Positions 1 through 64,000 of a stretch of DNA of 64,000 nt are shown one piece after another. How positions within the stretch are numbered: the first letter of the stretch is position 1; each line of letters starts with the position of its first letter. The notes under the pieces were generated by a model. It was given only the letters and a program-made list of their open reading frames with translations, was not told where the DNA came from and made no database searches. The stretch is from an uncultured virus (IMG/VR IMGVR_UViG_3300031555_004022) (lineage: Duplodnaviria > Heunggongvirae > Uroviricota > Caudoviricetes), in the IMG/VR virus record IMGVR_UViG_3300031555_004022; one strand, 5' to 3'. The position numbers were made by a program, and so were the translations under genes.

Positions 1-147
1 CGTCTGAGTGCAAAGCAAAATGAACCCAACAGCACCGACCCCGAGAACAATCTCGGAGCCGGTGCTGTCAATGTCTGGAGGGGCGGCGAACATCCGACCT
101 CACCGCCGGTAGATTTGACGCTTACATTGGGGCATTGCAAATAGGGT

Positions 148-199
148 AAAAAGTTAGAAAAACCACCGTTTTCGAGGTGAAAACGGTGGTTTTTATGGT
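148..199. repeat. 52-bp direct repeat, left copy (putative att core of the island); contains a terminator hairpin
   Basis: AAAAAGTTAGAAAAACCACCGTTTTCGAGGTGAAAACGGTGGTTTTTATGGT is identical to 25110-25161. Confidence 0.9.
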
Positions 200-308
200 A
201 CGGGTGTTCATAACGGACTTGACTAAATTACATAATTGACCGGCAGCACACATATTCGCTGTAATAATCAAAAGCAGAAGTGAAACAACTTCATATGAGA
301 AATTATAT

Positions 309-1808
309 TTAATTCGCACGAATCATTATAATCGAAAGCAATCTGGCAAAGTCATACGGCCATAATGTGCTATCGGGATTGTCCTTTGATAATGGTTCCC
401 CTTCAGGATAGAATTCGAATAGTGCAATGATTTCTACCTCGTCTCCCTCTATAATGCTATCGTCAATATACTTTACACTAGATCGAGAGACAATACATGG
501 AATACTTGATCTATTTCTGTACGACACACCAGATAACGCTTGAATATTTAGATTTTTATCATATTCATAATCAAAACTTACATATTCCTCCTCTGAAATA
601 TACCATTCGTACCAATCTTTTGATTCAAATGATTGGGAGGAAATATATGCTGTGAGTTTAACATATATATCATCATACTTTGTGGGATTTTGTCGCAACT
701 CCTGTAAATCGACATTAGGAGCGTTTATATATTCGTCTAAATACTCGACATATGGGTGTTCTTTAAGATAAATGGTGGAGGTATCTTTTGCAGAACCTTT
801 CTCGAGATAGAGCTCTGTTGCCAATTCAGCGGGTATGGCAAGATTCAGATTTTGTCCTTCTGAGTAAGAGGCAAATGTAATACCGATCACATTGCCCTCA
901 TTGTTAAAGAGGGCACCACCACTACTGCCGCTGGAGATTGGTGCAGTGAATTGTAATACATCCATGTTTTCTTCCATAATTCTTCCGCTAAGAACACCGG
1001 TCGACACAGTGTTTTTTATTCCCAAAGGACTTCCAATGGCTACTACTGTTTCTCCTTTCTTAACAGAGGTCGAATTACCCAATACCAGAGGAGTAAGTCC
1101 AGTATCGTTGGAGAGTTGAAGAATAGCAATATCCTGGGCTTCTGAATAACAGATAATTCCAGATACATTGTACGAAATGTCCTGATTTGTGGAAATCTTA
1201 CAGGTGTGCGCTGAAGTCATTACATGGTAGTTAGTTACAACAGTGTTTCCGTTAAAGGCTACAAAACCACTGCCTGTTGCGGACAGTTTGCCTTTATGAT
1301 CGTAGCAGAAGATAGTTACCACGGACGCATCTGCCGCCTCAATTGCATTAGTATCATCTGAGAAAGATATTGGCTGCGTGGGAGCGGTTGTAAGAACAGT
1401 TGCAGAGGCGGTTGTGGGAACAGAAGTAGTTACTGGAGGTTCATTGCTAGTTACTAAACTACTTTTAAGGAATAAGATCAGTATGATCACAATCAGGGCT
1501 AAAACTATAATGGCAAAAATAATCAGAGTTCTAGGTTTGTGCTTAGTTGTAACCGGAATGACAGAGATTTTGGGTGGGTTTTCTGCTGAATTGGATAGTC
1601 TAATTTCGTCTGTTACTCCTTCTAAAAAGGAATCTGGAGAAATCGAAAAAATCTCACACATTTTTACTAGCAATGCGAAAGTGGGAGTAGACTCATCTGC
1701 CTCCCATTCGGCAATGATACCAGTGGAAAGCTCCAATTTGCTGGCAAGCTCTTTTTGCGTAAGATTATGTGATTCCCTCAGTGATAGTATTCTCATACCA
1801 AGGGTCAT
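309..1808 (-). CDS. XRE HTH - transmembrane - trypsin-like serine protease fusion
   Basis: N-terminal HTH (LTQKELASKL), hydrophobic helix (IIFAIIVLALIVIILILF), catalytic motifs TNYHV / DIAIL / GSSGGAL. Confidence 0.85.
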   Translation of the reverse strand: MTLGMRILSLRESHNLTQKELASKLELSTGIIAEWEADESTPTFALLVKMCEIFSISPDSFLEGVTDEIRLSNSAENPPKISVIPVTTKHKPRTLIIFAIIVLALIVIILILFLKSSLVTSNEPPVTTSVPTTASATVLTTAPTQPISFSDDTNAIEAADASVVTIFCYDHKGKLSATGSGFVAFNGNTVVTNYHVMTSAHTCKISTNQDISYNVSGIICYSEAQDIAILQLSNDTGLTPLVLGNSTSVKKGETVVAIGSPLGIKNTVSTGVLSGRIMEENMDVLQFTAPISSGSSGGALFNNEGNVIGITFASYSEGQNLNLAIPAELATELYLEKGSAKDTSTIYLKEHPYVEYLDEYINAPNVDLQELRQNPTKYDDIYVKLTAYISSQSFESKDWYEWYISEEEYVSFDYEYDKNLNIQALSGVSYRNRSSIPCIVSRSSVKYIDDSIIEGDEVEIIALFEFYPEGEPLSKDNPDSTLWPYDFARLLSIIMIRAN

Positions 1809-2028
1809 GTAAGCACCTCCTTCTACAAAGAATGAATCGTATCATCTATGAATATTCTATCTGGTTTCAATCAAACTGTCAATGATTTTATTCTATGCCA
1901 ATAATGTATCAACAATACTTGTTTGAAAATGCTGTAAAGCCATCTTATTAACAGTTCACACATTTGCTTTTCTTAAATTTCGCTTGTAAAATGAAGTTGT
2001 AAAAACAAATGAGTAGGAGGATAAACAA

Positions 2029-2400
2029 ATGGAACACACCATCTACGATTCAAAAACTGGACTGACTTATGAGCTCAATGGGGACTACTATCTACTTGCC
2101 GGAGAGGATAATCCGAAGGAGAATCCCATCGGATCTTGGGGACAGAGGCATTTGGAGTTTCTCAAAAAGCGGCAGAGGGCAGTATATCGGGAGATGCAGA
2201 TGAATGGCAGATTGAACAGCTATCTTGCCGAGATTGACACCCAGGCCACCGAAATGTTTAACCGTCTGATGAAGCGGCTTTCCGAGGCGGAAGGTGTGAC
2301 CGAAGAACTCAAGGAAGAAAACCAAATGCTGTGGGTGCAGACGATGAACAATCTAAGGAATGCTGCCACGGAAATCGTTTTAAGTGAGCTAATCTATTGA
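2029..2400 (+). CDS. tnpV: TnpV family protein (copy 1)
   Basis: Y.L.GDYYL, IG.WG.RH, EG.TE.LK..NQM.WV..MNN motifs; AGGAGG RBS. Confidence 0.85.
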   Translation: MEHTIYDSKTGLTYELNGDYYLLAGEDNPKENPIGSWGQRHLEFLKKRQRAVYREMQMNGRLNSYLAEIDTQATEMFNRLMKRLSEAEGVTEELKEENQMLWVQTMNNLRNAATEIVLSELIY

Positions 2401-2412
2401 TAGGTGATAATC

Positions 2413-2703
2413 ATGAAAGTCAAACTGGACGATTACGAAATCCGTGTGCTGATAAATGGCTTATATCAGCAACGGTGCGATTATGATCCGCAGACGAACA
2501 ATGAAATCGACGGTCTCCTTCTTCAGTTGCTCAGAAAGTCTGAGAACACGAAGCTTTGCCGTAGAAGAAAATTCCGCTTTGAGCCACATGAAATCAGTCT
2601 GATTCGTATGTGCTTAATTGAGTGGCGAAACCATCAACTGCTGGCTGGAAAGAAAGGAGCCGCAGAAGCAATCAGCGAATTAGTAATCCTATTTACCCAT
2701 TAA
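2413..2703 (+). CDS. Hypothetical protein
   Basis: ORF directly after tnpV with AGGTG RBS, followed by a terminator. Confidence 0.6.
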   Translation: MKVKLDDYEIRVLINGLYQQRCDYDPQTNNEIDGLLLQLLRKSENTKLCRRRKFRFEPHEISLIRMCLIEWRNHQLLAGKKGAAEAISELVILFTH

Positions 2704-2704
2704 C

Positions 2705-2740
2705 GAGAAGGGCTGTCATTCGCAAATGGCAGCCCTTCTC
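2705..2740. terminator. Stem-loop between convergent transcription units
   Basis: GAGAAGGGCTG...CAGCCCTTCTC inverted repeat. Confidence 0.65.
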
Positions 2741-2934
2741 TACTGTGGGGGACTAAGTATTACATGGCTGCAAATATCATTGAGGTATAAATATTCAGTA
2801 GATAGAAGAGTTGTCTTATTCTTAAAAGATGGAAGGCCTATCTAACACATATTTTCCGTAACATAGACACCAAGTATGTACTGCATATTTTGCACTTTCA
2901 GCCCCTATTCCATTATGTCAATCGTCCCATCAAA

Positions 2935-3087
2935 TTAATCAATGGAGAGCGATCTAATTTCCAAAGGGTTTGGCACATCAAGATCACCAATGCACTTTTC
3001 AATAAGGTGGGCTTTGCGTCCCTTATCAAATTGTTCCATTCGAGCCTTGTTTTCGAGATCTTCTACTAACCACTTTTCCATGCCCAT
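2935..3087 (-). CDS. 50-aa ORF, possibly the 5' part of a decayed gene
   Basis: GGTGAGG RBS then MGMEKWLVEDLENKARMEQFDKGRK...; the same frame continues past the stop with further stops. Confidence 0.35.
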   Translation of the reverse strand: MGMEKWLVEDLENKARMEQFDKGRKAHLIEKCIGDLDVPNPLEIRSLSID

Positions 3088-3143
3088 TCCTCACCTTTTA
3101 TTATAAGCAGTTAAGGCGGTGCGACTTGCAAACCGTTCAGCCA

Positions 3144-3488
3144 TTAAATATTCCCTGTAATGTTAATACTATCGATTCCGTCGCTCAATTTGCCGGTAGC
3201 TCCGCACCAACTACAAGTGGCAATACGGGATTCTCCATTCCAACAGTTTAGTTTGCCACAACTGCAGTAAAAGAATCCTTTAGTGCCGCAGTGGGGACAT
3301 CCGGGGTATTCTTCTCCTTGGATCAACGCACCAGCAATGGTAGTTTTGTCATAATCTTCATTGAGAGCAGTCTTTTCTTGGATAGGAAATGCCCAGGTAT
3401 ATTTCCAATCGCGTCCGGTACGCTCAAAACGAATGCCATACATTTTCTTTGTCTGAGCGCATTTGCTCAGTGCAATAACAGCAATCAA
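3144..3488 (-). CDS. TerY-C metal-binding domain protein
   Basis: YPGCPHCG..GFFYCSCGKLNCW...CSWCG cysteine pattern; GGAGG RBS; TerY operon context. Confidence 0.8.
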   Translation of the reverse strand: MIAVIALSKCAQTKKMYGIRFERTGRDWKYTWAFPIQEKTALNEDYDKTTIAGALIQGEEYPGCPHCGTKGFFYCSCGKLNCWNGESRIATCSWCGATGKLSDGIDSINITGNI

Positions 3489-3500
3489 AATCTAACCTCC

Positions 3501-4568
3501 TTAAATAAACAAGGAAATGATAGATACAATAACGGCAATAGCAACGCCACCCAAGGCAATACCAAGCTTTGTATTGATGGACTTATTCATATCCTGACAA
3601 TACTTATACAGCTGATCCATGTTTGTGGCTTCGAGTTTGGCAACAAAAGCATCATATTTTGCTTCAAGCTGTTGACTCAAATCTACAACTTGTTTCTCCG
3701 TATTGGAAAGCTGCGCCAGGCGATCATCCATCATTTTCTCAAGTTCTTTCAAAAATGCACTGTACTGCTGATCGGAGTTATCCTTAATCTGTCCAGGAAC
3801 AGCTTGAATGCTTTCAACCACAGCTTGAAGCTGTTTGGCAAACGCTTCATTTGTTCTTGCCAAATCTGCTGCGTAGTGCTCTTGAATCTGCTTTAATCCT
3901 GCAATATGTTCTGCACGGTCTTTTTGCAACTGAGCATCCAAATTCTCGGGAACTTTTGTGATCGCTCCCGTCACAACGGCAATTCGAGCAGCATAACTTT
4001 CCATCGAAGAAGTCAGCGACTGAGAATAAGCAGCTTCAGCTTTTGCCAATTCGTCCATGTGGCGGCAGTGGGCAACTTCTGCTTGAGTTTCTAATGCACC
4101 CGGAATTTTAGAAATTGAGGCTTCTGCAGCTAACACTTTTTCACTTGTTCTTGCCAAATCTGCTGCGTAGTGCTCTTGAATCTGCCTTAATCCTGCAATA
4201 TGTTCTGCACGATCTTTTTGCAGCTGAGCATTTAAATTCTCGGGAACCTTTGTGATAGCCCCAGTCACATCGGAAACTCGAGTAGCATAACTTTCCATGA
4301 GATTTGTAACAGCTATTTGATAGGACTGATGTTCATTGCGAACTTCCTGCACAAACCCCTCAATCTTCTTTTGGAACAAATCACTCAGTTCTGGCGGCAG
4401 TTTTGACAGTTCGTCTTGCAATGCTTTGGTACGAACTTCAAAAGATTCTGTCTGTGTTTTTGTGAGCGAAGCGACAGACTTCAAAATCTTCATCAATTCG
4501 TTTGAGTCTTTTATATTTTTGTGGAACTGATCTATCTCTCGTTCCAATTCTTGAATTGTTGTAAGCAT
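3501..4568 (-). CDS. Coiled-coil protein with internal repeat and C-terminal membrane anchor
   Basis: Helical Q/E/A/K-rich body; duplicated TGAITKVPENL.AQLQKDRAEHIAGL.QIQEHYAADLART; C-terminal LGIALGGVAIAVIVSIISLFI. Confidence 0.75.
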   Translation of the reverse strand: MLTTIQELEREIDQFHKNIKDSNELMKILKSVASLTKTQTESFEVRTKALQDELSKLPPELSDLFQKKIEGFVQEVRNEHQSYQIAVTNLMESYATRVSDVTGAITKVPENLNAQLQKDRAEHIAGLRQIQEHYAADLARTSEKVLAAEASISKIPGALETQAEVAHCRHMDELAKAEAAYSQSLTSSMESYAARIAVVTGAITKVPENLDAQLQKDRAEHIAGLKQIQEHYAADLARTNEAFAKQLQAVVESIQAVPGQIKDNSDQQYSAFLKELEKMMDDRLAQLSNTEKQVVDLSQQLEAKYDAFVAKLEATNMDQLYKYCQDMNKSINTKLGIALGGVAIAVIVSIISLFI

Positions 4569-4585
4569 TTATGTTCTCCTCTCTG

Positions 4586-7500
4586 TTAGCAGAACTGCAT
4601 GTTCAGCTGATTTGCCAACATTCCATAGTAAACTGTATCCTTATCTGCGTTTTTGTAAAGAGCATCGCAAATACTGATTTCATCACTGCCGAATAGAGTT
4701 CCGGTTTCACTCAAACAGCGAATGGTTTCAAATCGTCCTGCAGCATTCAACTTGGCAAAAACTTTGCTGATTGCATCCATCAGCTCTTGATTTTGTTTAG
4801 TAGGCGTATTTCTGATAATACGCTCAAATCTACTCTTATCAAAACGCGCATACAGCTTCAAATTACCAAGGAACAAGAAGCAATCCAAATTATACATGTA
4901 GCGATTACTGTTGATTCGCTCTACATTAGTTAATGTGTTACGACCGATTCCTTGTGCGACCTTTTCTGCGATTTCCTTGAGCGAAAGTTTGGAATAGTAC
5001 ATTTCGTCGCTCTTAATTTCAATGAACGGCAAGGTAAAATACTCTCTGATCTCCTCTGTCACTTTCTCGCTATCGCTCTCTTTGTTCGCTTCTGCAAACT
5101 CAAGGAAGTCCAAGAACATTTCCTTGTGATGATAGAGGAACTTCGCATAATACCAGTCCACATAAATCTTGATTACTTCGGTAATGTCTGTTGCTCGTTG
5201 CGTTTTAACGATTTGTTCTCGGTTAGAGCCAAGAGAATCATAGTATTCTGTTGCGCGCTTCTTCATACGGCCCAAGCCACAGTCATTGCCCAGCGTCATC
5301 ATTATTTCGATTTGACCGCTGTTTTCGTCCGTAGAATAGGAATACCAGTCCTTAATGAAGCCTATAACATATAGCATGTATATGTATTTCTTGGCCATGT
5401 CAACAGTTGCGAGAGGGTACTTCCGTGTGTTGATATCGCGACCATTCCGGTTCAAATCGTCGTAGATTTCCATGATTTGCCCGAGCAAGTCTTCTTTGGA
5501 GTCGATGTTGCTGTTGAGCTTTCGATAACAGTCGGAATAATCGTTGCCGATATCATTGAGAAGTCGAGCGATGTCAGGTATCTCAAGTTCGCGTTTTATC
5601 AAAATTGGAGGGACATTTTCCGGAACAGGTTCGAGATAAAACACATAGGAGTTTACAGCTTCATTGGCTCGTCCAGCTCGTCCGATCTCTTGAACAAATT
5701 CATTCTTTGATACGGGCAGACCGAAGTGGATGATGTTTTGAACATTCGGCAAATTGATACCAATGCCAAGTTCTTCACTTGCAACCAATACCTTGCACTT
5801 CTCGTCCGCAAACAAATGATATGCGTATGTGTTTTCTTTTTGGAAAACATCTGCCTCATAGCCAATCGCTTGGGCGACTTGGAATGAGACCTCATCGTTC
5901 TTGGTAAAAACGAGAGTTCGTTCATTTCTTCGGATCTGCTTACCTACGACTTCACACACTCTTTCTATCATCTCATCAAAGCTATGAACCGCTTGGAAAT
6001 GATAAGAAATGTTGTACTTTTCAAATGCAATAGGCGAGAAAATGTTTTGCTGTGGAATTTTCAACTGTTGCTGAATATCCTCAACAACCGTATAGTTTGC
6101 AGTTGCAGTAAAGCCGAGGAAGGTAACTCTATCTAAGAACTTGTTCAAAAACTTCGAGAGCATCAAATACTCCGGGCGGAAATCGTGCCCCCAGTTGGAA
6201 AGGCAGTGAATCTCATCCAATACCACATAGGAGATCGAGGGACCGGGAGCCACCTTGGTTTCATTCAGGATTCGAGACTGCTTATTCATTATGAGATTAT
6301 GTCCGCTATTGATGTACCGACACTTTACCAACAAGTGCCTATTCTGGAATGTGGTAGGGGTGAGGTACATCAAGCTGTTACGCATCTCAAATTTACTGAA
6401 ATCATTATCTGTTGTCAGTTTGAGATGAGATACATTATCCATGTGATGGAACTTTTTTAAGTTTCTAATCTGATCGTCAATCAGAATCTCTGTCGGTGCC
6501 AAAATGAACATGGGCAGAGGTTGCAATAGCGATGCAAAATAGAAAATCAAAGACTTACCGCTGCCGGTAGGCATGATACAAATAGAGTGACCATTTGAGC
6601 CAAGCATGTTTTTCAATGCAATGAACTGACCCTCTTTGAATGTATCAAACGGAGATATCTCGCCAAGTAAATACTCAAGATCTGGAAGCAAATCTGTGTC
6701 GAGCTGGTAGTTGATTTTCTCTCCAAGCCAAAGCTCACGAGCATTACAGGGCACTTTGTTTTCTTCAATGTAAACACCGTTGATCTTCTTATCCAGAGAT
6801 ATCTTGATTGCATTTTTGCCTTGGGGAACTCTTTCAAGAGTATATTTCTTGCTGACCCGCATGAGGCGCAGAAACCGAGCGACATAATCATTGATTATCG
6901 CGATGGCTATGTCCAGTTCTTCGTCCTTACCAGCATAAATTAAATCAAGATTCCGACCAACCATACCATTCTTTATCAGCTGAAGGATAATCATCATCAA
7001 CCGGAACACGCGCTGATAATTTATCTGGAATGTAGTGGATATGGTGTTTAGATAATGGGGATAGTCCTCCGGTGTGATGCAGCTGTTTCTAATCAGATAG
7101 TTGTAGACCAAGGCGAAAACAGTAGGTGCTTCGCTACAATGCTTTTCGCTGATGCCACAAATATAGAAACCGTTGTCCGTGTTACCCACGCCACAAGGGA
7201 TGTATATTTTGCCTTGGATTTTATTCAACTGGACATTTGTGTAATAGTCAACTTGGTCGGACTTATCTGTAAAGTCAATCGCCGTTGGTTCGGAATGATC
7301 GTCATGTGAACTTGGAAGTTCCAAATCTGCCCACGGATCATCCTTGCTGCCAAAGAGCTTTTCCTCTTTCTCTTTATCCAACTGTGCTTGTGCTGCCTGC
7401 GTCTCTCTAATAACAGCGCCATCAACTGCAGCAATCCACTGATCCACAGCCCAAGTTGCCGTATCTTCAAGCATGGAGTGTTGCTTAATCAATTTGTTAA

Positions 7501-7693
7501 TAGCATTGCTACGTTCAAGATTGTTGAGCGGAAAATGCGCTTGGATTAATGTAACGATACCAATATCATATGCACTCATAAGTGCATTGATTTTGGGAAT
7601 GTCGTTATTAAATGCGTCACTCAAAATTGCCTTTGTAGACTGTCTTTCTATGAGAGTGGCAGCATGACCAAGCAATATCTGATTCAGCTTCAT
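4586..7693 (-). CDS. RecQ-like SF2 helicase with long N-terminal extension
   Basis: MPTGSGKS, DEIHC, WGHDFRPEY, TATA and QEIGRAGR motifs. Confidence 0.9.
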   Translation of the reverse strand: MKLNQILLGHAATLIERQSTKAILSDAFNNDIPKINALMSAYDIGIVTLIQAHFPLNNLERSNAINKLIKQHSMLEDTATWAVDQWIAAVDGAVIRETQAAQAQLDKEKEEKLFGSKDDPWADLELPSSHDDHSEPTAIDFTDKSDQVDYYTNVQLNKIQGKIYIPCGVGNTDNGFYICGISEKHCSEAPTVFALVYNYLIRNSCITPEDYPHYLNTISTTFQINYQRVFRLMMIILQLIKNGMVGRNLDLIYAGKDEELDIAIAIINDYVARFLRLMRVSKKYTLERVPQGKNAIKISLDKKINGVYIEENKVPCNARELWLGEKINYQLDTDLLPDLEYLLGEISPFDTFKEGQFIALKNMLGSNGHSICIMPTGSGKSLIFYFASLLQPLPMFILAPTEILIDDQIRNLKKFHHMDNVSHLKLTTDNDFSKFEMRNSLMYLTPTTFQNRHLLVKCRYINSGHNLIMNKQSRILNETKVAPGPSISYVVLDEIHCLSNWGHDFRPEYLMLSKFLNKFLDRVTFLGFTATANYTVVEDIQQQLKIPQQNIFSPIAFEKYNISYHFQAVHSFDEMIERVCEVVGKQIRRNERTLVFTKNDEVSFQVAQAIGYEADVFQKENTYAYHLFADEKCKVLVASEELGIGINLPNVQNIIHFGLPVSKNEFVQEIGRAGRANEAVNSYVFYLEPVPENVPPILIKRELEIPDIARLLNDIGNDYSDCYRKLNSNIDSKEDLLGQIMEIYDDLNRNGRDINTRKYPLATVDMAKKYIYMLYVIGFIKDWYSYSTDENSGQIEIMMTLGNDCGLGRMKKRATEYYDSLGSNREQIVKTQRATDITEVIKIYVDWYYAKFLYHHKEMFLDFLEFAEANKESDSEKVTEEIREYFTLPFIEIKSDEMYYSKLSLKEIAEKVAQGIGRNTLTNVERINSNRYMYNLDCFLFLGNLKLYARFDKSRFERIIRNTPTKQNQELMDAISKVFAKLNAAGRFETIRCLSETGTLFGSDEISICDALYKNADKDTVYYGMLANQLNMQFC

Positions 7694-7817
7694 AGGCTCA
7701 TCTCACTATCCGGATCGTACTCCTGGTATTCAAATCTCTATTTTAGAGGAGTAATTTCCAAATTAATTATTAACATACATCGTTCTCTTGTTGTACCTTT
7801 GATCATAATAATCGCGC

Positions 7818-7849
7818 TGATGGAAACAGCAAATGATCTGTTTCCATCA
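7818..7849. promoter_or_regulatory. Intergenic stem-loop inside the operon
   Basis: TGATGGAAACAG-N8-CTGTTTCCATCA, 12-bp perfect arms. Confidence 0.5.
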
Positions 7850-7870
7850 AAAACGATTGCTTATTGATTC

Positions 7871-9220
7871 TTATTCGCCGACATCAGCGGGATTGGTATG
7901 CTCTTCTGATGAATGTACGCAGTCTTCTGAAAAGCGAATTTCGTCTTCAGAGTATACCCCTGTATGAACAATTTCGTCACTAATTGGGGTGATAGTTTCA
8001 TTCGCACTGAAATCTTTAGTGTCTTCCGACGAGGGTACAATGGACATATCGTCAGCACAAGTTAATTCTGCTTCAAATATGCCTCCATCAGATGCATCTT
8101 CTGCTAAGCTACACTGGTATGCAGCAATAGCGGTTGATAGTGCATTTTCAGCAGCTTCAAGACGTCTAACGGCCTCCTCTTGAACACGGTGAGCGGTATC
8201 AATTGAAAGTTGAGCCTCAGATGCTTTCTTCTCACAAGTTTCTACATTCAATCTGGCTTTGCTCAAAGCGGACAATATGTAGTCTTGTTTTTCTGCTGCA
8301 AGCACCACATCTCGATCAGCCTTTTCGCAAGAAGCCTTTGCATTAGAGTATTCGCACTGGGCCTTCAGAACTTCTATGAAAGGCATAGAAAGGGCTGTAG
8401 ATACAATACCTGCAATAGAAACATCATCACCGCTACCTTTGCGCGAAAGTCCTGGCAGAAATGCTTTAATCTCAGCTTCACCTGTTTCACGACCATACTC
8501 TGCGAAGATTGCGAGAATAGAGCGATAGAGGACATACATTTCCTCCGTGTTGGCATAGGAATCATCTATGCCGTCGGTTCCCATCAGTGTTGCGACAGGA
8601 CATTCCTTTGTAAAATAGTATCGGAATTCTTCTATTGCTTCGGAATCACAGATAGAGGTGGTGATGTTCGCTTGGCAATCCTCATCCCACGGGATTGGCT
8701 CACCCATGGAACCATCCTGTGAAATGCATACACACTTGCCGTCTCCAATCTGCAGGCCGAACCAGTAATTTTTAGTCTGGCAGGCAGCGATCAAGGTAGT
8801 GCCGTAAGCCTTTTCCTGTCTTTGGCCAGACAAATATCTTTTCTTATACTTTTCAGAAACTTTAGACAGTTCTTCTTCCGAAAAAGGATACTTTTCCAAA
8901 TCGGCATCAACAGCCGCATACCAATTAGCCAGGATATTTTTTGCCAGTTGCTCCAAATAGGAATCACTGTCTGCAGAAATATCAATGGCACTTTCTTCTA
9001 CGGTTTTCACGAACTCTCTAACAGCGGTAATCGTAGCTTCGACAGCAAAACTCGATCCTCTATCCGTTCTTGGATAATTGTCGCTCCCATGTCCGTCAGC
9101 AACAACAACGACCGCCATTGAATCGTCGGAATAGCAGCCAGAAGAGTCTTGGCATACCTTGTCCGATTTGATGTGATTGTATCCTTGTTCGGAAAAAGCG
9201 AAATCATATGATGTATTCAT
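7871..9220 (-). CDS. PP2C-family Ser/Thr phosphatase with coiled-coil and acidic tail
   Basis: CQDS, VADGHGS, YGTTL, QIGDG, TDGI and GDDVS motifs. Confidence 0.9.
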   Translation of the reverse strand: MNTSYDFAFSEQGYNHIKSDKVCQDSSGCYSDDSMAVVVVADGHGSDNYPRTDRGSSFAVEATITAVREFVKTVEESAIDISADSDSYLEQLAKNILANWYAAVDADLEKYPFSEEELSKVSEKYKKRYLSGQRQEKAYGTTLIAACQTKNYWFGLQIGDGKCVCISQDGSMGEPIPWDEDCQANITTSICDSEAIEEFRYYFTKECPVATLMGTDGIDDSYANTEEMYVLYRSILAIFAEYGRETGEAEIKAFLPGLSRKGSGDDVSIAGIVSTALSMPFIEVLKAQCEYSNAKASCEKADRDVVLAAEKQDYILSALSKARLNVETCEKKASEAQLSIDTAHRVQEEAVRRLEAAENALSTAIAAYQCSLAEDASDGGIFEAELTCADDMSIVPSSEDTKDFSANETITPISDEIVHTGVYSEDEIRFSEDCVHSSEEHTNPADVGE

Positions 9221-9241
9221 TGCTTTCCTCCGAAATGGGGT

Positions 9242-10003
9242 TTACCAATCTCCCCAGCCGCTATCATCAACCTTGATAGGATTGCCGCTTGAACCAGCCT
9301 CCTGAGAAATTTCTTCCTTAACCTCTTTGACGATATTTGCAGAGTCTTCTTCGGGGGTAGTCTCCACATCAGAAGTCTGCTTGCTGTGGCTTTGGAACTC
9401 GGACGCACGAACACTAACCTTGCGAATGAGAGCCTTCAGCGTGTGCTTATCGTTGACCGCAATAACAGACTCGGGAGTGCCGGTAAAGGTGGCAAGAACA
9501 TTTTTGTCTGCATCTTCACCGATAGCAATAGCGATCTTGATAGCATGCTTGAACCAATTGTTCTTCTTCAGCTGTTCCAGACCCTTTTCCCAATTATCGG
9601 TAGGACCACCATCGCTGAACAGGAGAATGACAGGAGCATATGCACCAGTCTGAGATTCAAGGAACTCTTTTCTGGATAACTTCTTATCCAGCTCGGTGCA
9701 TGCGGCGCCGAGATCGGTCAAACCATTGGCATGAAGATCGTTCCAGATTACATCGCCAATGCCGATAGGTCCGGAAGAAGGGGTGATCCAGGAGCAACCG
9801 CTGGAGAACTGCATGATAGCAACGCGGATCTCAGCATCGTCATTAGCGGTGGAGATGTCGGGCAAGTCCACAGTGATTGCTTCTTCCATAGCGGAGTTTA
9901 CGGAGCCGATCTTGTCGCCGGTCATACTGCCAGAAGTATCAACGACATAGAACAAGGTCATAATTTTACGGGGGGAAGGCGTAACTTGATCTAACAGTGA
10001 CAT
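9242..10003 (-). CDS. terY: TerY-like vWA domain protein
   Basis: MIDAS motif DTSGSM, G.TDLG, LFSDGGPTD. Confidence 0.85.
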   Translation of the reverse strand: MSLLDQVTPSPRKIMTLFYVVDTSGSMTGDKIGSVNSAMEEAITVDLPDISTANDDAEIRVAIMQFSSGCSWITPSSGPIGIGDVIWNDLHANGLTDLGAACTELDKKLSRKEFLESQTGAYAPVILLFSDGGPTDNWEKGLEQLKKNNWFKHAIKIAIAIGEDADKNVLATFTGTPESVIAVNDKHTLKALIRKVSVRASEFQSHSKQTSDVETTPEEDSANIVKEVKEEISQEAGSSGNPIKVDDSGWGDW

Positions 10004-10021
10004 GATTTATACCTCTCTTTT

Positions 10022-11341
10022 TTATATTTTCATCGTTGCTGTAGACTGATTGTTTCCGAAGAAGTCGATAACGAAGCCATCCTTAATTGGAACTACGCTT
10101 CCCGGAGCCAAAGGCTTCTGACTTCCATCAGGCAGGTTAATCTTCCATGTATAAGTGGAAGTGTTGCGGAGACCTAGCACCTGCGGATTCTGGGGGTTAG
10201 CTACGATTTCACCGGCGATAGTTTCAATATCTTCCAAAGTGGAATCGATGTGCCATAAGTAAACTTTCATGCCGTTGTAAACAGGCAACTGATAGTTCTT
10301 AAACAATAGTGCAGCTGGTTTGTTGATCTTTTTTTTGCACTCGAAGCATTCGTTTACGCCCTCTGCAGTATAGAACATTTCATTCTTACAGTAAGGACAC
10401 TTGCCGGTTTCCGCTCTCAAGCGGAAGAACGCATCCAGCCATTCCTTTTCAAGCACGCGAGCCTTCTTTTTGTGCATAACCTCTTGGCTGAAAGCACGAA
10501 CAAAGAGATCGCGAATGTATTGAGGATAGATGTTCCAGAACAGCTTTAAGTTTCTGTCAGTTCCGGGAATCGGTCTATTACGCATATCATTGGGAGCATA
10601 GACGAAAATAGGTTCGCTGCCGTAATACTTCTTTTCGAGTTCCTTAGTCATGCAGGGAGGTGTAGAATACTTACCCTCCAATGGATGATTGATAAACAAC
10701 AGTCGGAACAAGACAACTGCGAGAGAAAATCGGTCGGACTGTTTATCCGGATCAGATTTAAGAGTAACGATCTCCGGAGCCATCCAACGCTGCTTGCCCA
10801 TAATGCCGAGGTTTGTACCATACGGAGATACATTATCGTTGTCGCAGATCAGAACTTTGCCAGTGGTCGGATTGATGAAGAAATTACCGTTGTTGATATC
10901 TTGGTAGCTGTAACCTCTGTTATGCAATTCTCTGAACGCCTGAATAATATTGATCGCAGCAGTAGAGATTGCGTTAAAGGACTTGAAACGAACCTGCTGT
11001 TTCTTCTTAGAACCAACAAAGAAGTTGGTCAGCTCCTCATATCCTGCAGGACGGATCTCCATAATGTAACCAAAGGAGCCATTCTGCACTTCGGTAATAC
11101 CCAGCGGCCACAGAAATGCCTCTGTAGGAGCACCCTTTGCAATGTTGTTTTCAAGGTTTGTGTAAAACTCCTTCTCCTTGCCCTTGAAAGATCCATTATG
11201 ATACCACTTCAAAGCATATTCCTTGCCATTGTAAGAAACCTTATAGACAGTACCTTGACCACCTGCGCCAAACTCTGCCAATATCTTTGTGTCACCGCCA
11301 TTTTTCATTTTGACGGTATCGCCAATTTTCATAACACCCAT
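10022..11341 (-). CDS. Ser/Thr protein kinase with Zn ribbon
   Basis: GAGGQGTVY, ALK, YQDINNGN, CDNDN, WMAPE, DRFSLA; CPYC...CFEC. Confidence 0.9.
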   Translation of the reverse strand: MGVMKIGDTVKMKNGGDTKILAEFGAGGQGTVYKVSYNGKEYALKWYHNGSFKGKEKEFYTNLENNIAKGAPTEAFLWPLGITEVQNGSFGYIMEIRPAGYEELTNFFVGSKKKQQVRFKSFNAISTAAINIIQAFRELHNRGYSYQDINNGNFFINPTTGKVLICDNDNVSPYGTNLGIMGKQRWMAPEIVTLKSDPDKQSDRFSLAVVLFRLLFINHPLEGKYSTPPCMTKELEKKYYGSEPIFVYAPNDMRNRPIPGTDRNLKLFWNIYPQYIRDLFVRAFSQEVMHKKKARVLEKEWLDAFFRLRAETGKCPYCKNEMFYTAEGVNECFECKKKINKPAALLFKNYQLPVYNGMKVYLWHIDSTLEDIETIAGEIVANPQNPQVLGLRNTSTYTWKINLPDGSQKPLAPGSVVPIKDGFVIDFFGNNQSTATMKI

Positions 11342-11383
11342 GTTTTATTTTTCCTCCTATATTAGAACTGTGCTTTCGTATGT

Positions 11384-12652
11384 TTATTGCGGCTTTTCTA
11401 TCAGCTCAAATTTGGCTTTGTGACTTATTGCCCACTTATGTGCATAGGAATCTCTATAGCACTCTATATGGATGTCCGAAAGAATGTTAAAGAAAGTATC
11501 TGCATCTATTTTTGTGACACTTTCTGGAATAGTAATTCGTGTCAACGACCAACAATTTGCAAATGCATCCTCTTTGATTTGAACGACTCCATCTGGTACA
11601 ATAAAGCTACCAAAACCGCAACAATAGAAAACTTCCTGTTCCAAAATCTTTAAGCCTCGTGACAAGGTGACATTGGTCAAATCCGTACAATACGCAAATG
11701 CTCTATATTCGATATGCTTAACGCTATCTGGAATACTAACTCGATTTAACCCTTTGCAATCATAGAAAGCAGAAGCTTCGATAGCTGTTACACCGTCTGG
11801 AAGAGCAATGCTTGCAATAGCTTTGCATCCACTAAAGGCTTCGCTTTGTATGGTGTTGATACCTTCCAAAATTGTCACATTTGAAAGCTGCTTGCAATTT
11901 GAAAAAGCTCCTTTTGAAACAGCCCCTATGCTACCCGGTAAAACAATACTCCGTATACCGCTACCAACAAAAGCATAGTTTCCAATGAACCTAATGCCCT
12001 CTGGAAGCGAAATTCGTGATAGTGCCTTGCAGTTTTTGAATGTGTTTTCGCCAATCGACTCCAATCCCTCCGGCAAGGATACATCTTTTAGTGCTTTGCA
12101 CCCCATAAAGGCATTGCTCTCTATTCTTCTGACCCCTTTAGGTACAACAACAGATTCAACATTTATTCTGTCGGAGCCTTTCGGCTTTGTATCTCCTAAA
12201 GCCGTGCTACCAATACTGATAACTGTTTTGCTGTCAACGCAATCCGGGAAAATGATTTGTGTTGGGAGTTTGCCCTTATATGCGATAAGCTCTACCGTGT
12301 TATTCCCAAGATCAACATATTCCCACTCTGTTGCTTGAGGCACCACATTATTAGGAGGTGGTGCTACTTGAGGGGATAATTGAATACTTGTCGCACTTAC
12401 GCCGAAAGCATCAGCCCAAATCAAAATAGCCTCTTGCGAATACTGTCCTGTAATGCCGTACTCATTCTCAATTTGTGCGATGAGTCCTTGCATCTCATTA
12501 GGAGCTATGCTTGTCTCTGCTTTGATTTTGTTTGCAACACCACATTCAAACAGTATTGTCAGAATGTTTACCACCCTTTTTTCGGAAGGGTATGTATCCA
12601 TAAGAATAGACTTAAACGACGCCCTGCTGTTCAAGCAGTTTGGATGTTGCAT
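11384..12652 (-). CDS. BspA-like leucine-rich repeat (LRR_5) protein; the likely original start at 12676 is interrupted by TAG
   Basis: Repeated LP.G...I...AF..C..L units; N-terminal helical domain; no signal peptide evident. Confidence 0.85.
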   Translation of the reverse strand: MQHPNCLNSRASFKSILMDTYPSEKRVVNILTILFECGVANKIKAETSIAPNEMQGLIAQIENEYGITGQYSQEAILIWADAFGVSATSIQLSPQVAPPPNNVVPQATEWEYVDLGNNTVELIAYKGKLPTQIIFPDCVDSKTVISIGSTALGDTKPKGSDRINVESVVVPKGVRRIESNAFMGCKALKDVSLPEGLESIGENTFKNCKALSRISLPEGIRFIGNYAFVGSGIRSIVLPGSIGAVSKGAFSNCKQLSNVTILEGINTIQSEAFSGCKAIASIALPDGVTAIEASAFYDCKGLNRVSIPDSVKHIEYRAFAYCTDLTNVTLSRGLKILEQEVFYCCGFGSFIVPDGVVQIKEDAFANCWSLTRITIPESVTKIDADTFFNILSDIHIECYRDSYAHKWAISHKAKFELIEKPQ

Positions 12653-12690
12653 CTAAATTGATTTCAAATCAATCATCTGTCATACCCCTA

Positions 12691-13188
12691 TCAGATTAAC
12701 TTCAAAACGATGTGTGGCAGGTTTCCGTCGGGCACAAACAATTTTAAAGTCTCTTTACTGAACCGGAACTCGATGCAGTTTGCATAAGGAGTAACCGCTA
12801 CGAGATCATCCGTCTTGCGGTCGAATCCATCAGCACCACCAACAAAAATGATTCTCTTGGTTGTGATGTAGAGAATACCTATTATGGTCGAGTATTTCAC
12901 ATCGTCTACGTATTCAGAGTTGCCACCACCAACGTGGACGCGTGTCCCTTTGAACAATCCGGGCATACTGTAGCCGGTATTCTTACGAATTCGCTTTTTG
13001 TTTACAGTTCTCTTTTCATAAATGGCACGATCTGCATAATGGCAGGTTTCCCCATTCTTCAAGAACAAATAATTCGGTTCAAGTGTAGGCAACTGCCCTC
13101 GGAGGATTTGCTGTCTTGCTGCGTCTGGCAAAACGCTTGGAACAGTTGGTGTCGTTGATTGTGGTTTCAAGAAATCAAGAAAACCCAT
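12691..13188 (-). CDS. Hypothetical protein (possible PH-like fold), first gene of the operon
   Basis: AGGGG RBS; GILYITTKRIIF motif reminiscent of bacterial PH/GRAM-like domains. Confidence 0.6.
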   Translation of the reverse strand: MGFLDFLKPQSTTPTVPSVLPDAARQQILRGQLPTLEPNYLFLKNGETCHYADRAIYEKRTVNKKRIRKNTGYSMPGLFKGTRVHVGGGNSEYVDDVKYSTIIGILYITTKRIIFVGGADGFDRKTDDLVAVTPYANCIEFRFSKETLKLFVPDGNLPHIVLKLI

Positions 13189-13437
13189 TATTTTTCCCCT
13201 TCGTGTATTTTATATTTAACAACCTGATAATTTGGCAGAGTTTAATTCGTTTGCAATTCTAAGAACAGACATATGTGAGTAGTAATGTACATCTTGTGCT
13301 TAAATCTAAAGAGGAACTACGCAGAATTTTTCTCTTTAATATAGCATATCATTTTTTTGGAAAAAAAGCAATGGAGATCCTACAATTGTAAGCGACCTTT
13401 TGTCAAAATTGAATGTTTTTAACAATGCGCCGGAAAT

Positions 13438-13869
13438 TCATAAAGTTAGGCTGATAACGATCTTCTTTAAAGCACCTGATTTTTTCGCGAATTTGGCTGC
13501 TCCACCCCATGAGTGGGAGATGTAGGTAACAACATAGTCGGACTGCCTGAGCATCCAATTGTTTCGCCATGAGATGGCGTAACGGGGATGGACAGTTTCG
13601 ATTCCCTCCGGGAGCATGGTGTCGGAGTAATCTTCGTATTCTTTTAGCTTGCCGGGCATGTAGGCTAGCACTACAGCATAGGTAATCCTTGGGTACTCCT
13701 TTTTGAGTTCTCGCAAAGAATGGCGTACAAGGGAATCGAATTGTCCATGGTTTCCTACATAGAAAGTATCTACATCATGGTTGGTTATGAGGTCAATCAA
13801 TACCTCACGTAATATCGGTTGTATGGTTTGTGGGCAGTCTCTGTGACCGAAAAAAGTACATGCTTTCAT
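13438..13869 (-). CDS. SLOG/YspA-like (DUF1273-like) protein
   Basis: CTFFGHR start, FYVG..G.FD, RN.WM...SDYVV.Y....GGA. Confidence 0.7.
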   Translation of the reverse strand: MKACTFFGHRDCPQTIQPILREVLIDLITNHDVDTFYVGNHGQFDSLVRHSLRELKKEYPRITYAVVLAYMPGKLKEYEDYSDTMLPEGIETVHPRYAISWRNNWMLRQSDYVVTYISHSWGGAAKFAKKSGALKKIVISLTL

Positions 13870-13875
13870 ATTTTC

Positions 13876-13908
13876 ACCCCTTTTGAGTTATTTTAACTCA
13901 AAAGGGGT
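13876..13908. promoter_or_regulatory. Perfect 15-bp inverted repeat (putative operator) between divergent genes
   Basis: ACCCCTTTTGAGTTA-TTT-TAACTCAAAAGGGGT. Confidence 0.7.
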
Positions 13909-13958
13909 AATCTTTTCAAGAGGGAAAAGGTATCATTTTAATAAAAGAGGTGATACCT

Positions 13959-14201
13959 ATGACTGTAGGAGAAGCTGTCCGGCAGAGAATCATTCAACTA
14001 TGTCAGGAACGCAATATTTCTATCAACAAACTGAGTGCCATAAGCGGTGTGACACAATCCACGGTAAATAATATTGTAAGCGGAAGAAACAATAGTGCAA
14101 CAGTTTCTACGATTAAAAAGCTCTGCGACGGATTGGGTATTACCATTGATGAATTCTTCCACAATGAACTGTTTGCCGGACTGGAACAGGAAATTAAATG
14201 A
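13959..14201 (+). CDS. XRE-family HTH regulator
   Basis: SINKLSAISGVTQSTVNNIVSG...TIKKLCDGLGI; GAGGTG RBS. Confidence 0.85.
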   Translation: MTVGEAVRQRIIQLCQERNISINKLSAISGVTQSTVNNIVSGRNNSATVSTIKKLCDGLGITIDEFFHNELFAGLEQEIK

Positions 14202-14210
14202 GATCAAAAC

Positions 14211-14254
14211 AAAGCTGCAAGACCGATGATGTTGGTTTTGCAGCTTTCTTTTTT
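14211..14254 (+). terminator. Rho-independent terminator
   Basis: AAAGCTGCAA...TTGCAGCTTT followed by a T run. Confidence 0.65.
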
Positions 14255-15569
14255 AGGCGGACAATAATGTACAATCTGTTTTAGAAGTGTAGTGAGTGCA
14301 TGCATGATGTCCAAAGGCATATATCATTCGCGAAAAAAACAGTCCCTTTTATAGGAGGTGATTTTCTGTGAATGAAATTATTAATGTCAGAATAAAAAAT
14401 CTGACCATCAAAGTCGATGAAACGTATTTTTACTGTGAAACAAAAAATGAATTTGAATTCAAAATATCCATAAAAGCAGTATTGAATATTGTTAAATTTG
14501 TAAACAGGAAAATACTGGGGCATAAGGAAGGCGGCTAATAAGATAGTCTTGCTAATAATGAAATGAAGGTGAGACTATTCTTGGCGTGCTGAGTGCCCTA
14601 AAAGACAGGGGGAACAATCCGTTCCCTCTGTTACCTTTAAAGTGTGTTAGGATCAAGAGCGTTAAATAGAAGAAAGCTAAAATTTTCTTGAAAATTTTGG
14701 CTATGTTGCGTACAGATATTTTACCACACTTGTTCATCCAACACATGAAACTCCTTCGTTTTCAATGGTTTCAGCACAGTTGCGCTTTTTCTTTTACGTG
14801 AGTTGCGGAATACTTGCTGTTTTTGTGTTTTCCGCATATTCTAAAGAGTAGAATGGGAAGTTTAGCGGCACAGTAACACTTGAAAAACAATCGCAGACTA
14901 GGATAATTTTGTTAATCTGTTCTTTGGACCGAAATAAAGCTCGGAACGTACGGGAAAATAGGCACCTATTAACGAAAGTTGATGGGTGTCTATTTTTTAC
15001 TCTTTTCGGGATCGCTTCCAAACGCTCACCTTTTCGAAGTGGGGGCTTTTTAATTATTTGTGAATTTTTCGAAAAGTGGCTAACAAATGGGCTTTCTCGC
15101 TGCCTACTACATGAGGGGTAATATTTCAGCCACGGCAGTGATAGAAAAAATTCTGAAAAATGTTCGCTCGGGTGTTTAGTTATTGCGGTTTTCGCTGCCT
15201 ACCAAGTGAGGGATAGTTTTCTTACTTCAGAAAAGTGGCTGGATGAAATCCCTTGTGTACCTTGAAAATTAAATAGCCGCCAAGGAGGGAGGCTGAACCT
15301 TCTTGGTGGCATTAGGATTGTAAATGTTTTGTGAATTATTAAAACATTTGCAAAAAAGGTTCCGCTGAAGAGGCCATTTTTCTCCTGTTTATAGAGGGCA
15401 ATGCAGCGGAATGATGTAGACAGAAACAGTGCCGTGTAAGGATACGTTGTTTGCTGTGAGATTTTATTTATGATAACTGCCCCCACTTTTTTGAAGTGGA
15501 GGTTGTTTTATATGACAAAGAAAGGAGGACGAGAACATGAAACTATTCTGCATGAGAGGAGGTGACGAT

Positions 15570-15743
15570 ATGCCGAGAATGTCGAAGAAGTTGAAGCTGG
15601 AGTGGGATTTCTTTTTGAATCCCAATACTGGGAGGAAGAACTACAATCCGCTGTGCCGAAGGTGCTTGAAAGATTGCAAGCAGAGCTATCGGACGGTGAT
15701 ATTGGAGTGTCCGAGATTTGTGAGTAATTCGGGGCGAAAATGA
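15570..15743 (+). CDS. Small Cys-rich protein
   Basis: GGAGGTG RBS; MPRMSKK...CRRCLKDCKQS...CP. Confidence 0.6.
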   Translation: MPRMSKKLKLEWDFFLNPNTGRKNYNPLCRRCLKDCKQSYRTVILECPRFVSNSGRK

Positions 15744-15889
15744 GGGATTTTTCTCTCTGTATGAAACGAAAAATCAAGAGGTGAAATGATATACCCTCTG
15801 TTTTATTTGTGGAATACGGGAAAGAAACGGGCTAAAAATCGCCCTGAAATCGCCACAAAAAAATCAACCATAGAAAGGAGCCTGCAAAT

Positions 15890-16399
15890 ATGGGCGAAAG
15901 TAAAAGCAAAGGAACCTTCCTGAAGGAGAACAGCAAGGTAGTTGGCTATATGGTTTATCCAAGGTTCTTAATGGGTTTGGAACTGAATGAAACTGCCAAG
16001 CTGATTTATGTCCTGCTGCTAGATCGGGCGAGGCTATCCATAAAACAAGGAGGGTGGGCGGATGAGGAAGGAAATGTTTATATTTACTACGACATCAAGA
16101 GCCTATCTGCCGACAGTGGAAAAAGTGCCGGAACCGTGAAGGCAGCGTTGAAAGAGTTGGAGAAGGCTGACCTAATCTTCCGGGCAAAGCAGGAGGTGGG
16201 AAAGCCACGAAGAATCTATGTAAAGACGAGGTCAGAAAACTGTCCCTCGCCGTGGATAGATTCTTGGCCCCTTGGTGGACAGAAAACTGTCTCTCACGGG
16301 GACAGTTTTTCGACTCCATACAATACAATAGTAAAAACAAATAGAACAAAAACAAATATATCAAGAAATTATTCATATGGGAAAGGAGAGAGTTTATGA
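15890..16399 (+). CDS. Replication initiator A N-terminal (winged HTH) domain protein
   Basis: AKLIYVLLLDRARLS...W.DE.G.VYIYY...LKELE..DLI...G.P.RIYV. Confidence 0.8.
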   Translation: MGESKSKGTFLKENSKVVGYMVYPRFLMGLELNETAKLIYVLLLDRARLSIKQGGWADEEGNVYIYYDIKSLSADSGKSAGTVKAALKELEKADLIFRAKQEVGKPRRIYVKTRSENCPSPWIDSWPLGGQKTVSHGDSFSTPYNTIVKTNRTKTNISRNYSYGKGESL

Positions 16400-17238
16400 T
16401 TCCTGTTTTAGAAGCATTCACTGTGGAGACTGACAATGAGCTCAGAGAAGACGAGTATCGAAATGACATGGGGTTGATCTGTTGTAAAAACTGCCATTCC
16501 CTCCGGCAGATCACATTGACTGTTGGAGATAAGCAGATCAGCCCTCGTGTTTTATGCAGATGTCAAGAAGAGGAGCGAGATCGAATGGAAGCAGAATGGA
16601 AAGCCCGAAGACGGCGAGAGGAGATTGAACGGAATCGCAGTATTGGTCTTACGGATCCTGTAATTGGGAAGCACACCTTTGAGAATGATCTGGGCTACAA
16701 TCCTCTCGCTATGGAGATTGCTCGAAACTATGTGGAGCACTGGGAGGAATTCACGCAGAATTCTCAGGGGCTGCTCCTGTGGGGCGATGTCGGAACCGGG
16801 AAGAGCTTTCTTGCAGGCTGTGTTGGAAACGAGCTGCTGAATAGAGGCGTCCGGGTTCTGATGACTAACTTCTCCCGTCTGTTGAATCGACTGACTGATA
16901 TACAGATGGGAGATCGGAATGGATTTATTGACAGCCTGAACAGCTTTGAATTACTGATCCTTGACGACTTGGGGATTGAGAGAAATTCGGAGTTTGCCAA
17001 GGAACAGATATTCAGCATCATCGACAGTCGCTACCGTAGCGGACTGCCTATGATCGTGACCACAAACCTGACTTTGGACGAACTTCTGAATCCGGCTGAC
17101 TTGTGGCGAAAACGAGTTTACGACAGAGTTTTAGAGCGAAACATTCGGGTCTGTGTGAACGATCATAATATCCGAAAAATACTCTCTGAAAAGGCAATGG
17201 CGCGAGGAAAGGAGGTGTTGACCTATGGTAAGGAATAG
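16396..17238 (+). CDS. DnaC/IstB-like AAA+ ATPase (helicase loader)
   Basis: GDVGTGKS, LLILDDLG, IIDSRY, TTNL. Confidence 0.85.
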   Translation: MIPVLEAFTVETDNELREDEYRNDMGLICCKNCHSLRQITLTVGDKQISPRVLCRCQEEERDRMEAEWKARRRREEIERNRSIGLTDPVIGKHTFENDLGYNPLAMEIARNYVEHWEEFTQNSQGLLLWGDVGTGKSFLAGCVGNELLNRGVRVLMTNFSRLLNRLTDIQMGDRNGFIDSLNSFELLILDDLGIERNSEFAKEQIFSIIDSRYRSGLPMIVTTNLTLDELLNPADLWRKRVYDRVLERNIRVCVNDHNIRKILSEKAMARGKEVLTYGKE

Positions 17239-17254
17239 ACCATGGAGATGTCTT

Positions 17255-17320
17255 AACAAGCACTGGATTTGCTTGTGCAAATCCGCTTGTCCTGGGCTTG
17301 CCGCCCCTGAAACCCCGCAG
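17255..17320. promoter_or_regulatory. Putative oriT
   Basis: GGATTTGC-TTGT-GCAAATCC inverted repeat (17265-17284) then TTGTCCTGG, resembling a MOBP TATCCTG nic motif, just upstream of mobC. Confidence 0.5.
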
Positions 17321-17334
17321 AAAGGAGGACGAAT

Positions 17335-17694
17335 ATGAGAAAGAGAAACCGTCGGGTAGAAATCTATTTTTCGGACGAAGAATATGAGGAATTGATGGAG
17401 AAGGTAACAGCCTCCAAACTCTCAAGAGAGCAGTTTTGCCGCATGGTTTTGAATGGGGCGAAAATCAAGGAAGCACCACCGGCTGAGTTTTATAAACTGA
17501 TCACGGAGATACGAAGAGTAGGGGTACATCTGAATCGCATTCTTTGCAAAGCTGAAGCAGGAGGCATTTTGGATGTGCCGCTGATCCGTGAGAGCATAGA
17601 GGAGCTACATGCTACACAAAAAATGCTTTACGACACATTTCGAAATGAAGTACCGAAAAGAAAGCACAACACAATGAAGGAGGAAACTAAATGA
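17335..17694 (+). CDS. mobC: MobC-like ribbon-helix-helix relaxosome accessory protein
   Basis: RKRNRRVEIYFSDEEY...L..EIRRVGVHLNRI pattern. Confidence 0.7.
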   Translation: MRKRNRRVEIYFSDEEYEELMEKVTASKLSREQFCRMVLNGAKIKEAPPAEFYKLITEIRRVGVHLNRILCKAEAGGILDVPLIRESIEELHATQKMLYDTFRNEVPKRKHNTMKEETK

Positions 17695-18542
17695 ACAAAG
17701 CGAAAGCAGAATATTTATCTGTAGACCAATTAAAGCCCTTTGAGGGGCAACCCTTCCAAGTGAAGGACGACGAAGAAATGGACCGGTTGGTCTGGAGCAT
17801 TATGACCCAAGGACTGCTGACTCCTTTGGCAGTCCGGCCTCTCGGCAGTAACGAATATGAGGTGATCTCCGGGCATCGGAGATTGCATGCATGCAAAAAA
17901 GCAGGGATCGAGACGGTCCCTGCTTTAGTTTATCCTATGAGCCGCGACGAGGCAGCGGTGGCCTTGGTGGACAGTAATTTACACCGGGAGAAGCTGCTAC
18001 CAAGCGAGAAAGCATGGGCTTACAAGCTGAAAATGGAAGCCCTGAAACGGCAAGGTCAACGTGTGGATCTAACTTCGTCCCAAGTTGGGACGAGGTCAGA
18101 CGAGCTACTTGCACAGCAAACGGGAGAGAGCCGAAATCAGGTACAACGCTACATTCGTTTGACCAATCTGATCCCCGGCATTTTAAGAATGGTTGATGAA
18201 GGCAGGATCGCACTGACACCGGCTGTTGAGATATCATATCTTCGGGAGCAGGAACAGGCAGAGCTTCTGGAAACTATGGAGAGCGAGGAATGCACGCCTT
18301 CCCTTGCCCAAGCCATACAGTTGAAGCAACTTAGCCAAAGTGGGGACTTGGGCATAGACAGAATCTTCACCATCATGGGTGAGAAGAAGGGCAACCAGAA
18401 GGAAAAACTCAGTTTTTTCCGCGACGATATCAGTCGCTATTTCCCGTCCCACTTCACCGCCGCAAAAATGCAAACCACCATTATGGAACTACTGAAAAAT
18501 TATCAAAGAACATGGAAAAGGAGAGAACTAAATGACCGATAA
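17691..18542 (+). CDS. ParB/Spo0J-family protein
   Basis: GLLTPLAVRP...YEVISGHRR, VDSNLHRE. Confidence 0.85.
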   Translation: MNKAKAEYLSVDQLKPFEGQPFQVKDDEEMDRLVWSIMTQGLLTPLAVRPLGSNEYEVISGHRRLHACKKAGIETVPALVYPMSRDEAAVALVDSNLHREKLLPSEKAWAYKLKMEALKRQGQRVDLTSSQVGTRSDELLAQQTGESRNQVQRYIRLTNLIPGILRMVDEGRIALTPAVEISYLREQEQAELLETMESEECTPSLAQAIQLKQLSQSGDLGIDRIFTIMGEKKGNQKEKLSFFRDDISRYFPSHFTAAKMQTTIMELLKNYQRTWKRRELNDR

Positions 18543-18813
18543 TCAGAGAATCGATATTTTGAAAATCAAAGAGGCCTCCCAGCGAGCACGGGAGTGTGGC
18601 ATGGCGATCAGCGAATATACCATTCGCCGTGCCATCCGTTCCGGGCAGTTGCCCTGCCGTATCATTGGCCGCACCTATTTGATTAGTTGGAAGAAACTTG
18701 TGGAGTGGGCTACCTGCGCAGATGGCGGAGATATTCCCACTGACCTCGCACATTTGCACCGAGAGCCTTCTGCCGGTAGAATATCTGTAGAAACGACACA
18801 CGAAGGGAGATAA
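18532..18813 (+). CDS. Excisionase-like HTH protein
   Basis: ISEYTIRRAIRSGQLP...IGRTYLI; directly upstream of the integrase. Confidence 0.7.
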   Translation: MTDNQRIDILKIKEASQRARECGMAISEYTIRRAIRSGQLPCRIIGRTYLISWKKLVEWATCADGGDIPTDLAHLHREPSAGRISVETTHEGR

Positions 18814-18819
18814 CATACT

Positions 18820-20211
18820 ATGCCATCGATTGAAGCAAGAAGAAACGCAAGCGGCAAGATCACAAGCTACCGCATCACGGTTTCCGACGGAACGGATTAT
18901 AAGGGCAACCCCATTCGCCACCGCATCTTATGGACACCTCCGAAGAAGGTCATGACAGAGAGGCAGATGGAGAAAGAGGCTTATGCCGCAGCGGCCAAAT
19001 ATGAGGAGCAAATCAAAGTAGGCTACTACATCGACAACAATCAGACTTTCTGCGAATATGCCCAATATGTCATGGAACTGAAGGAGCGAACCGGGATCAA
19101 AACATCCACCTTGGATCGTTATTTGGAGATGCTGCCCCGAATTTATGAAGCCATCGGACATATGAAGTTGAGCCAGATTCGTCCCCAACACTTAAACGAA
19201 TTTTATCGCCACTTGGGACAAATGGGAATGCGTGCGGACAGTCAGCGTGCCGTTCCAAAAAGAATCTTCCCCAAGAGATTCCATGCCTTACAAGTCTCTC
19301 AGGCAGACCTTGCAAGGGTAGCAGGAATAGGCTACCAAACCATTAACACTGCCCTCAAGGGAAACGCCATCAAAATGGATAAGGCAAATGCCATTGCAGA
19401 GGCTATGGGGATGACCTTTTCAACTTTGTTTGATGTGAAGGAAAATTTGAAGCCCTTGTCAGCAAAGACAGTCCGGGAGCACCATCGGTTAATCTCCACG
19501 ATCTTAGCCCAAGCGGAGAAAGAAATGCTGATCCCCTACAATCCCGCACAAAAGGCCACACCGCCGAAGGTCGAGAGAACCGTTCCGGAATATTATCAAC
19601 AGGAGGAAATGGACGAAATTTTAGAAGCTCTGGAAAAGGCGCCGGTTCGTTGGAAAGCCATTTCTTATGTTCTGATCGATACCGGGTGTCGCCGTGGAGA
19701 AGCTTTAGGGCTAAAATGGGACAAAATCGATTTGGAAACAGGCTTGATCGTCATTGACAGATCCCTACTGTATTCCCCATCCAAGGGAATCTATGAAAGT
19801 ACCACGAAAACCAACGATGTCCGCGCAATGATCCTGGCACCGCAAACCATAGACGCTCTGAAGGCATGGAAAGAAGAATATGAGCAGTGGAAAGAAATCA
19901 ACGGCGACCGCTGGAAGAATTCTCCCTATGTCTTCGTCCGGGAAGACGGAGGCCCCATGCACCCGGATAGCGTTACAGATTGGTTGGCGAGATTCAGCAA
20001 GGACAATGTCTTGCCCCACATCCATCCTCACGCATTCCGTCATACCGCAGCTTCTACCATGATTATGAACGGTGTAGATGTGGTAACCGCCGCAGCAGAA
20101 ATGGGCCATGCCAGCCCCTCCACAACTGCCAATATCTATGCCCACCAATTCGCCATTGCAAGAGCCAAAGCTGCCAATGTTCGTGGCGGCGTGTTCGCTA
20201 AGCGGAAGTAA
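18820..20211 (+). CDS. Tyrosine recombinase/integrase with embedded XRE-like HTH
   Basis: TGCRRGE, HAFRHT, MGH and IYAH catalytic motifs; internal SQADLARVAGIGYQTIN segment. Confidence 0.9.
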   Translation: MPSIEARRNASGKITSYRITVSDGTDYKGNPIRHRILWTPPKKVMTERQMEKEAYAAAAKYEEQIKVGYYIDNNQTFCEYAQYVMELKERTGIKTSTLDRYLEMLPRIYEAIGHMKLSQIRPQHLNEFYRHLGQMGMRADSQRAVPKRIFPKRFHALQVSQADLARVAGIGYQTINTALKGNAIKMDKANAIAEAMGMTFSTLFDVKENLKPLSAKTVREHHRLISTILAQAEKEMLIPYNPAQKATPPKVERTVPEYYQQEEMDEILEALEKAPVRWKAISYVLIDTGCRRGEALGLKWDKIDLETGLIVIDRSLLYSPSKGIYESTTKTNDVRAMILAPQTIDALKAWKEEYEQWKEINGDRWKNSPYVFVREDGGPMHPDSVTDWLARFSKDNVLPHIHPHAFRHTAASTMIMNGVDVVTAAAEMGHASPSTTANIYAHQFAIARAKAANVRGGVFAKRK

Positions 20212-20216
20212 TGACT

Positions 20217-20260
20217 TACCCCCTCTCCGATTCTTGCCAACCGGAGAGGGGGTATTTTTT
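20217..20260 (+). terminator. Rho-independent terminator
   Basis: TACCCCCTCTCCG...CGGAGAGGGGGTA followed by TTTTTT. Confidence 0.75.
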
Positions 20261-20373
20261 CGTTATTGCGTATGGATAGTTAAGAACGGAAATTTCCTTG
20301 ACCTCACACATTTGTCTTTTCCAAAGGGATCTTGTAAAATGAAGATACAAAAAACAAATAGGAGGAAAACCAA

Positions 20374-20754
20374 ATGAAAAAATCCAAAGACGCCACCTAT
20401 ACTTCCAAATTCGACCTGACCTATGTACTTGAGGGAGAATACTACATCCCTTTGGTAGAACTTCCGAAGCCTGCCGATATCGGCATTTGGGGCAAGCGGC
20501 GCCATGACTATTTGAAGAACCACCGCCGAGTCATCTACTATGCTATGCAGATGAAAGAAACCCTAAATCCGCACCTGGAGGAAGTAGATCGCGCTGCGAA
20601 TGAAATGTGCGACCGCCTCATCAAACAATTCGCCACCGCCGAAGGCATCACCGAAGACCTAAAAGCCACCAACCAAATGGAATGGGTCGGCCGCATGAAT
20701 AACATCCATGCCCGTGTTACGGAAATTGTGAATAACGAACTGATTCTGGTATGA
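20374..20754 (+). CDS. tnpV: TnpV family protein (copy 2)
   Basis: IGIWGKRR, EGITEDLKA.NQMEWVGRMNNI motifs. Confidence 0.85.
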   Translation: MKKSKDATYTSKFDLTYVLEGEYYIPLVELPKPADIGIWGKRRHDYLKNHRRVIYYAMQMKETLNPHLEEVDRAANEMCDRLIKQFATAEGITEDLKATNQMEWVGRMNNIHARVTEIVNNELILV

Positions 20755-20927
20755 TCGGAGCAATCGGTCAATACAGAGGTGTATGATCCGACAAAGGGCA
20801 ACCCTGCGTAAGGGCTGTCCTTTTGCCTTGCTTGAGGATGAAAAAGAGCCATGCAAACAACACTGTCTGCATGGCTTCTTGAGAATAATATATAGACAAA
20901 AAATGCTTCAATTCACAGCGCGCAATG

Positions 20928-21281
20928 TTAATCGTCTTCTGATAGATTCTTTTGTTGCTCCAACAACGTATCAATCATTTTTGAGACCGCCACCAACGTT
21001 GCCGGATTGCATTTCTCCAATTTTGCAGCAATATCACGGCTGATGATCGTTTCCGGGTGAGCGTATGGCGTATCTAAGAGGAAATAATCCGTACTCTCAC
21101 CAAGTACAGAGGCAAGTCTCAGCAACATAGAAAGAGACAGCTTGCACTGAGCCGTTTCAATGTGGCTCAGATAGTTGTTAGAGCAGTTCACCATTGCGCT
21201 CAAGTCCGCCTGCGTAAGCCCCTTTTCCAAACGGAGTTTGCGAATCCGCTGCCCAATCTTTTCATAATTCACTTCTATCAT
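20928..21281 (-). CDS. XRE-family HTH regulator
   Basis: IGQRIRKLRLEKGLTQADLS...YLSHIE. Confidence 0.85.
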   Translation of the reverse strand: MIEVNYEKIGQRIRKLRLEKGLTQADLSAMVNCSNNYLSHIETAQCKLSLSMLLRLASVLGESTDYFLLDTPYAHPETIISRDIAAKLEKCNPATLVAVSKMIDTLLEQQKNLSEDD

Positions 21282-21492
21282 ATCAATCACCATCCTAACT
21301 TTGTCCCCTCTATTGTATCGGATGGTGTATTTTCTTAAAACAATCTATAATAACATATTGCTATAATAGTTATAATGATATATAATAAAAATTGCAGATT
21401 GCCATAATAGATGGAATAGGAAACAGCTTTACTTCTGGGTTTGGGAGTAAACCTATATGCGCCGAAAAGCAAGCGTGATGCGCACCGCATCC

Positions 21493-21514
21493 GATGGGGC
21501 GATTTTGCCCTATC
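21493..21514. promoter_or_regulatory. Palindromic operator-like box, copy 1
   Basis: GATGGGGCGATTTTGCCCTATC, similar to 22348-22369. Confidence 0.6.
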
Positions 21515-21567
21515 AGGTGTGCTATTCTTAATATATACATAACGTATTTCAAAAAAGGAGGATACCA

Positions 21568-22338
21568 ATGAAAAAAATCATCATTGCAGACGCAGACAGC
21601 GCATTTCGGGAAAAGCTTGTTCGAGCGATAGAGGCGTGCGAGGAATTTGAAATTATTGGGATTGCGGAAGATGGTGAGCAGGCAATGAAACTAATGGAGA
21701 ACTTACAACCGGACATTTTAGTAATGGATTTTCTTCTGCCACAGTATGACGGCATTACCGTTTTGCAGGAGACCCGTTCTATGGGCAAGCGTCCAAAGGT
21801 TCTTGTTGCTACGCTTTTCATCAACGATTATGTTGCACGGACAGCGGCTCGTCTCGGAGTGCAGCAAATGCTGCGCAAGCCATGCAGTGCAGAACGGGTC
21901 GTGCAGCATTTATACCAAATGCTGCACGAACAAGAGAATACTCCTGCAATCATTCTTTGGGACGGAGAAAAAACGGCAGATTCCTTGGCGACGAAGATGC
22001 TGCATCATATCGGCGTGCCTGCTCATATTAAGGGCTACAGCTATGTACGCGAAGCGATCCTTCTTGCTATGCCATATGAAATCATCAAAAGAGATGTCAT
22101 CGCATATTGCTATCGGGAAACCGCTAAAGTTTTCAACACAACACCGAGCAGGGTCGAGCACGCGATTCGTTATGCTGTCGAAGCGGCGTGGGAACGCGGT
22201 GATTTAAACACGTTGCAGCAGTATTTTGGCTACACAGTCTCGAATGTAAAAGGAATGCCTACAAATTCGGAGTTTATTGCCATCCTTGCAGACAGTCTTC
22301 GACTGTTGCTCAAAAATCATGCAGAAATCGCAAAATAA
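21568..22338 (+). CDS. Spo0A-like response regulator (REC plus Spo0A C-terminal domain)
   Basis: PDILVMD, LRKP; IGVPAHIKGYSYVREAI, TTPSRVEHAIR, PTNSEFIA. Confidence 0.9.
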   Translation: MKKIIIADADSAFREKLVRAIEACEEFEIIGIAEDGEQAMKLMENLQPDILVMDFLLPQYDGITVLQETRSMGKRPKVLVATLFINDYVARTAARLGVQQMLRKPCSAERVVQHLYQMLHEQENTPAIILWDGEKTADSLATKMLHHIGVPAHIKGYSYVREAILLAMPYEIIKRDVIAYCYRETAKVFNTTPSRVEHAIRYAVEAAWERGDLNTLQQYFGYTVSNVKGMPTNSEFIAILADSLRLLLKNHAEIAK

Positions 22339-22347
22339 TTTGCGACC

Positions 22348-22369
22348 GATGGGACGTTTTTGCCCCATC
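22348..22369. promoter_or_regulatory. Palindromic operator-like box, copy 2, upstream of the WYL gene
   Basis: GATGGGACGTTTTTGCCCCATC followed by a TAATAT -10-like box. Confidence 0.6.
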
Positions 22370-22419
22370 GGGTGTTGTAATATGGTGTAAAAGATGATAC
22401 CATAAAAAGGGTGATAGAT

Positions 22420-23460
22420 ATGGGCAGAAAAAAGCTCGCCTTTGCGATACTGGATATCCTTCGCAAGTACACCGACGAAGACCATCGGCTGAGCCAAAAG
22501 GATATCATTGACATTCTGAAAACCGAATATGATCTCTCTGCTGACCGCAAAAGCGTGAAGCGAAATATTACAAGCCTCATGGACATGGGCTATGATATCA
22601 ACTTCAGCGAAGCGTTACGGATGTTTCCCAACAAAGAAGGTGTTTTGGAAGAGAGCTATATTCTTTCCGACTTCTACTTGGAGCGAGAATTTGAAGACAG
22701 CGAGTTGCGTCTGCTGATTGACAGCCTTTTATTTTCCAAACACATTCCATATAGTCAGTGCAAGAATTTAATTCACAAGCTGGAAGGTCTGTCCAATCAA
22801 TATTTCAAGACCCATGTGCGATTTATTTCTACTCTACCCGAGACCGCGCCCAAAAATCCGCAGTTGTTTTATACCATTGAGGTCTTGGACGAAGCCATTG
22901 CCAAAGGCAGGCAGGTAGCATTTACTTATAACAGCTATGGTACGGACAAAAAGCTCCATCCACGACAGAACGCGGATGGAACTGTGAAGGAATATATTAT
23001 CAATCCCTACCAAATGGCCGCGACCAACGGCCGCTATTATTTGATCTGCAATTACAACAAATACGACAATTTGGCAAATTTTCGCATCGACCGCATCACC
23101 GACATTCGAATGCTGGACACGCCGTCAAAACCCGTGAGGCAGTTGGACGAAGCAAAGAACGGTCTGTTTCTGCCCAAGCATATGGCAGAACACGTGTATA
23201 TGTTCTCCGGCGAGAGCATACCCGTGACTTTCCGAATGAAGAAAAATATCTTAAACGATGTGATTGACTGGTTTGGTACGGATATCGCCTTCTCCGACGA
23301 AGCAGAAGACGAAGTCACCGCCCGCGTTACCGTCAATTGGAGCGCCATGCGCCATTGGGCGTTACAGTATTGCCGCCATGTAAAGATAGTCTCGCCAACA
23401 GAATTGGCGCAAACTGTTAAGCAAGACTTGCAAAAAGCAATCGAATTCTACAATACGTAA
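22420..23460 (+). CDS. WYL-domain transcriptional regulator (wHTH-WYL-WCX)
   Basis: ILDILRKYTDEDHRLS, NPY...NGRYYLI, FRIDRI, DVIDWFG. Confidence 0.9.
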   Translation: MGRKKLAFAILDILRKYTDEDHRLSQKDIIDILKTEYDLSADRKSVKRNITSLMDMGYDINFSEALRMFPNKEGVLEESYILSDFYLEREFEDSELRLLIDSLLFSKHIPYSQCKNLIHKLEGLSNQYFKTHVRFISTLPETAPKNPQLFYTIEVLDEAIAKGRQVAFTYNSYGTDKKLHPRQNADGTVKEYIINPYQMAATNGRYYLICNYNKYDNLANFRIDRITDIRMLDTPSKPVRQLDEAKNGLFLPKHMAEHVYMFSGESIPVTFRMKKNILNDVIDWFGTDIAFSDEAEDEVTARVTVNWSAMRHWALQYCRHVKIVSPTELAQTVKQDLQKAIEFYNT

Positions 23461-23481
23461 CCTCTTTGAAAGGAGTAGGAA

Positions 23482-23823
23482 ATGGCAACTATTTACAATT
23501 ACTATCAACTGTACATTCACACGGCAATAGACATGTTAGAAGGAACAGGGTATCTGAAAGATAGTTTAGATTGGGATGTTAACCGGGGGAAATTTACACT
23601 CCGCCTTCGAAATCGCGACGGTTCTCCCTTGACAGTGCTGGTTATTACATTCAAAAAATCTAAAAGCAGCATCGTTATTGCGGATACTAAGACGCATATG
23701 CAGACCGAATTCCGGATAATCCTTGACACAGACGGGAAGAATCTGGACTATTTCCATAGTTTCCTTGATGGTTTCATATTTGAAATTGCCTATCAAAATG
23801 ACGTAAAAAATAGCAGTACATAG
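23482..23823 (+). CDS. Hypothetical protein
   Basis: AAGGAG RBS; in an operon with the WYL gene. Confidence 0.6.
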   Translation: MATIYNYYQLYIHTAIDMLEGTGYLKDSLDWDVNRGKFTLRLRNRDGSPLTVLVITFKKSKSSIVIADTKTHMQTEFRIILDTDGKNLDYFHSFLDGFIFEIAYQNDVKNSST

Positions 23824-23892
23824 CGATCAAAACGAGATATTGCAAAACCAACCATCTTAAATTATCTGTATATACAAAAGGAGAGTTACATC

Positions 23893-24651
23893 ATGAAATT
23901 GACATATGACGATGACTTAAAACAAATTGATTTTTATAAAACCCATCCGGAGTATTTACCATTTATTGGCGATAATTTTGATGAATTCAGAATTTTGCAG
24001 GTGGGAGAAAGTCACTACATAGGGCAAAGTAGCGCCTATGCTCCATTTGACTTAGAATACTTTGACAAGTGGTGGACTGATAGTTGCCCTGAGCTATATG
24101 AGCATCCGGATGGATATCCTGAAACTAAATGTTGGGGCAGTTGGTATAAAACTAGAGATGTTATTGGTCGGTTTTTGAACAAGAATCAAAACAACTACAG
24201 CATTTTTACGAATATGATCCGCGCTTTTGATGAAGCTGTCGGAGGGTTGCCGGAATGCGTCAATATAAAGCGGAAATATCACTATTTTGCGTTTATGAAT
24301 TTCTTTCAGATGCCGTCGCTACATCAGGGCGTTAGCTTTGAAAAATCAATCTACAAATCAGCGAAAGAAGCGGATAATCCTACCGCTGTTTATAAACGCG
24401 CAGTAGAAGAGTCGTGCGCTGTCTTGGACAAGGTTGTCGGAATTCTTAATCCGAATGCGATTGTGTTTACCTCTAAAGCTGCTTACAGAGCTTACTGCAC
24501 TCACAGGGGTGAGTGCGCTGAAATTGACAAACGATTGATCAATACTGTTCACCCCGGTTGTTCCTGGTGGAATCGGCCGATTAAGCGCTTTGACGGTCGC
24601 ACAGGAAGGGAAGAACTAGTAAGAGCGTTGAGAAATCATCTCAACGAATAG
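23893..24651 (+). CDS. Uracil-DNA-glycosylase-like fold protein (putative)
   Basis: ILQVGESHY, AFMNFFQ, L.P..IVF.SK and HPG motifs in UDG-superfamily order. Confidence 0.55.
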   Translation: MKLTYDDDLKQIDFYKTHPEYLPFIGDNFDEFRILQVGESHYIGQSSAYAPFDLEYFDKWWTDSCPELYEHPDGYPETKCWGSWYKTRDVIGRFLNKNQNNYSIFTNMIRAFDEAVGGLPECVNIKRKYHYFAFMNFFQMPSLHQGVSFEKSIYKSAKEADNPTAVYKRAVEESCAVLDKVVGILNPNAIVFTSKAAYRAYCTHRGECAEIDKRLINTVHPGCSWWNRPIKRFDGRTGREELVRALRNHLNE

Positions 24652-25109
24652 ATTTTTTGCTTCATCGGGAATGGCAGAATAAATCCGTCCCTGATACTTT
24701 TGTATTACGGAAAAGTGGATTAGCTATATATGTGATAGTCTCTACGAGGAAGTATAAGGGCTGTTTGCCAACTGATTTGGTTCTATCTCCGCACGTGTAT
24801 CGTCGCCGTCGTCGGCCTGTCCACAGTTTGCCGACAAGCCGAAAGTCATCGCATTCTCCCCAGCTTGACAATACGATATCACGGATCTAAATAAAAAACA
24901 ATACTAAGTTATAATGGAAGGGCAGATTTGAGAAATCTCTCCCCCCAAGCTGTCCCAAGTTGGGGATGAGATTTCCGAACTTATTTTGGGCGAAAAAGTT
25001 CGGAAAAGTCCGGAAATGGGGTATAAACGGAATTTATCAAAATGGATTGCAGAAGGCACTTTCCCCAAATCTTCCCCAAGGCGTTTTTTGGGGTGTTGTA
25101 AAATGGGAC

Positions 25110-25161
25110 AAAAAGTTAGAAAAACCACCGTTTTCGAGGTGAAAACGGTGGTTTTTATGGT
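25110..25161. repeat. 52-bp direct repeat, right copy
   Basis: Identical to 148-199. Confidence 0.9.
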
Positions 25162-25169
25162 TGCGGAGG
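25158..25169 (-). other. tRNA-fMet-like 3' end fragment (CCTCCGCAACCA), putative prophage att remnant
   Basis: TGGTTGCGGAGG on the plus strand, abutting the terminator and at the boundary with GC-rich phage DNA; no T-arm follows. Confidence 0.5.
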
Positions 25170-25219
25170 TCTGCTACACTTGGTATGTACGACCTGGACG
25201 AACAGGATCGCAGCATAAG

Positions 25220-25253
25220 AAAATCCCCGGCCTGGGAACAGGTCGGGGATTTT
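25220..25253 (-). terminator. Terminator ending the late/lysis operon
   Basis: AAAATCCCCGGCCTG...CAGGTCGGGGATTTT. Confidence 0.7.
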
Positions 25254-25324
25254 TGTACATTTTGCTATTTCGCCGGGCGCGATCCGCGTCTCATGGGCCG
25301 CTTGATCCCGGTGAAAATTGTGCA

Positions 25325-25915
25325 TTACGCCATATAACGGACGACGTCGCCGCTGATCAGGCACTCCTTGCCGTGGCGATCCTCCACGCGATACCAGACG
25401 ACGCCCTCGATCTCGCGCTTGCCGGTGACGGGGAATACCTGGCCCTGCATAGCCTGGTCAATGACGGCCAGGTTCTCGTCGCGCAGGTTGACCATACCGG
25501 TGTAGGTGACCAGGACACGGCCCTTCATGGGTACGTCGGTACACTCCAGACCCTCGCCGGGGTCGTCGTCTTCCTGGGCGGCAGCTTCGGGGGCCACCTC
25601 CTGTTCGATGTCGATGATCAAGCCGTCGGCAGCGTCAGCTGCATCTTCGGGATCGGCTGCGTCTTCCACGATCGCGGTCTTTTCCGCCTGGACAGGCACT
25701 GCGGCGATCATGACAGCCAGGTCGTCCTTCTTGATGTTGAAGGGGTACTTCAGGCCCATGTCGTTCGCCAGGGCTTTCAGATCGGCCATTTTCATCCCCT
25801 TCAGTTGTTCGACGTCCAGGTGGCCGGTGATCAGATCGGTGTCGGCCTGGGCGGCGCCTGCTGCCTTCGCGGCAGCCTGGGCTTCGACCTGGGCCATCTT
25901 TTCTTCCATAGTCAT
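25325..25915 (-). CDS. Acidic phage protein, possible C-terminal SH3b-like domain
   Basis: GGAG RBS; VNLRD...GQVF.V......WYRV....G. Confidence 0.6.
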   Translation of the reverse strand: MTMEEKMAQVEAQAAAKAAGAAQADTDLITGHLDVEQLKGMKMADLKALANDMGLKYPFNIKKDDLAVMIAAVPVQAEKTAIVEDAADPEDAADAADGLIIDIEQEVAPEAAAQEDDDPGEGLECTDVPMKGRVLVTYTGMVNLRDENLAVIDQAMQGQVFPVTGKREIEGVVWYRVEDRHGKECLISGDVVRYMA

Positions 25916-25929
25916 GTGGTTTTCCTCCG

Positions 25930-27306
25930 TTACTTCTTCAGCATTTTGTTGACCAGGGTCTGGACTTCGTGATAGTCATACCCGGCAGCGGTCAGGCGTT
26001 CCTTCCGCTCGGTGCCGTTGCCCCAGTCGCCACGGATCACGGCCTTCGCGACCTTCTCCAGGTCGGCGGCCTTTTTGGCGCCCAGGATCGCGTTCACGCG
26101 GTTCTGCACGGCCTTGTAGTCGTGGCCCGCAGCGGTCAGGCGCTCCTTCCGGTCGGCGCCGTTGCCCCACTTGCCCGCGATCACTTCCTGGGCCAGCTCG
26201 TCCACGGTCTTCTTCGCGGGTTCGGGCTTCACAGGTTCTGCAGGTTTGGGAGCCGCCACGGCGACGGACGCATAATTGGGGCAGCCATAGCCCCGGATGT
26301 ACTTCGCGTTCACGGTCAGGTGGCGATAGGTCACGGCGTCGGACTTGTTGCCCTCGATCACGGTGATCTTGCCGTCCTCGCACTCGGTGACGATGCCCAC
26401 GTGGTCGGAGTTGCCGGTGTTGTCACCCTTGCCGCTGTCGTCCCAGTCGTAGAAGATATAGTCGCCGGGCAGGGGCACGTGGGCGTCGTTCTCGACCCAG
26501 GCGCCCAGCTTTTTGAACAGCTGCACGTGCTTCTCGCAGCCGCACTCGGTGGGGATGATGTCGGCCAGCCCGGCAGCGATCGCGACCGCGCTGGCGTAGG
26601 TGCTGCACCAGGCGTCGTCATACTGGACAGCATAGCCTCGGGCCAGGGGCTTGTGGCTGTTGTAGACGTCGATGATCTTCTTGTGGCTGCCGTCTGCCTC
26701 ATTGCAGCCCAGCCAGCCCACGGCGATCTTCACGATCAAGGCGCGAAGCTCGTCCTCGGTCATGTTCTTGACGTCGGTCTGATCCTGGGCGGGTTCGACG
26801 AACTCGTCCCAGAACTCCCTGGCGTAGGACGCCCGGCGGTTCTTCGCGGCGTCGCTCTGATCTGCGGGCCGCTCGAACTGGGTCATGAAGGCGTCGGACG
26901 CTGCCTTCATGTCGTCGGTGGTCTTCAGCAGATTCAGCAGGGACGGGTATGCCTTCAGCTCCAGGATCATAAACAGCAGCTGCATTTCCATGTCCGCGAT
27001 ACTTGCGGCCAGCTGCTGGGCGTAGGCCAGCAGGTTCTTCTTCCGGCTCCAATACGTCCACTGGCACAGGCCGAAGCCTTGGCCGTCCCGGACGAAGTTG
27101 GTGTAGGTGCCCGCGTCGACCGCCGCCACGTATTCGGCGTCAGTCATGCCCAGCTTCTTCTCGCCGGTGTTCTGAAGGTTATCAGGGCGACCGGCGGATT
27201 CTGCCTTGATGTTCGCCATGGTGCCCACGGCACCGGCGTCGGTGAAGCCCTGGGCCTTCAGGAAATTGTAGATTTTCTCATAGTTACCGCTTCCGATCAA
27301 TGCCAT
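25930..27306 (-). CDS. Endolysin: phage-tail-lysozyme + CHAP + two CW_7 repeats
   Basis: ANIKAES, GFGLCQWT, FERPA; AWCS...DHVGIV...IEGN; two A..VI.G.WGNG.ERKERL..AG.DY..VQ..VN repeats. Confidence 0.9.
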   Translation of the reverse strand: MALIGSGNYEKIYNFLKAQGFTDAGAVGTMANIKAESAGRPDNLQNTGEKKLGMTDAEYVAAVDAGTYTNFVRDGQGFGLCQWTYWSRKKNLLAYAQQLAASIADMEMQLLFMILELKAYPSLLNLLKTTDDMKAASDAFMTQFERPADQSDAAKNRRASYAREFWDEFVEPAQDQTDVKNMTEDELRALIVKIAVGWLGCNEADGSHKKIIDVYNSHKPLARGYAVQYDDAWCSTYASAVAIAAGLADIIPTECGCEKHVQLFKKLGAWVENDAHVPLPGDYIFYDWDDSGKGDNTGNSDHVGIVTECEDGKITVIEGNKSDAVTYRHLTVNAKYIRGYGCPNYASVAVAAPKPAEPVKPEPAKKTVDELAQEVIAGKWGNGADRKERLTAAGHDYKAVQNRVNAILGAKKAADLEKVAKAVIRGDWGNGTERKERLTAAGYDYHEVQTLVNKMLKK

Positions 27307-27475
27307 GCTTGCGGCCTCCTTCTCTGTTCTTCTTGGGTTTCTTGCGTTCTCTGGGGATGTAGTTCACGAAATGATCGTGGGCGCAGTTCTTCGCGGCCTT
27401 GACGGGGTCGTCGCCGTAGGGTTTGCATTCCTCGCCGGTGCAGTTCGTGCAGCGGCGGCAGTCGACCCTGATCAT
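27284..27475 (-). CDS. Small Cys-rich protein between holin and endolysin
   Basis: ATGA overlap with the holin stop; CRRCTNC...C...C. Confidence 0.5.
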   Translation of the reverse strand: MIRVDCRRCTNCTGEECKPYGDDPVKAAKNCAHDHFVNYIPRERKKPKKNREGGRKHGIDRKR

Positions 27476-27726
27476 TTCAGGGTCTCCATGTACTTGTCGG
27501 CGGCGATTGCCTTCTTGGTGAAGCTGTTGTTCTTCCACCAGTTCCAGAGCGCGACGCCGATCATGATGCCGGTGGTGACGATGGTCTCCACCTGCTCGTT
27601 CTCGATGGGCAGAACGGCGTGGCCTGCGTTGGACAGCAGCTGATTGATCAGGGCCAGGAACAGGCAGATGGTTCTGACGATGGTGCCAGTCTTGACGGTC
27701 AGGTCGTTGGTGTTGGTGTTGCTCAT
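27472..27726 (-). CDS. Phage holin, SPP1 family
   Basis: GTIVRTICLFLALINQ...WNWWKNNSFTK. Confidence 0.85.
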   Translation of the reverse strand: MSNTNTNDLTVKTGTIVRTICLFLALINQLLSNAGHAVLPIENEQVETIVTTGIMIGVALWNWWKNNSFTKKAIAADKYMETLK

Positions 27727-27744
27727 TTTGTTTTTCCTCCTTCG

Positions 27745-28086
27745 TTAGTACAGGGCGTGGATTCCCTGCTTTGCTAAATAGTCCTTTTGGTCATGCTTGA
27801 CCTTTTCCGCGTATTCCAGCGCGGCGTGCATATCCCCGTTGCACTTGGCGTCCGGGATTCTCTGGACTGCCCTGGCTGTCGCCTCGGCCAGCGCGATCGC
27901 GGCCCAGGTCGCCTGGACGTTCATGAATTCCAGCTGCTCCTTGTTCTTCTCCCGGTCGTCCTTCTCTTTCTCCGCCTTCTCCACGCGGCGCTTGTAGTGC
28001 CACGCGATCAGGCCCATGACGGTCGTGGGAATAAGGGCAATAAAAGCCCAGATCCAGCCAGGGACGGTTATCGTGACTGCCTCCGT
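27745..28086 (-). CDS. Membrane protein of the lysis cassette (probable ACG start)
   Basis: N-terminal TM helix, CNGDMHAAL motif; AGGAGGT 7 nt upstream of ACG. Confidence 0.65.
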   Translation of the reverse strand, partial: TEAVTITVPGWIWAFIALIPTTVMGLIAWHYKRRVEKAEKEKDDREKNKEQLEFMNVQATWAAIALAEATARAVQRIPDAKCNGDMHAALEYAEKVKHDQKDYLAKQGIHALY

Positions 28087-28134
28087 TTTCTCCACCTCCT
28101 TCGGCGTGCTGCGGGTCTTGCCCAAAAAATAGAA

Positions 28135-28249
28135 ACAAGCACCGGGTGATTGATTGCTCATTCACTCGGTGCTTGTCTTGCACTTCCTGGGTGATATTGT
28201 ACAGCCTGGGGCGGCACGCCGCCACCCCAGGATTTTCCCACGGTTTTAC
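28135..28249 (-). promoter_or_regulatory. Late promoter/leader element, copy upstream of the lysis genes
   Basis: Repeat of 52529-52645 (48 of the first 49 nt identical); CCTGGGG-N13-CCCCAGG, TACAAT -10, long hairpin. Confidence 0.75.
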
Positions 28250-28255
28250 CGCAGA

Positions 28256-28702
28256 TCAGGCGCCGGTGACAGCTTCCCAGGCGGCGGCATAGTCCGCCGG
28301 GCTGAAGTTGGTGCCGTTGGCAGCGGTGCAGCGGTAGACGTTGCCGTCCGTCCAGATCATGCACTCGCCGCTTCTGTAGATGTCGTGGGCGCCCATAGGG
28401 GCCACCCAGGGCCGGGCGGTCTCCGGGCTGGTGCCGTGCAGCGGACGGTTGAAGGTGTACCAGGCAGCAGCGCCGGGCACGATGTCCGGATAGACCGCGT
28501 TGTCGTATGCCTGGAAGCACTCCCACGTCTGGCCGTCGGCGTTGTAGATTTCGCCGACCGCGTGGGTGCCTGCTGTCCAGTCCTCATACAGAGCGGACGC
28601 CCGGATGCGCTTGTCGTCGGTGTCGGCGGTCTCCCCTTTCAGGGCCAGCCGGGACAGGTAGATGGAGCTGGTCAGGGCCGCCAGCATTTTCTCGTCGATC
28701 AT
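28256..28702 (-). CDS. Phage tail-associated protein with carbohydrate-binding-like repeats
   Basis: W.AG....GE....DGQTWEC.Q; GAHDIY..GE.MIWTDG.VYRC. Confidence 0.65.
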   Translation of the reverse strand: MIDEKMLAALTSSIYLSRLALKGETADTDDKRIRASALYEDWTAGTHAVGEIYNADGQTWECFQAYDNAVYPDIVPGAAAWYTFNRPLHGTSPETARPWVAPMGAHDIYRSGECMIWTDGNVYRCTAANGTNFSPADYAAAWEAVTGA

Positions 28703-29121
28703 AGCGTCAGTCCTTTCTGGATCGCAGCGGTCAGGGCTGCCTGATCCGCTGCCAGCTGATTCACCGCGGCGGTCAGTTCCGCGCGGGTCATTACCTCACC
28801 GGTGTCTCCGCCTTCCGGCGTCTCCGGCTCGGTGTCTTCCTTGTCCTCGTCTTCAGAGGTTCCCAGGGACAGCAGCAGCTCGTCGTATTCGGCGGTGGTG
28901 ATCACCATGGCGGTCGCCACGGCCCGGTCGATGGTCTCCTTGCCGTACAGCTGGTAGATGTTGGCGCCTTTGGCGTCCAGGACGCCCTGGGCCTGGGTGT
29001 CAATGCAGCGGACGATCTCGCCGTTGCTGGGCTGCTTGTAGACGTAGACCGGCGGGGTCAGAGCTTCGACAGCGACGACGGTGCCGGTGTCGTCCATGAT
29101 TTTGATGTAGATGGTGGTCAT
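28699..29121 (-). CDS. Hypothetical phage protein
   Basis: AGGAGG RBS; ATGA overlap with the RT stop (MTTIYIKIMDD). Confidence 0.65.
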   Translation of the reverse strand: MTTIYIKIMDDTGTVVAVEALTPPVYVYKQPSNGEIVRCIDTQAQGVLDAKGANIYQLYGKETIDRAVATAMVITTAEYDELLLSLGTSEDEDKEDTEPETPEGGDTGEVMTRAELTAAVNQLAADQAALTAAIQKGLTL

Positions 29122-30386
29122 GCGCTGTTTCCTCCTTCTTTTGCGGACGTCTCCGTGTCCCACATTCTCCTGTACTGTTCCATTTCCTCGCGGGCGGCCT
29201 GTTCGCATCTCCAGTCTCGTTCACGCCGCAGCCGATCCTGTTCGATCACGATCTCCGGGAACAGCTGCGTGAACAGATTCCGCATAGACTGGCGTGTTCG
29301 CCAGGTATCGAAGCGGGCCGCGTGGCTGTCCCAGCTCTGGAAAGAGTTGTACACGTCACCCGGCAGCATTTCGCCATTGTTCAGCAGGTGCCGCAGCTTC
29401 TTCAGCTTCCGGCGCTGTCTGGTGACGCTGCGCGGGTAGATTCTCCGGACGATGTGGCCGGTCTGGGTGACGTATGTCCGGACTTTCAAGAAGGTGAAGC
29501 CGCGGGTCAGCTTCACGATCTGTGTCTTCCGGTCGCTCAACGTCAGCCCCACCTCCGCACACTTGGCGCGGATCGCGTCCATGCAGGTCTTCAGGAACTC
29601 CTTGTCTCGGTGGATCAGGTAGAAGTCGTCCATGTATCGACCGTAGTATTTGACGCCCAGGACTTCCTTCACGAAGTGATCCATGGCTCCAGGGATCGCC
29701 GGGGCCAGCACCTGGGAGACTTGGCTGCCCAGGCCCAGGCCAACGCCTTCCCCTGCCGGGGCCTTCGGGTCAAACTGTTTCACCATGTCCAGGATCAGCC
29801 GGACGATCCGCTCGTCCGTGAACTGCTTCCTGATCAGCTGCTCGACCGCCCAATGTGGGATGCTGTCAAAGAAGGATTTCAGGTCACCGATCAGGATGTA
29901 GCCCTCGGTGCCGTGTTCCCGGACGTGCTTCTCTAAATGGCACAGCATACGGCGGACGGCGAAGTCGTAGCCCTTGTTTTTCATGCAGGCGCCGTTGTCA
30001 TACACGAAGCTGCTGCCGATCACCGGCACCAGGGCGTAGTCGCACAGGCAGCGCTGCACCACGCGCTCACCGATCACGGTGCTTTTGATGTGGCGTTTCT
30101 TCCCGCGCTCGAAGATGTCGAACTCGAAGAAGTCCGGGCACCTGTACGTGCCCGCCAGCAGCTTCTGCTGGGTTCTGACCACGTTCAGGGGTGCCTGGGC
30201 GCTGTACCGCTGGACGCTGGCCTTCCAGCCCACATTCCGGCGGCACCGGCGGTATGCTGCATATAGGTGTTCATAGGTGAATACCTGGTCGAAGTTGCGC
30301 GCCGGGGCCAGTTTCGCAGCCCTGGCTGCTTCCCTTCTGGCCCTGCGTCGCAGGTATCGCTGTTGGTGTCGTTCTTTGCTGGTCAT
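29118..30386 (-). CDS. DGR reverse transcriptase
   Basis: GDLKSFFDSI, GLGLGSQVSQ, YGRYMDDF, GFTFL; adjacent TR and avd. Confidence 0.95.
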   Translation of the reverse strand: MTSKERHQQRYLRRRARREAARAAKLAPARNFDQVFTYEHLYAAYRRCRRNVGWKASVQRYSAQAPLNVVRTQQKLLAGTYRCPDFFEFDIFERGKKRHIKSTVIGERVVQRCLCDYALVPVIGSSFVYDNGACMKNKGYDFAVRRMLCHLEKHVREHGTEGYILIGDLKSFFDSIPHWAVEQLIRKQFTDERIVRLILDMVKQFDPKAPAGEGVGLGLGSQVSQVLAPAIPGAMDHFVKEVLGVKYYGRYMDDFYLIHRDKEFLKTCMDAIRAKCAEVGLTLSDRKTQIVKLTRGFTFLKVRTYVTQTGHIVRRIYPRSVTRQRRKLKKLRHLLNNGEMLPGDVYNSFQSWDSHAARFDTWRTRQSMRNLFTQLFPEIVIEQDRLRRERDWRCEQAAREEMEQYRRMWDTETSAKEGGNSA

Positions 30387-30623
30387 GTTAAAACCTCGCT
30401 TCGCCCCGCCCGACTGCCGGACGGTTGCGTATAGTCGTATAGGGTCACCGGGCATGAAACAGCACATAACCGTCAAGCGCTGCCATGCAAGAAGCGTCGT
30501 CCGCCCGGACCCGTCGGGGCGTATATTTACCTTTTCAGGAAGGTCACGGTCTCCTTCTCTCCTTCTCGGTTCTGATTTCGCTTTCGCTACTTTGTCTGCC
30601 AGGGAAGAAGCCGAACGTCGGGG

Positions 30624-30748
30624 AGAAGCCGAACGCGACGCCATTGGAGTTGGTCGCGTTGTTGTTGTTGGCGTTGCCGTTGTTGTTCACATTGCAGAAG
30701 TTCGTGGTGGACGAAGACAACGGGGAGCGCAGCCAGTAGTTGCCCGCG
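30624..30748 (-). repeat. DGR template repeat (TR)
   Basis: 125 bp with 13 AAY codons; differs from both VRs only at TR adenines. Confidence 0.95.
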
Positions 30749-30783
30749 CAAATTTACAGACCGTAACCTCATAGCCTGCCGCA

Positions 30784-31191
30784 TTACTGCGGCAGGTTTT
30801 TGTATCTCTTGCGATCCGCGTCAATGACGCCGTTGATCAGGGTGATCTCCTTGGCGATCATTGCCATCCATGCCGGAAGGATGTCCATGTTGATCCCATC
30901 CACCCGGCAGCAGACCTCGACCTCGCGGATCATGTCAGCATATACGCCCCTGGCGTCAATGAAATGGGCGCGCCGTTTCTGGACGTCGTGCTGGGTCGCC
31001 GGGTATATGTCGTTTCCTCTGGACAGGTGGCCTGCCGCTTCCGCGGCCAGGCCGATCAGTCTGGCGGAAGTGGTGAATCGTTCCGTCTTCGGGAATCTCT
31101 TGCATTTCCGCCGGGTGTAGATTTCGATCTCCATGGCATTATTCAGAAATTCCATGACGGACGTGTTCCGTCTTGCTCTGGGTACTGACGT
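30784..31191 (-). CDS. avd: Avd-like accessory variability determinant (probable ACG start at 31191; first ATG at 31155)
   Basis: Basic helical protein between VR and TR; FPK.ERF motif. Confidence 0.8.
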   Translation of the reverse strand, partial: TSVPRARRNTSVMEFLNNAMEIEIYTRRKCKRFPKTERFTTSARLIGLAAEAAGHLSRGNDIYPATQHDVQKRRAHFIDARGVYADMIREVEVCCRVDGINMDILPAWMAMIAKEITLINGVIDADRKRYKNLPQ

Positions 31192-31211
31192 ATTTCTTCA
31201 CCTCTTTCTTT

Positions 31212-31234
31212 TCTCCGCCCACAGGGGGCGGAGA
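31212..31234 (-). promoter_or_regulatory. GC-rich hairpin downstream of VR1 (DGR target-recognition element)
   Basis: TCTCCGCCC-N5-GGGCGGAGA just past the target stop codon. Confidence 0.7.
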
Positions 31235-31236
31235 TT

Positions 31237-34200
31237 TTATTGGGCGATATTGGATCGTAAACAGAAGCCGAACGCGACGCCAGAGGAGTAGGTCGCGGTG
31301 CCGTGGCCGGCGTTGCCGCCGGTGTTCACATTGCAGAAGTTCGTGGTGGACGAAGACAACGGGGAGCGCAGCCAGTAGTGGCCCGCGGCTCCGGTGCCGT
31401 TGTAGGTCTTCTTGATCCGGCTTGCATTGTCGGTGTAGCAGCTGAATGTCACCTCGTCCGCGCCTTCCGCCACCTCGTTCTTGTAGGGAACGTCTCCGGC
31501 GTTAAAGCCCAGCTCCGCCTGGCTTTCCAGGGTCAGATAGGTGTCCATGGACACGATGTCCGGGGAAGTGTTGCCCGCAGAAGACAGCACCGTGATCTTC
31601 TCGATCATAGTCCGGAAGAACTGCGGCAGGCCCGGCAGCACCACGTCGTTCAGGAAGTCCGGCATGGTCATTGCCGGGAAGCCGCCGACGTTGGTGTTCA
31701 CGTTGTTCATCTGTCTGTTTGCGTTCATCAGGCCGATCATGCCGAAGTACGGCCCGGCGAACTGGCCGATGCGTTCCGCAGACATGAAGTGCTTGTAGGA
31801 TCGCAGCGCCATGATGATCGACGTGTCGGCGAAGTTCGTGGTGCTGATCACCAGCCTGATCTTGTCGCCCTTGGCGAAGAAGTCCCGCTCCCGTCCATAG
31901 TACAGGATGCCGTAGAACTCCGAGGCCGTGTATGCGCTGACGTCCGCCGGGTCGTTAGAATACAGGTAGTCGTATTCAGACGGCACAGAATCCGGCAGCA
32001 CCGGCGTCACAAACAGGGCATGGACATCCAGGTCGGCCTGGACGTTGTTGGTGATGTTGTCCCAGCCCATCCAGACGGCGCCGTCGCTGCGGGTCAGATC
32101 AGCGCCTTCCCAGGCGCAGCTGCCATACGCCGCCACCTGGGAAGTCTGCAACAGACTGCTTTCGGCGTCGTCGTACCAGAAGCGGACGGTGTAGTACCGG
32201 ACAGACGCCGCGAAGACGGCGGTGATCACGGTGTCCATGACGATGTTCGTCAGGGGCTTGTCCCAGCCGGTGAAGGCGAAGGTCTCGCCCACGGTGGGTT
32301 CCCTGGTCGGTTTGCTGATCATGCCAGCGGTGACAGGGTTCAGGGCCGTGCCGCCGTAGCGGACGGTCTGGGTCGCTTCCGTGAAGCTGGTGCCGTCCCA
32401 GTTCTTGAAGGTGACCGTGTAGCTGGTCACGATCTCGCCATAGGACAACGCCAGATCCGGGAAGGCTGCGGTGATCGTGTCGATCTCCGCCTGGGTGATC
32501 ACGGCGCAGTATGCGCTGCCGGTCAGGACGAAGCCATCGATGGTCTCGCCCTGGGCGTCCATGCCGCCGGAAGTTTGCAAACGGGCCAGTCGTGTCAGCA
32601 CGTCGGCGTTGTCGTCGTTCCAGTTCACGCCGATCAGACGGCCACGGGCCAGGCCGGTCGCTGCCTTGCACAGGGCCAGGGTGTCGATCTTCGGGCAGTT
32701 CTCCACCCAGAGGGACAGCAGATTGGAGCCGTCCATGACGAAGGTCTCCAGCTTTACCAGATCGCGGGCCGCGAAGGCGGTGACCGCCGGGACGCGGGCG
32801 ATCCGCAGGGGCGCGCCCTTTGCGAAGGTCAGGCTGGTCATGCCGCTGCCGTTGCCGTAGAACTCTTCCAGGCTGGTCAGGTTGGACAGGTTCATGGCGC
32901 CGGTCAGGTTCGGCAGGCCGCGGACGTCCAGATACTCGATCAGCGTGTTATTGCCCAGGGACAGCTCGGTCATGTTCAGGTTTTCGTAGCCCGCCTCGTC
33001 GCAGCCGATCGGCAGCACCTGGAGCTTTTCCGCCTTCGTCAGGGTGACGAACTTGGTCTTCAGCTTCGACAGGTCGCCCAGCTTGGTCAGGTTGGACGCG
33101 GCGAAGATGTAGGTCTCGGTGTCGGTCAGGCTGTCCACGGGGCACTCCACCGTGTAGGTGACGTTCCGCTTTGCTCTGATCCGGACGGTGCCGTTCGTTC
33201 CGTACATGACCGTGATATACAGGTCAGAGTACGGGGTGATGTCGATATTGCCCGCCGCTGCGTTGCTGACCGTTGCGCGAAGGCTGATACAGTTGGCGCG
33301 GTCAGAGGTGTCGCAGTATTTGGAAGCAAAATAGACGTCCTGGTAGGTCTCGAACTGTTCGCGCCAGTATTCCTTCGTGCCGTGGCAGCGCTTCAGAAAT
33401 GCGGATTCGTTCGCCAGCAGCAGCGGCTCGAAATACTTATTCCACATATCCTCAATTCGCAGGGCTTCCGGGGTGATCGCCTGGTAGTCGTTGAATTTCT
33501 TGATGATGCGGGCAGCGTCCCAGGCGTCCTTGTTCTCCTTGTAGACGCGTTTCAGCTCGTCGTGCATCAGCCCGAAGATATTGACCCAGATGGTGTTGTC
33601 GTTGGCGTTGAAGACGTAGCTGTCGCCCACGATGTCGTCCAGCTCCAGGCCATAGGTGAAGGTGGCGCCGCCGGAGTTGTCGTTGCCTTCGCCGGTGTCG
33701 CCGTCGTACTGGCGCCGGAAGCTCCAGCGGTAGCCGCCGACCTCCGGATAGTAGTCATAGCACAGGAATGTGTTCTTGCTCCGGTTGTCGGTCATGCAAT
33801 GGCGTTCCGTCTTCAGCGCATGGAAAAGCGGCTGGTCGTGGATGAAGTAGTCGTCATATTCCGCCAGCCATTTCGCGTTGCGGTAGGCCGTGGTGTCGTT
33901 GGCATAGACGGTGCCGCCGATGATCACGGACGGCGTCAGGGGTTCACCGGTCGCCAGGTCGGGAGCCGTGGAGACGACCCAGGTCAGCAGCTCCTGGAAT
34001 TTGGCCTTCATGGCGTCGGTGGGGTTCTTCGGGTATGCGAACTCGAAGTTGCTGGTGCCTTCGGCGCCGTCCCAGGTCTCGGTGGTCAGGTCGTCAGACC
34101 GGAAACGGCATTGCAGCGAAATGTTGTTCAGCACCTCGACGCAGCACTGCTCCGGCCACTTCGTGCTGTCCCAGCCGAAGACGGCGAAATTCTTCTTGCT

Positions 34201-37116
34201 GTTGTTCATGTTGCCCGCGAAGTACAGCACGGTCTCACCAGCTGCCACGCTGCGGGCGCCGATGGATACCGTGTCGTCGGATGTGTTCGTGAAGAACACG
34301 GCGCAGGGGTGGCCCTCGATGGTGTCACGGACGCCGTCGGTCTTGCCTGCGAAGGGCACGGGGTTGTAGGTGTTGAACTCGTCACACAACACCACATTGT
34401 TCGCGCTTTCAGAGCTGGCGACGTCTGCCTTCAGGTTGAAGTAGTCGACCGGGATGCTGCTGGGCGTGAAGGCGTAGGACGTGATCGCGTCGCCCTTGCC
34501 GTTCGTGAAGCTGGTGGCCGTGGAGAAGTCGACGTCCAGGTTCAGGGCTGCCAGGATGTACTCCAGGGAGCTTGTGCCCTGGGCCTTGAAGGTGATGCCG
34601 GTGGCGATCAGGTGGTGGGTCTCGCCGCCCGCCACGTAGATGATCTCGATGTCGGCGGTGACCTCGTCGTCCTTGCCGGTGGTCATGCGCTTCGCCTTGA
34701 TATGGACAGAGCGCAGCTCCGTGTTCCTGGCCGTCAATTTGCTGATACTGATCTTGCCCTCGGTGTCAAAGATGTCGTTCCGCAGATAGCGGGCGACCAT
34801 TTCCTCCGGATCGGTGCAGTCGGCGATATAGTTGTCCAGGATTTCGTAGCGGTTCAGGCTGTTGCCGTACATCTTCACACGATAGATCCAGACGTCGGCG
34901 TCTTCGCTGCCGATGGTCAGCAGCTTTGCGGCGGTCTGCGTCCAGCTGTCGGTGCTGCCGTACTGGACGGGCTTCGCAGACGGGACGGCCTTCATGCACA
35001 CGTAGGCCAGGCTGTTCTCGTTGGATGCCTGGATGTTGACGTCCATCTCGATCTTCTTGCCCTCGCAGTACCGGACGTTGATGGTCTCCGCTTCCGATCC
35101 CACGGTGGCCTCCTGGGCCTGGACTTTGATGCCGACGTTGCCGGACATACAGTTGATCAGTTCGGCGTCGTAGTTCCGGACGTTGGTGGTCTTGAAAATC
35201 AGCTTGATCTCCTTGCCGTTGGTCTTGGCATTGTCAGAGAACAGACTGCAATCCGCCGTGACGTAGGTGCCGCGCTTGACCACGAAGGCCGTGACGCCGT
35301 CCTCGTCCAGCTGGAAGCCGCCACCAGTCCAGTCGAAATTATCAGAGAAGGTGAAGGGGTGATTCACTCCGGACTTGTCCGTATATCCGAAGTTAGCGCG
35401 GCCCGCTTCGCTGTTGCTATGGCCGCTGGGGTCGATGTCCAGCACCAGGCCGGACGTGATCGGCGCGATCGCATAGCCCAGGTCGGTCACGGTCAGGGTG
35501 ACGGTGTCGGCCACGGTGCCGCACACGACGGCCAGGGTCTCGGTGCCCACGGCCTTCGCCTTGTAGGCCCAGGTGTTCACCGCGCGACCCACGTCGGTCA
35601 GGATAGAGACGGTGGTGCCGTTTGCGCGCAGCTCGACGGACGTGGTCTCGTTTGCAGGGTCGACCGCCATAAACTTGACGGCGGCGGTGCCGTACTGGGG
35701 CACGGTCAGCTCCGGCTCCAGGACGGCCACGATCTTCGCGGTGGCTCCGGACACAGTCCAGATGCCCACGTGATGCAGGGCGTCGGTGGTCACGGTCTCG
35801 CCTGCGGCGTCCGCTTCCAGCCATGCCCGGATGGTATGGGCGCCATGGGACAGCGGGCCGATGGTGGTGCTGATCGTTCTGCCGGTGCTGGTGACGACTT
35901 CCGTGTATTCCACTTCGCCGTCGACCTCGACCTTCACCGTCTTGTCGCCGGTTCCGGTCGGCGCCAGGCGGATCGTCACGGCCTCGTCCTTGTGGTAGGC
36001 CATTTCGTCCAGGTTCCAGGTCAAGCCGAAGCTGGCGACGCCGATCGTGAAGGGCAAGTTCTTGCTGTTGCCGTAGGCGTCGGAGACGGTCAGGATCACG
36101 GTGCTGTCCTCGCCTTCGGTCAGGTATTTCCGGACGTCGAACTCGTTGTAGCCCTGCTCGATCTTGTAGGTCGCAACGCGGGAGCCGTTGACCGACCAGC
36201 TGGCCGTACCGGGGCCGGTGTTGCTGCCGTCTTCGGTGTCGGTGGACGACCACACGAAGGGCAAGATGCACGTCGGCTCGTCGGACATGATGGAGAAAAT
36301 GCGGCTTTCCAGGCTGCACGTCACCTTCAGCATGGAGCCGTAGCCGCCACCAGAGCCGCCACCAGAGCCAACGAAGAACGGGTCGAAGCCCTCGATGTCG
36401 ACGCCGTCCAGGGTCAGGTGCAGATAGCCTTCTTCGTCGATGTAGCCGGTATCGAAGGCGGTGCCGCCGGTGCCGCTTCCGACTTTGATGCCGTCGCCCA
36501 GTTTGGTCGTACCGCTCCGCAGGTACACCAGACCGGTCGCCGGGTCTTTGTAGATGTTGTCACCCTTTTCTGCCAGGGTGTTCCGCAGCGTCTTGATGAT
36601 CGTGTCGATGTCCACGGTCTGGGTCGCCCGGACTTTGCCGTCGGCGTCGACTTCGGTGACCTTGATGTACTGGCCTACCACGGCACCGGTGGGCATAGGA
36701 ACGAAGCCCACGACGTGCTTGTAGTTTTCGGATGCGGTCAGCATAGCCGCCACATTCTTGTGGACGTTGATCACGATCTGGAAGGTGTTGATCGCCTTAT
36801 GCTCCAGGATCAGGGTCACGCCCATGTGTACCGCGCCGGGTGCCGTCAGCACCTGGGGCGCCAGCTTTACGGTCAGGACATTGCCGGACACAGACCACGC
36901 CGTCTCGCCGTTGGGCATGGTGTCGTACTCGCCGCCGGTTCCGTCGGCCTTGACATAGTTCACGACCGCGGTGGCGCCGGTTGGGATGGGCCAGGGCGTG
37001 CCGTCGGTGACCAGGCTGATCTCCACGTTCCGGCTGTACTTGTCGTCCTGGATCGCCTCGATCTTCGGCTTGTCGTACCAGTTCAGATCCATTTCGATCT
37101 TGCTTGTCGCAATCAT
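31237..37116 (-). CDS. Large tail/receptor-binding protein, DGR target 1
   Basis: BppU-like N-terminus (QDDKYSRNVEI...YVKADG), LRR-like region, C-terminal YWLRSP...GVAFGFC CLec-like domain containing VR1. Confidence 0.9.
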   Translation of the reverse strand: MIATSKIEMDLNWYDKPKIEAIQDDKYSRNVEISLVTDGTPWPIPTGATAVVNYVKADGTGGEYDTMPNGETAWSVSGNVLTVKLAPQVLTAPGAVHMGVTLILEHKAINTFQIVINVHKNVAAMLTASENYKHVVGFVPMPTGAVVGQYIKVTEVDADGKVRATQTVDIDTIIKTLRNTLAEKGDNIYKDPATGLVYLRSGTTKLGDGIKVGSGTGGTAFDTGYIDEEGYLHLTLDGVDIEGFDPFFVGSGGGSGGGYGSMLKVTCSLESRIFSIMSDEPTCILPFVWSSTDTEDGSNTGPGTASWSVNGSRVATYKIEQGYNEFDVRKYLTEGEDSTVILTVSDAYGNSKNLPFTIGVASFGLTWNLDEMAYHKDEAVTIRLAPTGTGDKTVKVEVDGEVEYTEVVTSTGRTISTTIGPLSHGAHTIRAWLEADAAGETVTTDALHHVGIWTVSGATAKIVAVLEPELTVPQYGTAAVKFMAVDPANETTSVELRANGTTVSILTDVGRAVNTWAYKAKAVGTETLAVVCGTVADTVTLTVTDLGYAIAPITSGLVLDIDPSGHSNSEAGRANFGYTDKSGVNHPFTFSDNFDWTGGGFQLDEDGVTAFVVKRGTYVTADCSLFSDNAKTNGKEIKLIFKTTNVRNYDAELINCMSGNVGIKVQAQEATVGSEAETINVRYCEGKKIEMDVNIQASNENSLAYVCMKAVPSAKPVQYGSTDSWTQTAAKLLTIGSEDADVWIYRVKMYGNSLNRYEILDNYIADCTDPEEMVARYLRNDIFDTEGKISISKLTARNTELRSVHIKAKRMTTGKDDEVTADIEIIYVAGGETHHLIATGITFKAQGTSSLEYILAALNLDVDFSTATSFTNGKGDAITSYAFTPSSIPVDYFNLKADVASSESANNVVLCDEFNTYNPVPFAGKTDGVRDTIEGHPCAVFFTNTSDDTVSIGARSVAAGETVLYFAGNMNNSKKNFAVFGWDSTKWPEQCCVEVLNNISLQCRFRSDDLTTETWDGAEGTSNFEFAYPKNPTDAMKAKFQELLTWVVSTAPDLATGEPLTPSVIIGGTVYANDTTAYRNAKWLAEYDDYFIHDQPLFHALKTERHCMTDNRSKNTFLCYDYYPEVGGYRWSFRRQYDGDTGEGNDNSGGATFTYGLELDDIVGDSYVFNANDNTIWVNIFGLMHDELKRVYKENKDAWDAARIIKKFNDYQAITPEALRIEDMWNKYFEPLLLANESAFLKRCHGTKEYWREQFETYQDVYFASKYCDTSDRANCISLRATVSNAAAGNIDITPYSDLYITVMYGTNGTVRIRAKRNVTYTVECPVDSLTDTETYIFAASNLTKLGDLSKLKTKFVTLTKAEKLQVLPIGCDEAGYENLNMTELSLGNNTLIEYLDVRGLPNLTGAMNLSNLTSLEEFYGNGSGMTSLTFAKGAPLRIARVPAVTAFAARDLVKLETFVMDGSNLLSLWVENCPKIDTLALCKAATGLARGRLIGVNWNDDNADVLTRLARLQTSGGMDAQGETIDGFVLTGSAYCAVITQAEIDTITAAFPDLALSYGEIVTSYTVTFKNWDGTSFTEATQTVRYGGTALNPVTAGMISKPTREPTVGETFAFTGWDKPLTNIVMDTVITAVFAASVRYYTVRFWYDDAESSLLQTSQVAAYGSCAWEGADLTRSDGAVWMGWDNITNNVQADLDVHALFVTPVLPDSVPSEYDYLYSNDPADVSAYTASEFYGILYYGRERDFFAKGDKIRLVISTTNFADTSIIMALRSYKHFMSAERIGQFAGPYFGMIGLMNANRQMNNVNTNVGGFPAMTMPDFLNDVVLPGLPQFFRTMIEKITVLSSAGNTSPDIVSMDTYLTLESQAELGFNAGDVPYKNEVAEGADEVTFSCYTDNASRIKKTYNGTGAAGHYWLRSPLSSSTTNFCNVNTGGNAGHGTATYSSGVAFGFCLRSNIAQ
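31263..31387 (-). repeat. DGR variable repeat VR1
   Basis: 125 bp aligned without gaps to TR; 13 mismatches, all at TR adenines. Confidence 0.95.
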
Positions 37117-37133
37117 TGCTCACACTCCCTTCT

Positions 37134-37550
37134 TCACAGGCGGCCAGACACGAAGGTCTCCAGCGTTGCCGCCGCCTCGATCTGGTCGTCCATGTACCCC
37201 TCCACCAGGGTCAGGGTCGCCTGGTTGTTCTTCGTCACGGTGGCGCCGGTCTGGGCGTCGATCTCGTCGTACATATACGTGACCGCGGTGCCCTCGGTGG
37301 ACTGGAAAATGCAGAAGCTGGTCAGAGCGCCGGGGCGGTCTCCGCCGGGCAGTTTCTCCGCCAGGTAGTTCTCCAGGGCTTTCACCGCAGCAGCGGCGTC
37401 TTCCATTCCCTTCGTCAGCACCAGCGACCCGCGGATATTCCGCCTGGTCGGCTGGCCGGTGACGGTGTCGATCGTGGAATAGGTGTACGCGATACGGGTG
37501 CCCACGCGGGCGCGCATTGCCGTGACGGTTGTCAATTTCTTGATTTCCAT
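37134..37550 (-). CDS. Hypothetical tail-module protein
   Basis: In the tail operon; two similar halves (YTYSTID..TG / YMYDEID..TG). Confidence 0.65.
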   Translation of the reverse strand: MEIKKLTTVTAMRARVGTRIAYTYSTIDTVTGQPTRRNIRGSLVLTKGMEDAAAAVKALENYLAEKLPGGDRPGALTSFCIFQSTEGTAVTYMYDEIDAQTGATVTKNNQATLTLVEGYMDDQIEAAATLETFVSGRL

Positions 37551-37565
37551 GGTTGCCGCCTTTCG

Positions 37566-39347
37566 TTAGGTTTCAGCACCGGCGTCGCCGGTGTCGTCGA
37601 TGGTTTCGGTGTATCTGATCGCCAGCCAATTGAAGGTCAGGCTGGCCGGGCCGGTCACCGTGAAGCCTGCGGTGTCAGATTCTGACACGTAGACCTCCCC
37701 CGCCCCCAGAGCCTGGAGCCACACGCGGTACTTTCCCGCCGCCGCGTCTGCGAAGGCGTCCGTCAGGGCGACCGTGACGGCTCCATTTTCGTCCGTTGTC
37801 GCCTGGCCGGTTTCTTTATCCTTGGCGGCGTCCGCGGCGTTCTGGGCCGCCTGGGCGGTCTGCTGGGCCGCTTCTGCGGTGTCCATTGCAGCCGCAGCCA
37901 GGGCCAGCGCGTCGTCCGCGTCCACCTGGGCTGCATCTGCCGTTTCCTTGGCTGCCAGAGCCAGCGCCCGGACTTCTTCCAGGGCTGCGACCGTGGCGTA
38001 GGTGGCGCCGGTGCTTCCCTCGACGCCCTCGATCGCCGCAGCGATCGCTTCGTCGGTCTCGTCTGCCGTGTAGTAGGACGCCAGGGCCTCCTGGAACGAC
38101 CGCTTCGCATTGGCTTCCGCCGTGTTGGCGTACTCCAGCGCGGTCGCCTCTGCGTCCTCCTGGGCCTGCTGGGCCAACGTGGCCGCGTAGTTCGTGGCGT
38201 TGGTCAGCTCGTCCTTGGTGGCAAGTCCGGCCAGCTGGGCCGTGGTGACCTCTGTGACCGTTTCGCCCACCTCGTCGGTGGTGACGTAGTCCTCCAGCTG
38301 GGCGTCTGTGTAGCCGTTCGCCAGGCGGGCGGCTGTTTCGGTGGCGATCTCCTGATCGTCCCGCTGCATTTGGGCGAAGGATTTGGAGACGTTGTTGATC
38401 TCGACCTGGTTGTCCTGGTCGTTCTCATACTCGTCGATCTCCACGATCCGCTGCTTCTCCCGGATGCCGGTGGACTTACTGACCAGGGTGATCGTGTCGC
38501 CGATGCCGTAGCCGAAGAAGTCCGGGTGTTCCGTGCTTCCCGCGGCCAGGTCTTTGACTGATCCGGTGTAGCTGGAAAGAGGTCTGCACGCTTCCGCCAG
38601 CTTTGCCAGGGCGTCCTCGCGCAGGCTTTTGACGTTGGTGTAGCGCTCGTCGCGCCATACCTTCCGCACCTTCTTCTTGCTGTAGGTATAGTCTGCCAGG
38701 ATCAGCACCGGATCGTCCACGTCCGACAGAAGGGTCATGCCATTCTTGCCGACGGGGACGATCTGGGTGAAAAATTCATAGGTGTCGCGGTCATACTCCA
38801 GGCTTTTCAGGTTGATGCCTTCCATGAAGTGGACGCCGCGATCGACGCCGCGGGCCGCGTAGATGTTGATCACGTGGTTCAGGGTGTCGATCTCGACCTC
38901 GCAGCGGTATGTGCTGACACATTGCTGAAGGATCGCCCAGGCGTCACAGTCGTCTTCCTTCCGGATCGTTCGCTTCTTCGTGATCTCGCAGACGCCCACA
39001 GTCCAGTCGCTGTCCTCCAGCGCCAGAGCCAGGACGGCGTCCACGGTCATTTCCACAGCCTCGAAGCCGCCCACGAACAGGCAGTTCTCGATGCCTTCGA
39101 TGTTCATGGTGGCCGTGACGCTGATCCAGTCGGACGTGGTGCCGCCGGTGACCTGCTTGATCACGAACTCGTCCGTCTTCGTCCGGACGTATGCCTCGTT
39201 TTTCAGCTGGCCCACATAGGGGCCGCTTTTGGGGTACTTGAAGTACAGGGTCTTCTCGTCGTATTCCAGGGCGTGCTTCACGTGCAGCTCCCGGTGTCCG
39301 ACCAGCACGCCGACGCGCTGGCCGGTGTCGGTGTATAGCTGGGGCAT
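37566..39347 (-). CDS. Tail spike / Tal-like minor structural protein
   Basis: Follows Dit; W.VG, G.NLKS, GIGDTITL patterns and a coiled-coil C-terminus. Confidence 0.75.
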   Translation of the reverse strand: MPQLYTDTGQRVGVLVGHRELHVKHALEYDEKTLYFKYPKSGPYVGQLKNEAYVRTKTDEFVIKQVTGGTTSDWISVTATMNIEGIENCLFVGGFEAVEMTVDAVLALALEDSDWTVGVCEITKKRTIRKEDDCDAWAILQQCVSTYRCEVEIDTLNHVINIYAARGVDRGVHFMEGINLKSLEYDRDTYEFFTQIVPVGKNGMTLLSDVDDPVLILADYTYSKKKVRKVWRDERYTNVKSLREDALAKLAEACRPLSSYTGSVKDLAAGSTEHPDFFGYGIGDTITLVSKSTGIREKQRIVEIDEYENDQDNQVEINNVSKSFAQMQRDDQEIATETAARLANGYTDAQLEDYVTTDEVGETVTEVTTAQLAGLATKDELTNATNYAATLAQQAQEDAEATALEYANTAEANAKRSFQEALASYYTADETDEAIAAAIEGVEGSTGATYATVAALEEVRALALAAKETADAAQVDADDALALAAAAMDTAEAAQQTAQAAQNAADAAKDKETGQATTDENGAVTVALTDAFADAAAGKYRVWLQALGAGEVYVSESDTAGFTVTGPASLTFNWLAIRYTETIDDTGDAGAET

Positions 39348-39359
39348 GGTGTCGCCTCC

Positions 39360-40061
39360 TTACAGCCAGACCGGCCAATAGTCCACGGTCACCAGGGCGT
39401 CGCCGCGGGAGAACTTCAGGGCCGCCACAGAATCGCGCAGGGCGGGCGGTTCCCAGAGATCGACGTCGGCGCCTTTGCTGACGCCGCGCTCCCAGGCGGT
39501 GCCGTCGCGTCCGTCGATCGTCACCGATACGGCGGCGGACAGGTTGGAGATCACGATGGGGTCTTCTGTCAGGCCCTCGATCGTGAAGCTGTCCATGTCC
39601 ACCTCCGGGCTGATCGTCAGGATCACCGGGGTCGGGCGGGCGCCCACGCGTTTCAGCTGGGCCTCGGTGACGCCCTGGAACTGCTGCCGCTGCATTTCGC
39701 CGCGCAGGTAGCCCCGGAACTCCAGCGTCAGCTTCTGCCGGGTTTTGCTTCTCTGCACCTGGGCGATATTGCTGGTCTTCAGATAGCCCACATACTCGCC
39801 CCGGATGCCCGGCACCTTCAGGATCGCCTCCGACGTCAGCAGGGCCAGCAGCTGGGCCATGTTCTGGATGATCTTCGACCGGTCAGGGCCGCGGAAGTAC
39901 AGCACCGCCTTCGCGGTACCGAAGGTGACCGTGGTGGTGCCCGGCGTGGGCGCCACCGCTTTGTCGATCCATTCCACGGCGACCGCGTCCTGGGCGGGCT
40001 GCATTTCAAACGTCAGCTTCGTCGCCCCGAACTTCGCGATCGGTTCGTTGTTGATTCTCAT
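39360..40061 (-). CDS. Distal tail (Dit-like) protein
   Basis: Immediately after the tape measure gene; G..PTP, TIDG..G patterns. Confidence 0.7.
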   Translation of the reverse strand: MRINNEPIAKFGATKLTFEMQPAQDAVAVEWIDKAVAPTPGTTTVTFGTAKAVLYFRGPDRSKIIQNMAQLLALLTSEAILKVPGIRGEYVGYLKTSNIAQVQRSKTRQKLTLEFRGYLRGEMQRQQFQGVTEAQLKRVGARPTPVILTISPEVDMDSFTIEGLTEDPIVISNLSAAVSVTIDGRDGTAWERGVSKGADVDLWEPPALRDSVAALKFSRGDALVTVDYWPVWL

Positions 40062-43000
40062 GTCGTCGCCCTCCTGATCGCCCGGCTGCTGCCCGCCAGG
40101 TACTTCTCGACCTTGACGATCTGCCGGGTGGTGATTTCCTCGCCGTCGATCAGACAGGTCACATAGACCACGACGTTCTGGACGGCGTCGGTCAGCTGGG
40201 CCAGTTTAGTGTCCAGCATATTACCCAGTCGCACATAGAAAGGCTCCAGGGGCAGGATCGCCTCCTTGCCTGCTTCGCCGCCACCCAGCAGCGTGTTCCC
40301 ATTCATGCCGAAGATCGTGTCGCCGTCCATGATGGCGCCGGTCTTATACCAGGAAATGCCGAACTTCGGCACCTGGGGCGGATTCAGGGAGAACTTGCCG
40401 CTGATATACGGGTGGGGCATTGCCAGCTTCGGCAGGCTCCAGGAAAAATTGAAGAAGCCCTTGATCTTGTCGATTGCAGACTTCACCACATTGATCGCAG
40501 AGTTGATCGGGGTGCTGATCGCGGTCTTGATCGCATTCCAGGTGGAGCTGGTCGCGGACTTGATGCTGTTCCAGACAGACGACACGGTGGTCTTCACGGC
40601 GTTGACAGCGGTGGAGACGGCGGACTTCACGCCGTTGATGTCTCCGGTGACCAGGGCCTTGATACCGGCCCAGACGCTGCTGGTGACGGTCTTGATGCCG
40701 TTCCAGACGGTGCTGATCACAGACTTCACCGTATTGACCGCGGTGCTGACGATCGTGCTGATCGTGTTCCAGACCGTGCTGATCGTGTTCTTGATGCCGT
40801 TCCAGGCGCTGGTGAAGATGGAGCTGATCGTGTTCAGGATGCCGGTGATCGTTGTGACGATGCCGTTCCACAGCCCCACGAAGAAGTTCTTGATGTTGTT
40901 CCACAGGTTCACGAAGAAGGTGCTGATCGACGTCCACACGGTGTTCCAGTCGGTGCCAAACCACCCCAGGATCACGTCAGCGACGCCGCGGATCGTGGTG
41001 ACCCAGTTGCTGAAGGTGTTCTTCGCGTATTCCCAGGCATTTGCAAAAATGCCCTTTACAGCCTCCCAGCAGCCCTCCCAGTCGCCTTTGAATAGCGCAA
41101 TGAAGAAGTCAACGACGCCCAGGATGTGGTTCGTCACAGCCGTCAACGTGTTGCTGATATGTTGGAAGGCTCCCTCGAATACCGGCGCCAGGAACTCACA
41201 CAGAGCATTCCACACGGTTTTGATCGCCGCGCTGACGCTCTCGAATGTGATGCCCATGCCGCCCAGGCGTTCCTTCAGTCCTTCGATAAAAGTGCCGACG
41301 GTGTTCTTGATCTCGTTCCAGATGTCAATGATCGCCGTCCGGAAGCCTTCGTTCGTGTTCCATAGGTGCATGAACGCCGCCACCAGGGCCGCCACCACAG
41401 CAGCGACCGCCAGCACCGGTGCAGACACTCCAGCCAGAGCCACCTTCACAGCGGCCAGGCCGGTCTTCATCAGTTTGAACGCGTTCACCACGTTCTTGAC
41501 GGTTTTGATCACTTTGGAGACGCCCAGGATCAGCGGGCCGATCGCAGCCACGACGCCCGCCACCGTCAGGATCGTCTTCTTCGTGTCCTCGTCAGCGGCA
41601 GCGAAGGCCGCCGCCCACTCCTGAATCCTTGCGACGACGTTCCGGATCGTGGGCATTAAGATGTCGCCGATCTGAATCGCGATACCCTCGATGGTGGACT
41701 TCAGGATGGTGATCTGTCCGGACAGGTTGTCCAGTTTTACGGCAGCCGCAGCTTCCGCGGCGCCTTCGCAGCCGTAGATCGCTTCCGTCAGGCTTTGGAA
41801 GTCTGCGTCAGATGCGGATACGATAGCCGCCCAGCCGGACATGGCTTCCGTGCCGAAGATCGTAGACAGGGCCTGGGCCTGGGTTGTTGCATCCAGGTCT
41901 CCCATAGCAGACCGCAGGTTCTGCATTGTTCCCATGAAGTCGACGCTGCCGTCCTCCGTGGTCGCAATGTTGAAGCCATACTGTTCCATTGCTTTCGCCG
42001 CTTCTGTCGTCGGGTCGATCAACTTGGACAGACCAGAACGCAGAGCCGTGCCCGCCTGGCTTGCCTTGATACCTGCATTGCCCATCAAGCCCGTGGCGAT
42101 CGCGCAGTCTTCGACGGTGATGCCCAGGGTGCCGCACACGGCGCCCGCGTACTTGAACGTCTCACCCATCATGGCGACGCTTGTGTTCGCATTATTTCCA
42201 GCCGCCACCAGGACGTCCGCAAAATGTGCAGAATCCGACGCCGCCAGCCCGAAGGCGGTCAGACCGTCGGTCAGTATGTCCGAAGTCGCGGCCAGGTCTT
42301 CACCGCTGGCTGCCGCGGCGTTCATTACGCCCGCGATACCGTCCAGCATATCCTCCGTCGACCAGCCTGCCATGGCCATGTATTCCATGGCGGACGCAGC
42401 TTCCGAAGCAGAGAACGCGGTGGTGCTGCCCATTTCCAAGGCTTTGTCGCGCAGGGCGTCGAAGTCGTCGCCGGTCGCTCCGGAGATAGACTGCACCGTG
42501 GACATTTCCGCGTCAAAGTCCGCCGTGGTCTTCACCGCAGCGGCGCCCATGCCAACGACGGCGCCGGTGACGACCATGAGCTTCTGGCCCACGTTGTCCA
42601 TGACCTCGGTGGCCTTGTCGGCCTTCTTTGTCCACTCGTCCCAGGCGGCGTCCTTCAGTTCCTTATTGGTCTTTTTCAGCTCACCCTGTAATTCCACCAG
42701 GGCCTGCTCGCTCTTATTGGTGGCGACCGTCTGCTTCGACAGTCTTTCCTCGGTTTTGCTGACCTGGGCGGCGGCGTCCTTTTCTTCCTTGGTCAGCTGG
42801 GCCAGTTCTTCCTTCAGCGCCTTCGTCTCGTCGCTGTTCTCGCCGGTCGCGGCGGTGGACTGCTCGATGGCCGCCTTCGTGGCCTGAATTTTGGATTGAA
42901 GTTCGGACTGCTTGCTTTTCCATTTGTCAAGCTGCTGCACCAGCTCTTGCTGCCGGTCTTTGTTCAGCTTGACGATGTCCGCCTGCTGGCTGATCTGGGC

Positions 43001-43174
43001 CTGCAAGCCGCTGATCTTTGCCTTCAGGGCGTCCTGGGCGGAACCGAACAATTTCGCCTGGGTGGTCGCCAGGCTGGTCTCGCTGGACAGCTCCTTCATG
43101 GACTGCACAGCCTTCTTCATCTCTTGCTGGAAGCTGCTGCTGTCCGATGTGACGCGGACGCTTGTCTTCGACAT
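40058..43174 (-). CDS. Tail tape measure protein (TP901 family)
   Basis: FDAEMS.V, T.FSASEAA.AM.YMAMAGW, GIKASQAGT; Trp-spaced helical repeats. Confidence 0.95.
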   Translation of the reverse strand: MSKTSVRVTSDSSSFQQEMKKAVQSMKELSSETSLATTQAKLFGSAQDALKAKISGLQAQISQQADIVKLNKDRQQELVQQLDKWKSKQSELQSKIQATKAAIEQSTAATGENSDETKALKEELAQLTKEEKDAAAQVSKTEERLSKQTVATNKSEQALVELQGELKKTNKELKDAAWDEWTKKADKATEVMDNVGQKLMVVTGAVVGMGAAAVKTTADFDAEMSTVQSISGATGDDFDALRDKALEMGSTTAFSASEAASAMEYMAMAGWSTEDMLDGIAGVMNAAAASGEDLAATSDILTDGLTAFGLAASDSAHFADVLVAAGNNANTSVAMMGETFKYAGAVCGTLGITVEDCAIATGLMGNAGIKASQAGTALRSGLSKLIDPTTEAAKAMEQYGFNIATTEDGSVDFMGTMQNLRSAMGDLDATTQAQALSTIFGTEAMSGWAAIVSASDADFQSLTEAIYGCEGAAEAAAAVKLDNLSGQITILKSTIEGIAIQIGDILMPTIRNVVARIQEWAAAFAAADEDTKKTILTVAGVVAAIGPLILGVSKVIKTVKNVVNAFKLMKTGLAAVKVALAGVSAPVLAVAAVVAALVAAFMHLWNTNEGFRTAIIDIWNEIKNTVGTFIEGLKERLGGMGITFESVSAAIKTVWNALCEFLAPVFEGAFQHISNTLTAVTNHILGVVDFFIALFKGDWEGCWEAVKGIFANAWEYAKNTFSNWVTTIRGVADVILGWFGTDWNTVWTSISTFFVNLWNNIKNFFVGLWNGIVTTITGILNTISSIFTSAWNGIKNTISTVWNTISTIVSTAVNTVKSVISTVWNGIKTVTSSVWAGIKALVTGDINGVKSAVSTAVNAVKTTVSSVWNSIKSATSSTWNAIKTAISTPINSAINVVKSAIDKIKGFFNFSWSLPKLAMPHPYISGKFSLNPPQVPKFGISWYKTGAIMDGDTIFGMNGNTLLGGGEAGKEAILPLEPFYVRLGNMLDTKLAQLTDAVQNVVVYVTCLIDGEEITTRQIVKVEKYLAGSSRAIRRATT

Positions 43175-43178
43175 TGTT

Positions 43179-43655
43179 CTATCCTCCCTTCTGCTCTGGC
43201 TGGTGGTCAAATTCCCAGCGCAGATGCTCTAATAGCGGCACCAGTTCCTCCTTCATGGTGTCGGTGTAGGACTGGCGCATGATTTTGATCGCCGCTTGTG
43301 TCACGGCTTCGATATTCTCCAGGCACGTCTCCCAGACGTTGATTTCGTCCAATTCGTCGTAGCCGTTCTCCGCGTCATACTCGTCGAAGACGCTGGCCTC
43401 CCGCTCCACGGGCGGCTCGTCCGACAGGATGGAGAATTTCGGCAGCACGACCTCTTGCATGACGAAGTGGACGGCCTTGATCACCGTCAGGACTTCGACG
43501 ATGTCGGCGCGGATCACGTCCGCCGGGCGAAGGTCGCCGAACAATTCCGGCAGCATACGGGTCGCCGTTTTCAGAACGGCCTGGACGCTGTCGTCGGTGT
43601 CCAGCATTGCCTTCACATAACGCTTTGCCTGCTGCACGGTGATCTTGTCCATCAT
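43179..43655 (-). CDS. Tail assembly chaperone, frameshift extension (T part)
   Basis: Open -1 frame continuing from the slippery site in the upstream gene. Confidence 0.75.
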   Translation of the reverse strand: MMDKITVQQAKRYVKAMLDTDDSVQAVLKTATRMLPELFGDLRPADVIRADIVEVLTVIKAVHFVMQEVVLPKFSILSDEPPVEREASVFDEYDAENGYDELDEINVWETCLENIEAVTQAAIKIMRQSYTDTMKEELVPLLEHLRWEFDHQPEQKGG

Positions 43656-43699
43656 GCAGCAGGCGGTTCTGTTCCGGGTTGTGATCAGCTGGTCGTCGA

Positions 43700-44023
43700 T
43701 TACGTGCCAGCGGTAAAATTTTCCTTCATGCCCGTGATGGAATCGTTGACCTGATTCAGCAGCACGGTCTCGATCATGGAGAACTGCACGATCACCTCGC
43801 CGGGCTTCAGACCTTCAGCGCCCAACAGTTCCGCGCGGGTGAACTGGTTGCCGTACAGCTTCACAAGCTGGTCGGCCATGGCATAGAAGTCCTTCCGGGT
43901 GTACAGTTCCCGCTCTGCGATAGGTTCGCGGACGTCGCAATACTCCAGGTACTGCTCCGTGGTTACGGTGGGCAGCTCATAGGTCTGACCGCCGATGGTG
44001 ATGCTGGCGTTGGGCATTTTCAT
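43700..44023 (-). CDS. Tail assembly chaperone (G part)
   Basis: Between major tail and tape measure genes; LYGNQFT..EL; ends with A AAT TTT. Confidence 0.8.
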   Translation of the reverse strand: MKMPNASITIGGQTYELPTVTTEQYLEYCDVREPIAERELYTRKDFYAMADQLVKLYGNQFTRAELLGAEGLKPGEVIVQFSMIETVLLNQVNDSITGMKENFTAGT

Positions 44024-44038
44024 CGTCTGACCCTCCGA

Positions 44039-44710
44039 TTATTCAGTCTGGGCGGCCTGGGCGGTGCCGGGGTACTCCTGCACCTTCTCAAACCATGCCT
44101 TGATGGCTGCGGTCGCCTGGGCTGCGTCCGTCGCCAGGTTGGATTCGTCCACGCGGACGCGCACCAGATGCTTTTCCTCGACCTCGCCGGTGGTGGCGTT
44201 GGGCAGGTTGTCAGCCTTTGCGCGCTCATAGAAGGACGCCTTGATGGTAGAGGTGACGGCGTTCTTCTTGTCCTCGATGGTGTTGTATTCCTCGTCCTGG
44301 CCCTGGTCGAACTTGCCGCAGTAGTACCAGACAAATTCGTACTTGCCGTTCAGCTGACGCGTCCGGAAGCCCAGCGCCAGCTCGACGGGGTTGTCTTCGG
44401 ACGCCTCGACCAGGTAGCCCTCCGCCCACAGGCGGTTCCAGAGGGCGGCGCGATCCTGGGGTGCCAGGGCGTTGACCTCCAGCTCGATCGTGGTGCCCTG
44501 GTAGGTGTTCACGATGTCCTCGGTGCCGTCGTCGGAGTAAATCTTCTCGCTGTTGTAGTTGTCGGTGATCTTCGCCTTGATTGCGCGGGCGAACTTGAAG
44601 GGAGTGCCCGCAGTATAGCCGTCGGTCGCGTTCTTGGTTACCTTCGCCAGGTAAATATCACGCAGGCCGCAGCGTCTGGAGCGGACGATGGTCTGGGTGG
44701 TTTCACTCAT
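44039..44710 (-). CDS. Major tail protein (phi13-like)
   Basis: GLRDIY.A, YSDD, ALGFR...NG.YEFVW.Y.GKF. Confidence 0.85.
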   Translation of the reverse strand: MSETTQTIVRSRRCGLRDIYLAKVTKNATDGYTAGTPFKFARAIKAKITDNYNSEKIYSDDGTEDIVNTYQGTTIELEVNALAPQDRAALWNRLWAEGYLVEASEDNPVELALGFRTRQLNGKYEFVWYYCGKFDQGQDEEYNTIEDKKNAVTSTIKASFYERAKADNLPNATTGEVEEKHLVRVRVDESNLATDAAQATAAIKAWFEKVQEYPGTAQAAQTE

Positions 44711-45060
44711 TCTTCTGTTTCCTCCTTGTCAAAATGGAAACGCTGGGGCTTCATAAAGATGCCCCCGTCGTTTTGCGTGTCGTCCTGGCTTCCACCCGTC
44801 CAGGTGAAGCCAGCGGCGACCATTAACTTCTTGATTCTCCGGGCCAGGGCGACCTCGTCCTGGTTGGAGAAGATCGTGACCTGGACGTCTCCGCCGATCA
44901 CGTCATTCTCGTCGTCGCTGAAGCCTTCCGGGTTTGTGCCCAGGTTCCACAGCGTGACGTGGGTGTCGTTGATGTTCTTGTCATACCATCCCTGCTGGAC
45001 GGTGATGCCTTCGGCCTGGATAGGTTCCAGGGCCGCAGCCGCTAACGCGATAATATCCAT
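44707..45060 (-). CDS. Tail completion/terminator protein
   Basis: Synteny; QVTIFS...M..AGF. Confidence 0.65.
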   Translation of the reverse strand: MDIIALAAAALEPIQAEGITVQQGWYDKNINDTHVTLWNLGTNPEGFSDDENDVIGGDVQVTIFSNQDEVALARRIKKLMVAAGFTWTGGSQDDTQNDGGIFMKPQRFHFDKEETEE

Positions 45061-45063
45061 GTG

Positions 45064-45507
45064 TCAGCCTCCCAGCTTCTTTTTCAGTAGCGCCTCGTAT
45101 TCTTCCCTTGCGATCTCAACGATCTGGGTCTCTGTCTCCCGGATCGCGACCTCGATGAAGTCCCGCGGGGGCATTTTCCACGTCCCCCACTCCACGAACT
45201 TCATGTAGAAATATTCCGAAGCGTCACCCAAATCCCAGCCGACCTCCGCCCACGCCTGGGTGCCGCGGGTGCTGATCTTACTGATCGGCACGTTTTCCTT
45301 CGCGTGTCCGCCTGGGCGGTAGCCTTCCTTGCCGGACTTGGCGTTGTCGCCGCTGACCGGGATGTGCTTTTGCATGGCTTCCTTCACGATCGGCGTGCTG
45401 CGTTCAACGACGCGCTTGTTCGCCGCCTTCATTTCCTTCTCGGACGCCACTTCCTCCAGGGCCTTCAGTTGCTCCTTCAGGCCCGAAAAGTCCAGGGTGA
45501 TCTTCAT
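45064..45507 (-). CDS. HK97 gp10-family neck protein
   Basis: FYMKFVEWGT.KMPP.DF. Confidence 0.8.
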   Translation of the reverse strand: MKITLDFSGLKEQLKALEEVASEKEMKAANKRVVERSTPIVKEAMQKHIPVSGDNAKSGKEGYRPGGHAKENVPISKISTRGTQAWAEVGWDLGDASEYFYMKFVEWGTWKMPPRDFIEVAIRETETQIVEIAREEYEALLKKKLGG

Positions 45508-45511
45508 GCGA

Positions 45512-45832
45512 TCAGTCCGTTCTGGATGCCAGAATCCGCACCTTTCCCTCATGGCTGCGGGAAGGGTCGGAGCTGTTCAGGGTGTACGGCTTCCCCTTGT
45601 AGATCGCCCGGTACTGCTTCAGATTGTCCAGGATGTCCTGGATTTTCTCGCAGGTTCTGACCTCCAGCGTGATCGCGTCGGTCAGCGATCGGTTGTTGAC
45701 GTCAGTCTGTTCCCGGATGGACAGGCCCGGAAGGTCAGCCCAGGCGGCGTAAAACGTCGCCCAGGTGTCCTTCTTGCGGCCTTCCTCGACCTTCTGGGTC
45801 TTCTTCTCGAAAGTGATGCGCGCGCTATTCAT
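45512..45832 (-). CDS. Head closure / head-tail adaptor
   Basis: RITFEK...W......WA; synteny. Confidence 0.7.
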   Translation of the reverse strand: MNSARITFEKKTQKVEEGRKKDTWATFYAAWADLPGLSIREQTDVNNRSLTDAITLEVRTCEKIQDILDNLKQYRAIYKGKPYTLNSSDPSRSHEGKVRILASRTD

Positions 45833-46133
45833 CGGCCTGCACCGCCTTCGGTTCGTAGATTTCGGACAGCAGCATGGACGCGGCGGCGATCTTCAGCTGC
45901 TGCTTCTCCTTGCCGTACTTCTCCCGGTTGTCGTACAGGTCTTTGACGGTGACGAACAGGATGATCTTCTGCCGCCCCGTCATTTTGTCGGCGTCGAAGG
46001 ACGGGATCACGTCGGCCATGCTTTCCGCGGCGGCGTCGACCATGATCTCGACCAGGTCGTCGTCGTCTGCGTAGTCAATCCGGGCGTACTTCTTCGCCTT
46101 CGCCGTCAGTTCTGCCAGGGTTCCAGAAGTCAT
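45825..46133 (-). CDS. Head-tail connector (gp6-like)
   Basis: KKYARID..DDD.L...LYDNRE. Confidence 0.8.
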   Translation of the reverse strand: MTSGTLAELTAKAKKYARIDYADDDDLVEIMVDAAAESMADVIPSFDADKMTGRQKIILFVTVKDLYDNREKYGKEKQQLKIAAASMLLSEIYEPKAVQADE

Positions 46134-46147
46134 TGGTCAGCCTCCGA

Positions 46148-47404
46148 TCAGCCCGCGGTGGGGATGGTGATCTTGCCCAGGACGACGGCGGCGGTGTCCA
46201 CGGGCTGGACATCGAAGCGGTCGCGCACCTTCAGGCCGGTCTTGTCCTTCGCCCACAGGTCGCCCGCGGTGGTGGAAATATCCAGGCTGATCACGTCGCG
46301 GTCGAACAGGGTGACGGCCTCGTTCAGGTCGCCGCAGTAAATGGGGACGATGGTGGAGCCTTCGCCGGTTTCGTTCTTCAGTACCTTGTTGGACAGCTTG
46401 ACGATGGGGTACTCACCGAACAGCAGCTTCTTGGTCTTCTGGGTGGGATCGGGCTGGATGATGTACTTGCCGTCTTCGTCCTTCAGCTTGTCCAGGAAGT
46501 TGAAGCCGGTCTGGTTGGTGTACACGGCGGCGCCCTGGGCGATCGCGGGGTCAAGCACGATGTTGAAGATGTCCTTCAGGTCGTCGACGCCGGTGATCGC
46601 GTAAGAGGTATCGCCGACGCAGGTCTTCAGCGCGGCCAGAATCTTCGCGTTTCTGGTGGCGCGGGACTTCTTGGCGATCCACTTCTTCAGGTATGCCAGG
46701 ATGTTCTCGGCGGTGTCCTCCAGCAGCTCTGCGGTGACCTTCAGGATGCCGCCGTACTTCTTGATCTTGTAGGAAATGGAGCGCAGCTTGGGGGTCTCCT
46801 GTTCCTGGAACTCGCCGCCCTCCTCGACTTCGGGCCACTCGGTGCTGTCAGCGTCGACTTCGATCACGCGGGTGCCGGTCTTGGTGCTGACGTGTTCCAC
46901 GTTGACGTAGTTCTCCAGGTTGTCAGCGGTGGCGCGGCGCAGTTCGCGGATGCTGGTGGTGATGTCCTGGGGGACAGTCAGGCCACCGTCTTCGCCGGAA
47001 TCTTCGCCGGGGGTGCCTTCTACCATTTCTGCATGGATTTCGGCGTCACGCTTCAGGACGGCCACGGCGTCCGCGGGTGCCTTCTTGCCCTTCAGGCGGG
47101 CGCGGATCATAGCGACCAGGGCGGAGCCTACCTGCTTTGCGGTGGGGGCGACAGGGTCGCCGTCGGGATCGCCAGCGCCTGCGGGCTTCTTGCCTGCGGG
47201 GGTGCCGGTGGCGCCAGCAGCGCCGGGATCACCGGGATCACCGTCGTCGTCCAGGTCGTACAGCAGGTCGAACTCCTTCTGCTCCTTTGCCATCAGGGCC
47301 TTCTCGGTGGTTGCTTCGTCCAGCTTACCGGCAGCGACCAGGTCTTTGACCTTCTGCTTGCGGGCGTTGATGCTGGCCAGCAGTTTCTTCAGCTTTTCGT
47401 TCAT
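46148..47404 (-). CDS. Major capsid protein (HK97 fold)
   Basis: DGGLTVPQDI, VTAELLED, LKDEDGKYI, GDL. Confidence 0.9.
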   Translation of the reverse strand: MNEKLKKLLASINARKQKVKDLVAAGKLDEATTEKALMAKEQKEFDLLYDLDDDGDPGDPGAAGATGTPAGKKPAGAGDPDGDPVAPTAKQVGSALVAMIRARLKGKKAPADAVAVLKRDAEIHAEMVEGTPGEDSGEDGGLTVPQDITTSIRELRRATADNLENYVNVEHVSTKTGTRVIEVDADSTEWPEVEEGGEFQEQETPKLRSISYKIKKYGGILKVTAELLEDTAENILAYLKKWIAKKSRATRNAKILAALKTCVGDTSYAITGVDDLKDIFNIVLDPAIAQGAAVYTNQTGFNFLDKLKDEDGKYIIQPDPTQKTKKLLFGEYPIVKLSNKVLKNETGEGSTIVPIYCGDLNEAVTLFDRDVISLDISTTAGDLWAKDKTGLKVRDRFDVQPVDTAAVVLGKITIPTAG

Positions 47405-47420
47405 ACTTTTCGTTCTCCTT

Positions 47421-48182
47421 TCATTCGACCGTACCGTAGAGGTACAGGTCATCCAGCAGAGCCTTTGCGCGCTCTGCGTCGGTTTTCTTCCGTGCTTCCT
47501 CTGCCTTCAGTTCTTCGGGCAGGTTCTTGTAGCTGCCGAACAAGTCGCTGGCGGCTGCCGCAGCAGCCGGGGCTTCCTTCGTTCCCAGCTCGAAATACTC
47601 CGCGGCCTTTTCGCCACGAAGCCAGGTTTCAGCGGACAGCAGATCCGCCACCTGTTCGCGGGTCACGCCCTCGCGGGCCTTCCCCATGTAGACGTCCAGC
47701 ATGGACTCCTTCGCGTTGTCCAGCTGATCGGCGACGTCACGAAGGTCGCGGGAGTTGCCCGCGGTGTACGTCCAGGGGTCATGCACCATGATCTGGGCGC
47801 CGGTGTTGACCACGATCTCGTCGCAGCCCATCAGGATCACGGACGCAATGGACGCGGCCATGCCGTCGACCTGGCCGGTCTTTTTGCCCGTGTGGCGCTT
47901 CAGGACGCTATGGATCGCCAGGCCCGCGAACACGTCGCCGCCGGGGCTGTTGAAGTAGATCGTCACCGGGGCGTTCGGATTCAGACCGTTGACGAAGTCG
48001 GCGATCTCCTGTGGGCAATGTCCGCCGAAATACGCAGCGGTCAGTTCATCGTCGACGATGTCGCCGTACAGGTACAGCTCCGCGCCATTTTCCGTGGCCT
48101 TCATGTCGATGTAGCCGCGGGTCACGACCTTCCCCTGCCGGGTTGCCTTCATGTCGTAGCGTTTAGTCTTCAGATTCTTCAT
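47421..48182 (-). CDS. ClpP-like prohead protease
   Basis: NSPGGDVF, AASIASVI, MVHDP, ETWL. Confidence 0.9.
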   Translation of the reverse strand: MKNLKTKRYDMKATRQGKVVTRGYIDMKATENGAELYLYGDIVDDELTAAYFGGHCPQEIADFVNGLNPNAPVTIYFNSPGGDVFAGLAIHSVLKRHTGKKTGQVDGMAASIASVILMGCDEIVVNTGAQIMVHDPWTYTAGNSRDLRDVADQLDNAKESMLDVYMGKAREGVTREQVADLLSAETWLRGEKAAEYFELGTKEAPAAAAAASDLFGSYKNLPEELKAEEARKKTDAERAKALLDDLYLYGTVE

Positions 48183-49548
48183 CTTCTTCACCCCCTTCCT
48201 GATCGTCTTCGGTTTCTTCTCCCTCGTCGTCCTGGGGTGGTGCCGCCGCGGGCTGCTGCCCGACGGTAGCCGTGCCGGTCTTGTTTGCAGCGACGTCCAG
48301 CGGGATCATGGTGCCATTCACCAGCGGGCGGTCGCCATATTCGACGCCTTCCATATCCAGGTAGGCGCGGGATTCGTTGATCAGGTAGATGCCGTTCTTC
48401 GTGTAGCCGGTCATGACCTCCATCTGGGTCTTGCTGTCTGTACGCAACAGGGCCTTCTCGTTGATCTTGACGTACTCGCCCCGCTCCAGAAGCTCGATGC
48501 CCAGGATTTTGTACCCGGTTTCTTCTTCGTACTGTTTCAGGACGAACAGCATGGTCTCGGTCAGGAAGGACAGCTGCTGCATTTCGCTGTTGCTGTAGCT
48601 GCTCTTTTCGTAGTCGTTGATCTGATTGGGCTTGACGCCGAAGGCTCCGGCGATTTGCAGGGCGGAGTATTTCCGCAGCTCGAAGAACTGCGCGTCGGTC
48701 AGTTTGATGTCCAGCGGCGTCAGCTTCATGCCCAGGGGCACCGGCATGATCCGGCCCGTGTTCTTGACGCCGTTTCCGAAGTCCTCGAAGGCTTCGCGCA
48801 GGGCTTCCTTCGCCTCCTGGGACATTGTGCCGGTGTATTCCAGGGTCGCCTTCGCGGTCATGCCCTGTTCGTATAGCTTGTTCATGTAGCCCTGGCCGCT
48901 CTTGGCGCCCATGACCGTCTCGCGGAGAATATCCTGTACCGGCATACCGACCAGGCCGTTCAGGGTGTGGGACGTCTTCACGTGGATCACGTCCTCGCTC
49001 CGGAAGATGTACTTCTTCCCGCTGTACGGGTCGGTGTACCAGTACCAGACGTTACCGGCTCCGGCGAAAATTCCCGCGTCGTCCACCAGTACCTGCACGC
49101 AGTTCGACGGCATGATCCACAGGTTTTTGATCTCATAGCTGCCGCCGTATTTCATCCGGCGGAAGCGGCGCTCGATGTAGACGTAGCCGTTGCCGAAGTG
49201 GTTCCGGTTCATTTCCACCGTCGCCCAGAACGTGGTCGGCGTCATGAACGGGTTCGGGCGATACCGCAGCACGCGGTTCACGTCCTTCCGTCTGCTGTCT
49301 GCGACGCCGTTCTTGCTCCGCTTGTAGACCTTCCAGGGCAGCTTGCCCAGGGTCTCCGCCAGGGTCTTCATGCAGGTGAAATACGTGATTTCAGACCATA
49401 CGCCGCGGCGTTTTCCGCTGCGGTTCAGCCATTCCACCAGGGTCTCGCCGCTCATGCTGGCGACGTTTTCGGTGCCGTTGTAGGCCCTCCAGCCGTTCAG
49501 CCAGGGGAATCTGGCGCGCAGATTTCTAAAAAATTCGCCTATTTTCAT
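48163..49548 (-). CDS. Portal protein (HK97 family)
   Basis: RPNPFMT, GNGY, DAQFFE.RK, IAGAFGV.P, SYSNSE. Confidence 0.9.
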   Translation of the reverse strand: MKIGEFFRNLRARFPWLNGWRAYNGTENVASMSGETLVEWLNRSGKRRGVWSEITYFTCMKTLAETLGKLPWKVYKRSKNGVADSRRKDVNRVLRYRPNPFMTPTTFWATVEMNRNHFGNGYVYIERRFRRMKYGGSYEIKNLWIMPSNCVQVLVDDAGIFAGAGNVWYWYTDPYSGKKYIFRSEDVIHVKTSHTLNGLVGMPVQDILRETVMGAKSGQGYMNKLYEQGMTAKATLEYTGTMSQEAKEALREAFEDFGNGVKNTGRIMPVPLGMKLTPLDIKLTDAQFFELRKYSALQIAGAFGVKPNQINDYEKSSYSNSEMQQLSFLTETMLFVLKQYEEETGYKILGIELLERGEYVKINEKALLRTDSKTQMEVMTGYTKNGIYLINESRAYLDMEGVEYGDRPLVNGTMIPLDVAANKTGTATVGQQPAAAPPQDDEGEETEDDQEGGEEDEESED

Positions 49549-51287
49549 TGCTTTGTCGTCACCTTCTTATGCCTTTCGTACATCTTCAGCCATTCGCCCA
49601 CGATTTCCTCCGTGGTCTGGGCCTGTTCGCCGCACATGGCGACCTTCCAGGCGTCAATCACGGCGTCGACCGGGTCGATCCGCTGGGTCGTTATGTCTTT
49701 GTCGATCTTGATCTCGCCGTAGTTGTTGGAAATGACGCGGGCGTTCAGGATCGACCAGACCAGCAGCTCTTCGCCGCGGTTGTATTCCACGTTTCCGGCT
49801 TCGATTTCCAGCCGGAAGTCGTCGGTGGGGTCGGACAGGGCCTTCGCGCTCTGGTGAATCTCCAGGCTGTCGTAGCCGGTGGCCTCCAGGTCTTGCAAGA
49901 AGGCGGAGGCGTTGTGGGGGTCGTAGCAGATCATTCTGACCTTCAGATCGAAGGCGTCCACCAGGGCCTGAAGGTAGGCCAGCACGTACCGGTAGTCGGT
50001 TTTTATGCCGCCCATGGTCTCGGTGACGGTCACCAGCTTCTTCGCGATCCACACGTCATACGGGGCAAGGTCGCTGTCGATATGCTCCTGGACGCGCTTC
50101 GACGGGATGAAGCTATGGCTATGAATGAAATACTTTTTGACGCCCGCCACCCAGAATGGGATCACGATCACGATCGTCGTCAAGTCGCCGCCGGACGACA
50201 GATCCAGGCCCACGTAGCACGGCAGGCCCTGGAAGTCTGCCAGGCTCCGGTCAGACGCGCAGCGCTTCAGGGCTTCCGGGTCTTTGATGTACAGAGCGTT
50301 CGACCATTGCAGCCACTTGTTCAGCTGCTTGACCAGGAAGTCACGCAGGTCTTCGCCGCCCATGTCCTTCGCGGTGACCGCGATCGGGATCATGTTCTCC
50401 AGGGCCTCCTGGTCGTAGGCCAGGGCCGGGTTCGCCTTGATCCAGTTCTCCGGCAGCCATAGGTCGTCATTCTCGTCCATTTCGGCGATATAGATAAACT
50501 GACTATCGACGCGGGTGGTGCCCTTCAGGATCGCCTTGCAATGCTCGTATAGCTTGTAGCAGGGGGCGTTCAGGTTGAAGCCTGCGGTGGTGATCACGCT
50601 GATCAGGGCCGACTTCATCTTCTTGATGCCGCCCTCCAGCAGCTTGTACATCTGGTTCGTCAGGTGGGCGTGGTACTCGTCGACGATGCCCAGATATGGC
50701 CGGTGGCCGTCCAGGCTTTTCGTGTCGCCGGAAATAGCGCGGATTTTGCCGTTCGTCAGCAGGCAGTCGATCGTGTGGTTGTGATCGTGGACTTTGAAGC
50801 ACTCCTGAAGATCGGCGTCCGAATTGATGAATTTCTTGATTTCCTCGAAAACGATGTCCGCCTGGTCTTGTTTTGTGGCCGTGCAGAAGATTTTCGGGTA
50901 CTGGTAGCTTGTAAAATTGCCATAATAGGCCGCCAGGATGCCGTTCAGGAAGGACTTGCCGTTCTGACGGCCCAGCTGGACATAACTGGTACGGTACCGG
51001 CGGTGTCCGCCTGCCTTCTTCCTCCAGCCGTTCAGGCTGCCCAGGATGAAACATTGGAACGGGTACAGGGTGATCGTCTGGCGCTCGTCACCCTCTGCGA
51101 TTTCCAGTTCTTCGGCGAAATTTATGATTTCTTCCGACGCTTCGACGTCGAAGCAGTAGGCAAACGGGGCGACTTTCGCCGCCTCCAGGTCGTCCAGGTG
51201 ACGCTGGCAGGCCATTTTGACGGTCTCACCGGCGACGATCCGCCCCTCCAGCACGTCGATCGCGTACTGTGTGCAGCGGTCGGTCAC
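49545..51287 (-). CDS. Terminase large subunit
   Basis: GRQNGKS, VDEYH, ITTAG, GLDLS, RIDP; GTG start overlapping the terS stop. Confidence 0.9.
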   Translation of the reverse strand: MTDRCTQYAIDVLEGRIVAGETVKMACQRHLDDLEAAKVAPFAYCFDVEASEEIINFAEELEIAEGDERQTITLYPFQCFILGSLNGWRKKAGGHRRYRTSYVQLGRQNGKSFLNGILAAYYGNFTSYQYPKIFCTATKQDQADIVFEEIKKFINSDADLQECFKVHDHNHTIDCLLTNGKIRAISGDTKSLDGHRPYLGIVDEYHAHLTNQMYKLLEGGIKKMKSALISVITTAGFNLNAPCYKLYEHCKAILKGTTRVDSQFIYIAEMDENDDLWLPENWIKANPALAYDQEALENMIPIAVTAKDMGGEDLRDFLVKQLNKWLQWSNALYIKDPEALKRCASDRSLADFQGLPCYVGLDLSSGGDLTTIVIVIPFWVAGVKKYFIHSHSFIPSKRVQEHIDSDLAPYDVWIAKKLVTVTETMGGIKTDYRYVLAYLQALVDAFDLKVRMICYDPHNASAFLQDLEATGYDSLEIHQSAKALSDPTDDFRLEIEAGNVEYNRGEELLVWSILNARVISNNYGEIKIDKDITTQRIDPVDAVIDAWKVAMCGEQAQTTEEIVGEWLKMYERHKKVTTKQ

Positions 51288-51847
51288 GCTTCCACCTTGC
51301 CCTTCGCGTATTTCAGGAACTTGTTCTCCGGTTTTTCGTCTTTCGCCTTCGGTGCCACCAGACGGCAGCGTCCGGCGATCGTCAGGCCGAAGTCCGTGGC
51401 GCCCTGGCGGCATTGCTTCCACAGCTTGTCCTGTTGCTGAAGCAGCGCGGCGCGTTCCTCATTGACGACCATCCTGGTCTCCACGATCTTCTCGCCGGTT
51501 TCCGGGTCGATCTCCGGCTTGCCGTCCAGGTCGGTCTTGTACCGGCGCTTCTCCACCATCAGCGGCAGCTCGTCGATCGCCTGGGTCATGGCGACATAGT
51601 CTGCTTCCGCCTTCACCAGGCGGCCCAGGGCCTCGCAGTCCAGGTTGGTCATTATTTTCAGGTCGATCAGCTGGGCGGCCAGCTCCTTGAAACGGCGCTT
51701 TTGCTTCTTGTCCAGCCATGCAGGCGGGGCGACTTTGTCGGCGTCAGGGTGTAGTTCCTGGGCCTTCCGCAGCTCGATCTCCGCCTTCGTCAGGTGTTTC
51801 CGGCCTTTCGCCTGCAACAGGGCGATCGGCTCCTTCTTTCCGGCCAT
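51284..51847 (-). CDS. Terminase small subunit (P27 family)
   Basis: KHLTKAEI..R, PP.WL, FGLT...R. Confidence 0.85.
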   Translation of the reverse strand: MAGKKEPIALLQAKGRKHLTKAEIELRKAQELHPDADKVAPPAWLDKKQKRRFKELAAQLIDLKIMTNLDCEALGRLVKAEADYVAMTQAIDELPLMVEKRRYKTDLDGKPEIDPETGEKIVETRMVVNEERAALLQQQDKLWKQCRQGATDFGLTIAGRCRLVAPKAKDEKPENKFLKYAKGKVEA

Positions 51848-51898
51848 GTCCCCACCTCCTTCGGTGTCAGATTCTGACACTTCCCTGGGGCGGGGGCG

Positions 51899-52405
51899 TC
51901 AGATTTTCCCGTGGGGAGTTTTCTCCACGAAAAAGGGGGGCGCGACTAAACCAGCGGCCGCGAATACTTTTTCGATACCCCCTCGGTCTGCAAACCACCT
52001 GTCCCGCAGCGCCCGCAGCCGCTTCTGGCAGGCTGCCATGCTCTCCGGCCCCGCCTTGTACATTGCGGTGACGCGTGTATGGTTGGCATTGCTCAATGGG
52101 AACAGGTTGAACGGGTCAAGCCGTAAATCCCAGTCTTCCTCCAGCTCTACAATGTGGTGAACTCTGTCCGCTTCGACCAGCTCCTGGTCTTCGTAGTAGG
52201 CCAGGATGTCGATGCCGTCAAAGACGTCGATCATGCGCTGTCTCATAACGCGCCACGCGCGCGAACAATAAAAGGCGGCTGACATTTGGCTGCGCTCCTG
52301 GCGGTTGTAAATCATGTGCCTGCTGCCATACCGAACACGGCAGGCCGGGCACATATCAATGCCTTGCTGGATGGGCTTTCCACAGCGGCACAAATGCAGC
52401 AGCAT
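51899..52405 (-). CDS. HNH endonuclease (packaging-associated)
   Basis: FYCSRAW...VHHI.....W..RLD..NL..L...NH... Confidence 0.75.
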   Translation of the reverse strand: MLLHLCRCGKPIQQGIDMCPACRVRYGSRHMIYNRQERSQMSAAFYCSRAWRVMRQRMIDVFDGIDILAYYEDQELVEADRVHHIVELEEDWDLRLDPFNLFPLSNANHTRVTAMYKAGPESMAACQKRLRALRDRWFADRGGIEKVFAAAGLVAPPFFVEKTPHGKI

Positions 52406-52528
52406 TTTCTTCTCCTTCCTGGGGCTTCCTGTTTTTCCGGATTTACGGCGGCCCTTCTCTGGGCCTCTTGGCGGCCTTCTGGCGGGTCTTTTTTGACCGC
52501 GACCGCCAGCCCTCGGAAACGAAAAAAG

Positions 52529-52645
52529 ACAAGCACCGGGTGATTGATTGCTCTTTCACTCGGTGCTTGTCTTGCACATTTCCTGTCTGATATTCTATCG
52601 CCTGGGGCCGAAAAACGCCACCCCAGGTTTTCCCCACGTTTTTAC
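52529..52645 (-). promoter_or_regulatory. Late promoter/leader element, copy upstream of the packaging genes
   Basis: Repeat of 28135-28249; TAGAAT -10. Confidence 0.75.
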
Positions 52646-52662
52646 GCTCGGTTTTCAGCCCT

Positions 52663-53106
52663 TCAGCAGCTAATCCCGTTGACGCCGAAAAGCCGCACGG
52701 CCATTTGCCGCATGATCTCGTCGCACCACCTGCGGGGGCTGTTTCTCCCGCTGTTCATTGCGTCCGCGATCTGTTCGTAGGTCTGGCCCTTGATATATCG
52801 CCGCTCGAAGGCGTCGACCTTGTAGGAATAGCCGCCGGCGATCGCCGCCACACGTACCGCTGCCAGGGCGCGGTCGATTTCAGCGACCACGGCAGCGGTG
52901 TCTTCGCGGCTGCTTCTCAATGCGTCCAGGATCGCGCCCAGGTCGGTCCCGGACGGCTCCGATCCTCCGGGGCTGCCTTTTTGGGCGTATTCGTGCAGAA
53001 GCTGATAGTTTTCAAGCAGGCGCGCCGTCAGGGTCAAGCCCTGGGCGCCGTTGGCACTCTTGTCGGCCATTTCGGGCCGGATTTTGGGGTCGTTTCTGTT
53101 TTCCAT
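52663..53106 (-). CDS. Putative late transcriptional activator (RinA/ArpU-like position, C-terminal HTH)
   Basis: LLENY..L; RYIKGQTYEQIAD...MAVRLFG; last gene before the packaging module. Confidence 0.6.
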   Translation of the reverse strand: MENRNDPKIRPEMADKSANGAQGLTLTARLLENYQLLHEYAQKGSPGGSEPSGTDLGAILDALRSSREDTAAVVAEIDRALAAVRVAAIAGGYSYKVDAFERRYIKGQTYEQIADAMNSGRNSPRRWCDEIMRQMAVRLFGVNGISC

Positions 53107-53141
53107 CGTTTACTTCCTCCTTTCGGCCCGGTAGGTCGTTT

Positions 53142-53873
53142 TTACAGGCCGGGCGGCGGATCACGCCACCATTTGCTTCGCGTGTCCTCGTCGGTTTTGT
53201 CACCCTGGGCCGCCTTTTCCTTCTCCAGCGCGATCCGGCGCTTGGCTTTGTCGTAGGTGCTTTCCTTCACCTCGAAACAGATAAACCGGCGGTTGTTCCG
53301 GATCGCTGCGACGCCGGTGGTGCAGCTGCCGCCGAACAGGTCGACGACCAGGTCGCCCTCCTGGGTGGAATCCAGCAGGCAGCGCTCAATGATCGCCACC
53401 GGCTTCTGGGCCGGGTGGATTTTGTCACCGTCGGTACCGGCAGCGCCCACAGAAAAGCCGTTTTCCCGCCACACGTTGGATCCACCACGCCGCAGGCCGG
53501 TGTTCTTCGTGCCGTACAGGATGAATTCGTGGGTGTAGCTGTAAAAGCTGCCAGGGCCTGCTCCCTTGTCCCAGACGATCAGGTTCTTGACCGGCAAATA
53601 CTCCGCGAAGATCGGGTAGTAGAACGCGTAGCCGCGCCAGTCCATGAAAATGTAAAATTCCCCTTCCGGCTTCAGCACGCGGTTGATCTCCCGCGCCAGG
53701 GCCTTCCAGAACGGCTTGGTGATCTCCAGATCAGCGAAGTCTCCGCGGGTTCCGTTCTGGGTCAGCCCCTGGAAGTAGGGGGGGTCGGTGATGATCGCCT
53801 GGACGCTGCCGGTTTTGATCTGCCGCAGGCCGTCCAGGCAGTCCATGTTGTAGATTTCATTCTCTTTCAGCAT
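53142..53873 (-). CDS. N4/N6 DNA methyltransferase (beta class)
   Basis: TDPPY, HPAQKP, DLFGGSCTT. Confidence 0.9.
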   Translation of the reverse strand: MLKENEIYNMDCLDGLRQIKTGSVQAIITDPPYFQGLTQNGTRGDFADLEITKPFWKALAREINRVLKPEGEFYIFMDWRGYAFYYPIFAEYLPVKNLIVWDKGAGPGSFYSYTHEFILYGTKNTGLRRGGSNVWRENGFSVGAAGTDGDKIHPAQKPVAIIERCLLDSTQEGDLVVDLFGGSCTTGVAAIRNNRRFICFEVKESTYDKAKRRIALEKEKAAQGDKTDEDTRSKWWRDPPPGL

Positions 53874-54099
53874 TTCGCACTCCTTCCAGCGTCGCGGTGT
53901 AGGTCGTTGTGACGACCTGGATCGCCGTGCGCTGCATTTCTCCGCAGCTTATGCGGTCTTCGACCGGTATGCCCGCGGCTTCCTCCGCGGTGTCGGTTTT
54001 GTTGCAGTATGGCCGGGCCGGGCAGCCGGGGCACAAGCCCGCGGCGCCCAGAGCGTCAAACAGCCAGTCCTGTTCCTCGCGGGTGGCAATGATTACCAC
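53857..54099 (-). CDS. Hypothetical Cys-containing protein
   Basis: Tightly packed ORF; CPGCP...C. Confidence 0.5.
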   Translation of the reverse strand: MVIIATREEQDWLFDALGAAGLCPGCPARPYCNKTDTAEEAAGIPVEDRISCGEMQRTAIQVVTTTYTATLEGVRNAERE

Positions 54100-54100
54100 G

Positions 54101-54605
54101 TCACGCGCTCCTTTCCATCAGGTGCAGGGCCATCCGGCGCCAGCTTTCGGCCTGCTCCTTCGCTTCGGCCAGCTGTTCCTCCAGCTGGTCGGTCTCTGCT
54201 GCGCGGCGGACGTCCCGCCACGGCTTGGGGTCGTAGGTGTTCCGGGGTGCTTCTTCCTCCAGGCCCAGGGCGCGCCGGATCGCGTCGTCGATCTGGGCCA
54301 TTTCCTCGTCGGTCACGTGGCCGCAGCACTTATCCAGGCGGCGGGTGTCGACGGTCTTGATCTGATCGCACAGGGCGATCGAAGGCTTCGGGGCGCTGCC
54401 GATCTCGATGTGCAGCCCACCAGGGTCAGGGCGGTCTCGTTTGGTGGTCAGATACACCACCATGCAGGTGTTACCCCCCCCCCGCGGAAAAATCGCTGAC
54501 AATGACGCCAGGGCGTCCGGGCTGCTGTTCGTGGCCCCTGCTGATCTCCATGTCCCGCTCCACGTAGTAAATATCGCCGCGGGTGATTCTCCGGTTTCTG
54601 TACAT
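54101..54605 (-). pseudogene. PemK/MazF-like gene frameshifted at a G10 tract
   Basis: RGDIYYV...GHEQ..GRPGVIVS in one frame and VVYLTT...ALCDQIKTVD..RL in another; C10 at 54474-54483. Confidence 0.8.
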
Positions 54606-54610
54606 TGTGG

Positions 54611-54805
54611 TCACCATTTCCTTCCGTAGCCGTAGTAGTTCCGGCGCTGCGCGTCGGTCATGTTTCTGACGTTCTTCTTCTCGATCCATTCCAGGATGCT
54701 ATCCGCCACCAGCATCAGGATCAAGCCAGGCGTCGCAAGCATTACGCCCAGGGCGCCCAGCAGATAGCCCAGGCTGGCGGTGATCCGGGTGATCAGTTTC
54801 TTCAT
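54611..54805 (-). CDS. Small hydrophobic protein
   Basis: GGAG RBS, ATGA overlap, TM-like segment. Confidence 0.5.
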   Translation of the reverse strand: MKKLITRITASLGYLLGALGVMLATPGLILMLVADSILEWIEKKNVRNMTDAQRRNYYGYGRKW

Positions 54806-54978
54806 GTGTTCTCCAGTTCCTCGAACTCCGCGTCCAGCGGGTCGATTTCTTCCAGGATGTACACGGCGCCATGCAGCAGTCCGGCAGCGATCACAGCGAT
54901 CAGCATGACGGGCAGTTCGATCACCAGGATCAGAACGTCGCGCACTTTGTCCCAGGTCTTTTTCAGCAGTTCCTTCAT
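54802..54978 (-). CDS. Small hydrophobic protein
   Basis: MKELLKKTW...; ATGA overlap with the parB stop. Confidence 0.5.
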   Translation of the reverse strand: MKELLKKTWDKVRDVLILVIELPVMLIAVIAAGLLHGAVYILEEIDPLDAEFEELENT

Positions 54979-56279
54979 TCGTCCATTCCCTCCAGGCTCC
55001 AGGCCGCCACCAGGGCGTCCAGCATTTCCAGACAGGCGCGGGCCTGCGCTTCTTCCAGTCCGGCGTTCACGACGCACCAGCGGATCATGCCGATCCGGTC
55101 GGTCTCGGTTTCCACGGACTTCTCGATCTCTGCGGCGATCTCCGCCTTGTAGGTGGTCACCGGCCCCGCCACGGGTTCGGCTGGCTTGACGTTCTTGTTC
55201 CGGTACATATCGCAGGCGGTGGTCTTGTCCGTCCGATCCATGCAGGTGTCCCAGTTTGCACAGCTGAAGCACAGGGACGTCAGCGTCTTCGGCTCCGCCT
55301 GGGTTACCGGTGCAGCCTTCGCTGCTGCCTTTGCTTCTTCGGCCAGCACCTGGCGATCGACCACTTCGCACCGGAAGTCGCAGGTCGTCCGCTTCAGGCA
55401 GCCCTTGCAGCAGCCAGCGCACCCGACCAGCTCACCCTTCCGCATGAAGTTCGCCTTGATCACGCCGTAGTGTTCACAGGGGCCGTTGGCGACCTGGCAG
55501 TCCCTGGACGCCCAGGGGTTGCCGTCGTCCTTCGGCTTCGGTGTTGCCTGCCTGGCTTCGCTGGCGTCCTTGTGGGTGATCTCCGTGCCGGTGTCCTGGG
55601 CGCGCTCGAAGGCGGCACGCTGCGCGTCTTCATCCATGCCCGCCAGGGCGTAGGCTGCGGAGAATTTCAGGCCGCCGGTGTCCAGCAGTTGCTTCAGCTC
55701 TGGGATCAGGTGGCCGGTGATCCGCTCGATCTGGGCGATCTTCGTGGTGGACTTGTTCAGGATCGCGGCGATCACGTCGCGGAGACGTCCGCTTGTCAGG
55801 TCGTACCCGGCCAGCTTCTGGCCCTTTGCCCGCATGGCTTCCAGGGTGGCCTTCAGGGTGGTGTACTCCTGGAGCTGGTCGCCGATGGACTTGACGCGCT
55901 GGCTGTTTGCGGCGATCAGGTCAATGGTTTCTTCCTCCGGCGTCTTCTTCGCCCGGACGTTGCAGGTCGCCACGCTGAACTCGGTGTGTCCCCGGCTGAC
56001 CAGCAGCTTCAGGGCCTCCCATCTGCGCTCACCGCTGACGATCCGGTACTGGCCCGCCGGGGTGGGGTCGTAGATCACGACCAGATTGTCCAGCAGGCCG
56101 GACATCAGAATATGGCCCGCCAGTTCCTCGATCTCGACGATCTCGTAGAAGTTGCCCTCGTTCCGGTACAGCTGATCGATCGGCAGGTCTTTCGTCCGGA
56201 ACTTTCCGGAAGGGCCGGAAGGCTGCGCGCCTTTGCTGGCCGCGTTCAGGGTGTCCAGAATGTTGTGTCCTGTTGCCAT
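54975..56279 (-). CDS. parB: ParB-family protein with Cys-rich C-terminal region
   Basis: GLLDNL.V, YRIVSGERRW.A; downstream of parA. Confidence 0.85.
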   Translation of the reverse strand: MATGHNILDTLNAASKGAQPSGPSGKFRTKDLPIDQLYRNEGNFYEIVEIEELAGHILMSGLLDNLVVIYDPTPAGQYRIVSGERRWEALKLLVSRGHTEFSVATCNVRAKKTPEEETIDLIAANSQRVKSIGDQLQEYTTLKATLEAMRAKGQKLAGYDLTSGRLRDVIAAILNKSTTKIAQIERITGHLIPELKQLLDTGGLKFSAAYALAGMDEDAQRAAFERAQDTGTEITHKDASEARQATPKPKDDGNPWASRDCQVANGPCEHYGVIKANFMRKGELVGCAGCCKGCLKRTTCDFRCEVVDRQVLAEEAKAAAKAAPVTQAEPKTLTSLCFSCANWDTCMDRTDKTTACDMYRNKNVKPAEPVAGPVTTYKAEIAAEIEKSVETETDRIGMIRWCVVNAGLEEAQARACLEMLDALVAAWSLEGMDE

Positions 56280-57070
56280 TACTTCAGCACCTCCATGATC
56301 TCACGCGCCAGGGCGGCATATTCCCGCGATACCTTGCAGCGGGGGCTGTACGACGTGACCGGCTCCTGGTTGATGCTGGCCCGCTCCACGATCACCGACC
56401 GGCTGACCGTGGCGTCAAACGCCTGGCAGCGGTCGAAGGATTTCAGCCACTTCTCGAACTGATCGGAGGCGTCGTTGCGGCCCTTCATGGTGAAGAACGA
56501 CCGCAGCACCAGGGCGTCGTTCAGGCCGTGCAGCTGCTCGATCGTGTCGGCCATGTGGCCCAGGGCGTCAGCCTCGAAGCCGCCCAATTTCACCGGCACG
56601 ACCACCAGATCAGCCGCCACCAGGGCGTTCAGGACGGTCATGTCAAGCAGCAGGCCGCAGTCGACGATCACGTAGTCATACAGTTCCTGCACCTCCGGTG
56701 TGCCCAGGGCGGTCTGTAGCCGTCGCACCTGGTCGTTCTCGGTGTCGGTGGCGATCTCCGTGTTCGCGTCCATCAGGTAGCCGTTCGCCGGGATCACGTC
56801 GACCCGGTAGAAGCCGGTCTTCTTGTCTCCGAACACTCTGGACTGCTTCACAACGTCCGCCACGGTGACCTCGCCATGAACAGCAGACAGCAGGGCGGCC
56901 AGGCCCTTGTCCTCCGGGTCTGCCACGCCGTACAGGGTGGACAGGTTGCCCTGTTGGTCGGCGTCGATCATCAGGACACGGTGATGCGCGCCCAGGATGC
57001 AGCCCAGGGCCGCGGCGGTCGTGGTCTTACCGGCGCCGCCTTTTTCAATCATTACAGCGATTATTTTCAT
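56279..57070 (-). CDS. parA: ParA/Soj ATPase
   Basis: EKGGAGKTT, IDADQQGN, YDYVIVDC. Confidence 0.9.
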   Translation of the reverse strand: MKIIAVMIEKGGAGKTTTAAALGCILGAHHRVLMIDADQQGNLSTLYGVADPEDKGLAALLSAVHGEVTVADVVKQSRVFGDKKTGFYRVDVIPANGYLMDANTEIATDTENDQVRRLQTALGTPEVQELYDYVIVDCGLLLDMTVLNALVAADLVVVPVKLGGFEADALGHMADTIEQLHGLNDALVLRSFFTMKGRNDASDQFEKWLKSFDRCQAFDATVSRSVIVERASINQEPVTSYSPRCKVSREYAALAREIMEVLK

Positions 57071-57117
57071 ATTTCAGGCACTCCTTCACGTTTTTTGGTC
57101 TATTTCTTGTGATTTTT

Positions 57118-57558
57118 TCACTTTCTCCAGCCATCCAGGGACGGGAAGCCCCAGCGCACCTTCAGCAGGTCGGCGTCTTCCGCCATTTTCTCGCACGGCT
57201 TCAGGTTCATGTACTCGGTCAGCAGGTGGATCGCTGCGTTCGCGCTCCATACGACCGCCACGAAATACCCGGCGGCCTGGAGCTGCCGCAGCCAGTCCTT
57301 CTGGTCTTCGCTGGGCAGGTTCTTCCCGTACTTCATTTCGATCCGCAGGCCATGATATACGCCCGCCGGATAGTCCAGGATCAGATCGGGGACGCCAGGC
57401 TTCAGTCCCAGCGACTTCAGAATACCGGCGGTTGCCTTCGTTCTCTTGCCTTCGTTGGGGACGTGGTACAGGTTCTTCAGGCCGGGGTATTTGCCCTGGG
57501 CGTAGCTGGCCCACTCGATCACGGCTTGCTGTTCACTCGTTTCGCTTGCTCCTTGCAC
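57118..57558 (-). CDS. VRR-NUC domain nuclease
   Basis: HVPNEG.R, G.KPGVPDL, IEMK, Q..W...L...GY. Confidence 0.85.
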   Translation of the reverse strand: MQGASETSEQQAVIEWASYAQGKYPGLKNLYHVPNEGKRTKATAGILKSLGLKPGVPDLILDYPAGVYHGLRIEMKYGKNLPSEDQKDWLRQLQAAGYFVAVVWSANAAIHLLTEYMNLKPCEKMAEDADLLKVRWGFPSLDGWRK

Positions 57559-58616
57559 TTCTTTCTTCCTCCTTTCCTGATCAGGTGAAGGCAATCCAGG
57601 GGCACCTTGTAGGCCCGGCCCTTGCTTCCGGTCTTCCGGATCACAGCCTGGTCTCCTTCGGCGTACTCGATCAGCTCATAGACCGCCTTCTCGTCATAGC
57701 CCAGATCCTCCGCGTCCCGGATGTGTACCAGGTCGCCGGGGGCACAGGCTCGTCGCAACTTGGCGTATATGTAGGGCAGGCCGTTGAACTCGTTGATCCG
57801 GCGCTCGATGCTCTTTAGCCAGCAGCCAGGGGTCACGGCTCTGATCATTTCGGCGGCGTCTTCGTAGTTTTCGGCCATCTTTTTCGCCTTGTTGTGGCTG
57901 AATGTCTGGTGATTTTTCCGTTCTTCGGGCTTTTTCAGGTTCTTGGAAGCGCACCACCGTTTCTTGCCCTTCGGGTCTTTGGTGATGTAGTGGGCCAGGC
58001 CAGACAGGCCGTTCTCGTCATAGTCCAGGCGGCGGGTCTGATTGCGGCGTCCCAGCTTCCACGTGCTTTCCACTTCATCCATCGACAGCTGGCCGTCCAT
58101 GACGATGTGGTGGTGGCACCTGATCTTGTGGTTGTCGTCCTCTGACCATTCCGTGACATAGACGTACTTGGCAGGGGGCAGGCCCAGCTTCTTCCGGCGG
58201 TAGTTGATGCGCTTGATGTACTTCTGCATATTTTCCAAGGCTTCCTCCATGGAGCCGGGCAGGTTCCGGTCGGTATAGACCAGGGTGGCCCAGATGTCCT
58301 GGCTGGTGAAGTTGGTGTTGATCAGGCGCTCACAGTTCTTTCTGGCGTTCTTGTCCTTCAGGTTCCGCTGGGCCTGGGCATTGTAACCAGGACGGCGGCC
58401 TGCTGCCGGGATGTCTTCACGCTTTACGAACTCCGGATAGATTTCCAGCTCGACCTGATCACCGGCGTCGATCCGCTTCGTGGCGTATATAGCGCGCTTA
58501 CCTTTGCGGATCAACTCCCGGACGAACAGGTCATCGTCCTGGTCTATGGTTCGATCGAAGGCTGCCTCGTAGTCGTAGGGAATGAACGGGGCGGGCTTCT
58601 TCCTTGGCTGCTTCAT
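57519..58616 (-). CDS. HUH-type (rolling-circle Rep-like) protein
   Basis: WATLVY (motif I), CHHHIVM (motif II), LAHYITK (motif III). Confidence 0.7.
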   Translation of the reverse strand: MKQPRKKPAPFIPYDYEAAFDRTIDQDDDLFVRELIRKGKRAIYATKRIDAGDQVELEIYPEFVKREDIPAAGRRPGYNAQAQRNLKDKNARKNCERLINTNFTSQDIWATLVYTDRNLPGSMEEALENMQKYIKRINYRRKKLGLPPAKYVYVTEWSEDDNHKIRCHHHIVMDGQLSMDEVESTWKLGRRNQTRRLDYDENGLSGLAHYITKDPKGKKRWCASKNLKKPEERKNHQTFSHNKAKKMAENYEDAAEMIRAVTPGCWLKSIERRINEFNGLPYIYAKLRRACAPGDLVHIRDAEDLGYDEKAVYELIEYAEGDQAVIRKTGSKGRAYKVPLDCLHLIRKGGRKKCKEQAKRVNSKP

Positions 58617-58717
58617 TGTCTGGCCTCCTTGTAGGCATCTGATCTCACGAAGATTTCCGTGACTTCGGGCTATCCATTACAAGGCCGCCATACCGGGTGT
58701 CTTCCCGGTCGTTTTCG

Positions 58718-58746
58718 TTGACAATTACCGCGCCTTCTGGTATAAT
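58718..58746 (+). promoter_or_regulatory. Consensus sigma-A promoter, antisense to the phage operon
   Basis: TTGACA-N17-TATAAT exact consensus. Confidence 0.9.
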
Positions 58747-58751
58747 AGAAG

Positions 58752-58829
58752 GGCAATATTTAGGTATTGCAGCCTTGTCGGCGTGCCGCCTCCACTCTCA
58801 AATGTCGGGCGGCGCGCCGCTCTTTTTTT
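58752..58829 (+). ncRNA. Putative antisense small RNA of about 78 nt
   Basis: Between the consensus promoter and a GGGCGG-CGCG-CCGCTC-T7 terminator; no RBS-led ORF. Confidence 0.7.
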
Positions 58830-58986
58830 ATGCGCTTTTGTCGTCTTCCTCATTGTTCCGTTCCGCCTCCTTGCCCATCAGGTAGCCCACGAAGTAGGCC
58901 TTGTCGCGGGTGGGCAGTTTGGTGAACTTCTCCGCCACGGTCTGCGCGACCGTGGCGTTTTCGTTTTTCTGGGGTTCCTGGGTCAT
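58828..58986 (-). CDS. 52-aa phage protein, paralog of 63808-63930
   Basis: GGAGGTG RBS; KFTKLPTRDKAYFVGYLMGK. Confidence 0.6.
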   Translation of the reverse strand: MTQEPQKNENATVAQTVAEKFTKLPTRDKAYFVGYLMGKEAERNNEEDDKSA

Positions 58987-58990
58987 GTTC

Positions 58991-59209
58991 TCACCTCCGC
59001 AGGCTGAAGCCCTTCAGGACGCCGTTCTCAAACACGGGCGCGACGTACTTCTTGCTGGGTTCCACGATCACGGCGCCGGGCACGTCAGGGTGGAAGCGCA
59101 GGCCGATTTCGCTGCCGTCGACCAGCTCAATCCAGATCGTGCCGGTGTCGTCGACGCCGGTGATCTTCTTGACGCCGATCACTTCCACATTGTTCACAGT
59201 CTTTTCCAC
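58991..59209 (-). CDS. Hypothetical protein
   Basis: AGGAGGTG RBS, GTG start. Confidence 0.5.
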   Translation of the reverse strand: MEKTVNNVEVIGVKKITGVDDTGTIWIELVDGSEIGLRFHPDVPGAVIVEPSKKYVAPVFENGVLKGFSLRR

Positions 59210-59252
59210 AGTTTCACCTCCTGGGGTTGGTTTCCATTTATTTCCACTTTCA

Positions 59253-59582
59253 TCACGACGGCATACTTCCGTCCGGGTGTGCTGCGGTAGTGTGCTGTTG
59301 GCGGCGTTCCCGCAGGGCGTCCGCTGCTGCCTTCCTGTCTTCCTCGGTGGCCTTCTCGTTGATGATCACCAGGCCGCCCTGGGTTCTCGCGATCGCGGCA
59401 CCGACGCCTGCGGCGGCGATCGCGGTGAAGATGTTGCTGACAAAGTCCATGATGTACTGATCGTGTTCGTCGTGATCCTTTTCCTGTTCCTTCAGCATAC
59501 CGATCGCGGCGTCCTCCAGGAAGTTGCACGCCTTCAGGATGTCCTCGTCTTCGATGATCCGGAAGTTCTGGCCGTCAATCAT
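59253..59582 (-). CDS. Hypothetical protein
   Basis: GGAGG RBS, ATGA overlap. Confidence 0.55.
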   Translation of the reverse strand: MIDGQNFRIIEDEDILKACNFLEDAAIGMLKEQEKDHDEHDQYIMDFVSNIFTAIAAAGVGAAIARTQGGLVIINEKATEEDRKAAADALRERRQQHTTAAHPDGSMPS

Positions 59583-59998
59583 TCCGCCGCCTCCGTTCCT
59601 CTCATGTCGTGGACGATCCGAAGGGCGCGGCCCTTCTCGTCGATCTTGCGGTGGTCAAAATAGACGACCTTGGCAATGCCCAGCAGGTCGGGCAGCTCCG
59701 AAGGTCTGACCGCGCGCATACCAGAGTATTCGATGTTTCGACGGCTGAACAGCTGGACGCCTTCGATGTAGTTGGCAGCGCACACGGTGCCGTCGGGGTA
59801 TTCGTGGATTTCATGGACGACGGTGGGATCATTCCACCATGCCCGGCCATTGCTGACCAGCCACTTGTCCTTGATCTTGCGGAAGGCATAGTAGCCGGTG
59901 GTCACTTCCGGGCCGCCCTGCTCCTGTTTGCACTTTCTGGCCTTCTCGTCCATAGCCTTCAGCCAGGCCGGGCTGAAGGTGATCGCAGTTTCTGCCAT
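59579..59998 (-). CDS. Hypothetical protein
   Basis: AGGAGG RBS; in operon. Confidence 0.55.
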   Translation of the reverse strand: MAETAITFSPAWLKAMDEKARKCKQEQGGPEVTTGYYAFRKIKDKWLVSNGRAWWNDPTVVHEIHEYPDGTVCAANYIEGVQLFSRRNIEYSGMRAVRPSELPDLLGIAKVVYFDHRKIDEKGRALRIVHDMRGTEAAE

Positions 59999-60000
59999 TG

Positions 60001-60216
60001 TTACCTCCTTGTAAAGTGTTCCGGCGTGTTTTTATACACGCAGTTCATATTCTTGTCCATAGCGCCGACGACGTGCATGATCTCACCATTGTCCATGCGT
60101 CGCAGGGCGATCTCATAAATGTACGGGCAAACAATATCCACAGCGCCGACCGTTCTGTCGTTATAAACGACCGGCACCCTGTCCTTGAATGCCTGCTGCG
60201 CTTCTTTCCAGGTCAT
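60001..60216 (-). CDS. Hypothetical protein
   Basis: GGAGG RBS, ATGA overlap. Confidence 0.55.
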   Translation of the reverse strand: MTWKEAQQAFKDRVPVVYNDRTVGAVDIVCPYIYEIALRRMDNGEIMHVVGAMDKNMNCVYKNTPEHFTRR

Positions 60217-60425
60217 GCTTTCTGGGCCTCCTTCTTCTCCCGGCGCTTCCGCCGGTTGTATTCAGGACACGCGAACGGCTCCAGGTCGTGGCACTTTTCG
60301 CAGCACGCTTTGCAGGTAGCCTGCCCGAAGCGCTCATAGCCGCAGGGCCTCGCCCGCTCGGTCTGATCCGGAAAGACTTCGCCGCAGATGTAGCACCGGA
60401 AGCCCGCCACGGGTTTCTTTTTCAT
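60213..60425 (-). CDS. Small Cys-rich (Zn-finger-like) protein
   Basis: CYICG...C...CKACCEKC. Confidence 0.55.
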   Translation of the reverse strand: MKKKPVAGFRCYICGEVFPDQTERARPCGYERFGQATCKACCEKCHDLEPFACPEYNRRKRREKKEAQKA

Positions 60426-60727
60426 GCGGTGCCCTTCTTTCTCCTGGGCTTTCCGCCATCCGGACGGCGGGCCATCTTTGCGGCCTCCATGATCGCGCGC
60501 TGGCGCTGCTCCTGGGTCTGATCTTCAGCGAAGCACGGCAGGCCGCCCATGTTGGCAGCCACGACGCGGGCGTAGGTCAGACCGGTGACCAGGACGTCCT
60601 TCAGCAGCATGATCTGCGCGACCTGCTCCGCGTTGGTGGGGTCTTCGGGTCTCATTGCCTTCGCCCAGCCGACCGCAGCGTCCAGGTCTTCGGGTTCGAC
60701 CAGTTTGTAGCCTTTCTTCTGTTTCAT
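60422..60727 (-). CDS. Hypothetical protein
   Basis: Tightly packed operon ORF. Confidence 0.5.
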   Translation of the reverse strand: MKQKKGYKLVEPEDLDAAVGWAKAMRPEDPTNAEQVAQIMLLKDVLVTGLTYARVVAANMGGLPCFAEDQTQEQRQRAIMEAAKMARRPDGGKPRRKKGTA

Positions 60728-60732
60728 TTTCG

Positions 60733-61500
60733 TCACGCCACGAAATTGATCAGAACGATCGCCGCCAGGGTAGCCACGAAGGCCAGGGTGATGTTCTTCT
60801 GGCGGGCGCCGTCCTTTTCGCCGACCGTGCCCAGGAACAGCACGAAGGCGATCAGGCCCAGCAGAATGTTCAGAAAAATGATCATCGTGTTTTCTCCTTT
60901 CCTGATTTGTCCCGTTTCGGCCCTCCGTAGGCCATCATCGGTGACGCGGGTCAGCGTCAGACGGGATGGGCCAGGGCCGCCGTGATCGACGCCCTGGCCG
61001 TATAATTCGTAAAGCGTAGGCACCGGCAGCAGCCAGGTCACCAGCACCTTCACGGCGCCGTCGTGCCGGTCTTCTTCCTCCGGCTCGTCGGCGTCTGCGT
61101 ATTCTTCCATCATTTCCCGGATTTCTTCCCAGGCTTCAGCCAGGCCGGGCGCGTACTGTTCGTTGATCGTCTGGATCAGGGCGTTCAGCATTTCGGCAGC
61201 TGCGGCTGCTGCCTGGGCTACCAATTCACCGACGCGGCGAAGGGCGTCGTCCAGTTCCGCCACGGTGATCCCGGCGGCGTGGGCCAGCTGCGCGATCTGG
61301 AACTCCAACTCTTTACCGTTCCGGCGACCGGCGCCTATGATCACGGCCCGGCTGCGATCCCGTTCCTGGAGTATCTGTTCCTTGTCCATTGACGCCAGGC
61401 GGCGAAGGGTTTCGACGCCTTCGTCCATGGGGACGATCAGCTCGCCCGGTTCCATTTCCAGCTCCTGGGCGTCCGTTTCAATTATTCCGCCGTGGATCAT
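60733..61500 (-). CDS. Hypothetical protein; contains an internal RBS and ATG for a 50-aa two-TM protein (60733-60885)
   Basis: GGAGG RBS at the start; AAAGGAG RBS before the internal MIIFLNILLG. Confidence 0.55.
   Translation of the reverse strand: MIHGGIIETDAQELEMEPGELIVPMDEGVETLRRLASMDKEQILQERDRSRAVIIGAGRRNGKELEFQIAQLAHAAGITVAELDDALRRVGELVAQAAAAAAEMLNALIQTINEQYAPGLAEAWEEIREMMEEYADADEPEEEDRHDGAVKVLVTWLLPVPTLYELYGQGVDHGGPGPSRLTLTRVTDDGLRRAETGQIRKGENTMIIFLNILLGLIAFVLFLGTVGEKDGARQKNITLAFVATLAAIVLINFVA
60910..60966 (-). ncRNA. Type III hammerhead-like ribozyme A
   Basis: UCCCGUC / UGACGC-loop-GCGUCA / CCGAUGA U / GGCC-loop-GGCC / GAA ACGGGA. Confidence 0.8.
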
Positions 61501-61519
61501 GCGTACCTCCGAAGGTTGT

Positions 61520-61540
61520 GCCGCCCCTGGGCGGGGCGGC
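61520..61540 (-). promoter_or_regulatory. GC-rich hairpin downstream of VR2
   Basis: GCCGCCCC-N5-GGGGCGGC just past the target stop codon. Confidence 0.7.
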
Positions 61541-61546
61541 GGATTG

Positions 61547-62200
61547 TTAGATCATGGAGCCGATCAAGAAGCCGAACGCGACGCCAATGGAGTAGGTCGC
61601 GCCGTGGTTGTTGGCGACGCCGTAGCCGTTCACACCGCAGAAGTACGTGGTGGACGAAGACAACGGGGAGCGGGTGGCGTACCACCACGTCTCGCCGTTG
61701 AAGTTCTTGACGCGGTCGGCTTCGGTCTTGAAAATGGGCAGCTGTTCCTCGTCGGGGCCGTCGCACTCGGTGCCCCACTCGCCCCTGCCGAACATTTCCG
61801 TCGCAGAGGGCCGCCACAGCTTGTCCTCGGTGACGACTTCCTCGCCGCCGATCAGCTGAACGATCCGGCGGGGCGTGATCTCCGCCACCAGGTCGTCAGG
61901 CAGCAGGGCCAGGTCTTCGGTGTTCATGGTCTTCCGGTCGTCGGATTCTGCCCAGGACAGCAGCTTGCCGGGCAGGCGGTTGTACATAGGGCGCCGGGCG
62001 TGCAGGTCTTTCGCGATAAACAGGGCGCCGGTGTCGGTGACCTTCGCGGCCACGACCGTCTGGGCGATCCCGTCCTTGCCGATGTAGGTGATTTCGTCGC
62101 GTTCCTCCAGGAACTGGGTCAGGCGGCCCTGCTGGGCCTCGACGGTGATGTCGTGCCAGTTCACCGGCACCTGCTTCCACTTTCTCATAACTGCGGACAT
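61547..62200 (-). CDS. Stand-alone CLec/DUF6273-like protein, DGR target 2
   Basis: AGGAGG RBS before MSAVMRKW; DKLW.PS..E.FG, WWY.RSP...GVAFGF; contains VR2. Confidence 0.85.
   Translation of the reverse strand: MSAVMRKWKQVPVNWHDITVEAQQGRLTQFLEERDEITYIGKDGIAQTVVAAKVTDTGALFIAKDLHARRPMYNRLPGKLLSWAESDDRKTMNTEDLALLPDDLVAEITPRRIVQLIGGEEVVTEDKLWRPSATEMFGRGEWGTECDGPDEEQLPIFKTEADRVKNFNGETWWYATRSPLSSSTTYFCGVNGYGVANNHGATYSIGVAFGFLIGSMI
61567..61672 (-). repeat. DGR variable repeat VR2 (remote)
   Basis: 106 bp aligned without gaps to TR 30624-30729; 13 mismatches, all at TR adenines. Confidence 0.95.
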
Positions 62201-62228
62201 TGTTCTTTCCTCCTGATTGTTGGTATTG

Positions 62229-62396
62229 TTAGCCCTGGGCCGCTTCCGCGGGCGCGGGCTTGAATAAATGGTCATACTGGCCGTCCCGGTTCTCCCGGAT
62301 CGCGTTGATCAGCTCGTCCAGGCTGATCCCCAGGACGCCGACGACCTGCTGCTGCGGGGTCAGCGCCCGCTGCTTCTCCACGATGAACTCGTTCAT
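62229..62396 (-). CDS. 55-aa hypothetical protein
   Basis: GAGGT RBS; MNEFIVEKQRALTPQ... Confidence 0.5.
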   Translation of the reverse strand: MNEFIVEKQRALTPQQQVVGVLGISLDELINAIRENRDGQYDHLFKPAPAEAAQG

Positions 62397-62405
62397 GGGG
62401 TTACC

Positions 62406-63211
62406 TCACTTTATGGCGTATTTTTGGATTTCTGTCTGATCGAACGGCACCGGCTCCGCGACGCCGAACAGGGACAGCTGGGCGTCGTCCAGTCGGAACT
62501 GTTCGTCAATGTCGCAGAATCGCTCCGTCCGGGTGAATCGGTCGGTTGATTTGTTTGGTAGTGCTTGCAGCTCCAGCAGCCGTTTCCACAGCTCCGGGTG
62601 GTGGTCGTATAGGTGCCGCAGCTCCCGCCACTTTGCATTTGGGCAGAAGAAGCAGCCGTTTCGGGTTGTAAACTCATACGACGGAGAATACAGCCCCGCC
62701 TTCTTGCAGATCGCCACGGCGTCGGCTTCGGTCTTTCCGTACTTTGCCAGCAGGGACACTTTCGTCGTCCCGTCCAGCCGTGCCAGGCGATCAGCTTCGT
62801 CGTCGGCGATCCCGATGTACTGGATTACCTCGTCGTTTTTCCAGGCGGCTGCCTTGTACCGTTCCATGGGGCGGACTTTGCAATCGCGGTTTATGTAGCA
62901 GCGGCCACACAGCGGCCACGCCCATATTTTCCCCGCGTGCCGTCCACCCCCCCCCCGATCTCCTTCTGGAATAGGTCGACGAAGTTCTTCTCGCTCCTGA
63001 CGATGTGTACCTTGATCCCGTGCCCCTCCAGCCACGGGATCGCGGTGTCGTAGATAAAGGCCCGATGTTCCGGCACCTCCGCGCTGATCTCCTTGTCGAA
63101 CATGGTCTCGCAGTATAGGGCCTCGGTCAGCGGATCGCCATGTTCCACAGCCAGGATTGCCGACGCCATGCTATCTTTTCCGAAGGAACAGGACAGCACA
63201 TAGCGCTTCAT
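62406..63211 (-). pseudogene. PAPS-reductase-family gene frameshifted at a G10 tract
   Basis: SCSFGKDS PP-loop in the 5' frame; YIGIADDE..R and R.GCFFCPN in the 3' frame; C10 at 62947-62956. Confidence 0.8.
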
Positions 63212-63217
63212 TGTGTT

Positions 63218-63403
63218 TTAGCCCTCCCTCGCCAGCAGTATGTTCTCGGTGATTTCCACCTTCCGGATATGTTCGGGCGCGAACGTGTTCAGGGCTTTGT
63301 TCCAGGCTTCGGTCAGGTTTTGGGCCTTCACGGTGAAGCCCGTGGTGCCGCCGTTCACAAACGTGACGATCACGATGTATTTCACAGGGCCGCCTCCCTT
63401 CAC
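63218..63403 (-). CDS. Small hypothetical protein
   Basis: Operon ORF; GGGAGG RBS before an internal GTG. Confidence 0.5.
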   Translation of the reverse strand: MKGGGPVKYIVIVTFVNGGTTGFTVKAQNLTEAWNKALNTFAPEHIRKVEITENILLAREG

Positions 63404-63684
63404 AGCGTCTCGTATTTGCCGGTGGTGGGGTTCTTGTACTGGATTTCGGTGCAGCCCAGGCTGGCGCCGACGGTGTCCAAGGGCGCGAAGCTGTTGGAGT
63501 CAGAACAGACGCCCCAGAAATAGGTGACGCCGTCGTCGTCCTTGCAGCGGAACTTGTGGATCATCCGGGGCAGCATCTTCTCGATCTGCTCCCGGCTGTA
63601 CTGGTATTCGCAGCGGACGCGGCGGTCGAATTTCTCGCCGTCAAAGACGGCCTTGTTCTCGTGGGTGATTTTGAAAATAGCCAT
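63400..63684 (-). CDS. Hypothetical protein directly downstream of ribozyme B
   Basis: AAGGAGG RBS; FR..DDDG..YF.G...FAPLD...GCT.IQY. Confidence 0.65.
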   Translation of the reverse strand: MAIFKITHENKAVFDGEKFDRRVRCEYQYSREQIEKMLPRMIHKFRCKDDDGVTYFWGVCSDSNSFAPLDTVGASLGCTEIQYKNPTTGKYETL

Positions 63685-63718
63685 GTGTGCCTCCTTGCGG
63701 GGTTTCCGCTTTCATAGT

Positions 63719-63773
63719 CCCGTTTCGGCCCTCCATAGGCCATCATCGGCGGTGCGGATCGGCACCGGACGGG
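63719..63773 (-). ncRNA. Type III hammerhead-like ribozyme B
   Basis: CCCGUC / CGGUGC-loop-GCACCG / CCGAUGA U / GGCC-loop-GGCC / GAA ACGGG; stem I covaries with copy A. Confidence 0.8.
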
Positions 63774-63807
63774 TGGCACCGGGGATCCTCCCCGGTGCCC
63801 TCGGTGT

Positions 63808-63930
63808 TTACTTTGCGGTCTGCTTCTCGTCGTGCTTGCCGGTGACGTAGCCCAGGGCGAACTCCTTCGCCTCGTCGTCCAGCTGGGCGAACTTCTTCAG
63901 GGCTTCCTCGATCAGGTTCTTCTTCTCCAT
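63808..63930 (-). CDS. 40-aa phage protein, paralog of 58828-58986
   Basis: AGGAGGTG RBS; KFAQLDDEAKEFALGYVTGK. Confidence 0.6.
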   Translation of the reverse strand: MEKKNLIEEALKKFAQLDDEAKEFALGYVTGKHDEKQTAK

Positions 63931-64000
63931 GGTTACACCTCCTTCTTTTTGGGCGGTTCTCCGGTGGTCAGCCACGCCAGCCAGCACTCGCGGCAGGTGA

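Follow-up and report, generated by a model that had tools for sequence, protein, structure and literature searches.

A probable clade of hammerhead ribozyme variants with C at core position 4 in phages of gut Clostridia

HH-A and HH-B are two hammerhead-like RNA motifs encoded on the minus strand of a 64,000-nucleotide stretch of DNA (the window) from an uncultured virus of the Caudoviricetes (IMG/VR record IMGVR_UViG_3300031555_004022). They probably belong to a natural clade of self-cleaving hammerhead variants in gut Clostridia phages, where they would cut an early polycistronic RNA ahead of two ribosome-binding sites. The core of this clade is C3-C4-G5-A6-U7-G8-A9-U, compared with the usual C3-U4-G5-A6-N7-G8-A9. 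Members share a conserved fold with covarying stems, exist in circularly permuted forms, retain C4, and occupy a fixed position within a gene cassette.

Both motifs are 59 nt long (HH-A, 60967..60909; HH-B, 63775..63717; minus strand) and contain all parts of a type III hammerhead. In HH-A, the 5' strand of stem III (60966..60961) is followed by C17, the unpaired cut-site base (60960), stem I and its loop (60959..60942), the core CCGAUGAU (60941..60934, with C4 at 60940 and the extra U at 60934), stem II and its loop (60933..60919), GAA (60918..60916), and the 3' strand of stem III (60915..60910). HH-B (63717..63775) is organized identically; its C17 lies at 63768 and its core at 63749..63742. 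The minimum-energy fold of each motif is a three-way junction in which stems I and II are capped by loops and stem III is open.

The two motif strings were reported in an initial annotation of this DNA, and reading the minus strand confirms them as given. Their assignment to the type III architecture also holds. Both copies align over their full length to Rfam Hammerhead_3, and the only departures are U4>C and one inserted u after A9, exactly the two deviations that the copies had been said to share. The cut positions predicted at the time, 60960/60959 and 63768/63767, follow from the covariance-model and Rfam Hammerhead_3 alignments. Three of the six stem I pairs were said to differ between the copies without loss of pairing, and this is the case (U-A/C-G, A-U/G-C, and C-G/U-A). 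Set against C3-U4-G5-A6-N7-G8-A9-G10.1, the 5' core strand deviates by C4 and the inserted U and is canonical at the other six positions. The 3' core strand of both copies consists of GAA with an A paired to U (A15.1-U16.1), followed by C17.

HH-A scores 24.5 bits (E 0.0011) and HH-B 18.9 bits with Rfam Hammerhead_3, both far below the gathering threshold of 48.5 bits. These low scores carry little weight because U4 phage relatives fail the threshold too: those with the extra U score 24.8 to 36.5 bits, and one whose core is entirely canonical scores 31.7 bits. The sub-threshold matches surfaced only when 86-nt stretches were used as the query. At gathering thresholds, RT-2 is the sole Rfam match in the whole window and no hammerhead is reported; a search of 4 kb at E<=10 also returned no hammerhead match. 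A covariance model made from relatives gives 75.8 bits for HH-A and 75.4 bits for HH-B, while the next-best site in the window scores 15.3 bits. When three mismatches or fewer are allowed, the 31-nt core pattern is found twice in the window and is absent from 100 dinucleotide shuffles. No near match was found in the phage collection.

Pairing in stems I and III is maintained in two sets of relatives. In alignment A1 (24 distinct sequences), 93.7% of the cells in these stems pair versus 78.5% in shuffles, and pairing in slid controls is at most 49.4%. Both sides change in 10 of the 12 variable pairs. The second alignment, 52 distinct rows from metagenomes and genomes, was fitted to the model with stems I and III outside the fixed search pattern, and 94.6% pairing is observed versus 79.7%. 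Stem II pairing is uninformative because the search pattern fixed this stem. Every one of the 24 A1 sequences has GUC at the cut site, even though C17 was outside the search pattern. The 68 metagenome loci classed as type III carry GUC (64 loci) or GUA (4 loci), and GUC is present in 50 of the 50 C4 loci among them.

Loop I and loop II have 3-4 nt of complementarity that varies in concert among relatives, e.g., UCC:GGA, UGCC:GGCA (twice), UACC:GGUA, GCU:AGC, and AAU:AUU. Mean complementarity is 2.78 for a sequence's own loops versus 2.14 for crossed loops, a result reached in 1 of 5000 permutations. The complementarity in HH-A is just CC:GG, and 2 of the 24 parsed sequences have at most one complementary base. 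Perreault et al. (2011, PMC3088659) regard contacts between these loops as a usual feature of natural hammerheads that are fast.

The C4 core is present at 100 loci in viral contigs, of which 50 are type III, 42 are circularly permuted type I, and 8 are unclassified; 92 of the 100 have the full hammerhead shape. The permuted type I loci retain the same core bases as type III, and a single C4 core is found in both forms. Species-representative genomes contain 50 matches to the core pattern (13 type I, 9 type III, and 28 not hammerhead-shaped), the last group being chance matches in protein-coding DNA of GC-rich bacteria. Counted by source, the clade comprises ~90 loci from viral contigs, ~50 from metagenomes, and 22 from species-representative genomes, with gut Clostridia predominating, and many of these loci are close relatives whose counts are not independent events. 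The carriers are phages of gut Clostridia, mostly Oscillospiraceae.

Most core bases were fixed by the search patterns. Core invariance inside a single scan proves nothing because the pattern itself fixed those bases, and invariance was judged from control scans alone. With the frame C-N-GAUGAU-GGCC..GGCC-GAAAC, viral contigs contain C4 at 100 loci and U4 at at least 120. The same frame gives one match for A4/G4, none for G5A, and one for A6G, and neither of the single matches is hammerhead-shaped. In the subfamily of the window (stem II GGCC-NNNGGAG-GGCC), C4 with the extra U is found at 37 loci and U4 with the extra U at 3; forms lacking the extra U amount to one U4 locus and no C4 locus. 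C4 is the majority state in this subfamily, at 37/41 viral loci and 52/75 hammerhead-like metagenome loci. A metagenome search that permitted transitions at eight core purines returned 87 loci. The remaining core is canonical in 51 of the 52 metagenome C4 loci, the lone exception also having a broken stem I, and no locus in the metagenomes has any change at G5. Phage hammerheads with a normal U4 often have the extra U after A9 as well (at least 120 loci), and this insertion is not special to the C4 variant. C4 itself is evidently kept by selection, along with all other core bases, as judged from this distribution of sequences.

The gene cassette around each copy is composed of a hairpin, the motif, and a Shine-Dalgarno (SD) sequence. 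The gene upstream of HH-B ends with a TAA stop (63810..63808), and a GC-rich 11-bp hairpin (63775..63799, minus strand) lies directly 5' of the motif. A GC-rich hairpin (60969..60999, minus strand) is also located directly 5' of HH-A, where the upstream ORF has no stop codon ahead of the predicted cut. Downstream of HH-B, the SD AAGGAGG (63696..63690) and an ATG (63684..63682), both on the minus strand, start a 94-aa ORF, and this SD is unpaired in the computed fold. Downstream of HH-A, the minus-strand SD AAAGGAG (60900..60894) and ATG (60885..60883) start a 50-aa membrane-protein ORF belonging to phrog_20576 (E 1.4e-13 across the whole 49-position profile). Cuts just 5' of ribosome-binding sites had been proposed, in agreement with an SD and ATG shortly after each copy. 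The arrangement recurs among 38 distinct flanked type III C4 loci: all 38 have an SD and start codon no more than 60 nt downstream (median 20.5 nt), and 30 have a stable hairpin within 6 nt upstream of the motif.

Other identities were considered for these elements. An intrinsic terminator was rejected, as the hairpins have no U tract and neither is among the terminator-like sites. A protein-coding explanation was rejected, as HH-B is intergenic and follows the TAA. RAGATH-5 gave a truncated match of 11.7 bits to the upstream hairpin, which was lost with the whole hairpin as query and was dropped. In 25 kb of DNA from related phages, Rfam detected no other ribozyme at E<=0.01.

The segment between the predicted cuts is 2,808 nt long (60960..63767, minus strand). 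It holds the 94-aa, 61-aa, and 55-aa ORFs, a PAPS-reductase-like gene (phrog_424) that spans two overlapping frames, a DUF6273 gene, and most of a 255-aa ORF. The DUF6273 gene ends in the second DGR variable repeat (61567..61691), which is 79% identical to the template repeat across all 125 nt. In the first 106 nt of this repeat, 15 of 15 differences fall at a template T (A on the coding strand). A segment of ~2.8 kb with the PAPS-reductase-like gene and DGR target 2 had been claimed, and its length and content are borne out by phrog_424 and the DUF6273 gene with the second variable repeat.

HH-A and HH-B are in the same orientation on the gene strand, 2,808 nt apart, and related phage records have one to three copies. 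Their placement in an early operon, as first suggested, is plausible. A viral contig that is 100% identical to window positions 60259..64000 extends past the window end and has a 12/12 consensus promoter ~1.7 kb upstream of HH-B. No terminator-like site is found on the same strand between this promoter and HH-B. Within 58500..64000 there is no promoter-like site on the minus strand, and there are two weak minus-strand terminator-like matches (60193..60173 and 62710..62695).

Early genes would be transcribed leftward as one long RNA from the strong promoter just beyond the window. During synthesis, each motif would fold into stems I, II, and III, aided by a short pairing between loop I and loop II, and would cleave itself immediately 3' of C17. 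This would leave an upstream product whose end consists of a stable hairpin, 7-8 further nt, and a 2',3'-cyclic phosphate, and a downstream product with a 5'-OH followed by two hairpins and a free ribosome-binding site. The operon would thereby fall into pieces that are stable and translated independently of each other, including the 2.8-kb piece from cut to cut. Self-cleavage, its rate, the end chemistry, and the effects on RNA stability and translation are predictions from sequence.

RNA data are available as assembled contigs from four RNA-library runs of two studies, and contigs do not resolve RNA ends. In one run of study 1, the start of a contig falls exactly on 60960, the base with which the upstream product is predicted to end, and a further contig stops at 60938. 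In a second run of this study, the contig start is at 60963 and the contig end at 60943. One RNA-library run has no contig cover over 60917..61007, and a contig of the other study spans the HH-A site uncut (60796..61028). At HH-B, contigs of two study-1 runs end inside the motif (63746 and 63727), and among the matches listed no contig piece lies on 63747..63807. Even a weak hint of cleavage needs two studies stopping at one place together with a DNA run that continues, and the contig data fall short of this. Contig breaks are counted neither for nor against cleavage because the data fall below this bar and repeated motif words could also break contigs.

The motifs could instead be dead or nearly dead hammerhead descendants kept for their shape, i.e., an intercistronic RNA element that does not cut itself. 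This explanation is tentative and somewhat unlikely. Such an element might be an exonuclease barrier, an insulator that keeps the SD free, or a site at which an RNase or protein of the host or phage acts. Laboratory data in which changes at the conserved base U4 lower activity are in its favor and speak against self-cleavage of the C4 motifs (PMC3088659, PMC9901934). According to Perreault et al. (2011, PMC3088659), the U4C variant of a viroid "considerably decreases activity in vitro". Deep mutational scanning of a type III hammerhead is reported to give low activity for every single or double substitution within the CUGA turn apart from the C3/G8 swap, with insertions being outside the scope of the scan (PMC9901934). 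The fixed order of stop codon, hairpin, motif, and SD is also explicable by a purely structural role, and one RNA-library contig crosses HH-A uncut. However, an element kept for shape has no need for G5, A6, G8, A9, G12, A13, A14, an unpaired C17, or a covarying loop contact. Those bases are nonetheless kept in the C4 background, at 51/52 metagenome loci with no G5 changes and with GUC throughout, and the permuted type I form holds the same core bases.

Chance resemblance of GC-rich palindromic repeats or terminator-like hairpins to a hammerhead is scarcely credible. The region is ~60% G+C, and 28 of the 50 matches of the bare core pattern in species-representative genomes are not hammerhead-shaped, both as chance would have it. 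This explanation is already contradicted because the stems covary and permuted forms exist. The covariation of stems I and III is seen in two data sets, 92 of the 100 viral loci are full-shaped, 100 shuffles of the window contain no pattern match, and the hairpins, which have no U tract, are absent from the terminator-like sites. A further proposal, by analogy, is that the C4 and extra-U core forms an alternative working turn, as opposed to a weakened one, whose cleavage would be conditional (e.g., on the pH through protonation of C4, or on some metal besides Mg2+), by which the phage may time or tune the splitting of its early operon. Such conditional cleavage is distinctly unlikely. If it did occur, the cut at HH-A would decide between full translation of the stop-less upstream ORF and a non-stop message. 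A natural clade of self-cleaving variants is the preferred explanation.

Textbooks present the hammerhead core as catalytic RNA that hardly varies, and U4 lies within its U-turn. The phage clade has C at position 4, yet it retains the other catalytic bases, the triplet at the cut site, a putative contact between the loops, and both of the permuted architectures. Either the laboratory rule fails in the C4 sequence context, which would give insight into the turn, or a slow or conditional ribozyme is maintained by nature. A natural clade with C4 fixed appears to be new; in the openly accessible literature, a U4C hammerhead was found only in Perreault et al. 2011 (PMC3088659), and no C4 phage clade was found. 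The Rfam type III threshold misses the C4 RNAs as well as canonical phage relatives, and phage hammerheads are therefore under-annotated. The purpose of phage hammerheads is treated as open by the field (PMC6155905), and the repeated cassette of stop codon, hairpin, hammerhead, and SD offers a concrete model for it.

The type III hammerhead (Rfam RF00008, clan CL00010) shares with HH-A and HH-B three helices at a junction, C3, G5, A6, N7, G8, A9, G10.1-C11.1, G12-A13-A14, A15.1-U16.1, a GUC cut site, and complementarity between loop I and loop II. Unlike RF00008, HH-A and HH-B have C4 for U4, an extra U between A9 and G10.1, and a sub-gathering score. A viroid hammerhead with an extra core nucleotide was reportedly described by De la Pena and Flores in 2001, and its insertion is said to be tolerated. 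That hammerhead has another host and another sequence, whereas the phage extra U is widespread with U4 too. RiboJ-type synthetic insulators place a hammerhead just upstream of the SD and yield a defined 5' end whatever lies upstream. These are engineered, whereas in the natural phage cassette the hammerhead is also preceded by a hairpin. A 2015 study reportedly dealt with RNAs found near twister and hammerhead genes.

Clustered prophage hammerheads have been known since 2011, when Perreault et al. (PMC3088659) described them; several that flank genes in the operons of prophages cleave both in vitro and in vivo. As with HH-A and HH-B, these clusters have several hammerheads of the same orientation per phage transcription unit, around single genes or short blocks; processing of long phage RNAs was proposed, and natural core variants are present (PMC3088659). 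Those variants are different (U3-A8, A6C, an insert after A6, U13a, U15.1-A16.1, and U10.1-U11.1), and in the available text U4C is given for a viroid only, with no C4-fixed phage clade (PMC3088659). CCGAUGAU and CCGATGAT are absent from the supplements of that paper, for Dataset S1 in the part available (PMC3088659). Its Figure S7 presents an inactive RNA from Faecalibacterium prausnitzii M21/2 that is hammerhead-like but deviates in more than one respect, and which may or may not be the HH-A/HH-B motif (PMC3088659).

The U4C viroid hammerhead (Ambros and Flores 1998, via PMC3088659) carries an identical change, likewise at core position 4, and is described as less active in vitro and sufficient in vivo. 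It is a variant of one viroid, whereas the phage C4 is the majority state of a clade, is found in both type I and type III, and always occurs with the extra U. The A6C hammerhead of phage Bcep176 prefers Mn2+ (PMC3088659; Naghdi et al. 2020, PMC7151607). It differs from the C4 clade in that the change is at position 6 rather than position 4, and resembles it as a natural single-base core variant; the A6C change alters the working of the ribozyme and does not abolish it (PMC3088659, PMC7151607).

The window carries two 59-nt variants of the type III hammerhead, HH-A at 60967..60909 and HH-B at 63775..63717, both on the minus strand. The strings given for them in the initial annotation match that strand exactly. 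In each copy, stem III has 5-6 bp and its 5' strand terminates in G-U, followed by an unpaired C. Stem I has 6 bp and a 6-nt loop, the single-stranded run of the core is CCGAUGAU, and stem II has 4-5 bp (GGCC/GGCC) with a loop that ends in GGAG. The 3' side of the core is GAA, then the 3' strand of stem III with A first. A 31-nt core pattern, at up to 3 mismatches, matches twice in the window and has no match in 100 shuffles. Folded by itself or together with 60-70 nt of flank, each copy takes a three-way junction as its minimum-energy structure (ViennaRNA). In both folds a separate GC-rich hairpin precedes the junction, and the ribosome-binding site is unpaired.

At curated thresholds, Rfam finds RT-2 RNA alone in the window (30382..30604) and no hammerhead, and a search of 4 kb at E<=10 also returns no hammerhead. 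On 86 nt, the Rfam model Hammerhead_3 aligns end to end to both copies. HH-A reaches 24.5 bits (E 0.0011) and HH-B 18.9 bits (E 0.044), where the gathering score is 48.5. The alignment displays exactly the two core deviations read earlier from the sequence, C at U4 (C4) and a U inserted after A9 (the extra U). The threshold is uninformative here because phage type III relatives with U4 also score low, at 24.8-36.5 bits. These include L286, a locus with U4 and a fully canonical core (31.7 bits), and L180, L135, and L166, which have U4 and the extra U (24.8-36.5 bits). Such U4 phage hammerheads fall below the gathering score and are therefore missed by routine annotation.

From ~24 kb on, the window is a phage of ~60% G+C that is read on the minus strand. 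Small early genes and both hammerheads occupy 64000..59000. A rolling-circle-type replication initiator lies at 58616..57519, with ParA and a ParB-like protein after it, and the same strand encodes an HNH endonuclease, large terminase, portal, tape measure, and tail proteins. A diversity-generating retroelement (DGR) is made up of a reverse transcriptase (30644..29118, minus strand), the RT-2 RNA (119.3 bits in Rfam), a template repeat (30624..30748), and two variable repeats. Variable repeat 1 (31263..31387) has 13 differences, all at template T. Variable repeat 2 (61567..61691) is the 3'-terminal part of an early-region DUF6273 gene, 30 kb away, and in its first 106 nt 15/15 template differences are at template T (A on the coding strand). 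The G+C content is 40-48% in 1..24000 and 56-63% in 24000..64000, and the low-GC part encodes an integrase (18820..20211), a DnaC-like loader, and a helicase. The window may thus be two elements side by side or a chimeric assembly.

A viral contig that is 100% identical to 60259..64000 extends past the window end. Some 1.7 kb upstream of HH-B, its gene strand carries a promoter that matches the consensus at 12/12 positions. No terminator-like site is found on the gene strand between this promoter and HH-B. Within 58500..64000 there is no minus-strand promoter-like site, and the only two minus-strand terminator-like matches are weak (60193..60173 and 62710..62695). From the upstream promoter and the sparse minus-strand signals, one long early transcript can reasonably be inferred. 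On the plus strand, a perfect 12/12 consensus promoter with TG (58718..58746), opposite the gene strand, is followed downstream by a strong terminator-like hairpin and T run (58933..58957). The pair (58718..58957) lies just upstream of the replication initiator gene and is a candidate source of an antisense RNA of ~200 nt, as in plasmid copy-number control.

The predicted cuts, at 60960/60959 in HH-A and 63768/63767 in HH-B, enclose 2,808 nt. The initial annotation placed a PAPS-reductase-like gene and the second DGR target in this segment, and both do lie within it. Also on the minus strand of the segment are ORFs of 94, 61, and 55 aa, the DUF6273 gene with variable repeat 2, and most of a 255-aa ORF. 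The PAPS-reductase-like gene (62406..63211, minus strand) is split between two frames that overlap, with ORFs of 106 and 209 aa that both match phrog_424 (E 1.2e-07 and 7.9e-20). On the coding strand, the overlap includes ten consecutive G (62948..62957). The arrangement could stem from an error in sequencing or assembly, or from a slippery tract, or could mark a pseudogene.

The two copies belong to a conserved family with two circularly permuted shapes. An exact scan of IMG/VR viral contigs with the C4 core pattern CCGAUGAU-GGCC-N3-12-GGCC-GAAAC gives 100 loci. The bare pattern also matches by chance in GC-rich coding DNA, so a scripted shape check is needed, with minimum lengths of 3 bp for stem III and 4 bp for stem I. 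It classes 50 loci as type III, as in the window, 42 as type I, and 8 as neither; the last are 5 near misses (one stem mismatch or a contig end) and 3 chance-like matches. A type I motif runs from the 3' strand of stem I through the core, the hairpin of stem II, GAAA, the hairpin of stem III, and GUC to the 5' strand of stem I. In L003, L002, L031, and ~40 other viral type I loci, the stem I 5' strand (GUGGG/GCGGG) is followed by AGCCA-CCCAC, so the downstream product could refold as its own 5' hairpin once cleaved, or could compete with stem I beforehand. Among one genome per prokaryotic species, the pattern has 50 matches. The type III form accounts for 9 and type I for 13, almost all of them in assemblies of Oscillospiraceae, Faecalibacterium, Butyricicoccus, Subdoligranulum, Limiplasma, and other Clostridia. 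The other 28 are chance matches inside GC-rich coding DNA and lack the hammerhead shape. A planctomycete assembly (Tautonia sp., L255) has a type III C4 copy with loops identical to those of the gut Clostridia clade, which could be contamination or horizontal transfer. One phage with two good copies has a third, weak copy (L235, 1190..1250, minus strand; 18.9 bits). This copy keeps the CCGAUGAU core but has a stem II of 3 bp and changes in its GAAA strand, and it is probably in decay.

Stems I and III lie outside the search pattern. Across 24 distinct type III sequences aligned with MAFFT, the window's two included, standard pairs fill 93.7% of cells, compared with 78.5% when partners are shuffled and 49.4% at most when they are slid. 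Both sides change in 10 of 12 variable pairs. A second alignment, built with a covariance model from metagenome and genome loci (52 distinct rows, C4 and U4 mixed), gives 94.6% versus 79.7% and again 10 of 12, though it is model-fitted and so biased towards structure. At the cut site, 24/24 sequences of the first alignment have C as the unpaired base. Loops I and II share a complementarity of 3-4 nt that changes jointly across relatives: UCC:GGA in most, UGCC:GGCA twice, UACC:GGUA, GCU:AGC, and AAU:AUU. A sequence's own loops have a mean of 2.78 complementary bases versus 2.14 for crossed loops, a value reached in 1/5000 permutations (n=24, with two sequences mis-parsed by the script and two with at most one complementary base). 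Loop-loop pairing is described as the usual tertiary brace in fast natural hammerheads (Perreault et al. 2011, PMC3088659). HH-A and HH-B are real, conserved hammerhead-fold RNAs and a new natural variant.

Control scans of viral contigs used the same frame and differed in the core base sought. C4 with the extra U occurs at 100 viral loci (92 hammerhead-shaped) and U4 with the extra U at at least 120 (114/122 hammerhead-shaped among the matches listed), C4 without the extra U occurs at 10 (8 hammerhead-shaped), and A4 or G4, G5A, and A6G give 1, 0, and 1 loci, none hammerhead-shaped; many loci are closely related, and each scan fixed its own sought bases, so the weight lies in the between-scan comparison alone. 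In the subfamily nearest the window, whose stem II with its loop reads GGCC-NNNGGAG-GGCC, most viral-contig loci carry C4: 37 loci have C4 and the extra U, 3 have U4 and the extra U, 1 has U4 without it, and none has C4 without it. The extra U, regarded initially as a second deviation of the variant, is present in both copies but is not peculiar to them. It is common with normal U4 and is therefore a trait of the wider lineage. C4 is found mostly in the extra-U background (100 versus 10 viral loci), an association for which ancestry may suffice.

Whether C4 marks decay or a kept state is the central question. A degenerate metagenome scan, in which position 4 could be C or U and eight core purines could carry transitions, gives 87 loci: 51 with C4 and the rest of the core canonical, 23 with U4, one C4 locus in which GAAA is AAGA and stem I has a mismatch, and 12 rejected as coding look-alikes without hammerhead shape. 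A separate scan of metagenome contigs for any G5 change in the C4 form has no hits. C4 is thus about the sole core departure kept by these phages, and after its gain the remaining catalytic core is still preserved. Such preservation is hard to reconcile with a dead relic and fits an RNA whose catalytic core is under selection. At one type I locus with identical flanks, L106, L111, L116, and L159 have U4 and L054 has C4, so C4 arises from the ordinary form by a single change. The C4 hammerheads very probably descend from ordinary phage hammerheads, and these loci offer a natural one-base pair for testing.

Published data on changes at U4 speak against cleavage. Perreault et al. (PMC3088659) state that a viroid U4C variant 'considerably decreases activity in vitro' but is sufficient in vivo. 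The CUGA-turn portion of a type III mutational scan reports low activity for all single and double substitutions, with the C3/G8 swap as the exception, in a library without insertions (PMC9901934). A phage A6C variant was later shown to prefer Mn2+ (PMC7151607). Among RNA-library contigs at HH-A, one from run X1 starts exactly at 60960 and one from run X6 spans the site; they carry no weight either way on cleavage. On balance, the C4 hammerhead is rather likely to cleave still.

The surroundings of the motif recur. Among 38 distinct type III C4 loci with enough flank, many of them related, an SD-like run and start codon follow stem III within 60 nt in 38/38 (median 20.5 nt). In 30/38, a stable hairpin, at -12 kcal/mol or better in a 45-nt stretch, ends at most 6 nt from the motif, often with a stop codon just ahead of it. 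Because type III cleavage lies near the motif's 5' edge, it would leave an upstream product that finishes with the hairpin, 7-8 nt, and a cyclic phosphate, and a downstream product that starts with a 5'-OH, stems I and II, and then a free SD. Given how RNA decays in bacteria, both ends would probably resist exonucleases and 5'-monophosphate-dependent nucleases. In this model, transcription would continue through the cassette, yet neighbouring cistrons would be uncoupled in stability and in translation. Downstream of HH-B, a small hairpin (GCGG-AAACC-CCGC, 63709..63697, minus strand) lies directly 5' of the SD and is kept in related phages (L018, L071, L279, L280).

HH-A has a different upstream border. 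An ORF from 61500 (61500..60733, minus strand) has no stop before HH-A, crosses the hairpin and ribozyme in the motif's sole open frame, and continues in frame into a 50-aa membrane-protein ORF. The latter is an independent gene, since it has a full-length match to phrog_20576. The equivalent motif of two related phages (L233, L234) is likewise crossed by the ORF upstream of it, which stops 37 nt past the motif. With no stop before the cut, cleavage would leave a non-stop message. The read-through may be due to chance, given that a single frame of the three is open and that these phages are relatives.

In the literature searched, no account of a C4 phage clade was found. Clustered hammerheads that flank genes, and rare natural core variants, are already described in the 2011 account of prophage operons (PMC3088659).
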